This document shows, in pieces, positions 1 through 64,000 of a DNA stretch of 64,000 nt. Both the position numbers and the translations under genes were made by a program. The stretch covers positions 79,839 to 143,838 of the forward strand of contig JBBIJO010000004.1 of assembly GCA_037445895.1 (NCBI GenBank), written 5' to 3'. Numbering within the stretch: position 1 is the stretch's first letter; every line of letters starts with the position of its first letter. The notes under the pieces are model-generated. The model saw only the letters and a list, made by a program, of their open reading frames with translations. It had not been told where the DNA came from and searched no databases. Origin of the DNA: Ignavibacteria bacterium (lineage in GTDB: Bacteria; Bacteroidota; Ignavibacteria; Kapaibacteriales; UBA2268).

Positions 1-33
1 AAGTTTAAGCCCCGACTTCAGGACGATGAGTAA
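1..33 (+). CDS. 3' end of an upstream gene; only ...KFKPRLQDDE* is in the window
   Basis: Frame-1 reading ends at TAA 31-33 and an intrinsic terminator follows. The product cannot be identified from 10 codons. Confidence 0.3.
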   Translation, partial: KFKPRLQDDE

Positions 34-51
34 ATAGTATATTCCTTTCTT

Positions 52-91
52 TAAGACCCTTCGCACAGCATCGAGCGAAGGGTCTTTTATA
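52..91 (+). terminator. Rho-independent terminator
   Basis: GC-rich inverted repeat agacccttcgc ... gcgaagggtct with a 11-nt loop, followed by TTTTAT. Confidence 0.5.
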
Positions 92-266
92 TTGTGTGGG
101 GAACTTCTTGCCTTTTCCTTAATGAGTATAGCAAAAACGCTATCGTGTTGTAAGTTCGTCCATTAAAAATTGTTATATATTTTTGGTGTTTGGATTTGAA
201 AATTGGAACAAGTAATTTTGAATACTTGCAAACTATATTTTATTTTTTGAAATTGATTCTTAGACA

Positions 267-1154
267 ATGTTAGGAAACGGAACGAAAAATAATAAGGACG
301 GATTGACAACTTTGCTTTTGCTTATGCCGTGGATTGTTGTGTTTACGTTATTTTGGTTATATCCACTTGTTTATGCTGGCTATTTGAGTCTTTGCGATTA
401 TCAAACTTTGACTTCACGGGCTCGCTTTGTTGGCTTCGAAAACTATCGGCGAGTATTTGCCGACCCACTTTTTTGGATAGCGTTGAAAAATACTACAATT
501 TTTACATTTGTTACAGTTCCGATAACTACCGCACTTTCTTTATTCGTAGCGAACTTACTGAACCAGAAGTTTGTTCGATTCAAAACCTTTTTTCGCTCGA
601 TATTTTTCATTCCTTCAATCACTTCGTTAGTTGTTATTTCTGTAATTTTTACAAATCTTTACTCCACAAATGGCTATATCAATGCGATTTTGAAGTGGGT
701 TGGTATTGCTGGACCTTCTTTGGGTTGGCTTGGCAACGAGTCGACTGCATTGCCATCAGTTATGGTAATGGACATTTGGCTATCGGTTGGCTACTATATG
801 GTTTTGTTTCTTGCCGCTATGCAGTCTATACCACAAGATTACTACGACGTTGCTGAACTTTCGGATGCAAGCGGTTGGCAAAAATTCTGGCGAATCACCT
901 TCCCTTCGATTCGACCAGTTTTGCTTTTTGTTGTTGTTTTAAATACAATTAAATCGTTCCAAATTTTTGTTGAAATATATGTGATGACAAAAGGGGGTCC
1001 TTTGAATGCCACAACAACGCTTGTGTATCTAATTTATGAAAATGCTTTTGTCAAAATGGACGAAATGGGGTATGCTTCGGCGATGGCTTTTGTTGTATTT
1101 TTCTTGCTTTTAGGATTTTCGTTCCTACAAATGCGTTTGCTTCGATTAAAGTAA
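267..1154 (+). CDS. ABC transporter permease, carbohydrate type (MalF/UgpA-like inner membrane component)
   Basis: Six or more hydrophobic segments. The conserved permease loop reads LSDASGWQKFWRITFPSIRPVL (EAA-like motif region). Length is about 295 aa. Confidence 0.75.
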   Translation: MLGNGTKNNKDGLTTLLLLMPWIVVFTLFWLYPLVYAGYLSLCDYQTLTSRARFVGFENYRRVFADPLFWIALKNTTIFTFVTVPITTALSLFVANLLNQKFVRFKTFFRSIFFIPSITSLVVISVIFTNLYSTNGYINAILKWVGIAGPSLGWLGNESTALPSVMVMDIWLSVGYYMVLFLAAMQSIPQDYYDVAELSDASGWQKFWRITFPSIRPVLLFVVVLNTIKSFQIFVEIYVMTKGGPLNATTTLVYLIYENAFVKMDEMGYASAMAFVVFFLLLGFSFLQMRLLRLK

Positions 1155-1254
1155 GATTGATTGTGTATAACAACATTTCTTCTAAATATCGAAGAAACTT
1201 CTATTTCATTTAGGCTCGGAGTTGTTCTTTAAATTAATTTAAGTATTAATTCAA

Positions 1255-1385
1255 CATTCTTTGCCTGTCAACCTCTGAAATTCTTTAGGAGGGCAGTGGT
1301 GGTCTTTCAAAAAATAACCCATTAGGTTGACCCGATAAGCCGGCGGTTTTGCAAGTAGTGCAAGGCGAAAAAATCATTCTGTCTT
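1255..1385 (+). promoter_or_regulatory. Candidate structured 5' leader of mntP, possibly a yybP-ykoY-type Mn2+ riboswitch
   Basis: The 300-nt gap before the MntP-family gene contains the helix-forming pair ctgtcaacc ... ggttgac enclosing about 55 nt. It also has GGAGGGCAGUGG and a hairpin UUGCAAGUAGUGCAAGG containing an AGUAG word. The yybP-ykoY riboswitch is classically found upstream of mntP. The consensus match was not verified. Confidence 0.3.
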
Positions 1386-1456
1386 CTTAGTCTATCAATC
1401 CCAACAGATACTAAAATAAAATGGTTAGCCACAATTATTAATGTTTTTTATTATTT

Positions 1457-2041
1457 TTGAAAAGTATGGTGAATGATATGTTTATATGGCTTGTTGTTTT
1501 CATTGCATTTGCATTAGCAATGGACGCTTTTTCTGTTTCTGTTGGTGCCGGTGCTTATTTTAAAAAAACATCTATACGACAAAAGTTCCGGCTTTCTTTC
1601 CATTTCGGGCTTTTTCAATTTTTGATGCCAATCGTGGGTTGGCTTGTTGGAGAGCAAATTGTTGGTATTTTTAAAGACTATGACCATTGGGTTGCATTTG
1701 TAGTTCTTTGCTTTTTAGGGAGTAAAATGTTTTTGGATAGTAGGGGGCAGCGGGAGACACTAGTAACCGAAGATATTACTCGTGGGTGGAAACTCATCGG
1801 TTTGTCGGTTGCAACAAGTTTAGATGCTCTTGCTGTCGGTTTTAGCATTTCTCTTTTGTATGGGCAAATCTTTATGATGTCGGTCGTTATTGGTATTGTA
1901 GCTTCCGGAATGTCGTTGTTAGGCATTTTTTTGGGCGAGCGACTTTCGTTCCATTTCGGGCATTGGGCTGGGTCGGTTGCCGGAATTATCTTAATTCTAA
2001 TTGGAATACAAATTGTCCTACATCATTTGGAGGTCATATAA
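1457..2041 (+). CDS. mntP: Manganese efflux pump, MntP family (DUF204)
   Basis: About 190 aa with six TM helices and two internal repeats each carrying a D/E-rich motif (MDAFSVSVGAG ... SLDALAVGFS), which is typical of MntP/YebN. Confidence 0.75.
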   Translation: MKSMVNDMFIWLVVFIAFALAMDAFSVSVGAGAYFKKTSIRQKFRLSFHFGLFQFLMPIVGWLVGEQIVGIFKDYDHWVAFVVLCFLGSKMFLDSRGQRETLVTEDITRGWKLIGLSVATSLDALAVGFSISLLYGQIFMMSVVIGIVASGMSLLGIFLGERLSFHFGHWAGSVAGIILILIGIQIVLHHLEVI

Positions 2042-2812
2042 ATGAAAAAGTTATTAGTTTCGGTTGCCTTGTTCGTTCTACTGTCGGGCAGTGCTTTGAC
2101 TTTGCGTTCCTTGGATACAAAGCTTTCTCGGACGCAGAAAGTTTATAAAATCGTTCATCTTTCTGGTTTGTCGGAAATAGCAACAATACCAAGCAACGAT
2201 ATTATTCCAACTTTCCAGTTTGCGATGCCCACGATTCCAGAAACAGAATGGGAACGACTTCGCAAATACTATGACTCTGCCAAAATCGTTCAAGATATTG
2301 CTAAATCGCTTCTAAATGAATTTACAAAAGAGGAAATCGATAGGCTATACGAGTTAATCGAACCTTTCGGAAGAATGGAAATCGAATCTGAACCAGATAC
2401 TTCGGTTTTTTCGAATTACGATATAGCTTTAAATTATTTGGGGGCGCTCGATACAATCATTTCACTGATTGATAAATTGATTGTGGCGAATATTGATAGT
2501 TTGTTCAATATGGGTTTGTGGAAAATATATTTGAACGATTCGGCTTCTTTTGTAGTTCCAAATGGAAAATTGAGTATTTTGATTGATTCCATTTCTCAAG
2601 AGTTAATTAGGAGAGAAAAGGCAATTAAAGAAAAGAAAAAAACTATGCCCCCGACCGAAGAAAATAAGAGTATTTGGAAGAACTATTTTAAGCAGTGGAA
2701 GGAGTTCCTCGAAAAATCTCGCAAATTTTTCGAGAAATACAAGTATTTCCGCCAAAAGTACGAAAAGGAGATTTTGAAAGATTTGAAGCGACGTGGCTTT
2801 ATTCAAGAATAA
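2042..2812 (+). CDS. Hypothetical secreted protein with a K/E-rich C-terminal tail
   Basis: N-terminal signal peptide MKKLLVSVALFVLLSGSALT; no recognisable catalytic motif; the start codon abuts the mntP stop. Confidence 0.5.
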   Translation: MKKLLVSVALFVLLSGSALTLRSLDTKLSRTQKVYKIVHLSGLSEIATIPSNDIIPTFQFAMPTIPETEWERLRKYYDSAKIVQDIAKSLLNEFTKEEIDRLYELIEPFGRMEIESEPDTSVFSNYDIALNYLGALDTIISLIDKLIVANIDSLFNMGLWKIYLNDSASFVVPNGKLSILIDSISQELIRREKAIKEKKKTMPPTEENKSIWKNYFKQWKEFLEKSRKFFEKYKYFRQKYEKEILKDLKRRGFIQE

Positions 2813-2852
2813 GATAATAATGTAAACTGTTACCTAATAGAAAGGACAAAAG

Positions 2853-4055
2853 ATGAAAGACGACCCGGCAATGCAAATCCAAGACTACTGGGTTTTTGGT
2901 GAATATGGTGGTGTTAATCCATCTATCGAAGATGCTTCTACTTTTACTTTTCTTTCGGCGGAGAAAATGCAAGAACTCTTCGAACACGAAATCGAAGGCT
3001 GTTTCCTATATTCTCGTCATTTGAACCCGACTGTCCATTATCTTGCTCAATCGCTTGCGTTGATGGAAGGTACCGAATATGCCCAAGTTACTGCTTCTGG
3101 TATGGCGGCTATAAGTTGTGCTATTTTAGAAATATGCGGCGCAGGCGACGAAATCATTTCGAGCAGGACAATTTATGGTGGAACTTATGCTTTGTTCAAG
3201 AATTTTCTTCCACGGTTTAACATTTCAACGCATTTTGTAAATATACTCAATTCGGATGCTATTCGCTCGAAGATAAGCCCGAAAACGAAAGTTATTTACA
3301 CTGAATCACTCAGCAATCCTTTGCTCGAAGTTGCCAACATTCCGCAACTGAGCCAACTTGCAAAGGAGTATAATCTTATTTTGATAGTCGATAACACATT
3401 CAGTCCATTGATTATTTCGCCTGCCAAACTTGGGGCCGATATTGTTGTTTATAGCCTTACGAAATTTATCAATGGTGCAAGCGATTGTGTTGGAGGAGCG
3501 ATTTGTGCGGAACATAATTTTATCACAAGTCTAAAAGACGTCCATAATGGTTCAGCAATGCTTTTGGGACCAACCATGGATTCGATTCGAGCAGCTGGGA
3601 TTTTGAAAAATCTCCACACTTTGCATATACGAATGAAACAACATAGCAAGAATGCTCAATATATTGCCGAACGTTTAGTTGAGCGTGGATTTAGAGTTTT
3701 TTATCCAGGATTACCGTTCCACCCGCAATATGAGTTGATGAAAAAGCAGATGAACAGCGACTACGGGTTTGGAGGTATGCTGGCATTCGATTGCGGAACG
3801 CCGGAACGAGCCAACTCCCTGATGCTGAAAATGCAGGAGAACAAAGTTGGCTACTTTGCAGTGAGTTTAGGTTTCTATAAAACTCTTTTCAGTGCCCCCG
3901 GAATGAGTACTTCGAGCGAAATCCCAGCGGAAGAACAATTGGCTATGGGACTTTCGCCCGGATTGGTTCGAATTTCTGTTGGCTTGGATAGTAACATTGA
4001 AGAAACTTGGAGAAGAATCGAAAGTTCGATTAATGAGATATGTCCCGAAAGATGA
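2853..4055 (+). CDS. PLP-dependent Cys/Met metabolism enzyme (methionine gamma-lyase / cystathionine lyase / O-acylhomoserine sulfhydrylase family)
   Basis: Family-typical N-terminus (…GAVNPSIEDASTFTF) and the PLP-lysine motif YSLTKFINGASD. Length is 400 aa. Confidence 0.8.
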   Translation: MKDDPAMQIQDYWVFGEYGGVNPSIEDASTFTFLSAEKMQELFEHEIEGCFLYSRHLNPTVHYLAQSLALMEGTEYAQVTASGMAAISCAILEICGAGDEIISSRTIYGGTYALFKNFLPRFNISTHFVNILNSDAIRSKISPKTKVIYTESLSNPLLEVANIPQLSQLAKEYNLILIVDNTFSPLIISPAKLGADIVVYSLTKFINGASDCVGGAICAEHNFITSLKDVHNGSAMLLGPTMDSIRAAGILKNLHTLHIRMKQHSKNAQYIAERLVERGFRVFYPGLPFHPQYELMKKQMNSDYGFGGMLAFDCGTPERANSLMLKMQENKVGYFAVSLGFYKTLFSAPGMSTSSEIPAEEQLAMGLSPGLVRISVGLDSNIEETWRRIESSINEICPER

Positions 4056-4068
4056 AATATTCGGGTAG

Positions 4069-4116
4069 GGCAGCCGCAATATGGAAAATATTGCGGTTGC
4101 CTTGTTATTTTTGTCC
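4069..4116 (+). terminator. Rho-independent terminator
   Basis: 14-bp stem ggcagccgcaatat / atattgcggttgcc (one G-U pair) with loop ggaaa, followed by the T-rich run ttgttatttttg. Confidence 0.65.
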
Positions 4117-4142
4117 TTTTTGTTTCTACGGATTTTATTTTT

Positions 4143-4856
4143 ATGAAACCGATATTAATTGCAAAAAATATTAAAAAATCATTCTTGAAAGACAAGACTG
4201 TTCGCACGGAGGTTTTGAAAGGAATCGATTTGGAAATTCGTCGTGGTGAATTCTTCGCCTTGATGGGACCATCGGGAGTTGGGAAAACAACATTGCTCTA
4301 TGTAATTAGTTCGCTCGACAAACCCGACGAAGGAGAAGTTTCCTATTTTCTCAATGGTAGCGAGTTCCAAATTGAACAACAAAGCATAGATGAACTTGCT
4401 CGAATCCGTAATCGGCATATTGGATTTGTTTTCCAATTCCATCATTTGTTGCCAGAATTTACTTCGCTCGAAAATGTGGCGATGCCTCTTTTGATTCGTG
4501 GTGTGCGTTTTGCAACTGCATTCGAGCGAGCGAAGGATTTGCTTGCTCGCGTTGGTTTGCAAGAACGCTTCGACCACAAACCCTCGGAACTTTCAGGAGG
4601 GGAGCAACAGCGTGTTGCAATCGCTCGCGCCTTGATTAACGAACCAGATATTGTGTTTGCAGACGAGCCAACGGGCAATCTCGACACTAAAACTGCAGAA
4701 TCTTTTTTAAATCTGTTGTTTAATTTAAAGAAGCAATACAATTTAACTTTTGTTGTTGCTACCCACAGCAATGAGATAGCAGCTCTTGCCGATAGAATTG
4801 CCAAAATGAAGGATGGAATCATCGACGAAATAATCGAAAAGCCCCAAATTAAGTAA
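4143..4856 (+). CDS. ABC transporter ATP-binding protein, LolD/MacB-type
   Basis: Walker [11 protein letters not shown]-loop, ABC signature [15 protein letters not shown] and Walker [13 protein letters not shown]. The roughly 235-aa size is typical of LolD/FtsE-like ATPases. Confidence 0.8.
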
Positions 4857-5049
4857 TAAATAGCCTATGATGCAGCAAACGTTGCGACTTGCCCGATAGC
4901 ACCTCTTACTCTTCTGTTTATTTTTTCCTTACCGAGGAAAGAAAGGCATTAATGGGTAAGCTCGCTCAATGAAAATTGATTTGGTATTCCCTATAACTTT
5001 TTCGGCTATTTTGTTATTTTGTATTTTTGATTTCCGTGTTCGATAAGAA

Positions 5050-5682
5050 ATGAGAAAAGCACAAGAAATAAATGAAATTATAAGAATCCTCGAAAAAGAA
5101 TTCCCCAAAGCTCGCATACAGCTTAACCATTCCAATCCTTTTCAGTTGCTTGTTGCAACAATTCTTTCTGCTCAATGCACCGACGAGCGAGTAAACATAG
5201 TTACAAAAGATTTGTTTGCAGAATACAAAACACCAGAAGATTTTGCCAATCTCGATGTAAATGAACTCGAAAAACGGATATACTCGACTGGATATTATAA
5301 AGCGAAGGCAAAGCATATTATTACAAGTGCAAAAGAAATTCTCGAAAAATTCGATGGAGAAGTTCCCAACACAATGGAAACTCTCCTTGAATTGCCCGGC
5401 GTCGGTCGCAAGACTGCCAATGTTGTTCTTTCCCATTCATTTAATATTCCCGGAATAGTTGTCGATACCCATGTTACCCGAATAGCAAACCGATTGGGAT
5501 TAGTTTCGACGCGAAACCCGAAGAAAATTGAATTTACGTTGATGAACATAATTCCTAAGGACAAGTGGGTATTGTTCACACATCTTCTGATTGCACACGG
5601 ACGAAAATATTGTATTGCCCGAAAACCCAAATGCCAAAAATGCCCGATTAATCATCTTTGCCCTTCGGCAAATTTATCTTAA
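5050..5682 (+). CDS. nth: Endonuclease III (DNA glycosylase/AP lyase)
   Basis: HhH-GPD motif LPGVGRKTANVVL and C-terminal 4Fe-4S cluster CIARKPKCQKCPINHLC. Confidence 0.9.
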   Translation: MRKAQEINEIIRILEKEFPKARIQLNHSNPFQLLVATILSAQCTDERVNIVTKDLFAEYKTPEDFANLDVNELEKRIYSTGYYKAKAKHIITSAKEILEKFDGEVPNTMETLLELPGVGRKTANVVLSHSFNIPGIVVDTHVTRIANRLGLVSTRNPKKIEFTLMNIIPKDKWVLFTHLLIAHGRKYCIARKPKCQKCPINHLCPSANLS

Positions 5683-5740
5683 ATTTGTGTAACTTTATTG
5701 CAATTGATTTGTTAGATAGATTTTAAAAAGGGAGGATTCG

Positions 5741-8731
5741 ATGAAAATAAATTTGACTAAATTGTTATTAATTGCATTTTTATTTTTTGTTCAAAGTATT
5801 TGCCTTTTTAGCCAAGTGGATATTCGATACGATAGCAAAGGAACCGATTTTTGGCTTACGTTCTTACCAAATTTCCATAATAATTACGCTAATCCCGATT
5901 CTCTCTCCGATTCTCTCTACATTTTTATTACATCTTCGGAATCAACTCGTGGGACAATTGAATACAAGGACAGAGATGGAAATTCTTTCCTACAAGTTTT
6001 TACAATCGACGACCCTACAAAGATTTATACTTTTAGAATTAGCAGTTACTATTTCGAGCTTTTAGGTTTTAACGAAAGTGGAACGCTTGTTACAGGGGGG
6101 AATCAATGCGAATCGATAGCGCCCAATTCCTTTCACATTACCTCCGAAAAAGAAGTTACTGTGTATGCTTTGAGCCAGGCAGTTACAACTTCCGATGCTT
6201 TTATGGTTCTCCCGACCGATGTGTTGGGCAAAAGGTATTTTATACTTTCTTATAACAGCGACGGAAAAACCGATTTTGGACTTCTCTATGGAAGTAGTAC
6301 GCCTTCTCAGTTTGCTATTGTTGCAACCGAAGATTCAACATCGGTTACCATTTATCCTTCGGACGAAACTTATATAAACAGGACTAATACACAAGTTATC
6401 CAAATGAATCGCGGCGATGTTTACCTTGTGCAAGCCAGGATTAGTAGGGGGAAATTGAGGACCGATTTGACCGGAACAGAAATTATTTCGTCGAAGCCAA
6501 TCGCCATTTTTTCGGGACACCAAAGAGCTACTGTCCCAGTTACAATAAGCAATAATAACCCTTCGCGCGACATTTTAGTTGAACAATTGCCACCCGTTTC
6601 GACGTGGGGGAAAAATGCAATTGTTGTTCCGCTTGCTATTTCTTCCAACGAAAGTCCTGTTGGAAGTAACCTTTTCCGTGTTCTTGCCGCCGAAGACCAA
6701 ACAGAAATATATATCGACGGGGTTAAAGCAACAACATTAAATAGCGGTGGCTACTACGAGGGTATTCTCAACAAACCGATGTTCATCACAGCGAACAAAC
6801 CGATTCTTGTTGGTGCATTTAAAAAGACTACTGGAAGTGGTGGCCTCAATGGATTAGGAGACCCTTTTTTCCTTGTTATGCCTCCAATTGAGCAATATAT
6901 GAATAATTATAGGGTAATAAACGCTCAAGCATACGAAAGGGACGACTCTTATAACCGTTATCAAGCTGTTTATCGCGAGCAATATATTTCCATAATTATA
7001 CCTAAATCGCATTGGCAGAGTTTTCGTTTGGATGGCAGCCCATTGCTACCTGGAAACATTGTCAATATCAATAGTGTTGATTACGTATATGCAATTCTTG
7101 CAGTAAGCGATGGGGTGCATTATGCCGAGGCAGATACAACTTTTGGTATTATTGTCTATGGTTACGGCGGTGCAAATTCCTATGGTTATATTGGAGGAAG
7201 TAGCTATCTTACGTTGAATTTCTTTCAACCTAATATTACGAGTTTGGAAAGCGATTCTTGTTTTGTTTCGAAAGGTTTTGCATCGAAATATCGTCCGAAA
7301 GACGCCGCTTTGCGCGACATATATGTAATCGACAGCCTTACCCAAAACGTTGAGCTATACAACAAACAGACTTCGACGGATACAATCTTATACAGTTTTA
7401 GATTGAAAGATATTTATAACGATGGTAGTTATGGGCTGATTGCTATTGATACTATGGGATTGCGAAGCGAGCCGCTTGTCGTGTGGCTTGCGGGGTTTAC
7501 GGTTGCCCCCGAAAGTTACCGCAACACCACAAACATTCCGTTAATTCAAGACACTACCTCTGTTGGTAAGGATATTTGTTTGTCGGCAAGGTTAGAAAAC
7601 TATGGTCGTTTCGAGCAAACCATTACTCGTGCATACTTGAAGAATCTCGGTATTGACGCAACGGGAATTATTCCCTTTTCAATTCAACCTCAATCAACAT
7701 TTGAATTGACTTTCTGTTTGAATTTCCAACAAGATACAACACTCGTCGATACTTTGGTGATTGAGAATAGTTGTGCGGAAAGGAACGTTGTAGCTTTGGA
7801 AATTTCCATTATAACCGATAGAAACGAACCAAAAGTTTTTTCCGAAAAGGATACCTGCTTGAAGTATATCGATTGGGTTGTTACCGATTCTTTTAAGGTG
7901 GACAAAGGTTTGTTGCGCGTCGAAGTTTTAGAGAAAACCAATTGCAATATAGACCTCGTAGCATCTTATCCAAGGAAAGTAGCAGTTCGGGTTAACATTC
8001 TTAGTCCGTTCGAAGATACATTTTATCGAATCGTTGCCGAAGATTCTGTTGGCAATTCGATTGAAATTAACGATACAATCCCGGGGTTTACTTTGCAAAT
8101 CCTTGGTTACGATGGGGAAAGGTCGTTCGATTTTGGTCACCAAAGCGTTGGTGAACTTATTTGCGATACACTGTATCTTTACAATTATGGCAACTTTACT
8201 CTTGTGCTCGATGCAATTGAACTTTGGAGAAACATCGAATTTTCCGTGCCTCCTTCGCAACAACCTGTTGTGGTGCCTCCCAAAACTTCGGTTCCGTTAT
8301 ATTTTTGTTTTAATCCTTTGCGAGTTGGTTTAATAGGCGATACATTGTATTGTAGGTTTCTATGTTCAGTAATTCAAATACCAGTTCAAGGGAATGGAGA
8401 AGCTATTCCTTTGCAAGGAACTTCGAATTGTAATGTTCGTATAGTAACTGAACTCCGAGGTAAAAGGAATGCTGTTGTTTCGGACGAACCGTTCCCAAAT
8501 CCAGCAAAAACATTCCTTTATATTCCGTTCCCTAATGGGTTGGAAACACCATTCACTATTGAGCTATTCAATTCTATCGGCGATGAGGTTAGTAGCCAAA
8601 CGATACAACAAGCTGCTTCAAGTGCGAATTTTATCGAGATAGATATTTCGTTGCTGGCAGATGGTTTTTATATTTTATCGTTAAAAGGTTTGGGTGTTAT
8701 TTATTATTATCAGTTTTTCAAGATGGATTAA
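5741..8731 (+). CDS. Large secreted protein with a T9SS C-terminal sorting domain (function unknown)
   Basis: Signal peptide; Shine-Dalgarno sequence AAGGGAGG upstream; 996 aa. The last roughly 90 aa read FPNPAKTFLYIPF...IELFNSIGDEV...GFYILSL, typical of a Por secretion tail. Confidence 0.6.
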   Translation: MKINLTKLLLIAFLFFVQSICLFSQVDIRYDSKGTDFWLTFLPNFHNNYANPDSLSDSLYIFITSSESTRGTIEYKDRDGNSFLQVFTIDDPTKIYTFRISSYYFELLGFNESGTLVTGGNQCESIAPNSFHITSEKEVTVYALSQAVTTSDAFMVLPTDVLGKRYFILSYNSDGKTDFGLLYGSSTPSQFAIVATEDSTSVTIYPSDETYINRTNTQVIQMNRGDVYLVQARISRGKLRTDLTGTEIISSKPIAIFSGHQRATVPVTISNNNPSRDILVEQLPPVSTWGKNAIVVPLAISSNESPVGSNLFRVLAAEDQTEIYIDGVKATTLNSGGYYEGILNKPMFITANKPILVGAFKKTTGSGGLNGLGDPFFLVMPPIEQYMNNYRVINAQAYERDDSYNRYQAVYREQYISIIIPKSHWQSFRLDGSPLLPGNIVNINSVDYVYAILAVSDGVHYAEADTTFGIIVYGYGGANSYGYIGGSSYLTLNFFQPNITSLESDSCFVSKGFASKYRPKDAALRDIYVIDSLTQNVELYNKQTSTDTILYSFRLKDIYNDGSYGLIAIDTMGLRSEPLVVWLAGFTVAPESYRNTTNIPLIQDTTSVGKDICLSARLENYGRFEQTITRAYLKNLGIDATGIIPFSIQPQSTFELTFCLNFQQDTTLVDTLVIENSCAERNVVALEISIITDRNEPKVFSEKDTCLKYIDWVVTDSFKVDKGLLRVEVLEKTNCNIDLVASYPRKVAVRVNILSPFEDTFYRIVAEDSVGNSIEINDTIPGFTLQILGYDGERSFDFGHQSVGELICDTLYLYNYGNFTLVLDAIELWRNIEFSVPPSQQPVVVPPKTSVPLYFCFNPLRVGLIGDTLYCRFLCSVIQIPVQGNGEAIPLQGTSNCNVRIVTELRGKRNAVVSDEPFPNPAKTFLYIPFPNGLETPFTIELFNSIGDEVSSQTIQQAASSANFIEIDISLLADGFYILSLKGLGVIYYYQFFKMD

Positions 8732-8737
8732 ACTTTT

Positions 8738-8778
8738 AGGAACGAGTTGTTAAGCAAGGCGTGTTCCTGCTTTTATTC
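8738..8778 (+). terminator. Possible rho-independent terminator
   Basis: aggaac ... gttcct stem followed by GCTTTTATT just after the stop codon. Confidence 0.35.
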
Positions 8779-8877
8779 CGTATTCCTAAACTTTAATGCA
8801 AAACTTTTTAAGTTGTGTAAAAATTTTATTAAATTGAAATCCAGTTAATCGGAAAAAGCATTATTTAACTCAAAAGA

Positions 8878-10131
8878 TTGAGTATAATTCTAATGGATAC
8901 TTACAAGAAATTGGAAATACTTGCTAATTCGGCTAAATATGATGCTTCTTGTGCTTCGAGCGGGAGCCAAAGGAAATCTGGGATAGGAACCACTCGGATA
9001 TCTGGAATTTGCCATAGCTGGGCTGGCGATGGGCGTTGCATATCTCTTCTTAAAGTCCTTCTTACAAACTATTGTGAGTTCGACTGCTCCTATTGTATCA
9101 ATAGGAAATCCAACAATATTAAAAGGGCAATGTTTAAGCCCGATGAACTTGCGAAATTAACCGTCGAGTTCTATAAAAGGAATTACATTGAAGGTTTGTT
9201 CCTAAGCTCTGCTATCATAAGAAATCCTGACTACACGATGGAACTTATGTTGAAGGTAGTAAAAAAATTGAGGAATGAATATAATTTTGGCGGGTATATT
9301 CACCTCAAAATTATACCTGGTTGCGATACTAAATTAATAGAGGAGTCTTCGCTTTTTGCCGATAGGGTCAGCGTAAACGTCGAACTTCCCAATAGAATAA
9401 GTTTAGCGAAATTTTGCCCACAAAAGACAAAGGAAACAATATTTACTCCAATGAAATACGCTTCGAATCTTATACTTCAAAATAAAGAGAACCGGTATTG
9501 CCAATTCGCTCCCGCAGGGCAAAGCACACAAATAATAGTAGGAATGGACGAAAGCAATGATTACAAAATTCTGAATCTGGCGGAATGGTTATACAATAAA
9601 CTTTTTTTAAAAAGGATTTACTACTCTGCTTTTGTAAAAGTTAATGAGGATGCCTTGTTGCCACCTATCGAGCCGCCTATACTCCGGGAACATCGATTAT
9701 ATCAAGCAGATTGGTTGCTGCGATTCTATCGTTTTAAAGTAAACGAAATTATTGCCGAAAACCAGAATCTCGATTTGAGATTCGACCCGAAAACAGCGTG
9801 GGCATTGAGAAACATAGACCAATTCCCTGTCGATATTAATAAGGTAGATTATGATACGCTGCTTAGAATTCCTGGTATAGGAACTACCTCGGCAAAGAAA
9901 ATAATAAAGGCAAGGAAATTTACTAACCTCCGGCTCGAAGACCTTAAAAAAATTCGAATTCCCTACAAAAAAGCAATAAATTTCATAACGATAAATGGAA
10001 AATATTACGGATTGAAAACCGAACGTAAAGAGAAATATACTAACTTGCTTTCCGAGTTAAGACAAGATGGTTTATTCGACTCGAGCGTTCTCGAAAGAAC
10101 ATACATTTCTGCTAATACTGGTATTCTTTAA
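8878..10131 (+). CDS. Radical SAM protein with C-terminal helix-hairpin-helix (putative DNA modification/repair radical SAM family)
   Basis: CxxxCxxC cluster motif CEFDCSYC near residue 65. The C-terminal HhH reads LLRIPGIGTTSAKKIIKARKF. The gene is immediately followed by a DUF4130-like gene. The true start may be M at 8893. Confidence 0.7.
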   Translation: MSIILMDTYKKLEILANSAKYDASCASSGSQRKSGIGTTRISGICHSWAGDGRCISLLKVLLTNYCEFDCSYCINRKSNNIKRAMFKPDELAKLTVEFYKRNYIEGLFLSSAIIRNPDYTMELMLKVVKKLRNEYNFGGYIHLKIIPGCDTKLIEESSLFADRVSVNVELPNRISLAKFCPQKTKETIFTPMKYASNLILQNKENRYCQFAPAGQSTQIIVGMDESNDYKILNLAEWLYNKLFLKRIYYSAFVKVNEDALLPPIEPPILREHRLYQADWLLRFYRFKVNEIIAENQNLDLRFDPKTAWALRNIDQFPVDINKVDYDTLLRIPGIGTTSAKKIIKARKFTNLRLEDLKKIRIPYKKAINFITINGKYYGLKTERKEKYTNLLSELRQDGLFDSSVLERTYISANTGIL

Positions 10132-10133
10132 AA

Positions 10134-10871
10134 TTGCAAATGGAACAAATTATTTACGACGGGTCATATATTGGTTATTTAAATGCGATAGAATCTGCTA
10201 TCGATGAAAATGTTGCCAGCATCACTGCAAGCGGAAAGGAAAATTTATTCCTGACGAATCTCTATATTGAAACTAACAAAGAAAGAGCAATAAAATTCGA
10301 GAACAAAATAAAGGGAATAAACCCTTCTTCGATACAGAAAATAGTAACTCTTTACCTTTCCGAACTCGATGGATTCGAAAATATCGCTTTGGGGTATGTT
10401 AGGAGTCTCTATACCAACGGTGGATTGCTCGACAACCATCTTACCGATACTTATGTTTATCGGGCAAATAAGATTTTCAAAGATGTAATGCACGAAGTTC
10501 ATAGGTTTATGGGGTTTGTTAGATTTTCGGAACTCGAAGATGGCACTATGCTGGCAAAAATATCTCCGAAATACAACATCTTACCTCTCATAAAAAACCA
10601 TTTTGCCGGTAGGTTAGGGAATTTCCGGTTTATTATTTACGACGAAACGAGGAAGTTAGCCATAGTTAATACAAAGGAGCACTGCCAAATAATTTTTATT
10701 CCTTCGATACAGTTTGAGCTTTCGGAAAATGAAAAAGGAATGCGTTCGCTGTGGAAAAACTTTTTCCAAGCAATAGAAATAAAGGAAAGAAAAAATTTAA
10801 AAATCCAACAGTCGAAAGTTCCTTCGAGGTATCGAAAAAATATGATAGAATTTATCGAATGGAAAAAGTAA
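10134..10871 (+). CDS. DUF4130-like protein (probable DNA metabolism protein, partner of the radical SAM gene)
   Basis: 245 aa; begins 2 nt after the radical SAM stop. Size and adjacency match the known rSAM/DUF4130 pair. Motifs HRFMGFVRF and RYRKNMIEF. Assignment is from memory of the family, not a search. Confidence 0.5.
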   Translation: MQMEQIIYDGSYIGYLNAIESAIDENVASITASGKENLFLTNLYIETNKERAIKFENKIKGINPSSIQKIVTLYLSELDGFENIALGYVRSLYTNGGLLDNHLTDTYVYRANKIFKDVMHEVHRFMGFVRFSELEDGTMLAKISPKYNILPLIKNHFAGRLGNFRFIIYDETRKLAIVNTKEHCQIIFIPSIQFELSENEKGMRSLWKNFFQAIEIKERKNLKIQQSKVPSRYRKNMIEFIEWKK

Positions 10872-11207
10872 AATTCTTCGACATCCTAAAACCCGCATTA
10901 TTTAAAATGTATTTACTTGCTTACACAACTAAACTACATAGTTGGTCTATTTTTATAGTTGGTTAATGAGTGCAATTTTTTATAAAAAAGAATAAAGGAA
11001 TTCAGGACGCTTGCCTAAATACTGCTTGTGTTTGCTATCTGCTTTGTTGGGCAAAAATTTTCGATATACTTCTTGGCAAAATTTACAAATTATCCACACA
11101 TATTTAGAAATCAATGAGTATTAACAAAGATTATCTGTTTATTTAATTATATTTCAATTATTTTTATTAAATTATCGTTATTAAAATTAGAAATTTTGAG
11201 GTGAATT

Positions 11208-14200
11208 ATGATAAAGTTTATTATTGTGTTTCTGATTATTCCCTTCATATTAAAGGGACAAGGGGATGTGGTTGGGCAACCCGATTACGACGACCCAGCC
11301 CGCCGATTCGAAGAATTTACAAAGCAAAGGGCTTTTCCATTCGAAAAAATTCCCGATGGTGCTCGTGTTCGTGCTTTCAAACAAATGGAGGAAATGTTGT
11401 CCTCGAAAAATCAAGCACAATGGACACTTGCCCAACAACCTGAATGGAAAGCTATAGGTCCATTCGATATTGGTGGAAGGATGAAATCCATTGTCGTCCA
11501 CCCTACAAAGAAGGGCTTGGTATTTGCTGCTGGTGCTGCTGGTGGAATCTGGCGTTCAACCAATAATGGTGATTGGTGGGAACCCATCTTCGATTTCGAA
11601 AATGGGATAGCATTTGGTTCAATTGCAATCGACCCCAATAATCCAGATGTAATTTACGCTGGAACTGGCGAGTCTGTCCTCGGCGGCGGCACAATTTATC
11701 TCGGCAATGGTATCTATAAGAGTACCGATGAAGGTAACACTTGGAAGTTGCTTGGTTTGACCGAAGTAGGGGCATTTTCGAAGGTCTATGTCCATCCGAT
11801 GAATTCCAACATCGTTGTTGCAGGCGCCACTATTCGCCAACCGGGTTTTTACAAATCTACTGATGCTGGTAAAAGTTGGCAACGCCTTTTCGACCAAAAT
11901 GTAACCGATGTTTCTATTAACCCCGAGAATCCCGATGAGTATTTAATTGGTGTTAATGCCGAGGGTGTTTACTTTACAACCGATGGAGGTCTTTCGTGGG
12001 TTCCTCGAAATTCTGGTTTCGAAGGTGGAACTGGTAGAGTTTCAGTTCAATTTGCTCCTTCCGATCCCAGCATTGCATACGCCCTGTTGGATATTGCATC
12101 TGCGGGTTATATTTATAGAACGACAAATAAAGGTCAAAGTTGGACATTGGTCTATCGTGGCGATGCCAATTTTTTCAGGGGGCAAGGATTCTACGATAAT
12201 TTTATCCTTGTCCATCCCACAAATCCCAATATTGTGTTGGCGGGCGGTATCGATGTTTTTAGAACTTCGGATGGTAAGAATTGGAATAACGTAACAAATG
12301 GATATAGCGGGGGGAATGTGCACGTCGATCAGCATACTGCTGGATTCGACCCCAAAAATCCCAACATTGTATTTTTAGGGAACGACGGAGGAATCTATCT
12401 TTCAACCGATGCTGGTATCAACTGGACTCGGAAGAATAACAATTTGCAAGTAACACAGTTTTATGGATTTGATATCGACAATACACAGCCAAATATTAAC
12501 TTTGGGGGAACGCAAGACAATGGTACACTTGGCTCGGATAACGACAGTGATTGGTCATTTATCGCCGGAGGCGATGGATTCCGAACTGCTGTCGATTATA
12601 CTTCGCCCAACATAGTGTTTGGTCAATCTACGCCGGGAGGTAGAATAATCCCATTTAAGCTCGACTTAAACACAGGTGCATTTTCATTTCTCGATAAAGG
12701 GATTGATTTCACCGCCGGTGTTTGGGACCCACCCCTAATAATTGACCCACAATTGAATTATATACTTTACCACGGACGGGATAGATTGTATGCTTCCTAC
12801 GATTATGGTGCTAATTGGGAAAGATTGAAAACTCCAACATCGGGCGGGCGATTCACCGCAATTGATGTATCGCCATTGAACTCGGAAGTAATAATGGCTG
12901 GAACAAGTATCGGCGAAGTAATTATCTCGAAAGATGCAGGCGAGAATTGGGAACTCTTGAATGAGAATGGAATCCCAAGCCGATGGGTTACCGATATTGC
13001 TTTTTCGAGTAAATCCGAAGGAACCGCCTTCGTTTCTTTGTCGGGATTCTATACCCCGCATATATTTAAAACTACCGATTATGGTAAAACATGGATAAAT
13101 TTAAGCGAGGGTTTACCCGATATTCCTGTGAACGCTATTGCCATTCATCCACTCGACGAAAACCTTGTCTTTATTGCAACGGACATTGGGGTCTTTGGAA
13201 CATTCGATGGTGGCAAAAATTGGTTTCCTTATGGAAAAGGACTGCCCCGAAGCCCAGCAGTTGATATAAAGTTCTCGAAATACTCATTAACTCAATCTAC
13301 AATTCCACTTCGTGTAGCTACCCACGGAAGGGGTATTTGGGAAGTCCCCGTTTCGATGGAGGTTGTTACAGAACCCGAAATAACCTCCCCCGCCGGTGGT
13401 GAAATATTTGTTAGCACAACCCAGCAGATAATTGCATGGTATGGTTTCGCACCGCCAGTTCGTGTTGAATATTCCATTGATGATGGGATGAACTGGACAA
13501 TAATTGCCGAAAATGTCCAAAGTTCACCTTTGCTGTGGACAGTGCCAAACAGACCTACTGAGTTTGCAAGAGTGAGAATCACCTCGTTGGCTGAACAAAC
13601 ACAAGTTAGAATTTCTTACACATTCACAATCAGCCTAATTTCGAAAGGTTCGATTATTCAGAATGCAGGCGTTAATTTTATCCCCTATGGTATTGCATAC
13701 GATGGGATAGGAGGGTTGTGGACAACAAGCTTTCAATCGAACCAACTTGTTCGACTTAATGCAAACACACTTTCCAAGGAAAAAAGTTTGACACTACCCG
13801 GCGATAGTTTGTTTACCGATCTTGCCTACGACCGCAATAACCATATAATGTATATCCACAAGATGAATAGTACTTCGGGTAATGGGGGTGTTATAATAGT
13901 TATCGATACAACTGGAAAAGTAATAAAACAATTCAATAGCCCTGCAAATGTTTATCCAATTGGATTGGAAATATTGGATGGTAAGCTCATCGTAGGCGAT
14001 AGGGACAAAAAGAACGAATTTGGGCGCCAAGTCCTTATGATTGTTAATCCAGACAATGGTGTTGTTGAAAAGACATATCCCAATCCATATTCGAAAACAT
14101 ACGGACCTCGTGGGCTTGCTTCCGACAAAGATAAATACATTTATCAAATTGGAACTTATTTCCCTTCTGGGGGTTCGTTGGCAGAAGCAGTTGCAATTCG

Positions 14201-14669
14201 AATACCGAAAGAAGATTTATCGATAGAATTGGATAGACTATCTTTACAAACAGCTTCCGGATTAATCAACGCACGAGGAATTGAGTTCGACCCGCGCGAC
14301 AAAAACCTATGGATTAGCGATTACAATGGAAACATCTATAAGATTGCGGGCTTCGACTTGCTGTTGAGTGCCGGAGAGCAACCTACCACCAAAAATACTG
14401 ACAAGGATGTATTTGCCGATGTTTTCCCAAATCCGGCTTCGGAAACTATCAATATTCTTTTAAAAACCGCCGGATACTCCGGACCGATTCAGATTGAATT
14501 GATTGATAATCTTGGGAATATTATTTCGAGTGGATGGAAAGGGGATGTTGGATTCTACAATACGAAATTAGTTTCTTTATCAACTCGTTCGATAACTTCT
14601 GGTATATATTTTGTTAGAATAAAAATGGACCGGAGTTGGGAAACTAAACAAGTTGTAGTTATTAAATAA
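11208..14669 (+). CDS. Secreted BNR/sialidase-like repeat protein (beta-propeller glycosidase-like) with T9SS C-terminal domain
   Basis: Multiple BNR motifs (YKSTDEGNTW, YKSTDAGKSW, FTTDGGLSW, LSTDAGINW, TTDYGKTW). The C-terminus reads FPNPASETINILL...GIYFVRIKMD, a T9SS tail. Shine-Dalgarno GAGGTG upstream. Confidence 0.7.
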   Translation: MIKFIIVFLIIPFILKGQGDVVGQPDYDDPARRFEEFTKQRAFPFEKIPDGARVRAFKQMEEMLSSKNQAQWTLAQQPEWKAIGPFDIGGRMKSIVVHPTKKGLVFAAGAAGGIWRSTNNGDWWEPIFDFENGIAFGSIAIDPNNPDVIYAGTGESVLGGGTIYLGNGIYKSTDEGNTWKLLGLTEVGAFSKVYVHPMNSNIVVAGATIRQPGFYKSTDAGKSWQRLFDQNVTDVSINPENPDEYLIGVNAEGVYFTTDGGLSWVPRNSGFEGGTGRVSVQFAPSDPSIAYALLDIASAGYIYRTTNKGQSWTLVYRGDANFFRGQGFYDNFILVHPTNPNIVLAGGIDVFRTSDGKNWNNVTNGYSGGNVHVDQHTAGFDPKNPNIVFLGNDGGIYLSTDAGINWTRKNNNLQVTQFYGFDIDNTQPNINFGGTQDNGTLGSDNDSDWSFIAGGDGFRTAVDYTSPNIVFGQSTPGGRIIPFKLDLNTGAFSFLDKGIDFTAGVWDPPLIIDPQLNYILYHGRDRLYASYDYGANWERLKTPTSGGRFTAIDVSPLNSEVIMAGTSIGEVIISKDAGENWELLNENGIPSRWVTDIAFSSKSEGTAFVSLSGFYTPHIFKTTDYGKTWINLSEGLPDIPVNAIAIHPLDENLVFIATDIGVFGTFDGGKNWFPYGKGLPRSPAVDIKFSKYSLTQSTIPLRVATHGRGIWEVPVSMEVVTEPEITSPAGGEIFVSTTQQIIAWYGFAPPVRVEYSIDDGMNWTIIAENVQSSPLLWTVPNRPTEFARVRITSLAEQTQVRISYTFTISLISKGSIIQNAGVNFIPYGIAYDGIGGLWTTSFQSNQLVRLNANTLSKEKSLTLPGDSLFTDLAYDRNNHIMYIHKMNSTSGNGGVIIVIDTTGKVIKQFNSPANVYPIGLEILDGKLIVGDRDKKNEFGRQVLMIVNPDNGVVEKTYPNPYSKTYGPRGLASDKDKYIYQIGTYFPSGGSLAEAVAIRIPKEDLSIELDRLSLQTASGLINARGIEFDPRDKNLWISDYNGNIYKIAGFDLLLSAGEQPTTKNTDKDVFADVFPNPASETINILLKTAGYSGPIQIELIDNLGNIISSGWKGDVGFYNTKLVSLSTRSITSGIYFVRIKMDRSWETKQVVVIK

Positions 14670-15452
14670 ATGTTGTTGAAGAGGAAACAGGCGAAAGAAG
14701 AAGAAAGCGGTCGGACGAGTGCCGACCGCTATTTAATAACTTATGCCGATTTGATAACTCTTCTACTGGGACTTTTTGTTATTCTTTACGTAACCTCGCG
14801 AGTTGACGAAGAACGTTATAAAGAGTTCAGCAAAGCCTTTGCAGATTATTTTAAGACAGCCGACCCCCAAAATGTAAACAATACATTCGATATTATCAAA
14901 AGCTCCAAGAAGGGAATTCCAGAACCAGTTATTCCATCGAACGAAAGACGTTCTCTCGAAGAAATTCAAGCAGACGTGAAAACGACTCTTTTGGAATACA
15001 TTCAGAAATCCGCGATAGGCGTCGAAATTCGCGACTCGGATTTGGTAATTACACTTCCGGAAAAACTTCTCTTTAATCCGGGAAGAGCCGAAATCGAACC
15101 TACCGGCGAAGAAATATTAAATAAACTAAGCTTTGCTCTTTGCCGTTTGAGCAAAGACCAAGAAATCAATATTGATGGACACACCGATAGCGACCCGATT
15201 CGGAATTTCCGCTATCCTTCGAATTGGCATCTTTCTGCTGCTCGAGCTGCGAACATAGCATACTTACTTGTAGAAAATGGTGTTTTAGAATATTCTATTG
15301 TTGTTCGCGGGTTCGGAGCATCGCGTCCGATTGCGGACAATTCCTCGCCCGAAGGAAAATCAAAGAACCGACGGGTCGAAATTACCATAACTAATTTGAA
15401 GCAAAATACACCGACGACAAAGGGGTACCAAGCAAATGAACCGAGTAAATAG
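14670..15452 (+). CDS. MotB-like / OmpA-family peptidoglycan-binding membrane protein
   Basis: MotB-type N-terminal TM segment YLITYADLITLLLGLFVILYV. C-terminal OmpA-like domain (NWHLSAARAANIAYLL ... NRRVEITI). The start codon follows the stop of the upstream gene directly. Confidence 0.7.
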   Translation: MLLKRKQAKEEESGRTSADRYLITYADLITLLLGLFVILYVTSRVDEERYKEFSKAFADYFKTADPQNVNNTFDIIKSSKKGIPEPVIPSNERRSLEEIQADVKTTLLEYIQKSAIGVEIRDSDLVITLPEKLLFNPGRAEIEPTGEEILNKLSFALCRLSKDQEINIDGHTDSDPIRNFRYPSNWHLSAARAANIAYLLVENGVLEYSIVVRGFGASRPIADNSSPEGKSKNRRVEITITNLKQNTPTTKGYQANEPSK

Positions 15453-16200
15453 AAAGGCTATTATCATACTTTGTTCGCTTGTCGTTGCACTTAATTCCTT
15501 TTCCCAAACAAAAGCAAGGTTCGAACCCAATCAAATTGTTGAACTTCCGACCGCCGGGTGCTACGAAAAAGGAACTTATGCAATACAGTTTAACAATTTC
15601 GCAAATGGCGGGGTAAGATTCTCGCTCGGCGTCTCTCCTTTCGATAATTTTGTATTGGGGGTTTCTTATGGAGGAACCAATATAATTGGGGCAGGGGATG
15701 CAACGTTCCAAAACCTTCCGGGAGTCGTTATCAAATTCAGATTTTTCGACGAAAAAGCTTCGTTCCCAGCGTTAACAATAGGAGTAAATACACAAGGCTA
15801 CGGACGTTATTCTCGCGAGGCTGAACGTTTCGAAACTTATTCTGTAGGTATTTTTCTGGTAGCAAGCAAGAGTTTTACTAATCCTGTTGGCTTTTTCGAT
15901 ATTCACTTTGGCTTAAACTATTCTCTTGAGCCTAAACCTCGGGATAGGTCGCCAAATTTCTATTTTGGTTTTTCGCAGGAAGCCTTACAGATTATCTCGC
16001 TTAATTTTGAATTTAACGCAACATTGGATGAACGCACCAGTCAGTTCCTTTCCAAAAAGGGAATTATTAATGCTTCTTTGAATTTCCTTCTTACAAAAAA
16101 TATCGCTGTTGGAATAATTTTCAAAGATTTACTAGCGCATTTACAAGGTGGAAAGGGAATCGAAAGGAATTTCTTCCTACAATATGTTAATTATTTTTAA
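15436..16200 (+). CDS. Hypothetical outer-membrane beta-barrel protein
   Basis: Signal peptide; alternating amphipathic strands; C-terminal aromatic residue (...QYVNYF); overlaps the MotB-like gene by 17 nt. Confidence 0.5.
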   Translation: MNRVNRKAIIILCSLVVALNSFSQTKARFEPNQIVELPTAGCYEKGTYAIQFNNFANGGVRFSLGVSPFDNFVLGVSYGGTNIIGAGDATFQNLPGVVIKFRFFDEKASFPALTIGVNTQGYGRYSREAERFETYSVGIFLVASKSFTNPVGFFDIHFGLNYSLEPKPRDRSPNFYFGFSQEALQIISLNFEFNATLDERTSQFLSKKGIINASLNFLLTKNIAVGIIFKDLLAHLQGGKGIERNFFLQYVNYF

Positions 16201-17011
16201 GTGTAGTTTTTGTGCTTTTCGAACGCAAGATAAAATAAACCCCCGCAATAATGAATGGAATGCTAAGTATTTGCCCCATCGACAAAGGCAAATACTTTTC
16301 GAAATCCGCTTGGAAAGCTTTTGTAAATTCGATAAGGAAACGCGCCGAAAAGACCGAAACTAAAAACAGTCCGAAAGGTAATCCTTTATTGAGAAGTTTG
16401 TTGCTGCGATACAGTAAAAATAGGATAACGAAAATTATCAAATAGGAAATAGCTTCGTATAATTGAGAAGGATGCACAGGGGGCGTTTGCCCGACGACCG
16501 CGCCTCTTTCGAAGACATTAAATACAATTGCCCAAGGAACGTCCGTTGGCTTGCCAATAATTTCGTGATTAAAAAAATTCCCTATACGAATAAAAGTCGA
16601 TGCCAATGCAACTGGAATAGTCAATCTATCGAGGAGCCAAAGCAACTCGATATTTTTATGTTTTCGGATGAAGATCCATAAAGCAATAAAAATTCCTATT
16701 GCACCTCCGTGGCTTGCTAAACCGCCGTGCCAAACCTTTAAAATTTCGAGTGGATTGCTTAAATAATACTCTGGTTCGTAGAATAAACAATGCCCAAGCC
16801 GAGCACCTACAACTGTTCCAACAACAATATAAAAAACGAGGCTTTCGAGTGATTTTTGTGGTTTCTTTTCGTGTTTGAAAATATAGACCATAATTTGGTA
16901 ACCAATAATAAAGCCAAGAGCAAACAGAACACCATACCAGCGGATTGCAAAAGAACCAATTCTGATGAGCTCTGGGTTTGCATTCCAATGGAAAAAAACA
17001 GCAGTGTCCAT
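16187..17011 (-). CDS. lgt: Prolipoprotein diacylglyceryl transferase
   Basis: The N-terminus (…PELIRIGSFAIRWYGVLFALGF) and the HGGLASHGGAIG and PSQLYE motifs are characteristic of Lgt. Confidence 0.85.
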   Translation of the reverse strand: MDTAVFFHWNANPELIRIGSFAIRWYGVLFALGFIIGYQIMVYIFKHEKKPQKSLESLVFYIVVGTVVGARLGHCLFYEPEYYLSNPLEILKVWHGGLASHGGAIGIFIALWIFIRKHKNIELLWLLDRLTIPVALASTFIRIGNFFNHEIIGKPTDVPWAIVFNVFERGAVVGQTPPVHPSQLYEAISYLIIFVILFLLYRSNKLLNKGLPFGLFLVSVFSARFLIEFTKAFQADFEKYLPLSMGQILSIPFIIAGVYFILRSKSTKTTLKNN

Positions 17012-17014
17012 AAA

Positions 17015-17908
17015 TTATTTGGATGTTTTTTCGTATTGTGGATTGTAGTCTATAACGTTTGCAGCCCAAAGAAGCTTTTTGCGGAGCAAATCGTAGTAAG
17101 TACTATTAGTGGGTTTAACAAGTTTAACGACATAATCAGATTTTTTGATATGTATCGTCTCATCGTTTTGAATTGGGACGGTGATTCTACCATCGGCAAC
17201 GAAATTCGCTTCCCCCGTAGGCGATTTAACGGACAAATCCAAATCGTTCGATTCAGGAATAACCAAAGGTCTATATGTTAAAGAATGGGGTGAAATCGGA
17301 GTCAAGCAAATTACTTTTGTCGATGGAGAAAGGATTGGCCCACCACAAGATAAAGAATAGGCAGTTGAACCCGTAGGAGTTGTAACAATTAAGCCGTCGG
17401 CGCGGTAATCCCCAATATAATGATCATTGGTATAAGCAGAGACGGTAATCATACGCGAAGAACCTCGCTTTTCGATTACAAAATCATTCAAGGCATAATA
17501 TGTCAAGCCGCGGACGGTTGCTTCGAGAACGCTTCTATCGACCACCCGAAAATTACCTTCGGCGAGATCAATCAATGCTTTGTCGAGTTCAAGAACAGAA
17601 TATTCAGCAAGAAAACCAAGTTTCCCAACATTGACACCCATAATGGGAATGTTGGACTTTAAAAGGAGATTAGCAGCCGAAAGCATAGTTCCGTCGCCGC
17701 CAAAGGAAATAAGAACGTCGATATAACGCTCGAACTCGATTTCTTTGATTTCGTGGAATTTACTCGCGATTTCGGGTTTAATTTTCGAAAGGAAATCTTG
17801 CTTTGCATAACATTCAACATCCATTTTTAGCAATTTTGATGCAGCGAATTCGGCACAATCAATTGCTTCGGGTTTGAACGAGTTCTCGTAAAGTCCAATT
17901 CTTTTCAT
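17015..17908 (-). CDS. nadK: NAD+ kinase
   Basis: GGDGTML motif (ISFGGDGTMLSAA) and NDHYIGDYRADGLIVTTPTGSTAYSLSCGGPI. Confidence 0.9.
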   Translation of the reverse strand: MKRIGLYENSFKPEAIDCAEFAASKLLKMDVECYAKQDFLSKIKPEIASKFHEIKEIEFERYIDVLISFGGDGTMLSAANLLLKSNIPIMGVNVGKLGFLAEYSVLELDKALIDLAEGNFRVVDRSVLEATVRGLTYYALNDFVIEKRGSSRMITVSAYTNDHYIGDYRADGLIVTTPTGSTAYSLSCGGPILSPSTKVICLTPISPHSLTYRPLVIPESNDLDLSVKSPTGEANFVADGRITVPIQNDETIHIKKSDYVVKLVKPTNSTYYDLLRKKLLWAANVIDYNPQYEKTSK

Positions 17909-17949
17909 AGTTGAAATAAATTTACCAACTCAAAATTACGTAAATATTG

Positions 17950-17992
17950 AAAAATAAAAAAGCCTTGCCATCGGGGGGGTGATAGCAAGGCA
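17950..17992 (-). terminator. Rho-independent terminator downstream of tRNA-Gly
   Basis: On the minus strand: GCCTTGC-(16-nt loop)-GCAAGGC followed by TTTTTTATTTTT. Confidence 0.6.
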
Positions 17993-18031
17993 TGCAGCAT
18001 AACGAGGAAGTGACGGCTGGGGAAACCGTCG

Positions 18032-18104
<73 letters not shown>

Positions 18105-18177
18105 TTATCAAAGAAACCCTTCCTATTGGGGCTACAAAATTAATACATTTTTTTGAATTTTCCAAATTTTCCCCAAC

Positions 18178-18804
18178 TTAAAATCTCTTTTCAAAGATCT
18201 CAATGCAAAATTTCTTCACTAAATTGAAATCAATTTCTGTGCCAATTTCCTTCGAAATCGATGTTACCGATTTATCTTTTATCCCGCACGGAATTATATA
18301 ATTAAATTCTTCGAGATTATTACTAACATTCAAAGCAAAGCCATGCGATGTTACCCAGCGAGAACAGTGCATACCGATTGCGCAAATTTTACGATTTCCA
18401 TCTACCCAAACTCCTGTTAATCCTTCGACTCTTTGACCGTTAATGTTGAATTTATAAAGAAGTTCGATTATTGTATCCTCGATTTCCCGAAGAAACCAAT
18501 GCAAATCTTGGCGAAAATTAACCAGATTGAAAATCGGGTAACCAACGAGTTGCTTCGGATTATGAAGAGTTACGTCTCCACCTCTGTCGTTGTAAACAAC
18601 TCGGATGCCTTTTTGTTCCAAAAATTTCGTTGGGAGAAGGATATTATTGCCTCGCCCAGCTCGTCCAACAGTTATCACTGTTGGGTGCTCGCAAACAACG
18701 AAAACATTTCGTTCGGGTTCGTTTTGAAGTTCACCCACAAGTTGGCGCTGTCGCTTCCAAGCCTCCTCGTAATCGATTAAGCCCCAATCTTGAATCTCGA
18801 GCAT
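18178..18804 (-). CDS. lipB: Lipoyl(octanoyl) transferase
   Basis: N-terminus QDWGLIDYEEAWKRQ, HPTVITVGR, and active-site region CAIGMHCSRWVTSHGFALNV. Confidence 0.85.
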   Translation of the reverse strand: MLEIQDWGLIDYEEAWKRQRQLVGELQNEPERNVFVVCEHPTVITVGRAGRGNNILLPTKFLEQKGIRVVYNDRGGDVTLHNPKQLVGYPIFNLVNFRQDLHWFLREIEDTIIELLYKFNINGQRVEGLTGVWVDGNRKICAIGMHCSRWVTSHGFALNVSNNLEEFNYIIPCGIKDKSVTSISKEIGTEIDFNLVKKFCIEIFEKRF

Positions 18805-18809
18805 TGTTG

Positions 18810-19754
18810 TTAAATATCGTAATATATGCTAAAACGATGGAAAATTGCCGACGGGCCTACTTGCGAAACCGCATAGTCAAAATTCAAAATTTCCTTGACT
18901 TTTATTCCCACACCAGCATTGAAGCCCGAAAAGCTTTTGTCCTTTGTTGAACTCGAATACTTTCTAATATTATTATCGTATCCTAAACGCAAATTAACAT
19001 ACTTACCAATATCGAATTCGCCGCCGATTGTAAACTTTAAGAATTTATCGAAAAATTTGTTTGTTTGGTCGGCAAGATTAACAAAGCTAAAGTTCAAAAG
19101 CAACGGCAATCCACGTAACCGATGACTCACCCCAATGCGGATGTCCAAAGGCAACGATTCTCTTGTTCCGGTGAAAGTTGAAAGCTGAGTTCCAACGTTT
19201 AAAATTGAAACTCCAATATTTGTGCGCTTTTCTGGGAGTTCAAACAAAAGCCCAACGTCGATGGCAAAAGCAAACGACGCATACTTTTCGATTGAAGAGG
19301 ATATAAATTTCAAAGTGCCGCCATAATAGAGATTCGTATCTAATTTATTTGCATACGAAATGCCGAAAGCAATATCATTAGCTGTGAAAGTTCCTTTCGA
19401 TTGTCCCAGTTTATCGCTACCATCGAAAGAGCCATAATTTGTGAAAAGTAGTGAACCAGCAAAATTTCCAATATTTTCCCATTTATGGTTAAATGTAACG
19501 GTTCCAGAATTGACATCGAGCACGTGCTTGAAAAAAGTAAAGGAGAAGTTTTTGCTCGTGTTTGTAGCAACACTTGCCGGGTTGAAGAACAAAGCCGATG
19601 GGTCGTCGGTCATCGAAACAAAAGCTCCGCCGAGCCCTGCCGAACGAGCACTCCCAGCATACCGAAGAAAATTGAACGAAGTTTCGGCTCGACAAACAAA
19701 GCCAGGCAAAGCCAATAGAAGCAACAAAAGAACCTTTTTCATTTTAATTACCAT
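18810..19754 (-). CDS. Outer-membrane beta-barrel protein, T9SS-associated PorQ/PorV (FadL-like) type
   Basis: Signal peptide, then SARSAGLGGAFVSMTDDPSALFFNPASVA, which resembles the N-terminal motif of PorV/PorQ-family barrels. 314 aa, alternating beta strands. Confidence 0.45.
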   Translation of the reverse strand: MVIKMKKVLLLLLLALPGFVCRAETSFNFLRYAGSARSAGLGGAFVSMTDDPSALFFNPASVATNTSKNFSFTFFKHVLDVNSGTVTFNHKWENIGNFAGSLLFTNYGSFDGSDKLGQSKGTFTANDIAFGISYANKLDTNLYYGGTLKFISSSIEKYASFAFAIDVGLLFELPEKRTNIGVSILNVGTQLSTFTGTRESLPLDIRIGVSHRLRGLPLLLNFSFVNLADQTNKFFDKFLKFTIGGEFDIGKYVNLRLGYDNNIRKYSSSTKDKSFSGFNAGVGIKVKEILNFDYAVSQVGPSAIFHRFSIYYDI

Positions 19755-20263
19755 ATTATTTGTTTTTTCAATTTATCGAGAAAAAATTTTGGGGGTTTCA
19801 CAGCACGAAAACCATCGATTCTAACAAAAGTATGTATTGTATGTCCACAAGCAATTTCCTTGCCTTCGCAAAAAATTTGATAGTCGAATCGAATCCGAGA
19901 GCCAACGTTGTGTGGATTGAATCGTGTAGCAATATTCAGCAAATCATCGTAATGTGCGGTTCCTTTCCATTCGACTTTTGCTTCGAGCAAAGGAAGAAGA
20001 AATCCATTGCTTTCGAAATCTTTATATGGAATTCCGAAATGGCGCATCAACTCAGTCCTCCCAATTTCAAAATAGCGAAGATAATTCCCATTGTAAACAA
20101 TCCCCATTTTGTCTGTGTCGGCATATCGAACACGAATTTGGAATGTATGTTCCCAAAACAAGTTGGTAGCAATATTGTTTTCTCGGGTTATATTGTTTTC
20201 GTTGGAAATCATACGTTTTCTCCTTCGAGTAAATACAAAGGTAATAAAAATTTCATATAACAT
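19748..20263 (-). CDS. Acyl-CoA thioesterase, YbgC/4HBT hotdog family
   Basis: Hotdog-fold thioesterase N-terminus with catalytic Asp (VRYADTDKMGIVYNGNYLRYFE). Confidence 0.7.
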   Translation of the reverse strand: MLYEIFITFVFTRRRKRMISNENNITRENNIATNLFWEHTFQIRVRYADTDKMGIVYNGNYLRYFEIGRTELMRHFGIPYKDFESNGFLLPLLEAKVEWKGTAHYDDLLNIATRFNPHNVGSRIRFDYQIFCEGKEIACGHTIHTFVRIDGFRAVKPPKFFLDKLKKQIIW

Positions 20264-20612
20264 TTCCGAATAAAAGGAGTTGCCGAAACATAGAGAAGCC
20301 TTTTATCTGCTATTGTGTGCCTCGAAAAGCAAGGTTGCAAAGCAGCCGAATAGTTTGGATTGGCAGTTCTTATTTCGTCGAAGGTTTCCATAGTGCATAA
20401 ATGTCCGAGAATTTTTTATGTCCCGATTTTATTCATTTCCAGATACTTACTTTCTCATTTTGGCGCGGTTTAATCGATACCATTCCTTTTGCCCCATTTC
20501 GTTATAAACCATATTGATGTTGTAATTCCATATCATATATGGTAATAATTTAAGATTGGTTGTCTTTTTTTGCATTAGCGACCACTTCCAACTTATGTGT
20601 AATCTAAACATA

Positions 20613-21602
20613 TCATTTTGCATCGGCAAGAAGTTTTTCGATGATGTGTGGTGTTGGAATATTTTCTGCTTCGGCATTAAAGTTTGTTACCAATCGATGC
20701 CGCAAAACGGGCAAAGCAACAGCGCGAACGTCGTCAATCTCGGGGGTATAGCGACCCTGCATTGCTGAACGTGCCTTCGCTCCAAGAATCAAATATTGCG
20801 AAGCACGAGGTCCAGCACCGTAACTAATATAATCCTTAATGTATTTTGGGGATTCGCCATTTGGACGTGTCGAACGCACAAGACGAACCGCATAGTTGAC
20901 AACATTATCGGCAACTGGGATTTTTCGAATCAGGTCTTGCAATTCTATTATTTCGTCGTTGTGCAAAACTTTATCGACCTTTTGGGTAATCAAAGAAGTT
21001 GTGTTTTGAACAATTTCGACTTCTTCTTCGAAATTGGGATAATCCAACCAAAGGTTGAACATAAAACGGTCGAGTTGGGCTTCGGGCAGTGGATACGTTC
21101 CCTCTTGTTCGATTGGGTTTTGTGTGGCAAGAACAAAAAATGGCTCGCTAAGTTTGTATGTGGTTCCTGCGGCAGTTACTTCGTGTTCTTGCATTGCTTC
21201 GAGCAAAGCAGACTGAGTCTTGGGGGGAGTTCTGTTAATTTCGTCGGCAAGAATAATATTTGCAAAAATTGGACCTTTAACAAATTTAAAACTTTTATTT
21301 CCTGTTGAAATATTCTCTTCAATTATTTCTGTTCCAGTTATATCCGATGGCATAAGGTCGGGAGTAAATTGAATACGGCTGAATTTTAAATCCAAAGCGC
21401 TCGCAAGAGTTCGTATCATTAAAGTTTTGGCTAATCCCGGAACTCCAATCAGCAAACAATTGCCACGAGCAAACAGTCCCATTATCAATTGTTCGACGAT
21501 AGACTTTTGTCCGACAATGACTTTTGCGACTTCCCGTTGAACATTTGCAATGGACTCGGAAAAATATTTCAGTTGTTCGATTTCGTTCGCTTCTTTCAAC
21601 AT
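20613..21602 (-). CDS. MoxR-family AAA+ ATPase
   Basis: Walker A GVPGLAKT, Walker B/sensor region LADEINRTPPKTQSALLEAMQE; about 330 aa, typical of MoxR. Confidence 0.85.
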   Translation of the reverse strand: MLKEANEIEQLKYFSESIANVQREVAKVIVGQKSIVEQLIMGLFARGNCLLIGVPGLAKTLMIRTLASALDLKFSRIQFTPDLMPSDITGTEIIEENISTGNKSFKFVKGPIFANIILADEINRTPPKTQSALLEAMQEHEVTAAGTTYKLSEPFFVLATQNPIEQEGTYPLPEAQLDRFMFNLWLDYPNFEEEVEIVQNTTSLITQKVDKVLHNDEIIELQDLIRKIPVADNVVNYAVRLVRSTRPNGESPKYIKDYISYGAGPRASQYLILGAKARSAMQGRYTPEIDDVRAVALPVLRHRLVTNFNAEAENIPTPHIIEKLLADAK

Positions 21603-22033
21603 AACTACTCGAAATTAAAAATGAAATTGACGAGTTGCTCGAAGCAAAATTGAACACCAATGAAAAATAAATAATATTTCTACGAAAAAAGAGTGTGCAT
21701 CGAAAATCTTTCGTTGCACACTCCATTGAGAAACTAAAATGAAAAAAATACAAAAACTAAATTAACATTTTTTTTATTTTTTTGGAAGTGTTAACATAAT
21801 AAATCTACTGTTGTGATTGCCCGAACTTTAAACGTATTAGATTAAACTTTGCTTCATATCCAACCAAAGTTGGAATCCAAAAGTAAATTGGAGTAACAAA
21901 TGTCGCCTCGGTCTATTCATAATTCGTCATCACCATTTTCAACCGTGTGTCGAAGGTATTAATCTTGGGGAAATCTGTGAATTGTAACTATTCCCCGACT
22001 TTTAAAGATTTGAATTAAATATCAAATATTGGT

Positions 22034-25000
22034 CTAGCTAATTGTTGTTAGTATTTCCTTTGCTTCCTGATTGTCGGGTTCGAGTTTTAGAGTCCAGCCG
22101 AGCATTCTTTTAGCCTCGTCGAAATCTTTGACTCGAAGGAAGCATTTCGCTGCACCTAAAAATGCGAGTGAGTTGTTGGGGTTAAGTCTTTTTGCTTCTG
22201 TGAAAAGTTGCAAACCGCTATCGTAATCGTTCATTTCGAGCATAATATTGCCCATATCGACAAAAAGGACATCCAGCGAATACCCAAGAACGGAATCGAA
22301 TCGTTCGTCTTTCCAGCGAGCAACCAAGTCGGAATATTTTTCTAATGCAGAAACAATATCGCCTTCGTTTTGAAGTATTTTTGCTTCTATATATAATGTG
22401 TCGATATTATTTGGTTCGCTTTGTCTTACTTTTTCAAGGTAAGACTTTACATTTTCTAGATTGGCAAGCAGAAATTCTGTGATTGCCATTCTTAGATAAA
22501 GAAAAATCTTATATTTTTCGTTTAGCGATTCGATATTAGGAATAATTCGATGATATAAGTCTTTTGCCTGTTCGAGGCGACTGCTGCTGAAAAATTCTTC
22601 TGCTTCGCCGAGCAGGATTTGCTCGTCACATTTGTCAGTCAGCGTTTCGAAGGATTTTTGAGCAATTCCTTTCCCATAAAGAGCGTCGATTCTACTTAGA
22701 ATCTTCAATGTCGAGCGTTTCCAAGTCCAAAGCGTTCGGGCATACTTCGAAGCAATTAATCCTCGAACAGTAATATCCGATGGATTTTGATAAATTGCAC
22801 GCATCAGCCCGGAAAGATAATCTCCGTCGGGTTCAAGGATAAAAGCTTCACCAACAAGTGGGTCGTTGTCGATTTGGCTGCCTATTGAAATTTTATACGA
22901 AGGGATTTTCCACGCAAAGGAATCAAGGACAAAATCTTCTGTGGCTCCATTTTGAGTAACTATGACGGGTAAACCACAAGCCATTGCTTCCAAAGTTGGC
23001 AACGAAAATCCCTCGCCACGATAAGGAGAAACGAAAACATCGCAAGCACGAAATAGACTTGCTATTTCCTCTTCGGCTAAATAATCCTTGATATAAATAA
23101 TTTCTGGGGTATTCGGTGTTCGTTTAATGGTTTCGATTTGCTCTTCGGCAGTTTGGCCCTTGTAAAACGACTCGGTCCCCATATCTTTGACGACAAGTGT
23201 AACATTGTCCTTCGAGGTAAATGTGCTTACGTAACTTTGAAGTAAAATGTCGATACCCTTCCGATATGTAGTTCCCCCGACGTAAAGGAATTTTAAACGT
23301 TTGTCTGTATTTAAACGGAATATTTTGCCTTTGGGTTGAAAGAGTTCGGGGTCGATTCCATTCGGAATTACCTGAATTCTGTTAAAATCGAGTCCACTAT
23401 TAATGAATGCTTGGCGTGTATAATTCGATGGAACCCATAGTTCGTCGGCATTCTTGAATATTTCTACGAAGCGTCGCGGGAGAGTTGTAAATTCCCAAGG
23501 TTGCATAATTACCCATTTGGCACCTTGTGGAGCATCCGCTTTGGGGGGCCATTGGTGACGAATCCACAGATAAGGTAATTTTTTTACCTCCATTGGGGGT
23601 TCTTGCTTGTATCTAATATCGTATCGAGCAAGTTTTTCATATTTTACATTTCCCGCCGGTTGAAATTGCTCGGCTTCGTATGGAATAATTGTAACCTCTA
23701 CTTGCCCACTATCAATTAAGTTAGAGCAATGCTCCCTATTGATTAAAGCAAGAGAATGGTAAACAAATTGCGAACCTTCCCAAACCACGTTTAGGCAGGG
23801 TGTAGATTTCGCGTGGGATTCAGAAGCCGAAGGTTTTTTGGAGAATAGTAAGTTCTCTTCCATTCTTGTCTCGCCTTTAATGTTGTTTTTGCTTTCTTCA
23901 ATATTTTCTGTGCTCGTAGAATACTCAATCAATTCTCGAAGGTCGGTTATTTCGAACTCTTTTGATTGGGTCTCAATTTCTTCGGATTCTGGGATAGGTT
24001 GTTTCTGTGTTAGTTGTTCCTTTTCTCTTTGTTCGTCCATAAATTCCTCCAATGTAACCGGCTTGCGTGCTTTAAATTCGATTTCGTAGCGGGTAAAATC
24101 ATTTGTATCTTCTTTTATTTCCAGACGAATAACTTCGAACCCAGCAGTTTGAAAGTGCCTATGAACGTCAGCCGGTAGGAATTTTTCACCGATGGAAGGA
24201 ATTTGAATTTTTTTCTCTTGTTGAAGCAGTTTGGGTGTTATTAAGAGTTCGTATTCCCTTGCCGTTATAGGGACTTTATTACAAAGTGCATTGTAAATTT
24301 TGAGAATATGCTCAATGTAATCATTGAACGAATGAAGAGGGAGAAGCGATTGCCGCATCGCCTCCATTTTATCTCGATTTAGGTTGCAATAATGAATTGT
24401 GGCAACAAGGGCGTCAACAGAGTCGTGTTCGTAAAGGAGACCGTTGACTCCATCGACAACGAAATCGGGAACACCTCCAATATTGGCTGCTACGAGCGGA
24501 AGTCGCATTGCATTCATTTCGAGGAGAGCAAGAGGGGCACAATCTTCCCATATACTCGGGAAAATCCCTATGTCGCTCGATGTAGCAATTTCCTCTAACA
24601 TTTCGGGTTTGTATTCACCATGGAATTGGATAATATGTTTTTTGTCGATTTGTTGGAGTTGAGCGAGGTATTTATTGCTAACAAATCCATAAATATGGAA
24701 TTCCACATCGTTTGGAATAAAATATTGGGCTGCTTTGGCAAGGATGTGGGCTCCTTTGTGTGGCATTACGCCACCAATCGAAACATATCGCAATCGTTCG
24801 GGGAGGCGTCTTGTCCCTTCCGATTTTAGTTTTTCGCTTTGCCAGATTTTATCGACAATTGGGTGGACTTGGTGGACAACAGCGATTTTTTCGTTTGCAC
24901 CCGAAAATTCCGTTAGCAGTTCTTTTTGCCTACGGGAAACAGCAAGCGTGATGTCCACCCACTCGTTCAATATCCGACGACTTGTTTCTTGGCGTTGTTC

Positions 25001-27073
25001 GTATTCTTTTAGCTTATGTGGATTCTTTTGGACAAGTTCAGAATTCGACAAGAAATCTGTATCGCTCCATAGTGTCAAATCGGGGTTAAATAAATACAGA
25101 TTGGGGTCTATTAAATGATAATTATGTGGGGTATAAAGAAGAGGAATATTGTATTCTTTTGCAACTTTGGGTAGGGCGAGAGTAAGTCCGTGAAAATTAT
25201 GGAAGTGTATAACATCGGGTTGTGTTGCTTCAACAACTTGCCGGAATTTCTCGACTACTTTTTCATCTAATATCTCTCTTTGAGGATTGTCGGGGTCGTT
25301 GAAAGTTGCTGGTCGATTGAAAAGCCCAAAAAGACGGACATTCCCTTCGTTTTGCTCTTCGAGTGAATATGGGGGGAAGGATGTATCGTAGCGAAGTGAA
25401 GCATAGAATACAGAAATTTCGAAACCCCGGCGAGAAAGTTCTTGTGCTACCGCGCGTGGGAATGTTGTTCCCCCTCCCGTCTCTTTCCACCCATACATTA
25501 CAAATAGAATCCTTTTCAATTGCTTCACTGGTTTGTCTTCTTTTGTTGTTGTAATAATTTTAGATAGGAGCATATTATTGGGTATGACGCCGATAGGAAT
25601 TTTTGAATTATCGAAAGAATGTTCCGAAACAAGCGTTTCGTTTGCCCAATGTAATTGCATTTCGCTAAAAAGTTTAGGGTGCTTTAAAAGAATTTTTGCT
25701 TTTTGGCGAGCGTCTTCCGAAAAATTGCCAGCAAAGTATATGTCCTTTGCGAAGAAACTTGTGAATAAAGGCTCTGGAACACGAATCCCACAACCACCAA
25801 ACTCTCCAGCTTTCAACCAGAAATCCCAAACTGAATATCCCGAAGGAAGCGCCTCATCGTAGCCTCCAACCCGAAGGACAAGTGCTCGCGGAAGCAAGTT
25901 TGTGCAGGGAAGGTAGTTAAATTTTTTTAGTTTTTCGAAGTTGTAATCTAAACTCTGGACTATTCTTTGGTTGGAGCTTTGGTAATAGTCGGAATAAGCA
26001 AAATAATTAGGAGAATAGTTATTCAAGATAGAGACAAGTTTTGTAATAAAGTTTGGAGAAATCTCGTCGCCTGAATGAATAAATGCAATATATTTCCCAT
26101 TAGCTATTCTGCTTAATAGGTTGCGGGCTTGCGTTTCGCGGTCTATCGGATACGATTTCTCCGGTTTCAAAATTTCGAAATTTGTATGTGTTTGGTATTG
26201 AATGGAGGTTAGGGTCCTTTGAATTTCTTCTTTGGTAGTTGTTTGAGGAATTAACACAACTATTGAAATTAAATCGTTGAAAGGATTATTGAAATGGTAG
26301 GGGAGTTGTAGCCTTTCCTGCGTCGAAAATAGTCTGACCGTGTTTTCCCCAAATAATTTACTAAGTTTATCGAGCTTCCAATGGAATGACAATTCTATAT
26401 TTTGCTGTTCTTGATTCAAATCCTGTATGGTAACCGAATGCAGACCAAGAATCATTTCTGCTTTTTCGAAATTTAAAACGCTTTCGATAGCGTTTTGCCA
26501 AAAATTGGTATTGATTTCGTCGAGACTATTGCCTTCGAAAGGCAAGATTTTTTCGGATATACTTTTTCGAAAGATAAATGTTGATGGGAAAATCGCAGAA
26601 CCTTTGTCGAATTGGTCTATCTCGTTCGGAAAAGTTGTAGCAACATTTGTGGCTGTATTTTCGAATATTTCTTGTTGGTCGGTTGTGATTAGCTCGTCGG
26701 AGAATACCCCTTCGAGATGGGGATTAATTTCCATATAATTCGACAGTAATGTCAACGCATCCGGGCGTAATATGCAATGCGGAAATGAAATTGCGATATA
26801 TTCACCTTTTGCATTTTGTATGGCAAAATTTAAGCGTTCTGCAATTGCTTCATCCTTTTCGAGCACTCGTATCGAAAACACATCGAAAAAGTTTCGGCAA
26901 AAATTTACGACATTGATGATTTCATTCGATTTAGGAACTACTATTAAAATTTCGAGTAGATTATTTTTGAATAATGTCTGTTTGCTAAAATTGTAGAATT
27001 GGTTCCGAAATTCGGTTTCGTCGCCTTCGGCAATTATTATTGCTGTAACCTTATGTTTAGTCGTTTCATCCAT
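22034..27073 (-). CDS. Giant multidomain glycosyltransferase: two GT2-like domains, two GT4 (group 1) domains, an acidic linker and C-terminal TPR repeats
   Basis: 1679-aa single ORF. N-terminal GT2-like segments (TAIIIAEGDE...; ISIVVLIPQTTTKEE...YIAFIHSGDEI). GT4 segment DVIHFHNFHGL ... EDCAPLALLEMNAMRLPLVAANIGGVPDFVVDGVNGLLYE. Second GT4 segment SPYRGEGFSLPTLEAMACGLPVIVTQNGATEDFV. C-terminal TPR-like helices. Confidence 0.7.
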   Translation of the reverse strand: MDETTKHKVTAIIIAEGDETEFRNQFYNFSKQTLFKNNLLEILIVVPKSNEIINVVNFCRNFFDVFSIRVLEKDEAIAERLNFAIQNAKGEYIAISFPHCILRPDALTLLSNYMEINPHLEGVFSDELITTDQQEIFENTATNVATTFPNEIDQFDKGSAIFPSTFIFRKSISEKILPFEGNSLDEINTNFWQNAIESVLNFEKAEMILGLHSVTIQDLNQEQQNIELSFHWKLDKLSKLFGENTVRLFSTQERLQLPYHFNNPFNDLISIVVLIPQTTTKEEIQRTLTSIQYQTHTNFEILKPEKSYPIDRETQARNLLSRIANGKYIAFIHSGDEISPNFITKLVSILNNYSPNYFAYSDYYQSSNQRIVQSLDYNFEKLKKFNYLPCTNLLPRALVLRVGGYDEALPSGYSVWDFWLKAGEFGGCGIRVPEPLFTSFFAKDIYFAGNFSEDARQKAKILLKHPKLFSEMQLHWANETLVSEHSFDNSKIPIGVIPNNMLLSKIITTTKEDKPVKQLKRILFVMYGWKETGGGTTFPRAVAQELSRRGFEISVFYASLRYDTSFPPYSLEEQNEGNVRLFGLFNRPATFNDPDNPQREILDEKVVEKFRQVVEATQPDVIHFHNFHGLTLALPKVAKEYNIPLLYTPHNYHLIDPNLYLFNPDLTLWSDTDFLSNSELVQKNPHKLKEYEQRQETSRRILNEWVDITLAVSRRQKELLTEFSGANEKIAVVHQVHPIVDKIWQSEKLKSEGTRRLPERLRYVSIGGVMPHKGAHILAKAAQYFIPNDVEFHIYGFVSNKYLAQLQQIDKKHIIQFHGEYKPEMLEEIATSSDIGIFPSIWEDCAPLALLEMNAMRLPLVAANIGGVPDFVVDGVNGLLYEHDSVDALVATIHYCNLNRDKMEAMRQSLLPLHSFNDYIEHILKIYNALCNKVPITAREYELLITPKLLQQEKKIQIPSIGEKFLPADVHRHFQTAGFEVIRLEIKEDTNDFTRYEIEFKARKPVTLEEFMDEQREKEQLTQKQPIPESEEIETQSKEFEITDLRELIEYSTSTENIEESKNNIKGETRMEENLLFSKKPSASESHAKSTPCLNVVWEGSQFVYHSLALINREHCSNLIDSGQVEVTIIPYEAEQFQPAGNVKYEKLARYDIRYKQEPPMEVKKLPYLWIRHQWPPKADAPQGAKWVIMQPWEFTTLPRRFVEIFKNADELWVPSNYTRQAFINSGLDFNRIQVIPNGIDPELFQPKGKIFRLNTDKRLKFLYVGGTTYRKGIDILLQSYVSTFTSKDNVTLVVKDMGTESFYKGQTAEEQIETIKRTPNTPEIIYIKDYLAEEEIASLFRACDVFVSPYRGEGFSLPTLEAMACGLPVIVTQNGATEDFVLDSFAWKIPSYKISIGSQIDNDPLVGEAFILEPDGDYLSGLMRAIYQNPSDITVRGLIASKYARTLWTWKRSTLKILSRIDALYGKGIAQKSFETLTDKCDEQILLGEAEEFFSSSRLEQAKDLYHRIIPNIESLNEKYKIFLYLRMAITEFLLANLENVKSYLEKVRQSEPNNIDTLYIEAKILQNEGDIVSALEKYSDLVARWKDERFDSVLGYSLDVLFVDMGNIMLEMNDYDSGLQLFTEAKRLNPNNSLAFLGAAKCFLRVKDFDEAKRMLGWTLKLEPDNQEAKEILTTIS

Positions 27074-27267
27074 TTGACGAATTGTTCAAAATTAATCATT
27101 CATATTTGAGACTTCTATTTTTGGCTAATTTGTGGTTAAAAATAGCCAACATTTCAACCTACCAAAGTTTCTAAAAATGAACAGAAAACAAATATTATGC
27201 CATTATAACTTAAAAGTTTTTTAATTTTGATTTTTGAACGGTTTTTTAATCTTAAGGTAATATTACT

Positions 27268-27816
27268 ATGGATGCTTATTCAATAGAGCGAAATACTCTC
27301 GGCAAAGAAATCTTCCGTCTCTCATTTCTTCGAGGGACTTTTAAATTGCGTTCTGGAATAATTAGCAATGAATATTTCGACAAATACCAATTCGAAAGTA
27401 ACCCTCTTATTTTAAACGAGATAGCCAAGCATTTATCGAGGTTATTGCCCGAGGATTTCGATGCATTTGCAGGTTTAGAAATGGGGGGCATTCCTGTTGC
27501 AACAGCAATGTCGTTACTGTTATCGAAGCCTGTGGTATTTGTTCGGAAGAAGGCAAAAGAATATGGAACAATGAAGGTTGCCGAAGGAATGGAAATTTTG
27601 AACAAAACGCTTGTGGTTGTCGAAGACGTTGTTACAAGTGGAGGACAGGTGGTCGAAAGTGTTCTCGAATTGCGTCGGTTCGGAGCGAAAGTGGAATTAG
27701 CTTTTTGCATAATAGATCGTGAACAAGGCGGTAGAGAAAATCTTTCGAAAATTGGAATCGAATTGCGTTCATTGTTCAAAATGTCCGAATTAAAAGCACT
27801 TTCACAGCAAAGTTAA
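27268..27816 (+). CDS. pyrE: Orotate phosphoribosyltransferase
   Basis: PRPP-binding motif VVEDVVTSGGQ; about 180 aa, type-1 PRTase. Confidence 0.8.
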   Translation: MDAYSIERNTLGKEIFRLSFLRGTFKLRSGIISNEYFDKYQFESNPLILNEIAKHLSRLLPEDFDAFAGLEMGGIPVATAMSLLLSKPVVFVRKKAKEYGTMKVAEGMEILNKTLVVVEDVVTSGGQVVESVLELRRFGAKVELAFCIIDREQGGRENLSKIGIELRSLFKMSELKALSQQS

Positions 27817-28193
27817 CAAAAAGCTGCATTAATGGGGTGGATAGAAATTGCCAATTCCGCCCGAAATATAAAAATTTCGTCTTCGTTCGGAATTACCTTT
27901 CACAAGTCCATAAGTTTTTTTGTTCCTCTCGAAGGGTTTTCTTTCAATATCCAACTATAGCTACCAACATAGTTACCAAGAGGCAGACAACCTTGCATCA
28001 ATATCTTGACGTATGTAACTTGTGCAACCCGTGCTGAAAAGAATAGAGGAACAAAGAAGAATGAAGCATAGGGAATGCGGCGAAGATGTGCGACAACGTT
28101 GCTCTGCAAATTTATTTTTCATATTTCAAATTTTTCGTAATAGTTTCGTCTATATTATTTATTTTTGTTTATGTTGAACAAGGATTGTTAAAT

Positions 28194-28892
28194 ATGAAAA
28201 GAGGACTTGCATCGTTCGAAAACCCATCGTTGGCGGTTGCTTTGCAATCGTTCATTCAAAAGACTTATGCCTGGATGGTTGGCGGTTTACTCGTTTCGGG
28301 ATTGACTGCGTGGGGTGTTGCTTCGAGCACCGCTATTGAATACATTGCAATGAATCCTGGACTTCTGTTCTTTCTTTTTTTGGCGGAGATTGGTTTAGTA
28401 TTTTTCCTTTCTGCACGAGTAATGAAACTTCAAACAACAACCGCTGGGTTCCTTTATATCCTCTATTCTTTCCTGAATGGGCTTACTTTATCTTTGATAT
28501 TTTTGATTTATACATCGGCAACTATCCAGAATGTGTTTTTCACAACCGCTGCTCTTTTCGGGGCGATGAGTTTTTATGGCTATACTACCAAAAAGGATTT
28601 GACGAGTATTGGGAGTTTTTTGATGATGGGGTTGTTTGGTGTTATTATAGCAATGGTGATAAACATATTCATTGGAAGTAGTGCAATAAACTTCGCAATT
28701 TCCTTAATTGGCGTAGTGGTTTTTATTGGTTTAACAGCCTACGATACACAAAAATTAAAAGAAATGTTCTACACTTTGAGCGAAGATTCCGAAGCATTGG
28801 GTAAATACTCAATAATGGGTGCTCTTACTCTCTATTTGGATTTCATTAATCTTTTCCTGTTCTTGCTGCGACTATTCGGAAGGCGCGATTGA
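28194..28892 (+). CDS. Bax inhibitor-1 / YccA family membrane protein
   Basis: Seven TM segments. The N-terminus MKRGLASFENPS...FIQKTYAWM is typical of BI-1/YccA. The ORF track extends to 28086, but the family length favours the ATG at 28194. Confidence 0.65.
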   Translation: MKRGLASFENPSLAVALQSFIQKTYAWMVGGLLVSGLTAWGVASSTAIEYIAMNPGLLFFLFLAEIGLVFFLSARVMKLQTTTAGFLYILYSFLNGLTLSLIFLIYTSATIQNVFFTTAALFGAMSFYGYTTKKDLTSIGSFLMMGLFGVIIAMVINIFIGSSAINFAISLIGVVVFIGLTAYDTQKLKEMFYTLSEDSEALGKYSIMGALTLYLDFINLFLFLLRLFGRRD

Positions 28893-29410
28893 TGCCCAAG
28901 ATTTCGCCCTCGGAACTGATTTTACAAGCAGACCGTAAGTTCCAAATCGGCAACTACGACGAAACGATAGCCCTTTGTCGCAAAGGAATTACAAGTTTCC
29001 CGGATTTCCCTTCTTTCTATTCCTTGCTTTCGCAGGCATATATTAAACTTGGGCAAATACGTGAAGCAATTGGAATCGTAGAACAAGCAATTGAACTATT
29101 CCCATTTCAAAGAACTTTCCAATTTTTACTCGATAGTTTAAATAACGAAATTGTCTCGACCTCGAAAGAATCTATTGGGTTGAGCATTCATCGTCCGAGT
29201 TCCAAAAGATATGCAAAAGTGATTCAATCGGTAATTGCTTCGATGCCTTTCGGAATTGTTTCGCAATATTTTCCGTATAGCCGTCGAAATATTTTTGTGA
29301 ATGCCCCAAGAAATTACTTTGCTTCTCGAATTGATTTACAGGATTTCCCTAAACCTCGAAATATCGGGTTACGCAACTCAATTTCGAGATTAATTAATCA
29401 AAATTTCTAA
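28889..29410 (+). CDS. Hypothetical protein with N-terminal TPR-like helices
   Basis: ATGA overlap with the upstream stop; TPR-like segment FYSLLSQAYIKLGQIREAIGIVEQAIELFP. Confidence 0.4.
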   Translation: MMPKISPSELILQADRKFQIGNYDETIALCRKGITSFPDFPSFYSLLSQAYIKLGQIREAIGIVEQAIELFPFQRTFQFLLDSLNNEIVSTSKESIGLSIHRPSSKRYAKVIQSVIASMPFGIVSQYFPYSRRNIFVNAPRNYFASRIDLQDFPKPRNIGLRNSISRLINQNF

Positions 29411-29597
29411 AATCTAAAAAATCTCTTTCCAGCTTGAGCAAACCCAAATAAAATCAGGATTGAGAAAGTAGGCGTGGTCTCTTATTTTCCCTTGCAGTTA
29501 CCTAACATTAAAGTTAATCCGCGGGCTAATCAATTTTTCGATTAGTTCAAAGCGGCAGATAAATGAACCGGATTAACTCTATAGCCAATTACGATGA

Positions 29598-30692
29598 TTA
29601 AATAAAAGGTAATTTCACAATTGTAGCGGGAAATAGTTTCCCGCGGGATTCAATCGCTATTTCCGTTCCCGGTTCGGCATACTCTTTGCTAACATATCCC
29701 ATACCAATTGCCTTTTCGAGGATTGGAGAAATATTCCCGCTCGTTACAAACCCAATCTCTTGCGTGCCTTTGAGTATTTTGTAATTATGTCGCGGTATAA
29801 ATTTATCGGCATTGGAAACAAAACCAACCAGAAGTCGCTTCGGGCCTTCTTCCTTGACTTTTGCAAGGATTTGCTTTCCGTTGAAATCTCCTTTGTTCAG
29901 TTTTGTAATCCAACCTAATCCAGCCTCGATTGGGTTGGTAGTTTGGTCGATATCATTCCCATACAAACAGTAACCTTTTTCTAATCGCAAAGTATCGCGG
30001 CAACCTAATCCAACAGGTTCAATAGAAAATTCCTTACCTGCTTCGAAAATTGAGTCCCATACCTTTTTTGCGGTTGCAAAATCACCCTCGAAATACAATT
30101 CGAACCCTAACTCCCCAGTATAGCCAGTTCTTGAAATAGTCATCTCAACATCGGCAAGTTTCCCGTATGTAAATGTATAATATTGTAGTGATTCAAGATT
30201 AACATCGGTAATTTTTTGTAATGTTTTCAACGAATTAGGGCCTTGAACAGCAAGAAGATGGACTTCATCGCTAATATTTCTTAAATCTACGTTATAGTTT
30301 TGAACATTTTCGCGACACCAGTTGAAATCTTTTCCGATATTCGCCGCATTAACAACAAACATAAAACGATTTTCGCCAAGGCGATAGACTAACAAGTCGT
30401 CCACTATACCGCCGTCGTAGTAACACATCGCAGAATATTGAACCTTTCCAACTGAAAGCTTCGAAGCATCGTTGGTAGTTATTTTTTGAACAAAGGACAA
30501 CGCATCGGGACCTTCGATATCGAACTCTCCCATATGGGTAACATCGAATACTCCCACACTTTTTCGCACCGCCTTGTGTTCGAAAATGATTCCTTTCGAA
30601 TATTGAATTGGCATTTCGAAGCCAGCAAATTCAATTATCTTGGCATCCAATTGCTTGTGAATTTCATTAAATATAGTCTTTTTCATAAACAT
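29598..30692 (-). CDS. gcvT: Glycine cleavage system T protein (aminomethyltransferase)
   Basis: FAGFEMPIQYSKGIIFEHKAVRKSVGVFDVTHMGEF is characteristic of GcvT; 364 aa. Confidence 0.9.
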   Translation of the reverse strand: MFMKKTIFNEIHKQLDAKIIEFAGFEMPIQYSKGIIFEHKAVRKSVGVFDVTHMGEFDIEGPDALSFVQKITTNDASKLSVGKVQYSAMCYYDGGIVDDLLVYRLGENRFMFVVNAANIGKDFNWCRENVQNYNVDLRNISDEVHLLAVQGPNSLKTLQKITDVNLESLQYYTFTYGKLADVEMTISRTGYTGELGFELYFEGDFATAKKVWDSIFEAGKEFSIEPVGLGCRDTLRLEKGYCLYGNDIDQTTNPIEAGLGWITKLNKGDFNGKQILAKVKEEGPKRLLVGFVSNADKFIPRHNYKILKGTQEIGFVTSGNISPILEKAIGMGYVSKEYAEPGTEIAIESRGKLFPATIVKLPFI

Positions 30693-30731
30693 CAGATTTT
30701 ATAAAAAGCGAACTTAAAGAATTTTTGGAAA

Positions 30732-31226
30732 TTATTCTACGGTTATAAATTTTTCTATTTTTTCGAGTTTTTTCGGTCCCAATCCTTTAATTAAGAGTAG
30801 TTCTTCTTTCTTGAGTATTTTGCGTGTTTTCCGAAAATCTATTATCAGTTGTGCAGTCTTTTCTCCTACGCCGGGTAATCGCATCAGTTGAACACGCGAG
30901 GCTGTGTTTATATTGATTTTTACTGTATCACCAGGCTTCAATTTCGAAGGAGTAGCACCATAAGTCTGTGGAATTTGAATATTTGTATCGACTGGATTCC
31001 CATAAATATCGGTTCCGCTACTGTATCGGTTCTCTTCGAACGAAAGGCTGTCGGTTAACCGAATAATATCGCGCGATAGTTCACTGTTGGGGTTATCGTT
31101 CCGAATTTCTGGGAGGAAAAAGCTAATAGCAAAACCTATAAACAACAATCCAGCGATGATAATCTCTTGCCTTGTTATGCTAAAATTATTACGAAAAAAG
31201 TTAAAAAATTTCTCCATAGCAACCAC
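30732..31226 (-). CDS. ComEA-like helix-hairpin-helix DNA-binding protein
   Basis: N-terminal TM segment; C-terminal tandem HhH INTASRVQLMRLPGVGEKTAQLIIDFR. Confidence 0.7.
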   Translation of the reverse strand: MVAMEKFFNFFRNNFSITRQEIIIAGLLFIGFAISFFLPEIRNDNPNSELSRDIIRLTDSLSFEENRYSSGTDIYGNPVDTNIQIPQTYGATPSKLKPGDTVKININTASRVQLMRLPGVGEKTAQLIIDFRKTRKILKKEELLLIKGLGPKKLEKIEKFITVE

Positions 31227-31288
31227 AAAAAATCAAGAGCAAAAATAAAGAAAAGTTGGTTAACAACAAATTTTGGGGAACTAAATCC

Positions 31289-33187
31289 TTATCTTCTTTC
31301 TATCAAAAGGGTTAGAGATTTTGCATTGGGTTTCAACTCTTCGATTGATTTAGTAGTGGGAAATGTTTCGATGGCGATTTTGTCCGGGGATAGTTGAAAA
31401 GTTAGCCGAAGGAATTGGACAAACTCGTCTATAACTTCTTTTTCGAGGTTATCTCCGGGCAAAATGACGAACGATTTAATATAGTCTTTGAATTCCGAAA
31501 TTCGATTGAAAAGCATTCTGAAACTTTGCCACTGCCGAAAATCCTTGTTCAAATTGAACAAATAAACTTTTTGGTATAATTTATTTTTGTATTGGTAGCT
31601 CCGTTGCAACGAGCGATAGGATTTGTTCAAAATTATAGAATAAGTTTGCGAATAGTGTCGTCCAAGGGTATCCCGAGCAAATAAATGTAGCGATAGTGTA
31701 TCGCCGAGTTTGTTTCGCAGATAAACTTCGTCGAATTTTTGGGGTTCGAGTTGAATAGAGTGGCTCGCCGGTAAAGTTGAATCGACATAGGTCGCGAACA
31801 TACCCGCAACCCCAAATTCCCAAGAGCTTACCATATCGTTTGGTATTGCATTTAGTGTAATATCGAGTTGCGATGGTTCGAAAGAGAAATTCTCCCTTCC
31901 CAGTTGTAATGGTTCGAATAGGAGCGAATCGCTGGAAAGGAAAGCGATTTCTTGCCCATCCCGAAAGGCAAAGGAAATATTACTGCGAAGATTTGGAAAC
32001 TTTTCGTAGAACTCGTTTACAACCGAATCTATTTTTTCCCGAAGTTTGTAATTGTTTGTATCGAAAGCAATAATTAAGTTCGATTTGGTCTTGGTTAATC
32101 GGTTTAAATAAATTGAATAGATATGCCTATAAATATTTTCGGCGTTTGGTTCAATTTGGGTATCATTGTATAATTCGGAAAAAGCATTTGCTTCGTTAAC
32201 ATACATTTCTGGAATTGAGCTTGGAATTTCGAACAAATCGTATTCAAACTCCCGCATTACGCGAACGGAAGGAACTTGTGCCGATATGCTCAACACAAGT
32301 TCTGTGGCTTGATTCTCGGCAACAGATTTATTTAATACTTTGAAGGCAAGATAAAGGTCGAGCCCGCCCAATCCTTCGGGGCGGTCGGATGCAAACATTG
32401 AAAGTCCATTGGGAAGGACTATAAAATCGGACTCGTTGAAGCGTGTATTTATTTCGCTTAAAGGAATTGGTTTTGTCCAATAGCCTTCGCGCCGAACCGA
32501 AAAGAATAAATCGAATCCTCCGGGACCTCCGTAACCATCGCTCGCAAAATAGAGCGTGTCTTGGGAAGCGAAGAAAGGTGTAATTTCGTTTCCATCGGTA
32601 TTTATATCGACGAGGTTAGTTACCTCGCCCCACGAGCCGTCCTGTTTTAGATTTGCAGTGTAAAGGTCTAAATTTCCTTCTTGGTTCATATCCGAGGCGA
32701 AGACTATTGTCCGACCATCAGGAGAAACCGAAGGATGTAATACAAAGCATTCACATTCTAAGCTGTCGAGTGGACTTGGTCGCTGCCAACTTCCAGTGCG
32801 TCTTTGCGAATAAAAAATATTCAAAAACGATTGACGACGCCCAATACGAAAAGCATTGATAATTGCTTCTGTTTCGGAAAGGAAAACTACGTATGAAAGG
32901 TTGCCTTGTGTTTTGTTCAATGGGTCTTTCAACTCCGATGGTGCCGCGAAAGTTACCGAATCGATAATATTTGTAATAAAGAGTTTGGATTTTCCGTTAC
33001 GTGTCGAAGAAAAATATAAGCGTTTTTCGAAATTGTTCCACGATGGAGCAAAGTCGTCTTTGCTCGAATTCAAAGAACGGATGTTAACTGGATTGCCCCA
33101 ATAGTAATGTTGGCTTTGGCAAGGCAAAACAATTAAACACAAAGTCAATATTAAACAAATATTAGTAATTTGTTGCATACTAAGCAT
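31289..33187 (-). CDS. Secreted protein with TolB-like (PD40) beta-propeller repeats and a C-terminal domain of unknown function
   Basis: Signal peptide; repeated ...DDFAPSWS/...SPDGRTIVFASD.../...LYFASD... motifs typical of PD40 repeats; about 330 aa of unassigned C-terminal sequence. Confidence 0.5.
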   Translation of the reverse strand: MLSMQQITNICLILTLCLIVLPCQSQHYYWGNPVNIRSLNSSKDDFAPSWNNFEKRLYFSSTRNGKSKLFITNIIDSVTFAAPSELKDPLNKTQGNLSYVVFLSETEAIINAFRIGRRQSFLNIFYSQRRTGSWQRPSPLDSLECECFVLHPSVSPDGRTIVFASDMNQEGNLDLYTANLKQDGSWGEVTNLVDINTDGNEITPFFASQDTLYFASDGYGGPGGFDLFFSVRREGYWTKPIPLSEINTRFNESDFIVLPNGLSMFASDRPEGLGGLDLYLAFKVLNKSVAENQATELVLSISAQVPSVRVMREFEYDLFEIPSSIPEMYVNEANAFSELYNDTQIEPNAENIYRHIYSIYLNRLTKTKSNLIIAFDTNNYKLREKIDSVVNEFYEKFPNLRSNISFAFRDGQEIAFLSSDSLLFEPLQLGRENFSFEPSQLDITLNAIPNDMVSSWEFGVAGMFATYVDSTLPASHSIQLEPQKFDEVYLRNKLGDTLSLHLFARDTLGRHYSQTYSIILNKSYRSLQRSYQYKNKLYQKVYLFNLNKDFRQWQSFRMLFNRISEFKDYIKSFVILPGDNLEKEVIDEFVQFLRLTFQLSPDKIAIETFPTTKSIEELKPNAKSLTLLIERR

Positions 33188-33875
33188 TCAGCAGGTTTCT
33201 CACATCGTTTTCGCGTCCGAATATAACCATAATACTTCCTTCGGAAAGAACAAGATTCGGAGTTGGGACGCCCAATACTTGGAATTCCTCGTATTCTCCG
33301 AGCGATAACAAACCACCCGACTTTTTCAAAAGTTTTAATGTTACAAGATTAAGGTTGTATTTTTTGCGTAAGTCAATGTCTGCAAGAGTCTTGTTGTGGA
33401 ATTTTTCCGGTGTTTCAATCTCGTAAATTCCATAGTGTTCGGAAATCATAAAAGAATGAAGAACTCCGGGTATCATTAATTTGCTGGCAAGTTGCTCGGC
33501 TGCGTCTGCTTCGGGAAGTAGCAATCCGGTAACATTCATCATTTTCAATAACTTTTCGTGAATTGGCGAAGTTACACGATTGTAAATGGTTTTGACGCCG
33601 ATTTCTTGGAGCAAAGCAGTGGTCATTATCGAGCTTTCGAAACCTTCGCCTATTGCAACAATTACAGCATCCATATCTTTCAGCCCAAGAGTTCGCAAAG
33701 CACGTTCATCGGTAGCATTCATACAAACAGCATGGGCAACTCGCTCGCTTATTCTGTCGACCACATCCTGATGGTTATCGATAGCAAGAACTTCGGCTCC
33801 TAATTCACTCAATCGCAATGAAAGATGCATCCCGAAATATCCAAGTCCAATCACACAAAATTTTTTGGTTGCCAT
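33180..33875 (-). CDS. trkA: K+ transport NAD-binding regulatory subunit (TrkA/KtrA family)
   Basis: Rossmann motif VIGLGYFGMHLSLRLSELGAEVLAIDN followed by a TrkA_C-like domain. Confidence 0.8.
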   Translation of the reverse strand: MATKKFCVIGLGYFGMHLSLRLSELGAEVLAIDNHQDVVDRISERVAHAVCMNATDERALRTLGLKDMDAVIVAIGEGFESSIMTTALLQEIGVKTIYNRVTSPIHEKLLKMMNVTGLLLPEADAAEQLASKLMIPGVLHSFMISEHYGIYEIETPEKFHNKTLADIDLRKKYNLNLVTLKLLKKSGGLLSLGEYEEFQVLGVPTPNLVLSEGSIMVIFGRENDVRNLLNA

Positions 33876-33977
33876 TTTTAGTTACAAAAATTTTATAAAT
33901 CTCAAAAATAGTAATATTTATTTTATCATTTCAAAAGATTTTGATAAGTTTATCTTTTTGGTTTTTGGGATGAAACA

Positions 33978-34193
33978 ATGGAAATAAAAAAGTCAACATC
34001 GACAGATTCCTTCGACTATGAAATCGTCGTCCGACGCCGTGGCGAAAACGATTATGCTTCGTATTGTCCACAGCTTAATCTTATGGTTAACGGAATCGAA
34101 CACGAACAAGTGGTTATGCTTATGCGTAAGAAAATCGAAGAACATATTTATCGTCTGGCGAAACAACAGCAAACACAAAACCTTCAAGAATAG
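33978..34193 (+). CDS. HicB-like / UPF0150 family small protein (toxin-antitoxin-type antitoxin core, solitary)
   Basis: YEIVVRRRGENDYASYCPQLNLMVNGIEHEQVVMLMRKKIEEHI matches the [YF]xAxxPxLPGxxxxGxTxEEAxxxxxEAI pattern of HicB N-domains. No HicA or DNA-binding domain is present. Confidence 0.55.
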   Translation: MEIKKSTSTDSFDYEIVVRRRGENDYASYCPQLNLMVNGIEHEQVVMLMRKKIEEHIYRLAKQQQTQNLQE

Positions 34194-34344
34194 TGTTTGC
34201 CCGAAGATTCAACATACCCGGCTTGATTCGAAAGGGTAAGGTATTTGAATTTACTTGCCGGCGATGTCTAACTCGCAACAATGTTAGTATTTATTGGTGC
34301 ATATTGTCTGTTTCTTATTTCGAAAATTTGAACGCCCGATTATG

Positions 34345-35238
34345 GCATATAATCAATCGATAAAAAATATTTACGAGGCTTTGCGGCAAAGCTGGTTAGT
34401 TTCTTTGTTGCTGTTCTTGTTGGTTTTGTTTGTGGCTTACTTTGCTGTGTATTCCTTTGTGGGATTTCCGTTAAACATACTTTTCCCATCGGTTATTGCA
34501 AATATATCTGTGTTGCTGTTTCGACGTGAACGTGTTTGGTTCCTATTAGGCTTGAACTTCGATTGGACAGGCGTTCGTTTGTTTTTCGAAGGCTATTTTT
34601 TACCGCTCTTGGCGTTTATTCCAATTCTACTATTCTTTTTGCCCTATGGCGTTTCGCTTAACCCAAACCTTGCATTTAATGATTTTGCTGTTCGGACGAC
34701 TTTGTTGATTTTGTTTAGTGCAAGTTCCGAAGAGTTCGTTTTTCGTGGAATTCTTTTCCAAATGGCTATCGAAAAGAAAGGCGAAATCTTCCCAACATTA
34801 GCATTTAGTGTTGCTTTTGGATTATTCCACTTGTTGAACCCACACATTAATTTTTTGGGCATTATTAATATATTTTTTGCGAATGTGGTCCTTTCGGCAA
34901 TGTTTTTCCGGGCGTATTCTCTTTGGTTGCCAATTGGTTTCCATTTTGGCTGGAACTTTTGGCAAAGTTTCTTGCTCGATTCCCCAATAAGCGGAACATA
35001 TTTAGGATTACATCTTTTCCGGACACGGCTCCCAGAATTCAATCCGATAATTTTTGGCGGGAGTTTTGGCATCGAAGGCGGATTCGTTGGATTTTTTGCA
35101 TTAAGCCTTTTCTTTGTGATTGCTTTGAAAAGATACAAGCCAATTCCCCATATCTATTCGCGAATTTTGCGAGAACGCTACTGCCACCCAACCGAGTCGA
35201 ATGGGATAGGAAATAACGGGGTCGAAAAAATTACCTAA
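34345..35238 (+). CDS. CPBP-family intramembrane metalloprotease (CAAX protease / Abi-type)
   Basis: Multi-TM protein with motifs SEEFVFRGILF (EExxxR) and FGLFHLLN (FxxxH). The start is ambiguous between TTG 34294 and ATG 34345. Confidence 0.7.
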   Translation, partial: AYNQSIKNIYEALRQSWLVSLLLFLLVLFVAYFAVYSFVGFPLNILFPSVIANISVLLFRRERVWFLLGLNFDWTGVRLFFEGYFLPLLAFIPILLFFLPYGVSLNPNLAFNDFAVRTTLLILFSASSEEFVFRGILFQMAIEKKGEIFPTLAFSVAFGLFHLLNPHINFLGIINIFFANVVLSAMFFRAYSLWLPIGFHFGWNFWQSFLLDSPISGTYLGLHLFRTRLPEFNPIIFGGSFGIEGGFVGFFALSLFFVIALKRYKPIPHIYSRILRERYCHPTESNGIGNNGVEKIT

Positions 35239-35241
35239 AAT

Positions 35242-38200
35242 TTACGGAAGTATTTCTTCTACCAGTTTATCTATTTCCTTCATCTCTTCGGCAAGGTGCT
35301 TTTTTATGTCGAGACGGAGTTTGCCGAGCCGTGTGGCGGTTAGTTCTTTTTGCGGGGGATTGTCTTCTAAATATTTTGCTGCTTTTTTGTGTGCAAGCTC
35401 GCTTAGCTCAGCAAGTTTTATATGCACTTCGTTTGCTTCATCAAAGCGGGGGAAGTAAATGTCGAGTATCTTTTTTGAAACGTGTCTTGCTCCAAATAAT
35501 CCTCTTGCTTGGAAATCTTTCATTAAAAGATTTGGAATATTTGAATTTAAAATTGCTGTTAGATAGTATGCTTCTCTAAGATTATTTAATTCAATTCTAA
35601 ACGTTGTGTAATCAACAGCAAATTCAAAATCAATTTCTGCTCTTTTCAATATTGTTGAATAAGCGTCTTTACCTGACATATTATAGATAACCAGGTAAGG
35701 TGCATCAAGATTTTGCTGAGTTAATTTATTCTGCCAGTTCAAGTAATCTTCACTTGAAATATTCTGGTTCTTTTCAGTTCTATGAATCTGCCAGGTATTC
35801 TCAACATTCTTAAACCACTTAGAAGCATTAAAATAACCTTCCTGCATTAAATCATTTGCAGATTGCAGCTTTATTTGTTTCCTTCCCTCATTATTCTTTT
35901 CTATTAAAATAGGCAGGACAACCAAATCCGGTTTATACAAAGCAAAAGGCAAAATGCTTTTTGCCAGTGCAGTGCTGAAAAGAAATTTGCTTTCAATTCT
36001 GCCTGTAAACTCCAAACCTTTCCAGGGTTTCTTTGCATCTGTTTTAATTGCATCGGAGGTTTTAATGTTAATTATTCGGTCTTCGAAGTCGGGGGGAAAA
36101 TCTTGGGTTAGTTCAATAAAATAAAAACATCGGGGAACAATCGTAGCACCCTGCTTAAAATGTTTCTTGTAAGGGTTTTCTGTTTCTGTTGCTCTCGTTT
36201 CTCTTGTTGATATTGCAGAGGCTTTTCCTTGTTTTATGTAATACCATTCAACGGGTGTTTCTGTAAGTTTTTCTTTAACAGTTAAAAGATTACAGTTATG
36301 TTCTGTCAGTTTCCCGCTGAATATATTGCCCTTCAAACCAGCAAAAGAAGCTTTGTCTTTCTCGTCCTTCTCGGCAAAGAAGACGCAACTTGGAACTCTG
36401 AATAGCGGAGAAACATCTTTCAAATCCCAAATTTGTTTAAGCTTGAAGCCGACTGCTTTACCACTTCTTGTATTATCGTGATGGTCGGCGCTAAAGAAAC
36501 TTCTCGGCAGAACAAAAGCAATTTGTCCGTGTTCACTTAAAAAGTAACTACTGCAATATGCTAAAAATATTGCCGCTATTTCGAGGTGCGGAAAGTTAGC
36601 AACTTTAGCTGGCTTTACTTTATACTTATCAGCCAGTTCATTAAGTATATTCTGGTAATCTTCGTTCTTTATAGAGCTGTAAGTAAACCATGGCGGATTA
36701 CCGATAACATAATCAAACTTACCGGCGAGGAAGTAAGGTTTGTAAAGGTTTTGCACAATAAACTTCCAGATGCTGTCTCTACCTTTTTCTTTAACTACTT
36801 TTAATCCCGTATAAATTTTATAGAAACTGTCTATTACTTGCTTATTTACTCCCAATTTATTTCCGTTCTTTTCAAAATGCTTCCTGAAAATATTTCCAAA
36901 AACTTCCTCCGTCTCTTTTCTCTTTCCCATCGTCTGCTCTGCAAGGTCATCGCAAATTCCGAGCGCTTCATCAAACAGCTTTACATCTTCGAGTATTTGT
37001 GTAGTTAAGTGATACTTTTCTTTATCAATATTTAGAAGAAATTCATTGCCGAAAAGGTTTTGCACTCCTTCAGGTGCAAGAAGCGTGTTGGCGAGAATTA
37101 TGTTAAGGTAAACAGGTTTCTTTGCGTTTGTAATCTCCTTGCCAAGTGCAAGCAGTAAAGTTGTTTTGGCTATCTGCACACTAAGCGGGTGAATATCGAT
37201 TCCGTAAATCTGCTCATTTAATTCTTCGACTGTTACACCGGGATTAAGCTTTTTAATTCTGTGAATGGCTGCTCTTAAAAAAGAACCGCTTCCGCAAGCA
37301 GGGTCAAGAATCTTATCTGTTGGCTTAAATTCAAATTCTTCGACAATTCTTTCGCAAAGCCAGTCGGGTGTGTAATACTCGCCGAGCGAGTGCCTTGTAT
37401 CAATATCAATAAGTTCTTGGTAAACACCTTTAAGAATATCTTCGTCAACATTGCTAAAATCGAAGTTCGAAATTTCCTGTGCAATTAATCGAAAAACTTT
37501 TTTCAAGTTGTTGAAACTTCTGTCGGTGGTTACCCAATAGAAGAAATCGTTATCAACAAAATTTCGAATGTTATATCTATGGAAGATTGTTCCGTCGAGA
37601 ATACTTTTTAGTTCGGTATCGTCAATGTAATCGTCGTTAGATACAACACTATAAGCAAGCATTTTGGAGAAAACACTAAGGTAAGTATGGATAAGGAAAA
37701 TATTATCGCGTGCATCAAAAGAGCCATAGGCAATACTTAAGAATTTACTCCACTGTTCAAAAGAAACCTGCACTTCGCCGAACTTTTTTGCTTCGTTAAA
37801 CCATTTATTAAGCTCCCGAAAACACTCGATAAAAATATTGCTTTGATAGCCAAATGCCTCTTCGATTCTTTTAAGGGTTGCTTTTTGTTTTTCCTCTTTA
37901 AAAAGAAAGCGGTCAATCCAGAAGTAAAAATCATCGGCATTGTTCTCGGTTAGTACGAAAGAAGAACTTTTGACTTCATTTAATATAAGTTCGTGTTCCT
38001 GCAAAGATTCAATTTGTTCCAGTTGAAAGATGTTGGGGGCAAGGACTTTCCAAACGATGAAGTCGGAAGCAATTAGTGTAAAATTGTAGCCTTCCCCCGA
38101 GCGGAACTGTCCCAAAAGGTAGCCCGCTAATTGTTCCTTGGCGTGTTGCAGAGAAACTTTTAAATCATTTTCAAATTCAATAATGATTTTGTTGAAAAGT

Positions 38201-38421
38201 GTGTCGGCACTGCCTTTGTGAAGTTTGTCTTTGCGTGGAATATTTACGACTGTGCGTTCTGCGCCCGCTGTAATAGCATCAATGATTTTTAAGATTTCCT
38301 TGTCGCCAGCGTATAGTCGATTGAGAAGGTCTTTGAATGCTTCCTTTTTGGTAAGTTCTTTATTTGCATATTTTACTTTCCGCAAGTATTCAATGATATG
38401 TTTCGTTCGTTGCCCGTTCAT
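35242..38421 (-). CDS. Single-chain restriction-modification enzyme, MmeI-like (Type IIL/IIG): N-terminal nuclease-like domain, N6-adenine methyltransferase, C-terminal specificity region
   Basis: 1059 aa. N-terminal D-x8/9-E-x-K-like segment GSADTLFNKIIIEFENDLK resembles the MmeI nuclease motif. SAM-binding motif I ILDPACGSGSFL. Catalytic motif IV VIGNPPWF. Several hundred residues of C-terminal TRD-like sequence. No separate HsdR/HsdS genes nearby. Confidence 0.6.
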   Translation of the reverse strand: MNGQRTKHIIEYLRKVKYANKELTKKEAFKDLLNRLYAGDKEILKIIDAITAGAERTVVNIPRKDKLHKGSADTLFNKIIIEFENDLKVSLQHAKEQLAGYLLGQFRSGEGYNFTLIASDFIVWKVLAPNIFQLEQIESLQEHELILNEVKSSSFVLTENNADDFYFWIDRFLFKEEKQKATLKRIEEAFGYQSNIFIECFRELNKWFNEAKKFGEVQVSFEQWSKFLSIAYGSFDARDNIFLIHTYLSVFSKMLAYSVVSNDDYIDDTELKSILDGTIFHRYNIRNFVDNDFFYWVTTDRSFNNLKKVFRLIAQEISNFDFSNVDEDILKGVYQELIDIDTRHSLGEYYTPDWLCERIVEEFEFKPTDKILDPACGSGSFLRAAIHRIKKLNPGVTVEELNEQIYGIDIHPLSVQIAKTTLLLALGKEITNAKKPVYLNIILANTLLAPEGVQNLFGNEFLLNIDKEKYHLTTQILEDVKLFDEALGICDDLAEQTMGKRKETEEVFGNIFRKHFEKNGNKLGVNKQVIDSFYKIYTGLKVVKEKGRDSIWKFIVQNLYKPYFLAGKFDYVIGNPPWFTYSSIKNEDYQNILNELADKYKVKPAKVANFPHLEIAAIFLAYCSSYFLSEHGQIAFVLPRSFFSADHHDNTRSGKAVGFKLKQIWDLKDVSPLFRVPSCVFFAEKDEKDKASFAGLKGNIFSGKLTEHNCNLLTVKEKLTETPVEWYYIKQGKASAISTRETRATETENPYKKHFKQGATIVPRCFYFIELTQDFPPDFEDRIINIKTSDAIKTDAKKPWKGLEFTGRIESKFLFSTALAKSILPFALYKPDLVVLPILIEKNNEGRKQIKLQSANDLMQEGYFNASKWFKNVENTWQIHRTEKNQNISSEDYLNWQNKLTQQNLDAPYLVIYNMSGKDAYSTILKRAEIDFEFAVDYTTFRIELNNLREAYYLTAILNSNIPNLLMKDFQARGLFGARHVSKKILDIYFPRFDEANEVHIKLAELSELAHKKAAKYLEDNPPQKELTATRLGKLRLDIKKHLAEEMKEIDKLVEEILP

Positions 38422-38484
38422 TTAATTCTTGCATTTTTTAATATTGTTGTCGCATAAATTGTTTCGAGAATCGAGCTTGAACGC

Positions 38485-39804
38485 TCAGTATTCGGGCGTA
38501 TAGCCCATATTCGATATCCAGTTTCGAACTTTGTGTGCAATGTGGTCGTTCTTTTGGTGAAGGCGAAGGAATTGGTTCAAGTCATCCGCCGCATAGGAAT
38601 ATAAATTATCGGCACGATAAGCGATTGCTCGATTTAAATATGCAATTGTGCTGTGTGAATTGCATTCCAATGCTCGCGAAAAATCTTCGATTGCTTTTTT
38701 ATAATATTTCATTTTCATATAAACATTGCCTCGGGCAATATAGGCATTGTAGAAATCGGGTTTCAAGGTAATTGATTTAGTGAAATCTTTTAGTGCGTTG
38801 CGATATTGTTCGAGTGCGAAGTGGGCATTCCCGCGGCCATAGTAAGCAACGGAATAGCTCGGGTCGATAGTGAGAGCTTTGTCGTAGTCGATAATTGCCT
38901 CGATATAATTTTTTGCACCTAAATTAGCATTTCCCCGATTGAAATAGACTGCCGATGCGAGAGGATTTATTTTGGCGGCTTTATCGAAGAATTCAACTGC
39001 CTTTGCATAGTTTTTCAATCCAATATGGGCAATCCCGATGTTGTTGTAGGCATCGGCAAAATTTGGTTTCAACCTCAATACGCGTTCGAAGTCTTCGAGT
39101 GCAAGTTCATATTGCTTCAACTGGTTAAAGCAGTAGCCACGATAATTATATGGTAGGTAGTTTTCGTCGTCGATTGCTATTGCAATTGTAAAATCGGTAA
39201 TTGCTTCCTTATAACGTCGAAGATTTAAGTTGGCAACCCCACGGGAGATGAAGACTTTTGGCTCGGAGGGTTCGAGTTCTATTGCTTTGTCGTAGTTGGC
39301 AATAGCTTCGTCCAATTGTTTCAATTGAAAAAGGCAATTTGCCCGATACATATAGGAAAGTGCATGGGTCGGATTCAATTCAATTGATTTCGAGAAATCC
39401 TCGACTGCCTCGTTGTATCTGCGTAATAAATAGAAGCAAAAACCTCGACGATAGAAAGCAAGCGGGAAGTTACGATTGATTTCAACGGCACTTGTGAAAT
39501 CCATAATGGCATCTTTAATTCGGCGAAGTTCAAGGTAGCAAAGCCCTTTCTTGAAGTAAGCAAACGAAAATGATGGGTCGAGCGAGATTGTATTCATAAA
39601 ATAATGTATTGCTTCCTCGTATCTTTTCAAAGCAAAAAGAGTATTACCAGTTTTGAAATATGCAAAAGGCGAGCGTGAATTTTCTTCGACTGCGTTCATA
39701 TAGTATTGTAGGGCTTCTTCGAAATTGTTTGAATTGAAGGCGTTGTCGCCGAATTCAATCCATTCCTCTGCTGTCCTTTGAATAACTGATGGTCTTTTTT
39801 CCAT
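38485..39804 (-). CDS. TPR-repeat protein (11 or more tetratricopeptide repeats)
   Basis: Regular 34-aa repeats with AxxxYxxAIxxDP consensus throughout 439 aa. Confidence 0.8.
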   Translation of the reverse strand: MEKRPSVIQRTAEEWIEFGDNAFNSNNFEEALQYYMNAVEENSRSPFAYFKTGNTLFALKRYEEAIHYFMNTISLDPSFSFAYFKKGLCYLELRRIKDAIMDFTSAVEINRNFPLAFYRRGFCFYLLRRYNEAVEDFSKSIELNPTHALSYMYRANCLFQLKQLDEAIANYDKAIELEPSEPKVFISRGVANLNLRRYKEAITDFTIAIAIDDENYLPYNYRGYCFNQLKQYELALEDFERVLRLKPNFADAYNNIGIAHIGLKNYAKAVEFFDKAAKINPLASAVYFNRGNANLGAKNYIEAIIDYDKALTIDPSYSVAYYGRGNAHFALEQYRNALKDFTKSITLKPDFYNAYIARGNVYMKMKYYKKAIEDFSRALECNSHSTIAYLNRAIAYRADNLYSYAADDLNQFLRLHQKNDHIAHKVRNWISNMGYTPEY

Positions 39805-39898
39805 TTGTGTTCTGTAAAATATTTAATTTCAGACTTCGTTGTATGTTTTTTCTCAATTAAGCAAATTAATAAACAATTTTTAATAATAATTTAATAGA

Positions 39899-40231
39899 AT
39901 GCTAAAATTTTTGCGGTTATCGCTTTTAACCGACGATTTATTTAAACGATTCGTCGAAAAAGAGTTAAATCTTAACGACCAACTTGCAGCAATACGTTCG
40001 ATTCTTGCGAGCGAGCGAACTTTTCTTGCTTACCAAAGAACTGCTCTTGCGACTTTGGCTGCGGGATTTACCCTAATTCAATTCTTTCAAAATTTTTGGA
40101 TTGAGATTGTAGGCTGGGTATTGGTTCCGATTGCTATTTTTACGCTTACATTTGGATTTATTCGCTATCGCAAAACTAGAAAATACATATTTCAGTTGGA
40201 AAAAGATTTCGCCCGCCACAACCACCATTAA
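39899..40231 (+). CDS. DUF202 (YidH-like) small membrane protein
   Basis: LASERTFLAYQRTALA motif followed by two TM helices; 110 aa. Confidence 0.6.
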   Translation: MLKFLRLSLLTDDLFKRFVEKELNLNDQLAAIRSILASERTFLAYQRTALATLAAGFTLIQFFQNFWIEIVGWVLVPIAIFTLTFGFIRYRKTRKYIFQLEKDFARHNHH

Positions 40232-40237
40232 ATCCAA

Positions 40238-40927
40238 TTACCAATTTTTTTCAACTTTGCGTTCGCTCCGAGGAAGCACCTTGGCTTTTACTTCTTTTTG
40301 TGTTTTCTTCTCTTCGTTCCGCAGTGCGTTTAAAATATTTTCTATGTTTTGTTGGGAGATTTTTTGTTCTCTGGGTTGGTCTTGGCGGTTTTGTTGTTGT
40401 TCTTGTTGGGGTTGGTTTTGTTGTGTTTGCTGTTTTTGTTGTTCTTTCTGTTGCTTTGAATCTTGATTTTGATTTTGCTGTTGTTTTTGCTGTTCTTGAA
40501 CGGCAAGCATTCGGCGAGCAAATTCAAGGTTGTATTTAGCGTCGTAATCTTTGGGGTTTAGCTTCAACGCCTTTTTGTAGTAATCGATGCTTTCTTTGTA
40601 TTGTTTATTTTTCAGGTAAGAATTTCCAAGGTTGTAGTAGGAATCGGCTTGGAGTTTCGAGTCGTTTGTCCTTTGTGTTGTTTCGGTATATTTTTGAATA
40701 GATTCGGAATATTTTCCTTGCTTATACAATGAATTCCCGAGATTGTAGATTCCTTCGCTTTTGTTTGTTTCTTGTTCGAGCGCTTTTCGATAAAGGACTT
40801 CGGCTTCATCGAATTTCCCCGATTTATACTTTGCATTGCCGTTGCGCAAAAGTTCCTTCGAGGATTGTCCGTAAGCAATAATTCCAACGAAGAAAAGAGC
40901 AGTTGCAAAAGCCAATAAGTTCCTCAT
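40238..40927 (-). CDS. TPR-repeat protein with Q/K-rich low-complexity tail (BatC-like)
   Basis: Signal peptide, three TPR units, then QQKQQQNQNQDSKQQKEQQKQQTQQNQPQQEQQQNRQDQ. Lies immediately downstream of batA with a 4-nt overlap. Confidence 0.55.
   Translation of the reverse strand: MRNLLAFATALFFVGIIAYGQSSKELLRNGNAKYKSGKFDEAEVLYRKALEQETNKSEGIYNLGNSLYKQGKYSESIQKYTETTQRTNDSKLQADSYYNLGNSYLKNKQYKESIDYYKKALKLNPKDYDAKYNLEFARRMLAVQEQQKQQQNQNQDSKQQKEQQKQQTQQNQPQQEQQQNRQDQPREQKISQQNIENILNALRNEEKKTQKEVKAKVLPRSERKVEKNW
40340..40500. repeat. Low-complexity (CAA/CAG/AAA-rich, poly-Q/K-coding) tract inside the BatC-like gene
   Basis: On the plus strand: runs of gttgtt/ttgctg/ttttg; on the coding strand this gives a glutamine/lysine-rich tract. 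Confidence 0.7.
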
Positions 40928-41970
40928 TTTGTAGTCCTGTTTTGAACGAACAAACTCAATTTCTCGAAATATTTGTTTTTCTTTTCGGTAACTAAAATTT
41001 CTAAGAAAAGCAAAAATATAGCAAAAGCAAGGGGATATTGAAATTGGGATTCGAAACTCGAAAAGATTTTTGCATCGTATTCCTTTTTTTCCATTTGTGC
41101 TATTTTTTCGACAATTTTTGAAAGCTCGGGGTCGACCCCACTATTCAAAATGAATTCGCCGCCGCCAGCACTTGCAATTTGCTCTAACATTACTGGATTG
41201 ACCTTTGTAGTAACCACAGAACCTTCGCCGTCTTTAAGGAAACCAACGTTTGCGCCATTCCTATAAATTGGGATTGGGCCACCAGTTACAGTTCCCATTC
41301 CAATAGTATGGATTACAAAGTTTTTGCTAACAGCAAGCCGAGCAGCAGCAAGCGCATCGTCTTCGTGGTTTTCGCCATCTGTGATAATAATTAAAACCTT
41401 TTTTCTTTGCTCATCGAAATTGAATTTGTCGGCAGCAAGTTCAATCGCTGAACCAATTGCAGTGCCTTGTAATGGGATGATGTCGGTATCGACATAGCTT
41501 GTGAAAAGCTTTGCTGCTCCGTAGTCGGTTGTCAAAGGTAGCTGAATATATGATTCCCCAGCAAACACAATTAATCCAATGCGGTCGTTAACAAGCTTAT
41601 CTATCAGTTTGTAAATCATTTGTTTTGCACGCTCGAGCCGGTTTGGTTTGATATCTTCGGCTTTCATACTATTGGATATGTCGAGCGCAATAACGACATC
41701 GACACCTTGGCGTTTTGCTTGAACAAGTTTTGTCCCAAGCAAAGGATTTGCTAATGCAATAATCAATGCCGAAAGCGAAAGGAGAAGCAGAATGGTTTTA
41801 AAATAGGGTTTGTATTTCGAATAAGTTGGGAAAAGTTCTTCGACGAGCTCGGGATTGCCAAAGTTTCGAAGTATTTTTTCCCGACGAATTCGCATTAAGA
41901 AAAAAATTACGAAAATTGAAACTACAAGAAAAAATCCATAAAAATATTCGTTCGCTTCGAAATGCAACAT
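40924..41970 (-). CDS. batA: BatA-like aerotolerance protein (von Willebrand factor A domain membrane protein)
   Basis: Two N-terminal TM segments; vWA MIDAS motif VVIALDISNSM; about 350 aa, typical of BatA. Confidence 0.75.
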   Translation of the reverse strand: MLHFEANEYFYGFFLVVSIFVIFFLMRIRREKILRNFGNPELVEELFPTYSKYKPYFKTILLLLSLSALIIALANPLLGTKLVQAKRQGVDVVIALDISNSMKAEDIKPNRLERAKQMIYKLIDKLVNDRIGLIVFAGESYIQLPLTTDYGAAKLFTSYVDTDIIPLQGTAIGSAIELAADKFNFDEQRKKVLIIITDGENHEDDALAAARLAVSKNFVIHTIGMGTVTGGPIPIYRNGANVGFLKDGEGSVVTTKVNPVMLEQIASAGGGEFILNSGVDPELSKIVEKIAQMEKKEYDAKIFSSFESQFQYPLAFAIFLLFLEILVTEKKNKYFEKLSLFVQNRTTK

Positions 41971-42139
41971 CTTTGCAACCCAATTTTAAAGTTCTTTCGA
42001 CGAAGACGAAGCCTTCAAATTTTAATCGTAAAAATTATATAAAAATATTAATCCAATATTTTGTTAAATTAGCAATCTCTATTTGTAACTTTTTTGAAAT
42101 TAATATGTCTATTTATAATTTGTTTAAATTGGAGTTTTT

Positions 42140-44134
42140 ATGAAAAGATTTCTCACAATTTTTTGTTTAGTCGTTTTGATTCCAACAATTGGCTCGTTTG
42201 CCAAAGACTATCGGAACCTATTTTTATTAGGACAACAAGAACTGGTTCCCTCCCCTATCAAAGCCATCACAATCGAATCGATGCCGATTTTCGACAATTC
42301 GAAGCCAACCAACGACGACCCACTTGTTACTTACAGAACAATTGCTACTGTTGGTGCTGGACAGTTTTCGTTATTCGGGTTGATTACACCCGTTGTTTAT
42401 GAACCAATAACGAAATCAATTTGGTTGGCTCTATCCAATTTCACGAGCGCTGGTACCAACGATCTGAGAGGTATGATTAATCTTTATATATCGACTAATG
42501 ATGGAACGAGTTGGCAACCAAGACAAATATACAATACATTGAACGATGTTCCTGTTCTTTCGTCTTTGGGTGTTTGGAACCCGAATAATTCGACCGACAT
42601 AAATTCCCTTTCCTTTTTTGTTTATTCTCCTTTTGCGAGGAAAAATATATCGGGCGATTTTCCTTGGGCTGGTGGGCTCTATACAATCTACACCGATGGA
42701 ACCACATATAACGTCGATTTCCTTTATCCTGGGAATGCCTCGGGATATTCTTGGTCAACGAGCAAGGTTGTTTCGCATACTACTACTGATGGTAGCTACG
42801 CTTATAATGTAGGTATACTGCGAAATTCGCAAACAACCCAATACGGAGCTTATGGACTTGCCTCGTTTAGTTTGAGTAGCTTCGATTTTCTTTATCAAGG
42901 AATTCCGCCACAATGGGGAGTCGGAAAATTCAAGCAATCCGGCAACTTAAATTCTACTTACAACTCGGGTATGTTGATAGATGTTGATAATAATGGGGCT
43001 GTTTATGTTGCCGTTTCAAATTTTTTCTTTCCGAACGAGGATGCAAACGAGCGGGTTCCTGGCGTTTCGAAATCCACTGACTACGGTCAAAGTTGGAGCG
43101 AGTTCGAGCCAATGCCGGTTAGTGTATTAAGCGACTATGTTCAAAGCTATGGTGGCATTATCGATGTTGGCGGACAAAAGGTTGGACTCATTTGGGCACC
43201 TTATCATCCCAATGCTTTCGTTGTTACGGGTCCCGATGAGTATAGTTTCTTTACAAGAGTGGTTATATGGCAATCGCAAGACAGTATTCTTGCCTTTCAT
43301 ATTGTAGAAATGCAGAAACAATATGGGATTTGGACGGTTCGCAAAGTAGCAGACTTCAACGGCACCCCATTGGTGATAATGAACGATTCTCTCGGAGGGT
43401 CTCTTGATTCATTAAAATTTAGGCATTCGGATATGGGACAAGAACTCCAAGCGGCGAAAACGGCGGACGGGCGTTATCTCGTCGTAAAGTGGATTGATTA
43501 TGTTAATCAACAAGTTGTATTTAATCCTCCGTTTACCATTAGTGGGGGTCAAAGATTTGATAATTTATTTACCACCGACGTTTTCTTTTCGTATCGAGAT
43601 GTGTCGAACTATAATTGGAATGAACCTATAAATGCAACAAGCGATACCATTTATAACAAAGTAACATGGATACCCAGTTTGCTACCTTCGATTGAAAAAA
43701 TACCTTTGATTCAGTCATTTACTCGGCAAATGAATTATAGTGATGTAACACACCCACGTAACTCATACCCACGCTTTATTCAGCAGATGGTTGTGGATTA
43801 TGCTCAGGATGTTGTTTTTTCTCTTGTCAATTTGTCGCCGAATTCTGTTGAGCAGGAAGCTGGAACAACATTCTCTTTTGAGCTTAAAGATGTTGTTCCG
43901 AACCCTGTCCCCGATTACGTAGATATTCGTTTTGTTTTGAATACACCAACGAACCTAACACTTGAAGTTTTCGATGTTTTGGGTAACAGAGTTGCTAAGT
44001 TATTCGAAGGATATGCCACCGAAGGTCCACACGCTGTTGCATTTAATACGCTAAAGCTTGCCGATGGTGTTTACTATTGCAAATTAACTGCCGAAGGCAA
44101 AACACAAACAAAATTGCTTAATGTAATCCATTGA
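42140..44134 (+). CDS. Secreted BNR-like repeat protein with T9SS C-terminal sorting domain
   Basis: Signal peptide; BNR-like motifs (STNDGTSW, STDYGQSW). The C-terminus reads DVVPNPVPDYVDIRF...LEVFDVLGNRV...GVYYCKLTAEGKTQTKLLNVIH, a T9SS tail. Shine-Dalgarno GGAG upstream. Confidence 0.6.
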   Translation: MKRFLTIFCLVVLIPTIGSFAKDYRNLFLLGQQELVPSPIKAITIESMPIFDNSKPTNDDPLVTYRTIATVGAGQFSLFGLITPVVYEPITKSIWLALSNFTSAGTNDLRGMINLYISTNDGTSWQPRQIYNTLNDVPVLSSLGVWNPNNSTDINSLSFFVYSPFARKNISGDFPWAGGLYTIYTDGTTYNVDFLYPGNASGYSWSTSKVVSHTTTDGSYAYNVGILRNSQTTQYGAYGLASFSLSSFDFLYQGIPPQWGVGKFKQSGNLNSTYNSGMLIDVDNNGAVYVAVSNFFFPNEDANERVPGVSKSTDYGQSWSEFEPMPVSVLSDYVQSYGGIIDVGGQKVGLIWAPYHPNAFVVTGPDEYSFFTRVVIWQSQDSILAFHIVEMQKQYGIWTVRKVADFNGTPLVIMNDSLGGSLDSLKFRHSDMGQELQAAKTADGRYLVVKWIDYVNQQVVFNPPFTISGGQRFDNLFTTDVFFSYRDVSNYNWNEPINATSDTIYNKVTWIPSLLPSIEKIPLIQSFTRQMNYSDVTHPRNSYPRFIQQMVVDYAQDVVFSLVNLSPNSVEQEAGTTFSFELKDVVPNPVPDYVDIRFVLNTPTNLTLEVFDVLGNRVAKLFEGYATEGPHAVAFNTLKLADGVYYCKLTAEGKTQTKLLNVIH

Positions 44135-44157
44135 CGGCGTTTTCATTTGCATATAAA

Positions 44158-44188
44158 AAGCCCTCTCTTCGACCGAGAGGGTTTTTTC
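44158..44188 (+). terminator. Rho-independent terminator
   Basis: ccctctc-(ttcgacc)-gagaggg followed by TTTTTT. Confidence 0.7.
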
Positions 44189-44305
44189 TTTAATATTTTT
44201 GTATTGACTCGGTGGCTTCAATTCTACGTTATTGGGATATGGTATAAGTTCCTAACATAATTTTGATTATTTTTGCTGTTTGGAAAAATACTTTTGGTGA
44301 ATGTA

Positions 44306-45292
44306 ATGGATATTTCAACAACATATTTAGGTTTTAAACTTGCTAACCCGATAATAATTGGTAGTTCGGGTTATACATATTCGGTTAAGGACATCAGGAA
44401 TCTTGTTGAAAATGGAGCTTCGGCAATTGTTTTGAAATCTTTGTTCGAAGAAGAAATACTTTGGGAAATTGAATCGAACATCGCTCAAATGCACCGTCCG
44501 ATGACTATTTACCCCGAAATCTACGACTTTTTCAATCTCGAAACCCTCGAAGATAGCGTTTCGAAGTATTTAAGCCTGATTGAAGAATCGAAGAAAGCAG
44601 TAGATGTTCCGATTATTGCTAGTATCAATTGTATTAGTGCAAGCGAATGGGTCCCCTTTTCCAGGAAAATTGCATTGGCTGGTGCCGATGCCCTTGAGTT
44701 AAATATTTTCATTATGCCATCGGATTTAGACCGAACAAGCCAAGAGAACGAAAAAACCTATTTCGAAGTAATAGACGCTGTTTTGAAAGAAGTAACTATT
44801 CCAGTTTCAGTTAAAATTAGTTATTTCTTTTCCAATCTTGCTGCAATGATTAAGAAAGTTTCCGAAACTGGCATAAAAGGAATCGTTCTTTTCAATCGTT
44901 TCTTTAACCCTGACTTCGATTTAGATACGCTTTCGGTTATTCCGTCAAATGTTTTAAGTAGCCCAACCGATTTGGGTATTACCCTACGTTGGGTTTCTAT
45001 AATGAGCGGAAGAGTTAGTTGCGATATTGCTGCTTCGACTGGTATCCACGATGGGAAAGCTGTAATCAAGCAATTACTAGCCGGGGCGAAAGCCGTCGAA
45101 ATTGCTTCGGCAATTTATCGCAAAGGACCTAAAGTCATCGGCGAGATGATTCAAGAAATTCAAGATTGGATGACGGAAAAATGTTATGAATCTATTGATG
45201 AATTTCGTGGAAAACTTAGCCAGGCAAAAAGTTTGAATCCCGCTATCTACGAGAGGTCACAATTTATGAGGTATTTTAGCGAAAAGTTTTAA
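44306..45292 (+). CDS. Dihydroorotate dehydrogenase-family TIM-barrel flavoprotein (DHOD/DHPD-like, atypical)
   Basis: The N-terminus MDISTTYLGFKLANPIIIGSSG matches the DHOD substrate-entry motif. A class-1 DHOD NxSCPN catalytic-Cys motif was not found. A C-terminal extension is present. Shine-Dalgarno GGTGA before ATG 44306. Confidence 0.45.
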   Translation: MDISTTYLGFKLANPIIIGSSGYTYSVKDIRNLVENGASAIVLKSLFEEEILWEIESNIAQMHRPMTIYPEIYDFFNLETLEDSVSKYLSLIEESKKAVDVPIIASINCISASEWVPFSRKIALAGADALELNIFIMPSDLDRTSQENEKTYFEVIDAVLKEVTIPVSVKISYFFSNLAAMIKKVSETGIKGIVLFNRFFNPDFDLDTLSVIPSNVLSSPTDLGITLRWVSIMSGRVSCDIAASTGIHDGKAVIKQLLAGAKAVEIASAIYRKGPKVIGEMIQEIQDWMTEKCYESIDEFRGKLSQAKSLNPAIYERSQFMRYFSEKF

Positions 45293-45307
45293 CAATTTAT
45301 TACTAAT

Positions 45308-46282
45308 TTGAAAACTATCAACGAAATAATAAAACCAATAGAGCAAGAGCTTCGAGTGTTCGAAAATAATTTCCGCTCTATTTTAAAGAGCAATATTATA
45401 CTCCTCGATACTGTGGTTTCTTATTTGGTAAATCGAAAGGGCAAGCGAATACGCCCAGTTTTGACATTTCTTTCTGCTGGATTGGTTGGAGAAATAAATT
45501 CCCGAACCCATATCGGAGCAGCTATGGTTGAACTTCTCCATACAGCAACTTTGATACACGACGATGTTGTTGACGAAGCAATGGAGCGTCGCGGTTTTGC
45601 TTCAATTAATGCAAAATGGAATAATAAAATTGCGGTTCTTGTTGGCGATTTTCTTTTAGCAAAAGGGCTATTGATTGCTATTGACAACGGAGAAACCGAC
45701 TTCTTAGATGTGCTTTCCGAATCTGTTCGGCTGATGAGTGAAGGTGAATTACTCCAGATTCAAACAAGCCGAGAGGAGGAAACCGATGAATCCCGCTATT
45801 TCGAAATCATTTATGGCAAAACCGCATCGCTTGTTTCAGCTTGCTGCGAAATTGGAGTGCTGAGTGTTTCATCCGATATAACTATTCGCAATACGATGAA
45901 GGAATTTGGCCGTTTGGTTGGTCTTGCTTTTCAAATTCGCGACGACATAATTGATTATATAGGGAAATCAAGCATCGTCGGTAAACCCATCGGTAATGAT
46001 ATCAAAGAAAGGAAAATTACGCTCCCTTTGATTTATGCATTGAGTAATGCTCCCTCGGACGAAGCAAAAAAAATTGTAAAACAGGTAAAATCAAAAAGCA
46101 AACGAAAAGACATCCAACGAATTGTTGAGTTTGTTATTGCCAATAACGGAGTAATTTTAGCCGAAATGAAGGCGAAAAAATTAATTGAAAAAGCTAAACA
46201 ACTTCTCGGTAATTTCGAGGATAGTTATCCGAAAGAATCGCTGATGAAACTCGCCGATTTCGTCATCGAGCGCGAAAAATAA
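45308..46282 (+). CDS. ispB: Polyprenyl diphosphate synthase (IspB-like trans-prenyltransferase)
   Basis: First DDxxD motif LIHDDVVDEAMERRG; second motif FQIRDDIID; 324 aa. Confidence 0.85.
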   Translation: MKTINEIIKPIEQELRVFENNFRSILKSNIILLDTVVSYLVNRKGKRIRPVLTFLSAGLVGEINSRTHIGAAMVELLHTATLIHDDVVDEAMERRGFASINAKWNNKIAVLVGDFLLAKGLLIAIDNGETDFLDVLSESVRLMSEGELLQIQTSREEETDESRYFEIIYGKTASLVSACCEIGVLSVSSDITIRNTMKEFGRLVGLAFQIRDDIIDYIGKSSIVGKPIGNDIKERKITLPLIYALSNAPSDEAKKIVKQVKSKSKRKDIQRIVEFVIANNGVILAEMKAKKLIEKAKQLLGNFEDSYPKESLMKLADFVIEREK

Positions 46283-46487
46283 TGGCATTTCCAACAAATC
46301 CAATGGTAGCCTTTATATAAGTTGGTATTAACTGATTACGGCTTTCGAAAAATTCTATCGAGGCAATGCGCTTCTTTTCCTACTTTCCCAACGATTCAAT
46401 GATTGCTTAGAATTTTAAATTTATTATTGATTATTTAATCACTAATAATATTTTGGTTTTACTGTAAAAAATACTAATTTTGTAATT

Positions 46488-46503
46488 ATGGGCTCGAGCC
46501 CAT
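46488..46503. promoter_or_regulatory. Perfect 16-bp palindrome ATGGGCTCGAGCCCAT in the nusA leader (candidate operator or attenuator hairpin)
   Basis: Exact inverted repeat 32 nt upstream of the nusA start codon, followed by TTTCTG. It is GC-rich within an AT-rich spacer. Confidence 0.4.
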
Positions 46504-46534
46504 TTTCTGTAAATTTAGTAAAGGATAAATTTAG

Positions 46535-47857
46535 ATGGTTCGAAAGAAAAAAACAAAACATCAAGTGGATAAAAAACTCATAGTCGATGCTTTCCAAGAG
46601 ATGGCAAAGGCGAAAAATATCGACAAAGAAAGTTTACAAAAAATTCTCGAGGAAACCTTTGCCCTTATGGTTCGGAAAAAATATGGTCAAGATGCAAAGT
46701 TCGAGATTGTTTTGAATGTGGACAAAGGTGACATCGAAATTTACCTTATCAAACAAATAGTTGAACAAGTCGAAGACCCAATAACTGAAATTACTTTGGA
46801 AGAGGCTCGCCTTTACGATAGCGATTATGAATTGGGCGATGAATATATCGAAGAAATCAACTTCGAGAATATTTACGATAGTTTTGGACGCCGCATCGTT
46901 GCTGTTGCAGCACAAACTTTGAACCAGAAGATTCGAGAAGTCGAGAAAGAAAAGATATACAACGAATACAAACCGCGCGAAGGCGAGGTAATTGTTGGCG
47001 AAGTTTACCAAGTGCGTCGCAACGATATTCTTGTTATGCATAATAAAGTCGAAATGCGGCTCCCTCGCGAAGAACAAATACCGAATGAACCCTATAAATT
47101 CAAAAAGAACCAAACGATGAAGGCAATAATCAAGGAGGTTAGGAAAACCGGGGGAGGAATACCCGATATTATACTTTCCAGAACATCGGACGATTTCCTT
47201 GCTCGCTTGTTCGAGATAGAAATTCCGGAAGTTTACGATGGGATAATTCAAATAAAAGGAATTGCTCGCGACCCCGGGGAAAGAAGCAAAGTTACAGTGC
47301 AATCAATAGACCCACGAGTCGACCCGGTAGGAGCTTGTGTGGGAATGAAAGGAGTACGTATTCATTCGATTGTCCGTGAGTTGAATAATGAAAATATTGA
47401 CTTAATTGAATACTCCGAAGATCCAAAAGTATTTATTGCGCGTGCACTTGCACCAGCAATAGTAAAGGATGTTCAAATCGAACCCGATATCCGTCACGCA
47501 ACTGTGATTGTTGCCGACGACCAAGTCCCCTATGCAATAGGGAAAAATGGGCAAAATGTTCGTTTGGCAATGAAATTGACCGGTTTCTCAATCACACTTG
47601 TCAAAGAAAGTGGCGAAGACATCGAACTGAGCGAATTCAAGGAAGAACTTGGAGCCCAAGTTTACAAAGAGTTAGTGGATTTAGGTATCCAAACTGCTCG
47701 TGAATTTCTTAGTGCCGACCCCGAAAAACTGTTCTCAATCCATGGGATGACTCGCGATACCCTACTCGAACTTCGTCAAATAATGTTAAAAGAATTTGAA
47801 GAGGAAGAAAAACCCGAAGATATCGAGAAGATTAACGAAGCTTGGAACAAAAAGTAG
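46535..47857 (+). CDS. nusA: Transcription termination/antitermination factor NusA
   Basis: NusA N-domain, S1-like and tandem KH domains (RDPGERSKVTVQSIDPRVDPVGACVGMKGVRIHSIVRELNNENID). The C-terminal acidic tail is short. Confidence 0.9.
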   Translation: MVRKKKTKHQVDKKLIVDAFQEMAKAKNIDKESLQKILEETFALMVRKKYGQDAKFEIVLNVDKGDIEIYLIKQIVEQVEDPITEITLEEARLYDSDYELGDEYIEEINFENIYDSFGRRIVAVAAQTLNQKIREVEKEKIYNEYKPREGEVIVGEVYQVRRNDILVMHNKVEMRLPREEQIPNEPYKFKKNQTMKAIIKEVRKTGGGIPDIILSRTSDDFLARLFEIEIPEVYDGIIQIKGIARDPGERSKVTVQSIDPRVDPVGACVGMKGVRIHSIVRELNNENIDLIEYSEDPKVFIARALAPAIVKDVQIEPDIRHATVIVADDQVPYAIGKNGQNVRLAMKLTGFSITLVKESGEDIELSEFKEELGAQVYKELVDLGIQTAREFLSADPEKLFSIHGMTRDTLLELRQIMLKEFEEEEKPEDIEKINEAWNKK

Positions 47858-48070
47858 TCGAAATAAATCATTTTAAATAAAACAATTTATAAATATATGC
47901 GTTTTATTGGCAGTATGGAACAGGAAATGAGAATGGTATGTTGAAATGTAGATTTTTTATATAAAAAGGGCTACAACCAACTCGCAAGTCCGATAAATAA
48001 TTGATTCATCGTTATTTTTGTTGTTAATATTGTAATTTTGTATTGTATTATAGGGATTTTTAAAAATAAG

Positions 48071-50926
48071 TTTATGGTGGAAAAGAAGAAAATAAGACTA
48101 CACCAAGTAGCTACCGAATTAAATATCGGGAAAGATACTATTGTGGATTTTCTTTTTAAATCGGGTTTTCAAATAACAAACAAGCCAACATCAATTCTCG
48201 ACGATGAAATGATAAATGCAGTAATCAAAAACTTCGTTAAGGAAAAGAAACTTGTAGAAAACCTAAAAAGTAAATTTGGATTAGATTCGCCAACGGTGGC
48301 CGAAGAACCTAAAACACCTGTTACTTTCGGTACACAGACAACTGGAACCAGCAAAGCAGATGAAGACTTGGATAGTTTTTTCGAGGAAAATATTATTACA
48401 GCAGCAACTACCGTAGAAATTCCACCAATTCAAGAAGCTAAAGAATCCGCCAAAGAACCTGAGAAAAAAACCCAAAAAATTGTAGAGCCAGAGATTTCGG
48501 AAGGAGAGCAAGTAGCAATTGAACAAACAAAGTATAAAGTAGGCGATGTGATAGATTTAACCGGGAATGAAAGCCGCCGAGCTAAACCGAAGAAAGATAA
48601 AACAACAGAAAAGCCTTTCGACAAAAGGAAAGTAAAGGATGATGGAAAAGAAACTAAGGAAATTTTAAAACCATCCAAACCCAAAGAAAAAATTAAAGCA
48701 AAGGAGAGGGTAACACAAATCCAAGAGGAACCAAAACCAACCGAAGAGATTATCGAAAAACCGACGAATGAGCAAGAAATCGAGCTTAAAATTCCGGGGG
48801 TTGTCACAATTGAACAGTCGGAGGAGGTTGTCGTTCCTACTAAGAAAAAATATATCGAAGAAACGGAAGAAGAATTCGAAGAAAGCTACGAAGACACCCT
48901 CGTTCAAAGGAAATGGTTCCGCAAGCGTGGTGGTAAAATTCGGCCAGTGAAGGATTTTGGTCCCAAAAAGAAATTAAAGCAGAGGAAGAATTATCGCGAA
49001 GACATAGTTGAAAATGAGGAAGAAATTACACGAACGATAAGAGAAACACTATATGGAATTGCAGAAGAATCCGATGTAAAGAAAAGGGCAAAAATTCGCC
49101 ACCGACGCAAAGACGAGAAATTGGAAAAAGAACATAAGAAAATCGAAGAACTCGAAAAAAGGCAAAAAGTTCTGCAAGTTTCGGAATTTATTACAACTTC
49201 GGAACTTGCGAGTATGATAGGAGTCGAAGCGGCGGAAATTATTAGTAAGGTTTTTCAACTTGGCCTTATTGTTTCGATGAATCAAAGGTTGGATAAAGAC
49301 ACGATAGTCCTGATTGCCGATGATTATGGTTACGAAGTAGAATTTGTCGAGGAAAAGGAGTTACTAATTCAAGAACTTGATTTCGACGATGAGCCTCAGA
49401 CATTGCAACCGCGACCTCCAATTGTTACAATTATGGGGCACGTTGACCACGGCAAGACTTCTCTTTTGGACTACATTCGTAAATCCAACATAGTAGCTGG
49501 GGAAGCCGGGGGAATCACTCAACATATTGGTGCGTATCAAGTGGAAATCCCCGGGAAAGGTTTTATTACTTTTATCGATACTCCCGGGCACGAAGCCTTT
49601 ACAGCTATGCGGGCTCGTGGTGCGATGGTTACCGATATAGTTGTGCTGGTTGTTGCAGCCGACGATGCGGTAATGCCACAAACAATAGAAGCAATTAACC
49701 ATGCACGGGCTGCAAACGTTCCAATTATCGTTGCAATAAACAAAATTGACAAGCCAGATTCTAATCCCGATAGAATTCGCCAGCAATTAGCCGATCTTGG
49801 TATCCTTGTCGAAGAATGGCAAGGAACTCATCAGTCTGTTGAAATTTCCGCAAAATACGGAACAAATGTTGACCTTCTGCTCGAGAAGATACTCCTCGAA
49901 GCCGAACTACTGGAACTGAAAGCAAATCCGCATCGACAAGCTAAGGCTACCATAGTCGAGTCACATCTCGACAAAGGGCGCGGAGCTGTTGCAACTGCAA
50001 TTGTGCAAAAGGGCACTTTAAATATTGGGGATGTTTTTGTATCGGGTTTGACTTATGGTAGGGTCCGCTCGATGTTCGATGAACGCAACAAAAGATTAGA
50101 AACTGCTGGACCTTCGACACCAGTTAGAATTGTTGGATTCGATTTACTGCCCGAAGCCGGTGATGTGCTTTATGTTGTCGAGACCGAACAAATTGCCCGC
50201 GAAATTGCTTACAAACGGCAACAAATAAAACGCGAACAATCGTTGCGACAAATGAAAGTTGTTTCTCTCGATGATTTATCGAAGCAAATCCAACTTGGGA
50301 CTATTAAAGAATTAAACTTAATTTTGAAAACCGATGTTACCGGTTCTCTCGAAGCACTTAGTGAGTCCTTAGTCAAGTTATCCAACGAAGAAGTAAAAGT
50401 TAATATCCTACATAAAGGGGTTGGCAATGTAAACGAGTCCGACGTAACTCTTGCTGCTGCTTCGAATGCAGTCGTTATCGCTTTCCAAGTTTCCTCGACC
50501 GGTGGGGCACGTAAACTCGCCGAAAAACTCTCTATTGAAATTCGGCAATATAATATTATTTATGAATGTATAAACGAAATTAAATTGGCGTTAGAAGGTT
50601 TGTTGAGCCCCGAAATCCAAGAAACCATTACTGCAACGCTCGAGGTTCGACAAACTTTTCATATTAGTAAGGTGGGGACTGTTGCAGGGTGCTATGTTCA
50701 AACTGGAAAAGTTACACGCAGCGACAGAATTCGAGTCCTTCGCGATGGCCTTGTTATACACAAAGGCACAATAGAATCATTAAAACGTGGCAAAGAAGAT
50801 GTGCGCGAAGTCGAAACGGGTTACGAATGTGGAATTATGCTCCACAACTTCAATGATGTCGCTGTAAACGATATTCTCGAAACATATAAACTTGTCGAGA
50901 TTCGTAAGACATTAGAATTTAAATAA
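48071..50926 (+). CDS. infB: Translation initiation factor IF-2
   Basis: IF2_N-like [24 protein letters not shown]-rich linker. G-domain [24 protein letters not shown]. The ORF track starts at 48038, but the ATG at 48071 (MVEKKKIRL) is more plausible. Confidence 0.9.
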
Positions 50927-50935
50927 GTTGTTTCG

Positions 50936-51298
50936 ATGGGATTCCGAGAAGAGAAAATAGCAAACACCATTAAAAAAGTTCTGTGGCAACCTTTATCGGA
51001 ATTTGCACAGGAGAAAAATGCTGGCCTTGTAACAATCACCGAAGTTAAGATGTCTCCCGATTTGTCGATTGCTAAGATTTACGTGAGTACTTATGGTGGT
51101 AAAATTTCACCACAAACATTTATTAATTTACTCGATGAAGATAAGTCGCATTTGCGTCGGTTGGTAGGAGCAAATGTTCGTTTGCGTTTAACTCCTGAGC
51201 TTCGATTTTACTACGATGATTCCCTCGATAAAATCGAATACATTGAAAAACTATTGGAAGAAGCCAAAAGTGGAAAAACCAAAAACGAACACAGTTGA
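50936..51298 (+). CDS. rbfA: Ribosome-binding factor A
   Basis: 120 aa; KH-like RbfA signature (…VTITEVKMSPDLSIAKIYVS…YDDSLD); conserved position after infB. Confidence 0.8.
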   Translation: MGFREEKIANTIKKVLWQPLSEFAQEKNAGLVTITEVKMSPDLSIAKIYVSTYGGKISPQTFINLLDEDKSHLRRLVGANVRLRLTPELRFYYDDSLDKIEYIEKLLEEAKSGKTKNEHS

Positions 51299-51638
51299 AA
51301 AAGGACGTCAAGGCGAACAAATAGCACTCGATTTTCTTCAATCCAAAGGCTACAAAATTATCAAACAAAATTTCCATTTTGGTCGATATGGCGAAATCGA
51401 TTTAATTGGAGAAAAGGATAATACATTAATTTTTTTTGAAGTTAAAGTGCAAACAACGGATGCTTTTGGTGATCCTCGGTATTGGATAACACCTTCGAAA
51501 CAAGAGAAACTTCGGAAAGCTGCAAATGGTTACCTTTATATAAACAAAATCGAAGATAGTAATTGCCGTTTTGATGCAATTGTAATCGACTTGCGCACTA
51601 CCCCCCCACAAATTGAACACATAAAAAATGCATTTTGA
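51270..51638 (+). CDS. yraN: YraN-family (UPF0102) endonuclease-like protein
   Basis: GEQIALDFLQSKGYKIIKQNFHFGRYGEIDLIGEKDNTLIFFEVKV matches the YraN/UPF0102 core. It lies in a different frame, overlapping the rbfA 3' end. The start is uncertain (GTG 51270 or ATG 51216). Confidence 0.6.
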   Translation: MEKPKTNTVEKGRQGEQIALDFLQSKGYKIIKQNFHFGRYGEIDLIGEKDNTLIFFEVKVQTTDAFGDPRYWITPSKQEKLRKAANGYLYINKIEDSNCRFDAIVIDLRTTPPQIEHIKNAF

Positions 51639-51697
51639 TGTCTATTCCTTTAAACTTTTTTATAATTTTGTAAGTTGTTAAGAAATAAAAGGAATTT

Positions 51698-52300
51698 ATG
51701 ATTAATATTCTTACTCATCCATTTTTGGAACATTACTTAACTATTCTACGAACTAAGCCTTCATTGTCTCATTTCCGTTTTTCGCTTGGAAAAATTTCCC
51801 ATATTGTTTCGGTGTTGGCTACTGCGGATTTACCTGTCGAAGAAATCCATAACTTAGAAGACGAAAGCAGAACTTACTCGAAATATACGGAAAAAACCTT
51901 CTTATTGCCAATTGTTCCTTCTGGTTTGCCTTTGGAAGAAGCCTTCCGTGGTATTCTACCTAATTCGCAAATAGGATTTGTAGCCTACACCAGTAATGCC
52001 GATGGAACATACGATGAAAGCATTTGTTTTCTCCCCGAAAATATTAAGGATAGCAGGACTTTTATCTTGGATTTTGGTATTTCGAGTGGTGGGACAATTA
52101 GTTCCGTAATTTCTCGACTTCAATTCGAGGAGGTTTCCCTGATTTCCGTCGTTGCAATTTTTGCAACTGCCGAAGGTATCGAAAAAATTCACTCGGAATT
52201 TCCCGATGTTCCAATTACAATTTGTTCGCTTGAAAGTGTAGATGGCAGTGGACGATTTTTTAATATTTCAGATTATTTTGTAAGTTATAATAAAACATAA
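51698..52300 (+). CDS. Uracil phosphoribosyltransferase-like protein (divergent Upp homolog)
   Basis: Collinear with Upp: N-terminus HPFLEHYLTILRTK (compare HPLVKHKLGLMR), ATADL, and a PRPP-loop position ILDFGISSGGT replacing the canonical DPMLATGGS. Confidence 0.5.
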   Translation: MINILTHPFLEHYLTILRTKPSLSHFRFSLGKISHIVSVLATADLPVEEIHNLEDESRTYSKYTEKTFLLPIVPSGLPLEEAFRGILPNSQIGFVAYTSNADGTYDESICFLPENIKDSRTFILDFGISSGGTISSVISRLQFEEVSLISVVAIFATAEGIEKIHSEFPDVPITICSLESVDGSGRFFNISDYFVSYNKT

Positions 52301-52320
52301 ATATATAAGGGGTTATTAAG

Positions 52321-52755
52321 ATGAGAATTTTATTTTCGAAGCAAGCAGAATTAGGAATCAAAGCAGTCCTTTTCCTTTCGGTTAAGCCCAAAGGCTATTT
52401 GCATAATGCAAGCGAGATTTCGAAAGAGCTTAAAGTTCCAAAAGAATTTGTTGCGAAGATTCTTCAAAAACTTACTCACGATGGAATTGTAGTATCGAAA
52501 AAAGGGAAGACTGGCGGTTTCGCTTTGAAGAAACATCCTCGCGAGATTAAGCTACTCGAAATCATAACCAGCATCGATGGAAATAAAGCTTTCGAACAAT
52601 GTGTTCTCGGATTTGAATATTGTTCCGACGAACATCCTTGTCCGATTCATACCAAATGGGCTTCGATGCGCGAAAGTATAATGGAGATGTTATCCGAAAA
52701 GTCTATAGCCGATTTTCGTGATGCAACAATAAGGAAACTTCAAACACTAAGATGA
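52321..52755 (+). CDS. Rrf2-family transcriptional regulator
   Basis: N-terminal wHTH (LGIKAVLFLS...ISKELKVPKEFVAKILQKLTHDGIV). Three C-terminal Cys (CVLGFEYCSDEHPCP) suggest Fe-S ligands as in IscR. Confidence 0.75.
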   Translation: MRILFSKQAELGIKAVLFLSVKPKGYLHNASEISKELKVPKEFVAKILQKLTHDGIVVSKKGKTGGFALKKHPREIKLLEIITSIDGNKAFEQCVLGFEYCSDEHPCPIHTKWASMRESIMEMLSEKSIADFRDATIRKLQTLR

Positions 52756-53972
52756 AAGAACGAGACCCTAAAATCTATGCTATTTCTTTCAATTCTGCGG
52801 TAGTGTTAGGAATTATAGGATTCATTGCTTTCCTGTATTTTACGAATCAACTTCTAAATCCATTGATAATTTTTCTTGTGGGAATGGCGATTATTTTTCC
52901 TTTTCGCAAAGAATCGCAATTCATCAAAAGATTAATTTTGCTTTTTGCTATTTTTTTTGTTCTCTGGATTCTTTCGATAATCGGTTCCTCGATTGCACCA
53001 TTTGCTATTGCATTTATTATTGCATATCTTCTCGACCCTATTGTCAAGGTTCTACAGAAGCGGGGAATCGCCCGTTGGTTTTCTTCGTTTGCTATTGTGC
53101 TCATTCTAATTGGGCTTTCGACGACGGTTTTTGTGCTTATCTCGCCTCATTTGTTTAATCAACTTAATGCTATAACAACCAAAGTCTCTTCGATTTTTAC
53201 GACTGTAACAAGTTATCTCGAAACGCAAAAGGTTACAAATCTTTTGGATTCAATCGGAATCCACAACGAAAAATTGAAAAATTTGATTGAAACGGAGTTT
53301 CTTCCCGAATTAAAATTCCTGATTTCCTCTATCATTACGTCTTTGAGCAACTTACTTGTTGGATTATCTTCTATTGCAAAGCAAATTGTTAATGCTATTC
53401 TTATCCCTATTTTCTCGTTTTACTTTCTCAAAGATTTCGATAAGTTTCGGATGTTTATAGTTACTGTTCTCGAAAAGAAAAATCAAAAGTTGCTCTACGA
53501 TATGACGCGGATTAATAGTATATTTCGGGTTTACGTCGGGTGGCAAGTTTTTGCTGCTATTATGGTTGGAAGTCTTTGTTCGCTTTCTTTTTGGTTGTTC
53601 GGTGTTGAATTTTCTATAATTCTTGGGATTCTTTGTGGCTTTTTGAACCCAATTCCTTATCTTGGATTAATTTCGAGCTTGGTTATTTCCGTGTTAACGA
53701 TTCTTTTAGTTGCTCCCAGCAATATGCTATATCAAATAATTGTTGTTGTAGCAACAATCCTTATTATTCACTTCATCAATGCCTATTTTATTGAGCCAAA
53801 TGTGCTCGGGAAACGAGTTGGTTTGCATCCGTTGGTTCTGTTTCTGTCCTTATTTATTTTTGGTGGGCTCTTTGGGCTTCTTGGATTGTTGATTGCTGTG
53901 CCAACAACGGCTGCTTTGATGCTCTTCCTCAACGATTGGACAGAAAAGATTGGAGTCAACTCGGGTTTATAA
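52752..53972 (+). CDS. AI-2E family transporter (UPF0118/PerM-type permease)
   Basis: About 400 aa, 8 TM segments, with the typical long loop and conserved region NPIPYLGLISSLV...LIAVPTTAAL. Confidence 0.7.
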   Translation: MKERDPKIYAISFNSAVVLGIIGFIAFLYFTNQLLNPLIIFLVGMAIIFPFRKESQFIKRLILLFAIFFVLWILSIIGSSIAPFAIAFIIAYLLDPIVKVLQKRGIARWFSSFAIVLILIGLSTTVFVLISPHLFNQLNAITTKVSSIFTTVTSYLETQKVTNLLDSIGIHNEKLKNLIETEFLPELKFLISSIITSLSNLLVGLSSIAKQIVNAILIPIFSFYFLKDFDKFRMFIVTVLEKKNQKLLYDMTRINSIFRVYVGWQVFAAIMVGSLCSLSFWLFGVEFSIILGILCGFLNPIPYLGLISSLVISVLTILLVAPSNMLYQIIVVVATILIIHFINAYFIEPNVLGKRVGLHPLVLFLSLFIFGGLFGLLGLLIAVPTTAALMLFLNDWTEKIGVNSGL

Positions 53973-54209
53973 AAAGCTTTCCAAAACGAAACCGTTCGAT
54001 GAAAAGTATTTACACTGGCTTTGCATAGATAGTAACTATCCAACTATTATTGGTGTTGTTCATAACAGGTTCATTTTGAGCAAAATGCAGGTGTGGTGCA
54101 AGCATTGTCAATAGTTGTTTTTTATTCGTTAAAATCCTACTTCGAGTTGGATAATTCTTTCCTTTTTTTTCGGTAAATTATATTTGGTTATTGGAAAAAT
54201 TTTCTGGAA

Positions 54210-57200
54210 ATGGAGTTTGTTCATTTACACAATCATACACATTATTCTTTGCTCGATGCAGCTGCTACGGTCGACGATTTAATACGTGCAGCAGTTGAAA
54301 ATGGGCATAAATCAGTTGCACTTACCGACCATGGTGTAATGTTCGGTAGTATGGAGTTCTACCACAAAGCAAAAGCAAAAGGACTCAAGCCTGTTATTGG
54401 TTTCGAGGCTTATGTTGCAACTGGAAGTCGTTTCGAAAAAACTGCTGGAAAGAAAAATAGTAAGAAGAAGAACTACTATCATCTACTTCTGTTGGCAAAG
54501 GATATGGAAGGATACCATAATCTTATAAAACTTACTACCTATGCACATCTCGAAGGTTTTTATTATAAACCAAGAATCGACCGTGAACTGCTCGAAAGAT
54601 ACCACAAAGGCATTATTGCTTGTAGCGGTTGCCTAAATGGAGTTGTAAGTGCTCATATAGTAAATGGAGAATTAAATAAAGCAAAAGAACAAGCACAATT
54701 TTACAAAGAGTTATTCAACGATGATTTTTATATCGAAATACAAAATCATCATTTACCAGAAGATGATGGAATACTTCGCCATGCACCCGAAATAGCAAAG
54801 GAATTTGGAATAAAACTTGTTGCAACAAATGATGTCCATTACATAAAGAAAGAACATGCAATTGCACATAATGTATATTTGAACATAAAAACTGCAAGCG
54901 AAAATCCGAATGGAATAATTGACATAAAAAAACTGCGTTATCGTTCTCCAGAACTCTATTATAAAACAACCGACGAAATGGTGAGCCTTTTTCCCAACTA
55001 CCCAGAAGCGATTAAAAATACGGTTGAAATTGCTTCGAAGTGTAACCTATCGTTTGCAAAGAAAATCTATATGCCCGAATTTAAAATCCCCAAGGATTCG
55101 CCAGCCCAATCGCTCGACGAATATTTACGCTTGAAAACTTTCGAAGGTCTAAAACATCGTTACAACGATATTACTGACGAAATCCAACAACGTACCGAAT
55201 ATGAGTTAGGGGTTATTTGCAAGATGCAATTTTCTGGATACTTTCTTATAGTTTCAGATTTTGTTCAAGCTGCGAAAAACCTTGGGATTCGCGTTGGTCC
55301 CGGGCGTGGTTCTGTGGCTGGGAGCATAGTTGCTTTCGCTTTGGGAATTACAAATATTGACCCAATAAAATATGGTCTGCTTTTTGAACGATTTTTAAAC
55401 CCCGATAGAATCTCGATGCCAGACATTGATATCGACTTTTGCGATACGAAAAGGGATAAAATCATAGAATATGTAAAATCTAAATATGGAGAAAATTCGG
55501 TAGCACAGATAATAACATTTGGGAAGCTTTCGTCGCGGGCTGTGTTGAAAGATGTTGGACGCATTCTTGGAATACATCATCAAGAAATAAATAAAATTAC
55601 AGCAAAAATTCCTGTTGTTATGGGAAAAGTAACTCCGCTATCCGAAGCTTTAGAACTTCCCGATTTGAGGGACTTTAAAGAAACTACAGACATTAAAAAA
55701 AAGCGATTGATTGAATATTCGCTTCTTCTCGAGGGTTTGTATCGTCATACTTCGACCCACGCTGCTGGTGTAGTTATTGCACCGGGTAACGTGAGCGATT
55801 ATGTTCCATTATACTTACAACCCAGTAGCAGCGAAAATGCTTCCCCAGAAATTTCAACTCAATATAGTATGGGTGAACTCGAGGATGCTGGGTTGATAAA
55901 GATGGACTTTCTGGGGCTCCGAACATTATCGATTTTAGACAACACTATCGAAATGATAGAAGAAAATCATAAAGTAAAAATCGATATAGACAACATTCCT
56001 TTGGACGATGGGAGAACATTCGAGTTGTTTTCGCAAGGCAAAACTCTTGCAATTTTCCAATTTGAATCCTCGGGGATGCAAGATTATCTTCGCCAACTTA
56101 AACCCAGTAATATACTCGAACTTAGCGATATGAATGCTCTTTATCGCCCCGGTCCAATGGCAAATATCCCCGATTATATCGACCGAAAGTATCGGAGGAA
56201 GGAAGTAACCTATTTGCATCCATTAATGGAAAATACGTTAAAGGACACGTATGGAATCATTGTTTATCAAGAGCAAGTAATGCAATTGGCTCGTGATATT
56301 GCCGGATTTAGTCTTGCCGATGCAGATATACTTCGCCGAGCGATGGGTAAAAAGAAACAAGAAGTAATGGAGAAAATGAAGCCAGCATTCATCGAGGGAG
56401 CCAAACACAATGGGATTAACAAAGAACTTGCAACGGAAATATTCGACTTGATAGAACGGTTTGCAAATTATGGCTTCAATAAATCGCATTCGTTGGCTTA
56501 TGCTTTCCTTGCATATCAAACTGCTTGGCTCAAAGCCCATTATCCTGCCGAATTCCTTGCTGCCAATATGAATGCAGAAATATCGAATAGCGAAAAGATA
56601 CCACAATTGATTGAGGAAGCAAAAAGTCTCGGGATTACCGTCGTCCCACCCGATATAAACCGCTCGTTTTCTCGCTTTGTTGCCATCGATTCGAAAACAA
56701 TTCTTTTCGGGTTGGCTGGAATCAAAAATGTTGGCACTCGTGTTGAAGAGACCATTGTTGCTGCTCGCCAAGATAAACCGTTTACGTCATTTTTCAATTT
56801 TGTTTCCCGAGTCGATACAAGAATTATCAATCGGAAAGTACTCGAAGCTCTTGTCGCTGCGGGAGCTTTCGACGCAATCGAAAATGCTCGTAGGGCTCCA
56901 CTTATGGCTGCAATAGACGTTGCACTCGAGTTTTCGCGTAAAATGCAGGATTCAAACGGTCAAAACGAATCGAATCTTTTTGGTGATAGGGAAACAAACT
57001 CCGAGTTTATCGTTGAACCTCAAATCCCAGACGTAGCGGAGTGGACGTTGAAAGAAAAACTTGCCAAGGAAAAAGAATTTCTGAATTTTTATCTGAGTGG
57101 TCATCCCCTCGACCGATTTAGAGTGCTCGCCGAGCTACTTTCGACTTCGAAATTGAACGATTTCGAAACACCTTCGCTTGCCTCTGTTGTTCGAGTGTGT

Positions 57201-57680
57201 GGAGTAGTTTTGCAAATTTCAACAAAAATTGATAGGAATAACCAAAAATTTGCCTTCGTAAATATCGAGGATTTCTATTCGAAGGCAGAATGTGTTGTAT
57301 GGAGCGATACCTATGCCCGTTATTTTAAATATTTGGAAGAAGGGAATATTGTTATGGTAATTGGTAAACCAGAGGTACGCGAAAACAATGTTAAAATCTT
57401 TGTTAGCGAAATCTATGGAATTGAAGAGGCAGGGAACAAATTCATCCAGGGATTTCATATATCTTTGAACGTAAACGACTCGAATCGTTCTAAAATCGAA
57501 GAATTATCCCAACTTTGCAGTAAGCCCGATTCTTCGAAACGCTTCGTATTTATTATTAAGGACAATGGTAGTCGAAAAGCCTATTTAGCAGAAGATGTAA
57601 AGTTCGAGATTTCGGAGAACAATATCAGAAAATTATTTGAACTTTTTGGCGAATCGAATGTTAAAGTTATTCAAAATTAG
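54210..57680 (+). CDS. dnaE: DNA polymerase III alpha subunit
   Basis: PHP domain FVHLHNHTHYSLLDAA; polymerase core (FDFCDTKRD, GLLKMDFLGLRTLS); OB-fold C-terminal region; 1156 aa. Confidence 0.95.
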   Translation: MEFVHLHNHTHYSLLDAAATVDDLIRAAVENGHKSVALTDHGVMFGSMEFYHKAKAKGLKPVIGFEAYVATGSRFEKTAGKKNSKKKNYYHLLLLAKDMEGYHNLIKLTTYAHLEGFYYKPRIDRELLERYHKGIIACSGCLNGVVSAHIVNGELNKAKEQAQFYKELFNDDFYIEIQNHHLPEDDGILRHAPEIAKEFGIKLVATNDVHYIKKEHAIAHNVYLNIKTASENPNGIIDIKKLRYRSPELYYKTTDEMVSLFPNYPEAIKNTVEIASKCNLSFAKKIYMPEFKIPKDSPAQSLDEYLRLKTFEGLKHRYNDITDEIQQRTEYELGVICKMQFSGYFLIVSDFVQAAKNLGIRVGPGRGSVAGSIVAFALGITNIDPIKYGLLFERFLNPDRISMPDIDIDFCDTKRDKIIEYVKSKYGENSVAQIITFGKLSSRAVLKDVGRILGIHHQEINKITAKIPVVMGKVTPLSEALELPDLRDFKETTDIKKKRLIEYSLLLEGLYRHTSTHAAGVVIAPGNVSDYVPLYLQPSSSENASPEISTQYSMGELEDAGLIKMDFLGLRTLSILDNTIEMIEENHKVKIDIDNIPLDDGRTFELFSQGKTLAIFQFESSGMQDYLRQLKPSNILELSDMNALYRPGPMANIPDYIDRKYRRKEVTYLHPLMENTLKDTYGIIVYQEQVMQLARDIAGFSLADADILRRAMGKKKQEVMEKMKPAFIEGAKHNGINKELATEIFDLIERFANYGFNKSHSLAYAFLAYQTAWLKAHYPAEFLAANMNAEISNSEKIPQLIEEAKSLGITVVPPDINRSFSRFVAIDSKTILFGLAGIKNVGTRVEETIVAARQDKPFTSFFNFVSRVDTRIINRKVLEALVAAGAFDAIENARRAPLMAAIDVALEFSRKMQDSNGQNESNLFGDRETNSEFIVEPQIPDVAEWTLKEKLAKEKEFLNFYLSGHPLDRFRVLAELLSTSKLNDFETPSLASVVRVCGVVLQISTKIDRNNQKFAFVNIEDFYSKAECVVWSDTYARYFKYLEEGNIVMVIGKPEVRENNVKIFVSEIYGIEEAGNKFIQGFHISLNVNDSNRSKIEELSQLCSKPDSSKRFVFIIKDNGSRKAYLAEDVKFEISENNIRKLFELFGESNVKVIQN

Positions 57681-57739
57681 GCTTATGTTTGAATATTTTA
57701 TTATCTTGCATCGGTTTAAAATTCATTTAAGGTATTAAT

Positions 57740-57925
57740 ATGGATACATTGAAAAAAATTATTTCTTTTGCTCTTGCAATCGGGGTTTCGATTTTGATTT
57801 TCTACGCTTTTTTTGCCCTATTTAGAATTGCGTTCAAAGTGGTTTTCGATTTATTCTTCATTGCTGTGATTGTTTTAGTTGCCCTTCCCTTTTATGTGAT
57901 AATCAAGCGAAAATTGCTAAAATAG
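57740..57925 (+). CDS. Small two-TM membrane protein (hypothetical)
   Basis: 61 aa, two hydrophobic helices, positively charged C-terminus; lies 10 nt upstream of the next gene. Confidence 0.35.
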   Translation: MDTLKKIISFALAIGVSILIFYAFFALFRIAFKVVFDLFFIAVIVLVALPFYVIIKRKLLK

Positions 57926-57935
57926 GGACTATCGT

Positions 57936-59264
57936 ATGAAACGAATTATCTTCTCGTTTGTCTTCTTTGCTTTTTTTGTGTATAATTTACAATGTGAATT
58001 TAACTACCCCCACGCAAGCAACGAAACTATATTGCTTGCACGTGCGCTGAGTAAGGGCATTTTCGAACTTAATGGAGTTCCTTATACACAGCCCCTTGTC
58101 GAAGTTGTCAATACAACTTCTAATTCAAGATTTTTTTCCTCTGCATACCTACACAAAGGCTCAGACAATCTTTATATTAAAATAAGTGTGAATGGGATGT
58201 TTGGGATTGTTCCGGATAGCAAAAAAGAATATGTTCCCCAATTTCCCACTGAACCCTTGCCGTCCGATATTGGGCAACTTGTTTCGAAACTTTCACAATA
58301 CGTCGAGCTCGATTTGTCGAATCCTATGCAACCAAAGGTAAAATCGTTGAAGGATACATCGGGGTTAATTTACTACGCCTTCAAAACATTAATGTATGAT
58401 GGCATTCAAAAGGGGAAAATAACGCTCCCTAAGCGTGCTCCAACAATTCTTGGTTCCGGACGGGTAGCATTAGAACTTTCTCACGATTCAATCCTTAGCA
58501 TTATGGAAGAAAATCTGATTTTTTCTTTGCCTTCTCAACAACTTAGAGACTCTATTTTTAGCTATCTTCAAAACTTTCCAGAAAAATTCGACTTGCCGGC
58601 GGGCGCAAATATTAACAAAATTGTTGCAGGTATTCCCCAAATCGAATTTGGTTCAGTATATGGGACAGAATTGCTTTTGCGTTTTATTCCGCCGGTCGAT
58701 TTAGGTAAAAATATTGGGAGATTCACATTTTGGGGCATTGGAATTCGCCATAGCATTAGTCAGTATATATCGGAGCCATTTGTTGATATTGCTTTGCAAC
58801 TTGCTTATCAGGGAACAAACTTGCGAAACGAAATTGGAGTGACAAATGCCAAACTCGTAACTAACGGAGCATTCTGGAATGCTAACATACATTTCAGCAA
58901 AAAGTTTGGTAAATATTTCGAAGCCTATTCGGGACTTTCCTACGAAAAATTGAATATAAACTCTGATTTTACTTTCGAATTACCGCGCAACGTCCAACTC
59001 CAATTGGGACTAATATATTTGTACGACGACAAAGACAACGACGACCCAAACGACGATATTATAGGGCTGAATCCTGAGCTCGGGTATAATGGAGACCCTT
59101 ATGGTCCAATGAACCAAAATGTTGTGCTTGCGGATAATAATCTTAAATGGACAATTGGCATACTTGGAAATTTCGACCCTATGTATGTTTACTTCGATTT
59201 CAATCTGAGTAAAATAAATATATTTACTTTTGGAATAATGTATAAATTTGATATAAAAAAATAG
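57936..59264 (+). CDS. Hypothetical secreted/outer-membrane protein
   Basis: Signal peptide; Asp-rich loop DDKDNDDPNDD; beta-rich C-terminus ending ...FGIMYKFDIKK. Confidence 0.45.
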   Translation: MKRIIFSFVFFAFFVYNLQCEFNYPHASNETILLARALSKGIFELNGVPYTQPLVEVVNTTSNSRFFSSAYLHKGSDNLYIKISVNGMFGIVPDSKKEYVPQFPTEPLPSDIGQLVSKLSQYVELDLSNPMQPKVKSLKDTSGLIYYAFKTLMYDGIQKGKITLPKRAPTILGSGRVALELSHDSILSIMEENLIFSLPSQQLRDSIFSYLQNFPEKFDLPAGANINKIVAGIPQIEFGSVYGTELLLRFIPPVDLGKNIGRFTFWGIGIRHSISQYISEPFVDIALQLAYQGTNLRNEIGVTNAKLVTNGAFWNANIHFSKKFGKYFEAYSGLSYEKLNINSDFTFELPRNVQLQLGLIYLYDDKDNDDPNDDIIGLNPELGYNGDPYGPMNQNVVLADNNLKWTIGILGNFDPMYVYFDFNLSKINIFTFGIMYKFDIKK

Positions 59265-59265
59265 T

Positions 59266-60156
59266 ATGGCAATAATCATCGATGGTAAAAAGGTTTCGCA
59301 AATTATCCGCGAAGAACTAAAAACAAAAACCGAGCAGTTGAAAAACGAAAGGGGAATTGTGCCCGGTCTTGCTTTATTGTTGGTCGGCGAGAATCCTGCT
59401 TCGAAGGTTTATGTCAACTCGAAGAGAAAAGCTTGCGAAGAACTAGGCTATTATTCAATTGTCGAGCATCTACCCGAAAACACAAGCGAGCAAGAAGTCC
59501 TTCGATTGGTAAACGAGTGGAACAATGACCCCAAAATTCACGGCATACTTGTTCAATTACCTCTTCCAAAACAGATTTCCGAACAAAAAGTGACGCTTGC
59601 GATTAGCCCATCGAAAGACGTCGATGGATTTCATCCCGAGAACTTTGGGCGTTTGGTGATTGGTTTATCGGGCTTTCGCCCTTGCACTCCGGCGGGAATT
59701 GTGGAACTTTTGAAATATTACCAAATTGAAACATCCGGTAAGCATATTGTTGTTGTTGGTCGAAGCAATATTGTTGGTAAACCTATTGCCAATATGTTGT
59801 TTCAAAAAAACAAATTCGCAAATGGGATTGTAACAATTTGCCATACCGCAGCAACGGACTTAAGTTATTACACTCGCCAAGCAGACATCCTTGTTGCTGC
59901 AATTGGTCAGCCAAAAAAAATCCACGGCAACGACGTCAAAAACGGTGTAACCGTCATTGATGTTGGAGTGAATCGAATCGAGGACAAGACATCGAAAACT
60001 GGGTATAAACTTGTCGGCGATGTGGATTTCGAAGATATAGAACCGAAAGCTTATGCAATTACCCCAGTTCCCGGAGGTGTCGGACCGATGACCATTGCAA
60101 TGTTGATGAAAAATACGTTTCAATCGGCTGCTGGCGAAATTTCCTATGAAGCATAG
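59266..60156 (+). CDS. folD: Bifunctional methylenetetrahydrofolate dehydrogenase/cyclohydrolase
   Basis: IIDGKKVSQIIREELK..., VVVGRSNIVGKPIANML, PVPGGVGPMTIAMLM. Confidence 0.9.
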   Translation: MAIIIDGKKVSQIIREELKTKTEQLKNERGIVPGLALLLVGENPASKVYVNSKRKACEELGYYSIVEHLPENTSEQEVLRLVNEWNNDPKIHGILVQLPLPKQISEQKVTLAISPSKDVDGFHPENFGRLVIGLSGFRPCTPAGIVELLKYYQIETSGKHIVVVGRSNIVGKPIANMLFQKNKFANGIVTICHTAATDLSYYTRQADILVAAIGQPKKIHGNDVKNGVTVIDVGVNRIEDKTSKTGYKLVGDVDFEDIEPKAYAITPVPGGVGPMTIAMLMKNTFQSAAGEISYEA

Positions 60157-60874
60157 TTTCTACGATTTAATTTACTGCGACGACGATATAATAGTAGTCG
60201 ATAAAGCATCGGGAATGCTTACAATTCCCGACCGCTTCGACAAAACTCTTCCCAACTTGCGTAGTTTACTCGAAGAAAAATTTGGAAGGATTTATGTTGT
60301 TCATCGGTTGGACAAAGAAACTAGTGGGATTGTTGTCTTTGCTCGAAATCCGGAGGCACACAAGGATTTAAATACAAAATTCGAGACTCAAGAAGTTGAA
60401 AGAATCTATCATGCAGTTGTTTCGGGTTGGATTGATAAGGATGAATTCGAAATAGATATTCCGTTGCTAACAGATCCCTCGAACAAAGGACGAACAATAC
60501 CCACCACTCGGGGTAAAGAATCATTGACAATAGTTAGAGTTTTGGAAAGATTTTCGATTGCTACTTTAATTGAATGCAACCTTCGGACGGGGCGACATCA
60601 CCAAATTCGTGTTCATTGTGCAACTATTGGCAATCCCTTGCTTGTTGATGAACTATATGGAAATAACAAAGAATTCTATTTATCGCATATAAAGCGTAGA
60701 TACAACTTGAAAAAAGACGAAACTGAAAAACCGATAATTAATCGTCTGACTTTACACGCATATTCACTGTGGTTCGAACATCCATCGACAAAGGCAAAAG
60801 TCCATTTTGAATGCCCATATCCACGCGATTTTTTAGCACTTGTAAATGTTTTAAGAAAATACTCGAAAGGGTAA
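60146..60874 (+). CDS. RluA-family pseudouridine synthase
   Basis: Catalytic motif VVHRLDKETSGIVVFA; overlaps folD by 11 nt. Confidence 0.8.
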   Translation: MKHSFYDLIYCDDDIIVVDKASGMLTIPDRFDKTLPNLRSLLEEKFGRIYVVHRLDKETSGIVVFARNPEAHKDLNTKFETQEVERIYHAVVSGWIDKDEFEIDIPLLTDPSNKGRTIPTTRGKESLTIVRVLERFSIATLIECNLRTGRHHQIRVHCATIGNPLLVDELYGNNKEFYLSHIKRRYNLKKDETEKPIINRLTLHAYSLWFEHPSTKAKVHFECPYPRDFLALVNVLRKYSKG

Positions 60875-60985
60875 GGTAATCCTTTTTGCTCCATTTTTTA
60901 TTTTCCGTGCTGCCTTGAATTACCTTGTTTCTCCGATTTTTTATTAAATTTGTGGTTGTAATATTACTGAATTGTTATATATTAT

Positions 60986-61606
60986 ATGGGGAAAATCGAA
61001 ATTAAGCCGACTGCGTTGGAAGGTGTTCTATTAATTGGAGGGCATAAGTTCGAAGACCATCGCGGGTATTTTATCGAAATATTTAACCGAGATGCTTTGC
61101 TTCAATTCGGCATAGATTTTAGCGTTGTTCAAGTCAATTATTCATTTAGTAGAAATTCAGGAACGATTCGTGGATTACACTATCAACTTGAACCTTTTGC
61201 ACAAGCCAAAATTGTTCGGTGTAATCGAGGAGCAATTTTCGATGTTGCCGTCGATTTACGGAGCAATAGCCCAACTTTTGGGAAATACATCTCGTTTTGG
61301 CTACGTGGATATAATCTAACCCCGAGCGAGGTAGCTAGCTTTAGCACAATAAAGGCGGATTATTTACCCGAACCCGGAACAAACGTTCTAATTCCCAAAG
61401 GCTTTGCCCACGGATTTCTAACTTTGACGGACAATACCGAAGTAATTTATTTTTTGAATCAGTCTTTCGTCGAGGAACTTGATAGAAGCATTCGCTGGAA
61501 CGATCCACAAATTGCTATCGAATGGCCCCTTTTCGGCAAAACTCCTATCCTTTCGAATAAAGATGAATATGCTCAATTTTTGGAAAATGCAGAAATTAAT
61601 TTTTAA
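60986..61606 (+). CDS. rfbC: dTDP-4-dehydrorhamnose 3,5-epimerase
   Basis: FEDHRGYFIEIF and cupin core; about 200 aa. Confidence 0.85.
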   Translation: MGKIEIKPTALEGVLLIGGHKFEDHRGYFIEIFNRDALLQFGIDFSVVQVNYSFSRNSGTIRGLHYQLEPFAQAKIVRCNRGAIFDVAVDLRSNSPTFGKYISFWLRGYNLTPSEVASFSTIKADYLPEPGTNVLIPKGFAHGFLTLTDNTEVIYFLNQSFVEELDRSIRWNDPQIAIEWPLFGKTPILSNKDEYAQFLENAEINF

Positions 61607-61619
61607 AAAATATACATAA

Positions 61620-62684
61620 ATGAAGTTTCGAAATATTTTAGTTACAGGTGGTTGTGGATTCATTGGGACAAATTTCATCAAGTATGTTTTTAACGTAACA
61701 AACTTCGAAGGGCGAATAGTAAACGTCGATAAATTAACTTATGCCGCAAACCCAGAGAACCTTTGCGATATTCAAGAATCTTTTCCGGAGCGTTACTTTT
61801 TCGAAAAAGAGGATATATGTAATTTCGAAAGAATCGTCGAAATTTTAAAGAAATACGAAATCGATTGCGTTGTGAATTTCGCCGCTGAATCTCACGTAGA
61901 TAGGTCCATCGTAGGTCCAAAGGAATTTGTAGAAACTAATGTAATTGGAACGTTTACCTTGTTGGAATCTGCTCGTAGCCAACAAATGGAAGGCAAAAAT
62001 ATTCGCTTCCATCAGGTTAGCACCGACGAGGTCTATGGAACGCTCGACTCTACTGGTTACTTTTTCGAGACATCGCCTTATGCGCCACGTAGCCCATATT
62101 CGGCTTCGAAAGCTTCCGCCGACCACCTTGTTCGTGCTTACAACAATACCTATAATCTTCCAATCACAATTTCTATTTGTTCAAATAATTATGGGCCATT
62201 TCAATTCCCAGAAAAACTTATACCACTGATGATTTTAAATATGCTCGAAGAGAAGCCACTACCGGTGTATGGCGATGGGTTACATATTCGGGATTGGCTC
62301 TATGTGGAGGACCACTGCTCGGCTGTTTGGAAAATTTTAAACGATGGGAAGGTCGGCGAAACATACAACATAGGTGGTGAAAACGAATGGCAAAATATCG
62401 ATTTGCTCCGTTTTCTTTGCGAACTTGTTGCATCGCGAACAAATAAGCCGAAAGAAGAGTATTTGAGTCTTATTAGATTTGTCAAAGATCGTCCGGGACA
62501 CGACCGACGGTATGCAATAAATTGCAGTAAAATTAAGCAAGAACTTGGATGGAAACAATCGGTGGACTTTGTTTTGGGTTTGGAACAAACCGTTGATTGG
62601 TATTTGAACAATATCAACTGGGTAAACAAAGTCCGTTCGGGTGAGTATCTTCGATGGATTGATGCAAACTATTCAAATCGATGA
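61620..62684 (+). CDS. rfbB: dTDP-glucose 4,6-dehydratase
   Basis: NAD-binding ILVTGGCGFIGTNF; catalytic YSASKASADHLVRAY. Confidence 0.9.
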   Translation: MKFRNILVTGGCGFIGTNFIKYVFNVTNFEGRIVNVDKLTYAANPENLCDIQESFPERYFFEKEDICNFERIVEILKKYEIDCVVNFAAESHVDRSIVGPKEFVETNVIGTFTLLESARSQQMEGKNIRFHQVSTDEVYGTLDSTGYFFETSPYAPRSPYSASKASADHLVRAYNNTYNLPITISICSNNYGPFQFPEKLIPLMILNMLEEKPLPVYGDGLHIRDWLYVEDHCSAVWKILNDGKVGETYNIGGENEWQNIDLLRFLCELVASRTNKPKEEYLSLIRFVKDRPGHDRRYAINCSKIKQELGWKQSVDFVLGLEQTVDWYLNNINWVNKVRSGEYLRWIDANYSNR

Positions 62685-63529
62685 AAAAAATTCTTTTAAT
62701 AGGCAACAAAGGACAACTTGGAATCGAGTTCTCCCAATTATTTCATTCGAAATCTATCGATTTCAGAGGATACGACCTACCGGAATTTGACGTTGGAAAT
62801 AAAGGGGATGTTATTCGAGTTTTCGAATACTATCGCCCCGATGTTGTTATTAACTGTTCAGCATACAATTTTGTGGACCGAGCCGAGTCTGAACCTGAAA
62901 AATGTGAATATGTGAATTCAATTGGGGTTCTCGGTTTGGCTCAAATCTGTCATCAGTTCAACACGTTCCTCGTTCATTTTAGTACCGATTATGTTTTCGA
63001 TGGCACCAAGAATGAACCTTATACAGAAAACGATGCACCGAATCCGATGAATCAATATGGTCGTTCAAAGCTTATGGGGGAAAAATTAATTCAAAAGGAA
63101 ACGGAGGATTATTTGATACTACGGACCAGTTGGTTGTATGGTAAGGGCAAACAAAACTTTATCTATAAGTTTCTTCAATGGTCGAAACAAAATGAAATTA
63201 TTAATATTGCGACCGACGAGATTTCGGTTCCAACATCGGTTTCGACAGTTTCCCAACTGACATTTCTTGCCCTACAAAACGGGCTTCGGGGATTATATCA
63301 TCTAACCAACAGTGGTTTTGCTTCACGTTTCGAATGGGCAAAGTTATTGAAAGAAACTTTGAATCTCCAAGTCGAAATTAATCCTGCTCGGATGGAAGAT
63401 TTTAATCTTGCTGCAAGAAGACCAAATTTTTCTGCAATGGACAACACCAAAATTTCGAGGGAGTTGAACTTTCCTATTCCCGATTGGAATATTGAATTAA
63501 TACGCGTAGTTAGAAAATATATAAGTTAA
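62681..63529 (+). CDS. rfbD: dTDP-4-dehydrorhamnose reductase
   Basis: ILLIGNKGQLG Rossmann motif; catalytic YGRSKLMGE; ATGA overlap with rfbB. Confidence 0.85.
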   Translation: MKKILLIGNKGQLGIEFSQLFHSKSIDFRGYDLPEFDVGNKGDVIRVFEYYRPDVVINCSAYNFVDRAESEPEKCEYVNSIGVLGLAQICHQFNTFLVHFSTDYVFDGTKNEPYTENDAPNPMNQYGRSKLMGEKLIQKETEDYLILRTSWLYGKGKQNFIYKFLQWSKQNEIINIATDEISVPTSVSTVSQLTFLALQNGLRGLYHLTNSGFASRFEWAKLLKETLNLQVEINPARMEDFNLAARRPNFSAMDNTKISRELNFPIPDWNIELIRVVRKYIS

Positions 63530-63534
63530 TAACA

Positions 63535-64000
63535 TTATGTAGATGTAGCTTCGACTACACTATTCAATAAATTTGCTAACTTTTTTGTATGTTCTCGACG
63601 TTCGTATTTTCTTATTTCATTGAAATTTGGAGTGAAATCACTCCCAGATTTCCAGCTATTAAATAGGATGAGAAAATTATTTGCGATATTATCTGTTTCG
63701 CTCTGATGTGCAATAAGCCCCGAATTTGTTGCACTAATTAAATCGGCTACGGCTCCGTTCCTTGGGCAAATAGCGAGGATAGGGCGTCCTGTTCCAAGAT
63801 ACTCGAAAACCTTTCCCGGAACAATTTCTTGGCTTTCTTTCGATTCGTCAACAATGAGTAGAAGAGCATCCGATTGCATTAATTTCGAAAGGCTTTCAGA
63901 ATGGGGTAGATAGCCAATAACCTCGATAGCTTCTTTGAAACTGGTCTTGTCTATCATTTCATAAATTTCCGAGCCAAATCGCCCAATCAATCGAATTGTA
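63535..64000 (-). CDS. Glycosyltransferase family 4 (group 1), C-terminal part only; N-terminus lies beyond the window end
   Basis: GT4 C-terminal segment ...YLGTGRPILAICPRNGAVADLISATNSGL...; the ORF runs off the end of the window. Confidence 0.6.
   Translation of the reverse strand, partial: TIRLIGRFGSEIYEMIDKTSFKEAIEVIGYLPHSESLSKLMQSDALLLIVDESKESQEIVPGKVFEYLGTGRPILAICPRNGAVADLISATNSGLIAHQSETDNIANNFLILFNSWKSGSDFTPNFNEIRKYERREHTKKLANLLNSVVEATST

Follow-up and report, generated by a model that had tools for sequence, protein, structure and literature searches.

Within a 64,000-nucleotide stretch of an Ignavibacteria bacterium genome (contig JBBIJO010000004.1 of assembly GCA_037445895.1; hereafter, the window), one very long open reading frame (ORF) was initially annotated as fusing four glycosyltransferase (GT) domains with a tail of TPRs. 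Such a gene raises several questions: is the fusion genuine, which of its modules are likely to be catalytic, and what might a polypeptide of this kind make?

The fused gene and its neighborhood

The ORF occupies positions 22034..27073 on the minus strand, starts with ATG and runs uninterrupted through 1679 codons to a stop, encoding a protein of ~194 kDa with a pI of 5.4. No signal peptide or transmembrane segment was found in this protein (the maximal Kyte–Doolittle mean over 19 residues was 1.34), and it is predicted to be soluble and cytoplasmic. Pfam, AF2 models and pI support the initial description of a single polypeptide with two GT2-like modules, which adopt GT-A folds, two GT4 modules, an acidic linker and C-terminal TPRs. 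The protein contains every motif quoted in that description: DVIHFHNFHG (aa 620), EDCAPLALLEMNAMRLPLVAANIGGVPDFV (aa 843) and EGFSLPTLEAMACGLPVIVT (aa 1354). From the N- to the C-terminus, the architecture consists of GT-A module 1, GT-A module 2, GT4a, a ~40-residue methyltransferase remnant, an acidic disordered linker, GT4b and about five TPRs.

The initial annotation allowed for an artefact of assembly or annotation, in which separate GT genes had been joined by mis-assembly or a frameshift. We put the probability of this at practically nil. Ten full-length colinear orthologs (1669–1711 aa, 49–79% identity) were found in NCBI, JGI and Logan assemblies, all with identical domain order and no breaks. 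Moreover, base composition is continuous along the gene, and the identical protein is recorded on an NCBI contig of 160,673 bp; we found no evidence favoring an artefact. Since the colinear orthologs come from independent assemblies, an artefact is excluded even without inspection of reads, and the fusion is genuine.

The modules differ considerably in conservation. Mean identity among the orthologs is highest for GT4b (0.82) and decreases through GT4a (0.62), the TPRs (0.59) and GT-A module 2 (0.55) to GT-A module 1 (0.43). GT4a and GT4b share 25% identity over 130 aa, and no similarity was detectable between the two GT-A modules. We also considered internal duplication as the origin of the protein and rejected it: with inter-module similarity low or undetectable, these are four distinct modules and not recent repeats.

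As originally described, the gene stands alone between a MoxR-type AAA ATPase (20613–21602) and pyrE (27268–27816; TIGR00336, 124 bits with a cutoff of 106.8), outside the rml cluster (rmlC, rmlB and rmlD; 60986–63529) located in the same window. The surrounding genes (NAD kinase, LipB, PorQ, a thioesterase, MoxR, pyrE, Bax1-I, a TPR protein and GcvT) form a housekeeping context. Within 10 kb on either side, both in the window and at more than 25 related loci, there is no wzm/wzt exporter or other transporter gene, no primer or further GT gene and no polysaccharide gene. All-against-all ORF clustering of 25 loci together with the window revealed no neighbor shared beyond close relatives; pyrE adjoins the family gene in three of these loci and Peptidase_S66 in four, in differing orientations. 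Four further contexts on complete or large contigs likewise had no conserved neighbor, and throughout the family the gene always occurs singly among housekeeping genes. A promoter and terminator scan returned no more sites than expected from shuffled sequence.

Glycosyltransferase modules and their probable catalytic status

The N-terminal 515 residues comprise GT-A module 1 ('GT2a'; aa 1–262, 26288..27073, minus strand) and GT-A module 2 ('GT2b'; aa 263–515, 25529..26287, minus strand). Against the whole protein, Glycos_transf_2 (PF00535) scored 44.4 bits in two stretches. When the segments were scored separately, aa 265–516 exceeded the gathering score of 23.3 with 29.9 bits, and aa 1–264 fell just short of it with 21.1 bits. 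The AF2 model of aa 1–520 (pLDDT 78) consists of two tandem GT-A folds. In Foldseek searches with this model, the top PDB match was chondroitin polymerase K4CP (E 1.4e-18), followed by PmHS2, COLGALT1 and LARGE1; matches of the GT-A modules included SpsA, K4CP, PmHS2, RmlT and WrtF (E 1e-18 to 1e-9). Because the predicted fold and the matches to PDB entries with two GT-A domains agree, the weakly scoring first 'GT2' is a real GT-A domain. GT-A module 2 is further supported by invariant columns.

Are both GT-A modules likely to be active? In module 1, the least conserved domain of the protein, the DxD position is taken by F97-P98-H99 and the acidic motif is missing; in the alignment, the query clade has SFPH or SLPN where orthologs P0006-8 have SDD. 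Because F-P-H replaces DxD, module 1 is probably non-catalytic or structural. In module 2, the DxD position is occupied by G335-D336-E337, which is invariant among the orthologs and keeps the acidic pair. Upstream of it, module 2 lacks the usual Asp for uridine binding and could be inactive as well. COLGALT1 is a precedent for pairing a catalytic with a non-catalytic GT-A domain. The likeness to K4CP (2z86/2z87), PmHS2 (8vh7/8vh8), COLGALT1 (9evj) and LARGE1 (7ui6) concerns the predicted tandem GT-A arrangement (E 1e-18 to 1e-10), whereas identity is only 10–13%, with a low global TM-score (~0.3). Unlike the query, none of these enzymes has GT4 modules or TPRs; nor do they share the lack of DxD in module 1 or the GDE without upstream Asp in module 2.

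GT4a (aa 516–960; 24194..25528, minus strand) forms a complete GT-B module, as indicated by Pfam and motif alignment. Both Glyco_transf_4 (61.8 bits) and Glycos_transf_1 (69.1 bits) matched over threshold within aa 533–908. The motifs FHNxHG, P(H/T)KG and IGGxPDFVVDG are kept in 10/10 orthologs, as is E843-D844-x7-E852, a D-x7-E variant. GT4a is also common to L017-type relatives, P0012 and P0013 (41–54% identity).

GT4b (aa 1093–1470; 22664..23797, minus strand) matched PF13439 (33.1 bits) and PF00534 (68.1 bits), again over threshold, at about aa 1190–1400. Its AF2 model is a two-domain GT-B fold with pLDDT >90, for which Foldseek detected GlgM, ManT, SPS, PglA and MshA (E 6e-13 to 1e-9). 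Across 67 sequences, H1173, R1271-K1272-G1273, E1354 and E1362 (EX7E) are invariant. GT4b is the most conserved part of the protein, and it carries a family-specific β-hairpin insertion at about aa 1392–1415. To judge from the motifs, the catalytic residues of both GT4 modules are intact. Three active sites are thus more likely than four for the whole protein. The initial annotation had envisaged assembly of a complete tetrasaccharide; as GT-A module 1 lacks DxD and is probably non-catalytic, a trisaccharide appears more likely.

Neither profile nor structure searches pointed to a particular reaction. All NCBIfam matches were far under their cutoffs and gave no specific functional assignment, and sequence, profile and fold searches of PDB returned only generic GT4, GT-A and TPR matches with no specific function. 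A role as a GT4 of anti-phage 'conflict systems' was considered and rejected: PF20706 matched only at the generic GT4 level (37–46 bits), PADLOC reported 0 families, and the context is housekeeping.

The GT4b–TPR core and the methyltransferase remnant

The C-terminal TPR array (aa 1471–1679; 22037..22663, minus strand) was identified by matches to TPR_19, TPR_2, TPR_14 and TPR_1 and by AF2, which predicts 11 helices (about five repeats plus a cap) with pLDDT >90; the Pfam matches cover aa 1480–1679, and the five or so repeats span aa 1484–1678. The TPR A-helices each carry one conserved charged residue (E1492, R1528, D1558 and D1601). The array is present in all family members examined. Together with GT4b, it forms the constant core of a large, widespread and uncharacterized bacterial family. 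At E<=1e-30, this family has at least 916 proteins from Kapabacteria, Ignavibacteria, Chloroherpetonaceae and Bacteroidota MAGs. Over the 590-aa core, which starts with WEGSQFVYHSLALINREH, the query is 45–64% identical across 97–100% of the length to more than 100 listed members.

What precedes this core is highly variable. The usual family form is methyltransferase–GT4–TPR, of ~840 aa. GT4b and the TPRs were found at 25/25 related genome loci, in proteins ranging from 592 to 3038 aa, and their N-terminal parts consist of nothing, a methyltransferase, two methyltransferases, GT2–GT4a–methyltransferase or one to three GT2 modules. Comparison of these sequences indicates that N-terminal modules have been swapped between lineages and that the query is an enlarged, unusual member. 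A literature search on Kapabacteria glycosyltransferases found nothing relevant.

The methyltransferase domain with the LNLGCG motif, located in relatives directly upstream of the core, is missing from the query, where a stretch of ~40 aa is left. This stretch (aa ~967–1004; 24044..24193, minus strand) lies in a part of the protein (aa 961–1115) that has no Pfam family. It aligns with the C-terminus of the class I SAM methyltransferase of short-form relatives, and AF2 predicts a helix and a β-hairpin (pLDDT ~75) that match the C-terminal end of the methyltransferase; the SAM-binding part is missing. Moreover, L017-type relatives have a full methyltransferase (267–275 bits) exactly at the remnant position. 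With the family methyltransferase HMM, the query scored 6.5 bits (the best shuffled control reached 6.3) and its orthologs up to 21 bits, six of them above all 3000 shuffled controls. For the query taken alone, the case for a remnant is modest.

The acidic linker proper follows (aa 1011–1092; 23798..24043, minus strand), with a pI of 4.59 and 20 D+E versus 11 K+R. AF2 places two low-confidence helices (aa ~1008–1023 and 1042–1058) in this region, and most of the remainder is predicted to be disordered (pLDDT <50); conservation is 0.30–0.45. The constant GT4b–TPR core and the methyltransferase remnant hidden in the 'linker' are new relative to the initial annotation.

Our preferred reading, to which we give an even chance of being right, is that the protein works as a self-contained glycan-assembly enzyme in the cytoplasm and that additional GT modules have taken the place of an ancestral methyl-capping module. 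The retaining GT4b and the TPRs would carry out the conserved step, with the TPR groove engaging a conserved acceptor or partner and GT4b transferring the first or key sugar. The GT4b product would then be altered by the upstream modules of the polypeptide. In most lineages, the upstream SAM methyltransferase would methyl-cap the sugar. In the query lineage, two GT-A modules and GT4a would have been gained and the methyltransferase deleted down to its ~40-aa remnant; because of this gain and loss, the product would be extended rather than methylated, with up to two further sugars added by GT4a and GT-A module 2. GT-A module 1 would, by analogy with COLGALT1, be a scaffold without catalytic activity. 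The order of action, the TPR role and the number of sugars added are inferred here; as acceptor, we incline to a macromolecule, whether protein or nascent glycan.

If this model holds, modules have been swapped around a fixed acceptor-recognition core, with upstream modules rewriting the glycan. It would also mean that poorly studied Bacteroidota/Chlorobi lineages share a conserved, so far unrecognized glycoconjugate, and it would be of use both in studying the evolution of glycan diversity and in glycan engineering, for which a single-gene pathway would be portable.

Candidate functions and giant relatives

Both elements of the preferred reading have precedents. Fused GT, methyltransferase and terminator modules are known (PMC11231755), and so are TPRs that bind a partner or substrate in cytoplasmic glycan enzymes (PMC8760489, PMC7591256, PMC9638930). 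The former suggest an alternative in which the protein is an ABC-transporter-dependent polysaccharide polymerase of the WbdA/WbdD, WbbB or Klebsiella O7 ORF6 type. Its GT modules, acting repeatedly, would elongate a lipid-linked primer at the cytoplasmic face into a repeat-unit polymer, with the short-form methyltransferase acting as a chain terminator and the linker and TPRs either replacing the coiled-coil ruler or recruiting the enzyme to export machinery. We consider this unlikely. O-antigen enzymes combine several GT modules and a methyltransferase terminator in one polypeptide; ORF6 of Klebsiella O7, for example, is a 1414-aa methyltransferase–kinase–CBM–coiled coil–GT2–GT2 protein (PMC11231755). 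The query likewise has several GTs on one cytoplasmic polypeptide, joined in relatives by a methyltransferase (PMC11231755 for the known systems), and in both cases module content varies among related systems and the catalytic modules come with a helical element that has no catalytic role. However, the known genes are clustered with wzm/wzt, primer GTs and sugar-precursor genes, whereas the query gene is alone, and the ±10 kb surveys of the query and of more than 25 related loci described above speak against this type of pathway. The known proteins also carry a coiled-coil ruler; no coiled coil is evident in the query, where TPRs and a linker predicted to be mostly disordered would take its place.

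Further features can be read either way. A minimal methyltransferase–GT4 pair could represent polymerase plus terminator, and such logic would be just as compatible with a strongly conserved core and variable N-terminal modules; yet here a GT4 serves as the constant module, and the putative terminator has been lost from the query clade. The GT-A pair resembles the bifunctional polymerases K4CP and PmHS2, and rmlCBD are present within the same window. On the other hand, the core is 45–60% identical across class-level lineages, a degree of conservation unusual among O-antigen enzymes. Finally, the N-domain of GT4b has an acidic pI (family median 5.4), which is weak evidence against a lipid-linked acceptor.

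The TPRs suggest a different alternative, a cytoplasmic assembly line for protein O-glycosylation. As with OGT, FlmG and GmaR, the TPRs would dock a protein substrate, here a conserved one; GT4b would add the first sugar, as does the GT4 enzyme GtfA on serine-rich adhesins, and upstream modules would methylate or extend it. This is the best explanation with the acceptor named, and in that specific form we regard it as rather unlikely. The fusion of a TPR array to a GT in a soluble cytoplasmic enzyme is shared with OGT/SPINDLY (GT41), Caulobacter FlmG and Listeria GmaR, protein glycosyltransferases in which binding of the protein substrate is an established or proposed role of the TPRs (PMC7591256, PMC9638930). 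The conserved charged residue in each TPR A-helix, the soluble, acidic character of the protein with its lack of membrane features, and the solitary gene, which apparently needs no nearby flippase or exporter gene, are all in line with such a function. Still, the catalytic domains do not correspond: they are GT41 in OGT, a different GT-B in FlmG and GT-A in GmaR, whereas the query combines GT4 with GT2-like modules, and Pfam found no GT41 domain (PF13844) in it. The TPRs are N-terminal in OGT and FlmG but C-terminal in the query, and none of the three enzymes has four GT modules. In addition, the query has no linked candidate substrate gene (flagellin, adhesin or S-layer protein), and family members are present in lineages for which flagella are not known, for instance Chloroherpeton.

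TPRs of glycan enzymes may also make other contacts, between enzymes or with the membrane, which weakens the argument for protein docking. The Vi-antigen proteins TviD/TviE and VexE resemble the query in having cytoplasmic TPR domains in glycan-assembly enzymes, and these TPRs mediate binding of the GT4 polymerase and membrane association (PMC8760489). Unlike in the query, they reside on an acetyltransferase or acyltransferase rather than on the GT4, and the genes belong to a capsule locus with an ABC exporter (PMC8760489). The TPRs of the query might even serve solely for oligomerization or intramolecular packing.

A third alternative is a soluble cytoplasmic glycan akin to mycobacterial polymethylated polysaccharides, in which the GT4 enzyme ManT alternates with methyltransferases; the query clade would then make an unmethylated variant of mixed sugars. 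We deem it very unlikely. ManT (7qsg) was the best PDB GT by sequence (E 2e-8) and by profile (E 4.6e-13) and was among the top folds, but it stood barely above other GT4 matches (5i45, 7e-8), GlgM was the top fold match, and at ~15% identity the similarity of ManT to GT4b is at the generic GT4 level. A methyltransferase with a GT4 is the typical family pairing, and cooperation of a GT4 with SAM methyltransferases in the cytoplasm is likewise seen for ManT and MeT1/MeT3 (PMC9883506); these, however, are separate proteins from a four-gene cluster and have no TPR (PMC9883506), while the query has no functional methyltransferase. The solubility of the protein and the lack of linked export genes agree with this alternative, which leaves unexplained both the TPRs and the N-terminal variability between close relatives.

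Returning to the assembly-enzyme reading, we put forward an extension of it that is speculative and, in its full form, improbable: the GT4b–TPR core would initiate a hitherto unrecognized glycosylation system present in the cytoplasm throughout the clade (Kapabacteria, Ignavibacteria and Chloroherpetonaceae). The TPRs would dock a conserved target, notably a protein, and lineage-specific N-terminal modules (a methyltransferase, or up to four or more GTs) would diversify the glycan, all on one polypeptide and with no operon.

For annotators, the locus illustrates that giant 'glycosyltransferase' ORFs of this family are real genes rather than mis-assemblies, that not every GT module in them is likely to be catalytic and that an unannotated linker can hide remnants. 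Multi-GT fusions of this size had been called rare, which is accurate for the exact query architecture, as it forms a single cluster at 50% identity, but not for the class as a whole. GT-A module 2 belongs to a type with 3052 relatives, most of them within giant multi-GT proteins; among the best 146 of these, 95 are at least 1000 aa long and 36 at least 2000 aa, with lengths of up to 3735 aa.

Architecture and catalytic status of the 1679-aa protein

The ORF at 22034..27073 (minus strand) of the window starts with ATG and runs without interruption, with continuous base composition, to encode 1679 aa. Translation and Pfam searches with the complete protein and six segments confirmed what the initial annotation had described, a single ORF with two GT2-type and two GT4 modules, an acidic linker and a TPR tail; the motifs it quoted were located at residues 620, 843 and 1354. 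In the segment searches, Glycos_transf_2 (gathering score 23.3) matched residues 265–516 (GT2b) with 29.9 bits and residues 1–264 (GT2a) slightly below threshold, with 21.1 bits. A complete GT4 module (GT4a) spans residues 533–908, a second (GT4b) about 1190–1400, and TPRs residues 1480–1679. Pfam gave no match in residues 961–1115, and residues 1011–1092 of the linker are acidic (pI 4.6). NCBIfam returned solely far sub-threshold GT4 matches, so no equivalog could be assigned. The protein has neither a signal peptide nor a TM segment.

A search for fused versus split orthologues in related genomes had been proposed, and fused ones were found. Searching 5.8 billion proteins yielded the identical protein and ten more full-length relatives (1669–1711 aa; 49–79% identity over 99–100% of the length) from NCBI, JGI and Logan assemblies. 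The same unbroken domain order occurs in genome loci of Candidatus Kapaibacterium and related MAGs. An assembly artefact is therefore excluded.

The AlphaFold2 model of residues 1–520 (10-sequence alignment, pLDDT 78) consists of two GT-A folds in succession. The PDB entries that match it best all contain two GT-A domains: K4CP (E 1.4e-18), PmHS2, COLGALT1 and LARGE1; SpsA is the top single-domain match. Judging by the predicted folds and these matches, both GT2 regions are genuine GT-A domains. The four glycosyltransferase folds claimed previously stand, but probably only three of them are active sites. In GT-A #1 (GT2a), the acidic DxD that follows β4 in GT2 enzymes is replaced by F-P-H (or L-P-N, F-P-N) in the clade of the 1679-aa protein, while more distant orthologues retain S-D-D; this module is probably a pseudo-glycosyltransferase. 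GT-A #2 (GT2b) has an invariant G-D-E at the DxD position and lacks the usual upstream Asp, and probably provides one active site. GT4a keeps FHNxHG, P(H/T)KG, ED-x6-E and IGGxPDFVVDG in all orthologues, and in GT4b H1173, R1271-K1272-G1273, E1354 and E1362 are invariant in a 67-sequence alignment; to go by these motifs, the two would certainly be competent sites. A comparison of the modules rejected the idea that the four are recent duplicates of one another.

We also asked how rare such fusions are. When residues 1–520 were run exhaustively against 1.84 billion cluster representatives with HMMER, the full N-terminal arrangement appeared in just one of them (P0002). At E<=1e-3 the same search detected 3052 proteins related to the GT-A #2 module; 95 of the best 146 have at least 1000 aa, 61 at least 1500 and 36 at least 2000, the largest having 3735 aa. 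In four sampled giants, three or four GT2 modules are joined to GT4, GT41, GT11, methyltransferase and TPR modules. Giant modular glycosyltransferases are therefore a populous though uncharacterised class, and the rarity noted initially applies to this exact architecture only. The giants P0149–P0153 (1277–3735 aa) all share the GT-A #2 module type, and their GT41 module is OGT-like.

A conserved GT4b–TPR core with exchangeable upstream modules

Mean conservation among orthologues is highest in GT4b (0.82), followed by GT4a (0.62), TPR (0.59), GT2b (0.55), the linker (0.45) and GT2a (0.43). GT4b and the TPRs, which form a constant core, are present in 25/25 related genome loci at 50–89% identity, whereas all upstream parts vary. 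The core may be preceded by nothing (592 aa in total), by one class I SAM methyltransferase (844–959 aa) or two (1161–1271 aa), by GT2-GT4a-methyltransferase (1780–2275 aa), or by one to three GT2 modules with unannotated regions (1810–3038 aa). With the 590-aa core as query, at least 916 proteins matched at E<=1e-30; among the 120 matches listed, 87 have 800–899 aa and contain Methyltransf_11/25, GT4 and TPR. Those with a named source come from Kapabacteria, Ignavibacteria, Chloroherpetonaceae and Bacteroidota MAGs. The 1679-aa protein thus belongs, as an enlarged form, to a widespread methyltransferase-GT4-TPR family that is unnamed and uncharacterised; multi-module glycosyltransferases as such are a known kind. 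The 3038-aa member (L008:2897-12010, plus strand) contains, besides the core, three GT2 modules and a methyltransferase that scores 137 bits against the family HMM; about 1200 aa of its mid-region lack a Pfam match.

Residues ~967–1004 (LPADVHRHFQTAGFEVIRLEIKEDTNDFTRYEIEFKARKP) align with the C-terminal helix and β-hairpin of the methyltransferase domain in the short relatives (~840 aa); the SAM-binding part (LNLGCG motif) is absent. Against the family methyltransferase HMM this segment scores 6.5 bits vs 6.3 for the top of 3000 shuffles. Orthologues reach up to 21 bits, with the match always ending at residues ~998–1004, and six real proteins outrank all shuffles. AlphaFold2 predicts a helix and hairpin here (pLDDT ~75). 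Four loci (L017, L021, L023, L025) encode a full methyltransferase (267–275 bits) exactly between GT4a and GT4b, and represent the intermediate architecture. We conclude, with modest confidence for the 1679-aa protein taken alone, that glycosyltransferase modules accreted N-terminally and that the methyltransferase was later deleted in its clade.

The evidence best supports a self-contained cytoplasmic enzyme for glycan assembly. GT4b–TPR would carry out the conserved step, on an acceptor or partner that is likewise conserved, and upstream modules would then alter the product, by methylation in most lineages. Here, GT4a and GT-A #2 would extend it instead, with GT-A #1 as a scaffold. The data show the architecture, how conservation is distributed, the state of the motifs, the swapping of modules and the solitary position of the gene; from these we infer in which order the modules act, what the TPRs do and how many sugars are added.

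Structure of the C-terminal region

The AlphaFold2 model of residues 940–1679 (67-sequence alignment, pLDDT 85.7) shows a GT-B fold and 11 TPR-type helices (pLDDT >90), with residues ~1020–1088 mostly disordered. Foldseek matched it only to generic GT4 enzymes (GlgM, chlorovirus GT, ManT, SPS, HepE, PglA and MshA) and to no solved structure pairing GT4 with TPRs. Among glycosyltransferases, the best match by sequence and profile, by a marginal lead, is ManT from the methylmannose-polysaccharide pathway of mycobacteria. With ManT and MeT as precedent (PMC9883506), a soluble product resembling a polymethylated polysaccharide might be envisaged; the similarity is a lead rather than a test of function.

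Each TPR A-helix has one residue (E1492, R1528, D1558, D1601) that is kept in 91% or more of the sequences, which suggests that the concave face may hold a conserved ligand. TPR docking of a protein substrate, as in FlmG, GmaR and OGT (PMC7591256, PMC9638930), would make the enzyme a protein glycosyltransferase, but no substrate is linked to the gene. TPRs of cytoplasmic capsule enzymes such as TviD may merely tether partners or membranes (PMC8760489). GT4b also carries a family-specific β-hairpin insertion in its C-terminal Rossmann domain (residues ~1392–1415; window 22829-22900, minus; consensus IPAxxxSIGxxIDGxxLTGEAFLLEPD). This insertion was not noticed in any of the matching GT4 structures and could be an acceptor-binding element.

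Genomic context

As the initial annotation stated, the gene stands alone between a MoxR-type ATPase and pyrE, and outside the rml cluster. Further neighbours encode NAD kinase, LipB, the T9SS protein PorQ, a thioesterase, Bax1-I, a small TPR protein and GcvT; across relatives' loci, neighbours are shared only by close kin. Elsewhere in the window are genes for T9SS cargo proteins, housekeeping functions, a type II restriction-modification methylase and, at 61–63.5 kb, rmlCBD, with no exporter or additional glycosyltransferase seen. A repeat-unit polymerase of the ABC-transporter-dependent type, for which Klebsiella O7 ORF6 is a precedent (PMC11231755), has three points against it: no exporter is linked to the gene, no coiled coil is evident in the protein, and the putative terminator has been lost. 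A self-contained assembly enzyme remains our preferred reading.

The consecutive genes rmlC (dTDP-4-dehydrorhamnose 3,5-epimerase), rmlB-like (4,6-dehydratase) and rmlD (60986-63529, plus) indicate that dTDP-rhamnose synthesis is encoded ~34 kb from the glycosyltransferase gene; no glycosyltransferase or exporter was seen between them. PorQ (18810-19754, minus; NCBIfam 240 bits, cutoff 220) and three large Por_Secre_tail sorting-domain proteins (5741-8731, 11208-14669 and 42140-44134, plus) show that the organism, of the Bacteroidota/Chlorobi group with Kapaibacterium MAGs as nearest named relatives, has a type IX secretion system. The 1059-aa methylase (35242-38421, minus) has N6_Mtase, Eco57I and MmeI-type domains and probably belongs to the type IIG/IIL restriction-modification enzymes. 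Two TPR proteins are encoded on their own, one of 173 aa (28889-29410, plus) and one of 439 aa (38485-39804, minus; at least six canonical repeats); neither has an established link to the glycosyltransferase gene.

Among the relatives, a Peptidase_S66 (LD-carboxypeptidase) gene adjoins the GT4b–TPR gene or lies within 5 kb of it in L001, L005, L006, L007 and L027, in varying orientation and with both long and short forms represented; this is possibly residual synteny, backing positional orthology of the two forms. Many related MAG contigs (binchicken assemblies; L002, L004, L005, L007–L010, L015, L023) are labelled 'uncultured Hyphomicrobiales bacterium', yet carry Por_Secre_tail genes and Kapaibacterium orthologues; the taxonomic name seems to be either a placeholder or a mistake.

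What the first reader, a model, noticed from the sequence alone, without database searches (positions are those of the whole stretch)
35242..38421. Single-polypeptide MmeI-like (Type IIL) restriction-modification enzyme
One ORF carries an N-terminal D-x8-9-E-x-K-like segment (GSADTLFNKIIIEFENDLK, compare MmeI VDLFWPGILLIEMK), motif I ILDPACGSGSFL and motif IV NPPW, and about 450 C-terminal residues consistent with a target-recognition domain. No companion methyltransferase, HsdS or HsdR gene is present. MmeI-family enzymes modify only one strand and cut 18-20 nt away, and their specificity is evolvable. A new family member would define a new recognition sequence.
Basis: partly seen in the sequence, partly recalled or inferred. 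Interest (0 to 1): 0.6.

Follow-up and report, generated by a model that had tools for sequence, protein, structure and literature searches.

The report
TspDTI-like single-chain restriction-modification enzyme
This gene encodes a large single protein that probably both methylates and cuts DNA at a specific sequence; it is an uncharacterised distant relative of the Thermus enzymes TspDTI, Tth111II and TsoI, not of MmeI, so it is an ordinary defence gene that may recognise a new sequence.

Summary
It is a stand-alone fused nuclease-methyltransferase. A high-confidence AlphaFold model gives this order: N-terminal PD-(D/E)XK nuclease, helical linker, gamma-class N6-adenine methyltransferase, target-recognition domain, C-terminal helices.

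It is not an MmeI-family member. Neither it nor its relatives match the MmeI linker, TRD or C-terminal Pfam models. MmeI matches the family profile only weakly, within the methyltransferase region.

The nuclease motif is D73-x8-E82-x-E84. That is the "atypical D-EXE" motif which, together with DPACGSG and NPPW, defines the TspDTI/Tth111II/TsoI subfamily. The query aligns with TspDTI (BLASTP 4e-43). Its family profile aligns with TsoI over 888 columns (hhalign 1e-83).

Identity to these enzymes is only 24%, so the gene belongs to a large uncharacterised sister clade in Ignavibacteria and Bacteroidota. In that clade, three TRD loops co-vary as discrete haplotypes, which suggests several specificities on one scaffold.

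Characterised relatives cut at 11/9, not 20/18. Tth111II methylates one strand only.

Verdict: new member of a known kind, modest interest.

The parts
35242..38421 (-). Complete ORF of 1059 aa (122.8 kDa, pI 6.57), stop codon at 35242-35244: a fused restriction-modification enzyme.
   Evidence: Homologues align end to end at 68-86% identity.
37897..38421 (-). N-terminal PD-(D/E)XK nuclease domain, residues about 1-175 (three helices, four strands, a long helix, two strands).
   Evidence: AF2 model m9f7219ecc173. Twelve of 47 family N-terminal domains match Pfam MmeI_N; others match HSDR_N_2, PDDEXK_9 or NucS_C. The domain aligns with the TspDTI/TsoI nuclease domain.
38170..38205 (-). Catalytic motif D73-x8-E82-x-E84 (DTLFNKIIIEFE), the 'atypical D-EXE' motif. 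The upstream acidic residue E55 lies at 38257-38259.
   Evidence: Invariant in 73 close homologues. Aligns with TspDTI D66/E75/E77. Position 84 is K in 60 and E in 44 of 105 superfamily representatives.
38119..38133 (-). Q97-x3-Y101 (QLAGY) on the helix that follows the catalytic strand. From my own knowledge, this resembles the QxxxY motif of HsdR/RecB-type nucleases.
   Evidence: Y101 is conserved in 103 of 105 representatives and position 97 is Q in 73 and E in 27. It aligns with TsoI QQVKDY.
37462..37896 (-). Helical linker, residues about 176-320, equivalent to the HsdM-like helical domain between nuclease and methyltransferase.
   Evidence: All-helical in the AF2 model. Aligns with the TspDTI helical region.
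36352..37461 (-). [quoted passage not shown]
   Evidence: Pfam N6_Mtase, Eco57I and MmeI_Mtase. PDB profile hits to CamA, StySJI M, MmeI, DrdV and BsaXI.
37285..37305 (-). Motif I, the SAM-binding motif DPACGSG (residues 373-379).
   Evidence: Identical to the TspDTI-subfamily motif (PMC3384240; alignment).
36688..36699 (-). Motif IV, the catalytic NPPW (residues 575-578).
   Evidence: N, P and P are invariant and W is present in 104 of 105 representatives. Identical to TspDTI NPPW626.
35437..36351 (-). Target-recognition domain, residues about 691-995. It ends in LDIYFPRFD, comparable to RIPRY in TspDTI/TsoI and to the 'FPFP' motif of MmeI.
   Evidence: AF2 model. This is the most variable part of the protein. 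The second BLASTP segment to TsoI and TspDTI falls here.
35665..35685 (-). Candidate specificity loop 1, YNMSGKD (residues 913-919).
   Evidence: Aligns with TspDTI WTRLAK968, predicted as a specificity determinant in PMC3384240. Co-varies with loops 2 and 3.
35605..35616 (-). Candidate specificity loop 2, VDYT (residues 936-939).
   Evidence: Aligns with TspDTI PQET987. Co-varies with loops 1 and 3.
35476..35490 (-). Candidate specificity loop 3, ARHVS (residues 978-982).
   Evidence: Aligns with TspDTI KSMGS1028. Co-varies with loops 1 and 2.
35245..35436 (-). C-terminal three-helix segment, residues 996-1059.
   Evidence: AF2 model helices 998-1020, 1029-1042 and 1044-1057.

Best explanation
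The ORF encodes a stand-alone, single-chain restriction-and-modification enzyme of the Type IIS/IIC/IIG kind. It belongs to the superfamily whose characterised members are the 'Thermus family' TspDTI-subfamily enzymes: TspDTI, Tth111II/TthHB27I, TsoI and CchII. Shown here: the domain order (nuclease, helical linker, gamma-class m6A methyltransferase, TRD, C-terminal helices); the three signature motifs (D-EXE, DPACGSG, NPPW); full-length profile homology to TsoI and TspDTI; and the absence of any conserved partner gene. Inferred from the biochemistry of relatives: the TRD and methyltransferase domains bind a short asymmetric site. The methyltransferase uses SAM to methylate one adenine on one strand only, which marks host DNA. 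On unmodified DNA, the N-terminal D-EXE nuclease cuts at a fixed distance to one side of the site (N11/N9 in every characterised relative). Efficient double-strand cleavage would need two sites or a transient dimer. The recognition sequence is probably set largely by three co-varying TRD loops (residues 913-919, 936-939, 978-982). The query carries the NMSG/VDYT/RHVS haplotype.
For: Architecture: AF2 model with a diverse alignment, mean pLDDT 89.2 and pTM 0.84. Foldseek hits at E 1e-12 to 4e-16 to PglX, CamA, M.BseCI, DrdV, MmeI and BpuSI. Family link: PADLOC PDLC03630 matches the query at residues 66-1030, 8.3e-79. TsoI scores 1748 bits full-length on that same model and 2189 bits on PDLC03580. 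BLASTP of query against TspDTI (ABO26711, P0423) gives 4e-43 over residues 67-672 plus 3e-8 over 939-1014. Against TsoI it gives 3e-39 and 2e-7. hhalign of family profile A5 against TsoI gives probability 100, E 1.1e-83 and 888 aligned columns. D73/E82/E84, DPACGSG and NPPW align exactly with TspDTI D66/E75/E77, DPACGSG and NPPW626. These are the published subfamily signatures (PMC3384240; PMC3751577). Nuclease domain: relatives match Pfam MmeI_N down to 1.4e-8, and also HSDR_N_2. Residues 61-120 are among the most conserved parts of the protein in 117 close homologues. Solitary and mobile: the genomic context differs in every genome examined, with no shared neighbour. Relatives occur on plasmids and on viral contigs. 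The gene is absent from the corresponding locus in 14 related genomes. Biochemistry of relatives: Tth111II methylates only CAARC(m6A), needs at least two sites, is stimulated by SAM and cuts N11/N9 (PMC3899748).
Against: Identity to TspDTI and TsoI is only 24%. More than 150 clusters at 50% identity lie closer to the query than these enzymes do. I found no characterised member in the query's own clade, so cleavage distance, strandedness of methylation and even nuclease activity are extrapolations. The catalytic lysine is replaced by glutamate. The TsoI authors report that methyltransferase activity dominates nuclease activity in their recombinant enzyme (PMC3751577). The gene sits among housekeeping genes rather than in a defence island. 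No methylome or biochemical data exist for this organism.
Confidence: 0.8

Rival explanations
1. It is a member of the MmeI family (Type IIL) in the strict sense. It would then cut 20/18 nt from its site and modify one strand.
For: The five-domain order is the same as in MmeI (PMC4833311; model). MmeI 5HR4 is a Foldseek hit at 5e-13, with TM 0.54 normalised on the target. Pfam MmeI_Mtase matches weakly at 37.6 bits. Pfam MmeI_N matches 12 of 47 relatives' N-terminal domains. E55/D73/E82 are colinear with MmeI E51/D70/E80 (PMC2731913). There is no companion methyltransferase.
Against: The published inclusion criteria are not met (BLAST E<1e-20 to MmeI, the D70/E80/K82 triad, and similarity over the whole length). 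There is no phmmer hit to MmeI at E<=1. The profile hit is only 1.3e-9, with its best stretch at profile positions 300-387. None of 46 relatives matches MmeI_hel, MmeI_TRD or MmeI_C. K82 is replaced by E. Foldseek scores for PglX, CamA, M.BseCI and DrdV are as good or better. Homology to TspDTI and TsoI is far stronger and runs the full length.
Confidence: 0.05
2. It is effectively a solitary DNA methyltransferase, epigenetic or regulatory, whose N-terminal nuclease is inactive because the catalytic lysine has become glutamate.
For: Position 84 is E instead of the canonical K. The gene lies among housekeeping genes. For TsoI, methyltransferase activity dominates nuclease activity and the authors suggest an additional biological role (PMC3751577). 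The Tth111II and TspDTI literature reports incomplete cleavage.
Against: D-EXE is the motif of TspDTI, Tth111II and TsoI, which do cut DNA. E55, D73, E82, E84, Q97 and Y101 are invariant in 73 close homologues. The nuclease core is among the least variable regions, which a decaying domain would not be. K/E exchange has occurred about eight times in the superfamily while the rest of the active site was retained. The gene is not syntenic between related genomes, unlike conserved regulatory methyltransferases.
Confidence: 0.12
3. It is the methyltransferase component of a multi-gene defence system, such as BREX PglX, MADS MAD2 or a Type I HsdM, whose partners lie elsewhere.
For: There are weak NCBIfam hits to MAD2 (58.4 bits) and to BREX-2 and BREX-6 PglX (35.9 and 27.5 bits). 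PglX/BrxX is the top Foldseek hit. The best PDB sequence hits are Type I M subunits.
Against: All those scores are far below the curated cut-offs of 720, 400 and 900 bits, and they cover only the SAM-binding region. No brx, pgl, mad, hsdS or hsdR gene flanks the gene in the window or in five other genomes. The protein carries its own nuclease domain and its own TRD.
Confidence: 0.03

Closest known systems
TspDTI subfamily of the 'Thermus sp. family' Type IIS/IIC/IIG enzymes: TspDTI (ATGAA 11/9), Tth111II/TthHB27I (CAARCA 11/9), TsoI (TARCCA 11/9), CchII (GGARGA 11/9)
   Same: Both are single polypeptides of about 120 kDa with a slightly acidic pI (query 122.8 kDa, pI 6.57; TspDTI 126.9 kDa, pI 6.68). 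The R-Mh-Mc-S domain order is the same. The signature motifs are identical: D-x8-E-x-E, DPACGSG and NPPW. Profile homology is colinear and full-length (hhalign 1e-83; BLASTP 4e-43). The query's best PADLOC model (PDLC03630) is one on which TsoI scores 1748 bits. In both groups, close homologues differ mainly in the TRD, and no companion methyltransferase is adjacent.
   Different: Identity is only about 24%, against 84% between TsoI and a TspDTI-cluster protein. The query is about 55 aa shorter, with a shorter helical linker (about 145 aa versus about 200). The host is a Kapaibacteria/Ignavibacteria-like organism of about 38% GC rather than Thermus. Its clade has no characterised member that I could find. 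Recognition site, cleavage offset and SAM response are unknown.
MmeI family (Type IIL; MmeI, NmeAIII and others; PDB 5HR4)
   Same: The five-domain order is the same. Both are stand-alone genes without a second methyltransferase. The N-terminal nuclease is of the same Pfam kind in relatives (MmeI_N). The acidic residues E, D and E are colinear. The TRD ends in an aromatic-proline motif followed by C-terminal helices. The evolvable-TRD logic is shared.
   Different: There is no significant pairwise sequence similarity. Only the motif X-I region matches at profile level (1.3e-9). The MmeI linker, TRD and C-terminal Pfam models do not match. K82 is replaced by E. Motif I is DPACGSG. The 20/18 reach is undemonstrated and unlikely to transfer.
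DrdV (Type IIL; PDB 7LO5/7LVV)
   Same: It is similar in length (about 1014-1029 aa). Foldseek aligns it over more than 1200 columns, including the N-terminal domain (E 2e-14).
   Different: Identity is 11-12% and TM-scores are 0.35-0.41. The sequence profile matches only the SAM-binding region (6.5e-9).
BREX PglX/BrxX (PDB 8C45, 9EWZ)
   Same: It gives the best Foldseek E-value (4e-16). It shares the gamma-class methyltransferase, a TRD of the same type, and single-strand m6A modification of an asymmetric site.
   Different: From my own knowledge, PglX has no PD-(D/E)XK nuclease and works only within a six-gene BREX operon. No such genes are present here. NCBIfam PglX scores are 36 and 28 bits against cut-offs of 400 and 900.

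Membership tests
TspDTI subfamily (Thermus-family Type IIS/IIC/IIG) | One polypeptide of about 120 kDa with the domain order nuclease, helical domain, methyltransferase, recognition domain | tested here: met
   1059 aa and 122.8 kDa. The AF2 model shows that order. hhalign aligns 888 columns colinearly with TsoI.
TspDTI subfamily (Thermus-family Type IIS/IIC/IIG) | Atypical D-EXE nuclease motif (TspDTI D66, E75, E77) | tested here: met
   D73, E82 and E84 align with D66, E75 and E77 and are invariant in close homologues.
TspDTI subfamily (Thermus-family Type IIS/IIC/IIG) | [quoted passage not shown] | tested here: met
   DPACGSG at residues 373-379.
TspDTI subfamily (Thermus-family Type IIS/IIC/IIG) | Methyltransferase catalytic motif NPPW | tested here: met
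   NPPW at residues 575-578, aligned with NPPW626 of TspDTI.
TspDTI subfamily (Thermus-family Type IIS/IIC/IIG) | Relatively high amino-acid similarity to TspDTI, Tth111II and TsoI despite different specificities | tested here: inconclusive
   Homology is certain (BLASTP 4e-43; hhalign 1e-83; PADLOC PDLC03630 8e-79) but identity is 24%, against 84% between TsoI and P0295 of the TspDTI cluster. The query is best described as a sister clade within the same superfamily.
TspDTI subfamily (Thermus-family Type IIS/IIC/IIG) | Cleavage at N11/N9, nuclease activity affected by SAM, and methylation of one strand (shown for Tth111II) | not testable with these tools
   Needs enzyme assays.
MmeI family (Type IIL) | BLAST E<1e-20 to MmeI with similarity along the whole length (PMC2731913) | tested here: not met
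   No phmmer hit to 5HR4 at E<=1. The profile hit is 1.3e-9, with its best stretch at profile positions 300-387. None of 46 relatives matches MmeI_hel, MmeI_TRD or MmeI_C.
MmeI family (Type IIL) | Completely conserved D70, E80 and K82 | tested here: not met
   The D and the first E are present. The K position is E84, invariant in the clade.
MmeI family (Type IIL) | Stand-alone gene with no second methyltransferase and no conserved neighbour | tested here: met
MmeI family (Type IIL) | Cuts 20/18 and modifies one strand only | not testable with these tools
   Needs biochemistry or a methylome.
BREX PglX | Score above the NCBIfam PglX cut-off and location in a brx/pgl operon | tested here: not met
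   35.9 and 27.5 bits against cut-offs of 400 and 900. No brx genes lie in any context examined.
MADS MAD2 | Score above the NCBIfam MAD2 cut-off, with mad partner genes | tested here: not met
   58.4 bits against a cut-off of 720, covering residues 311-391 only. No partner genes are present.
Type I HsdM | Separate HsdS and HsdR subunits encoded nearby | tested here: not met
   The neighbours are a TPR protein, a CAAX protease, TrkA and a BatA/VWA protein. The protein carries its own nuclease and TRD.

The most novel reading that the evidence does not exclude
The Ignavibacteria/Bacteroidota clade (68-86% identical proteins) may be an uncharacterised mesophilic branch of the TspDTI-like superfamily. 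In it, three short co-varying TRD loops would encode discrete recognition specificities on an otherwise fixed scaffold. If methylomes link each loop haplotype to a motif, this would give a second MmeI-style 'recognition code' and an engineerable scaffold, possibly with a cleavage offset different from both 11/9 and 20/18.
Probability: 0.35. Interest if true: 0.5.

Novelty: new member of a known kind. Interest (0 to 1): 0.3.

Why it matters
If active, the enzyme would most likely define a new recognition sequence for a Type IIS/IIG enzyme from a mesophile. That has practical value. The clade also offers many natural variants, with at least five or six loop haplotypes among 117 close homologues. 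These could be used to work out how this scaffold reads DNA, as was done for MmeI. Biologically it is one more horizontally mobile, stand-alone defence gene and does not change any concept. The useful correction for annotation is that proteins with D-x8-E-x-E, DPACGSG and NPPW should be compared with TspDTI, Tth111II and TsoI rather than with MmeI. Their expected cut distance should not be assumed to be 20/18.

Tried and rejected
1. Sequence searches of the PDB with the query and with the close-family profile returned only Type I M subunits. They could not name a family.
2. The first AF2 model used 73 close homologues. It was mediocre (pLDDT 75.6), with the catalytic strands below 50. I replaced it with a model from a diverse 46-sequence alignment (pLDDT 89.2).
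3. The coordinates of the models are not exposed. I therefore could not test whether a lysine or arginine such as K175, which co-varies with E84, sits in the active site.
4. A plasmid homologue is annotated 'restriction endonuclease BseRI'. It scores no better on PADLOC PDLC03630 than the query does, so that label gave no usable link.
5. The supplements of Blow et al. 2016 contain no methylome for Salinibacter, Melioribacter or Ignavibacterium.
6. Cluster-member names for ten distant representatives were all generic.
7. The exact query protein is not on record in the contig index, so the source assembly was not identified directly.
8. The synteny test for a clean insertion site was inconclusive. 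Gene order breaks upstream of TrkA or beyond the CAAX-protease gene in all relatives, so there is no empty site to compare.
9. The sigma-70 promoter scan was at background level. Terminator-like sites were 8 against 4.8 expected (sd 2.2), and I drew nothing from them.
11. I considered PglX, MAD2 and HsdM readings and rejected them on curated score cut-offs and the lack of partner genes.
Full report
OBSERVATION. The window holds an uninterrupted ORF at 35242..38421 on the minus strand (ATG start, 1059 aa). GSADTLFNKIIIEFENDLK is residues 70-88, ILDPACGSGSFL contains motif I (DPACGSG, 373-379), and NPPW is 575-578. I re-translated the coordinates. The predicted protein is 122.8 kDa with pI 6.57. 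Pfam finds N6_Mtase (2.4e-17), Eco57I (1.1e-15) and a weak MmeI_Mtase match (37.6 bits), and nothing in the first 300 or last 390 residues. PADLOC model PDLC03630, 'Type IIG restriction enzyme-methyltransferase', matches residues 66-1030 at 8.3e-79. One detail needs correcting. The nuclease-like motif is D73-x8-E82-x-E84, with glutamate where the canonical motif has lysine.

SURROUNDINGS. The neighbours are ordinary genes: a TPR protein (38485..39804), a CAAX/Rce1-like protease (34294..35238), TrkA, a PD40-repeat protein, GcvT, DUF202 and a BatA/VWA protein. No other ORF of at least 150 aa in the 64 kb carries both an amino-methyltransferase motif I and a motif IV. GC content is not deviant across the gene. 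The gene is therefore solitary here.

HOMOLOGUES AND MOBILITY. More than 120 protein clusters at 90% identity are 68-86% identical to the query over its whole length. Those with names come from Ignavibacterium, Melioribacter, Pedobacter, Chitinophagales and other Bacteroidota. An exhaustive search of 1.84 billion representatives finds 1117 clusters at 50% identity with E<1e-30, many of them full-length proteins of about 1000-1100 aa down to 28% identity.

The genomic context differs in every genome examined.
- In Melioribacter the gene lies next to a small GIY-YIG protein.
- In Pedobacter it sits in an island with RteC, radical-SAM, CTD7, MC3 and LmuB_C genes.
- In one JGI contig it is followed by GmrSD_N and HEPN genes.
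- In the remaining genomes it lies among metabolic genes.

Relatives occur on plasmids, for example Salinibacter ruber pSR35 at 44% identity. A few occur on IMG/VR contigs, one at 67% identity. TrkA-anchored loci from 14 related Kapaibacteria/Ignavibacteria genomes keep TrkA-PD40 synteny, and most also keep the CAAX-protease gene. None has the RM gene there. This is the behaviour of a horizontally mobile, self-sufficient gene.

THE N-TERMINAL DOMAIN IS A NUCLEASE OF THE MmeI_N/HsdR KIND. In 105 full-length representatives, E55 (99), G70 (100), D73 (104), E82 (104) and Y101 (103) are conserved. Position 97 is Q in 73 and E in 27. Position 84 is K in 60 and E in 44. The pattern E...D...E-x-(K/E)...Q-x3-Y is that of PD-(D/E)XK nucleases. 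The resemblance of QxxxY to HsdR/RecB-type nucleases is from my own knowledge. Scanned individually, 12 of 47 family N-terminal domains match Pfam MmeI_N (best 1.4e-8). Others match HSDR_N_2, PDDEXK_9 or NucS_C. The query's own domain is too divergent to match directly. An NJ tree with parsimony suggests that K is ancestral and that there were about eight K/E exchanges (rough). Within the query's clade, residues 61-120 are among the least variable parts of the protein, so the domain is under strong constraint.

STRUCTURE. A first model from close homologues was mediocre. A second, from a diverse 46-sequence alignment, is good (mean pLDDT 89.2, pTM 0.84). It shows:
- three helices, then strands 57-63, 66-71, 74-76 and 79-83, then a long helix 87-107 and strands 115-119 and 123-129, which form the nuclease;
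- an all-helical linker to about residue 320;
- the Rossmann-fold methyltransferase to about residue 690;
- a mixed alpha/beta TRD to about residue 995;
- three C-terminal helices.

Foldseek against the PDB gives a broad plateau of hits: PglX/BrxX 4e-16, CamA and M.BseCI about 1e-15, DrdV 2e-14, MmeI 5e-13 and BpuSI 1e-12. The fold class is clear, but no solved structure is specifically close.

WHY NOT MmeI. The MmeI-family paper required three things: BLAST E<1e-20 to MmeI, conserved D70/E80/K82, and similarity along the whole length (PMC2731913). Here phmmer of the query against all PDB sequences, including MmeI, gives no MmeI hit at E<=1. The diverse family profile reaches MmeI at only 1.3e-9, with its best stretch at profile positions 300-387. 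That is no better than CamA, StySJI M or BsaXI. None of 46 relatives matches MmeI_hel, MmeI_TRD or MmeI_C. The K is absent. What is shared with MmeI is the architecture, the nuclease superfamily and the colinear acidic residues (E55/D73/E82 against E51/D70/E80).

WHAT IT IS RELATED TO. The combination D-EXE, DPACGSG and NPPW is the published signature of the TspDTI subfamily of the 'Thermus sp. family' of Type IIS/IIC/IIG enzymes (TspDTI, Tth111II/TthHB27I, TsoI, CchII). The TspGWI/TaqII subfamily instead has PD-x13-ExK, DPA(V/M)GTG and NPPY (PMC3384240; PMC3751577). That paper also notes that other TspDTI homologues carry D-EXK, which matches my K/E split.

I took the TsoI sequence from the paper's supplement. 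It is 100% identical to a Thermus scotoductus database protein. I also recovered TspDTI itself (ABO26711 = P0423). The comparisons were as follows.
- BLASTP of query against TspDTI: 24% identity over residues 67-672 (4e-43) plus 939-1014 (3e-8).
- BLASTP of query against TsoI: 3e-39 and 2e-7.
- hhalign of the family profile against TsoI: probability 100, E 1.1e-83, 888 aligned columns spanning 65-1005 and 60-1068.
- TsoI scores 2189 bits on PADLOC PDLC03580 and 1748 bits full-length on PDLC03630. The latter is the query's best full-length PADLOC model, so TsoI fits it far better than the query does.
- A multiple alignment places D73/E82/E84 on D66/E75/E77, DPACGSG on DPACGSG and NPPW on NPPW626.

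The relationship is therefore homologous over the whole length but distant. More than 150 clusters at 50% identity are closer to the query than TsoI is, and none of those I looked up has an informative name. I file the gene as a member of the TspDTI-like superfamily, in an uncharacterised sister clade, and not as a member of the Thermus subfamily proper.

SPECIFICITY REGION. Variability among 117 close homologues is concentrated in residues 681-720, 841-860 and 921-960. The three loops that Zylicz-Stachula et al. predicted as TspDTI specificity determinants map as follows in the query:
- WTRLAK968 maps to YNMSGKD (913-919);
- PQET987 maps to VDYT (936-939);
- KSMGS1028 maps to ARHVS (978-982).

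In the close family these three loops co-vary as discrete haplotypes:

| Loop 1 | Loop 2 | Loop 3 | Approximate count |
|---|---|---|---|
| NSSA or NASA | VESV | RHVH | 30 |
| NSSA or NASA | VESK | RDVH | 16 |
| NMSG | VDYT | RHVS | 10 exact, about 12 with near-variants (the query's type) |
| NSSG | VDYK | RDVS | 4 |
| NTSG | xDHK | RDVH or RDIH | 6 |

The query's haplotype is kept in proteins whose surrounding TRD is only 60% identical to the query's. Meanwhile, proteins 88-89% identical in residues 1-680 carry other haplotypes and a TRD segment only 67-70% identical. This is what selection on recognition sequence plus TRD mosaicism would produce. It is the same logic that made MmeI engineerable.

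MECHANISM (INFERRED). I extrapolate from Tth111II, TspDTI and TsoI. The enzyme should bind a short asymmetric site through the TRD and methyltransferase domains, then flip one adenine into the NPPW pocket and methylate it using SAM bound at DPACGSG. Only that strand would be modified. On unmodified DNA the D-EXE nuclease should nick and then cut at a fixed offset. Double-strand cleavage would depend on a second site or a transient dimer, and the activity would be modulated by SAM. The offset is 11/9 in all characterised relatives. The query's helical linker is about 55 residues shorter than TspDTI's, so I do not predict the offset.

The main uncertainty is whether this clade cuts efficiently at all. 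I give 0.12 to a mainly-methyltransferase role. Against that role stand the strict conservation of the nuclease core and the proven activity of D-EXE enzymes.

VERDICT. It is wrong in family: the gene is TspDTI/Tth111II/TsoI-like, not MmeI-like. It is probably also wrong in cut distance. The gene is a new member of a known kind. Interest is modest (0.3), resting on a probably new specificity and a natural series of loop haplotypes worth pairing with methylomes.

Noticed in passing
Superfamily alignment (P0121-P0270 and P0294-P0413), column of query residue 84: The third catalytic residue is K in 60 and E in 44 of 105 representatives. An NJ tree with parsimony suggests about eight independent K/E exchanges, including within the TsoI clade. 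Position 175 is R or K in 31 of 44 E-type proteins but mostly S, A or T in K-type proteins. This may be a compensating basic residue.
   Followed up: partly
Query residues 690-995 (window 35437-36351) compared with P0005, P0054, P0063 and P0075: The TRD is mosaic. P0005 is 89% identical to the query in residues 1-680 but 70% in 900-995. P0054 and P0063 are 55-56% identical in 690-900 yet 84-88% in the C-terminal helices. This suggests recombination of TRD segments between family members.
   Followed up: partly
Window about 33900-40000 compared with loci L014-L023: Synteny with related Kapaibacteria/Ignavibacteria genomes (TrkA, PD40, HHH, GcvT) stops just upstream of TrkA in the closest relative, L014. 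In the others it stops beyond the CAAX-protease gene. The RM gene therefore sits at a rearrangement boundary. The TrkA hits also indicate that the window comes from a Kapaibacteria-like organism.
   Followed up: partly
L003:1-19171 (Pedobacter aquatilis) and L011:11233-12815: Close homologues sit beside other conflict-system genes. In Pedobacter these are FRG, radical-SAM, CTD7, MC3 and LmuB_C. In a JGI contig they are GmrSD_N plus HEPN RiboL-PSP. In L009 a DUF559 (Vsr-like) gene follows the homologue.
   Followed up: no
P0344 (1251 aa, Armatimonadetes, TsoI clade): One TsoI-clade protein carries additional DUF559 (PF04480) and PF18741 domains. BLAST aligns it with only 49% of TsoI. It may be a fusion with an extra nuclease module.
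   Followed up: no
L012:4830-11834 (Rhizobium sp. Q54 plasmid): A distant homologue (25% identity) annotated 'restriction endonuclease BseRI' is followed by a second 945-aa SAM-dependent methyltransferase and a RES-domain protein, beside integrase and recombinase genes. Some branches of the superfamily may have a companion methyltransferase.
   Followed up: no
L030 (IMGVR_UViG_3300045146_000225, 120.8 kb): A 67%-identical full-length homologue lies on a contig classified as viral. Seventeen more distant relatives are also on IMG/VR contigs. Carriage by phages or prophages is possible.
   Followed up: no
Window 22034-27073 (minus strand): A 1679-aa ORF appears, from reading the sequence, to combine several glycosyltransferase-like segments with a C-terminal TPR region. 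It is an unusually large multi-domain protein. I did not analyse it with any tool.
   Followed up: no
Window 40238-41970 (minus strand): A BatA/VWA protein and a TPR protein with a long Q-rich tail resemble part of a Bat aerotolerance-type operon (the operon comparison is from my own knowledge).
   Followed up: no
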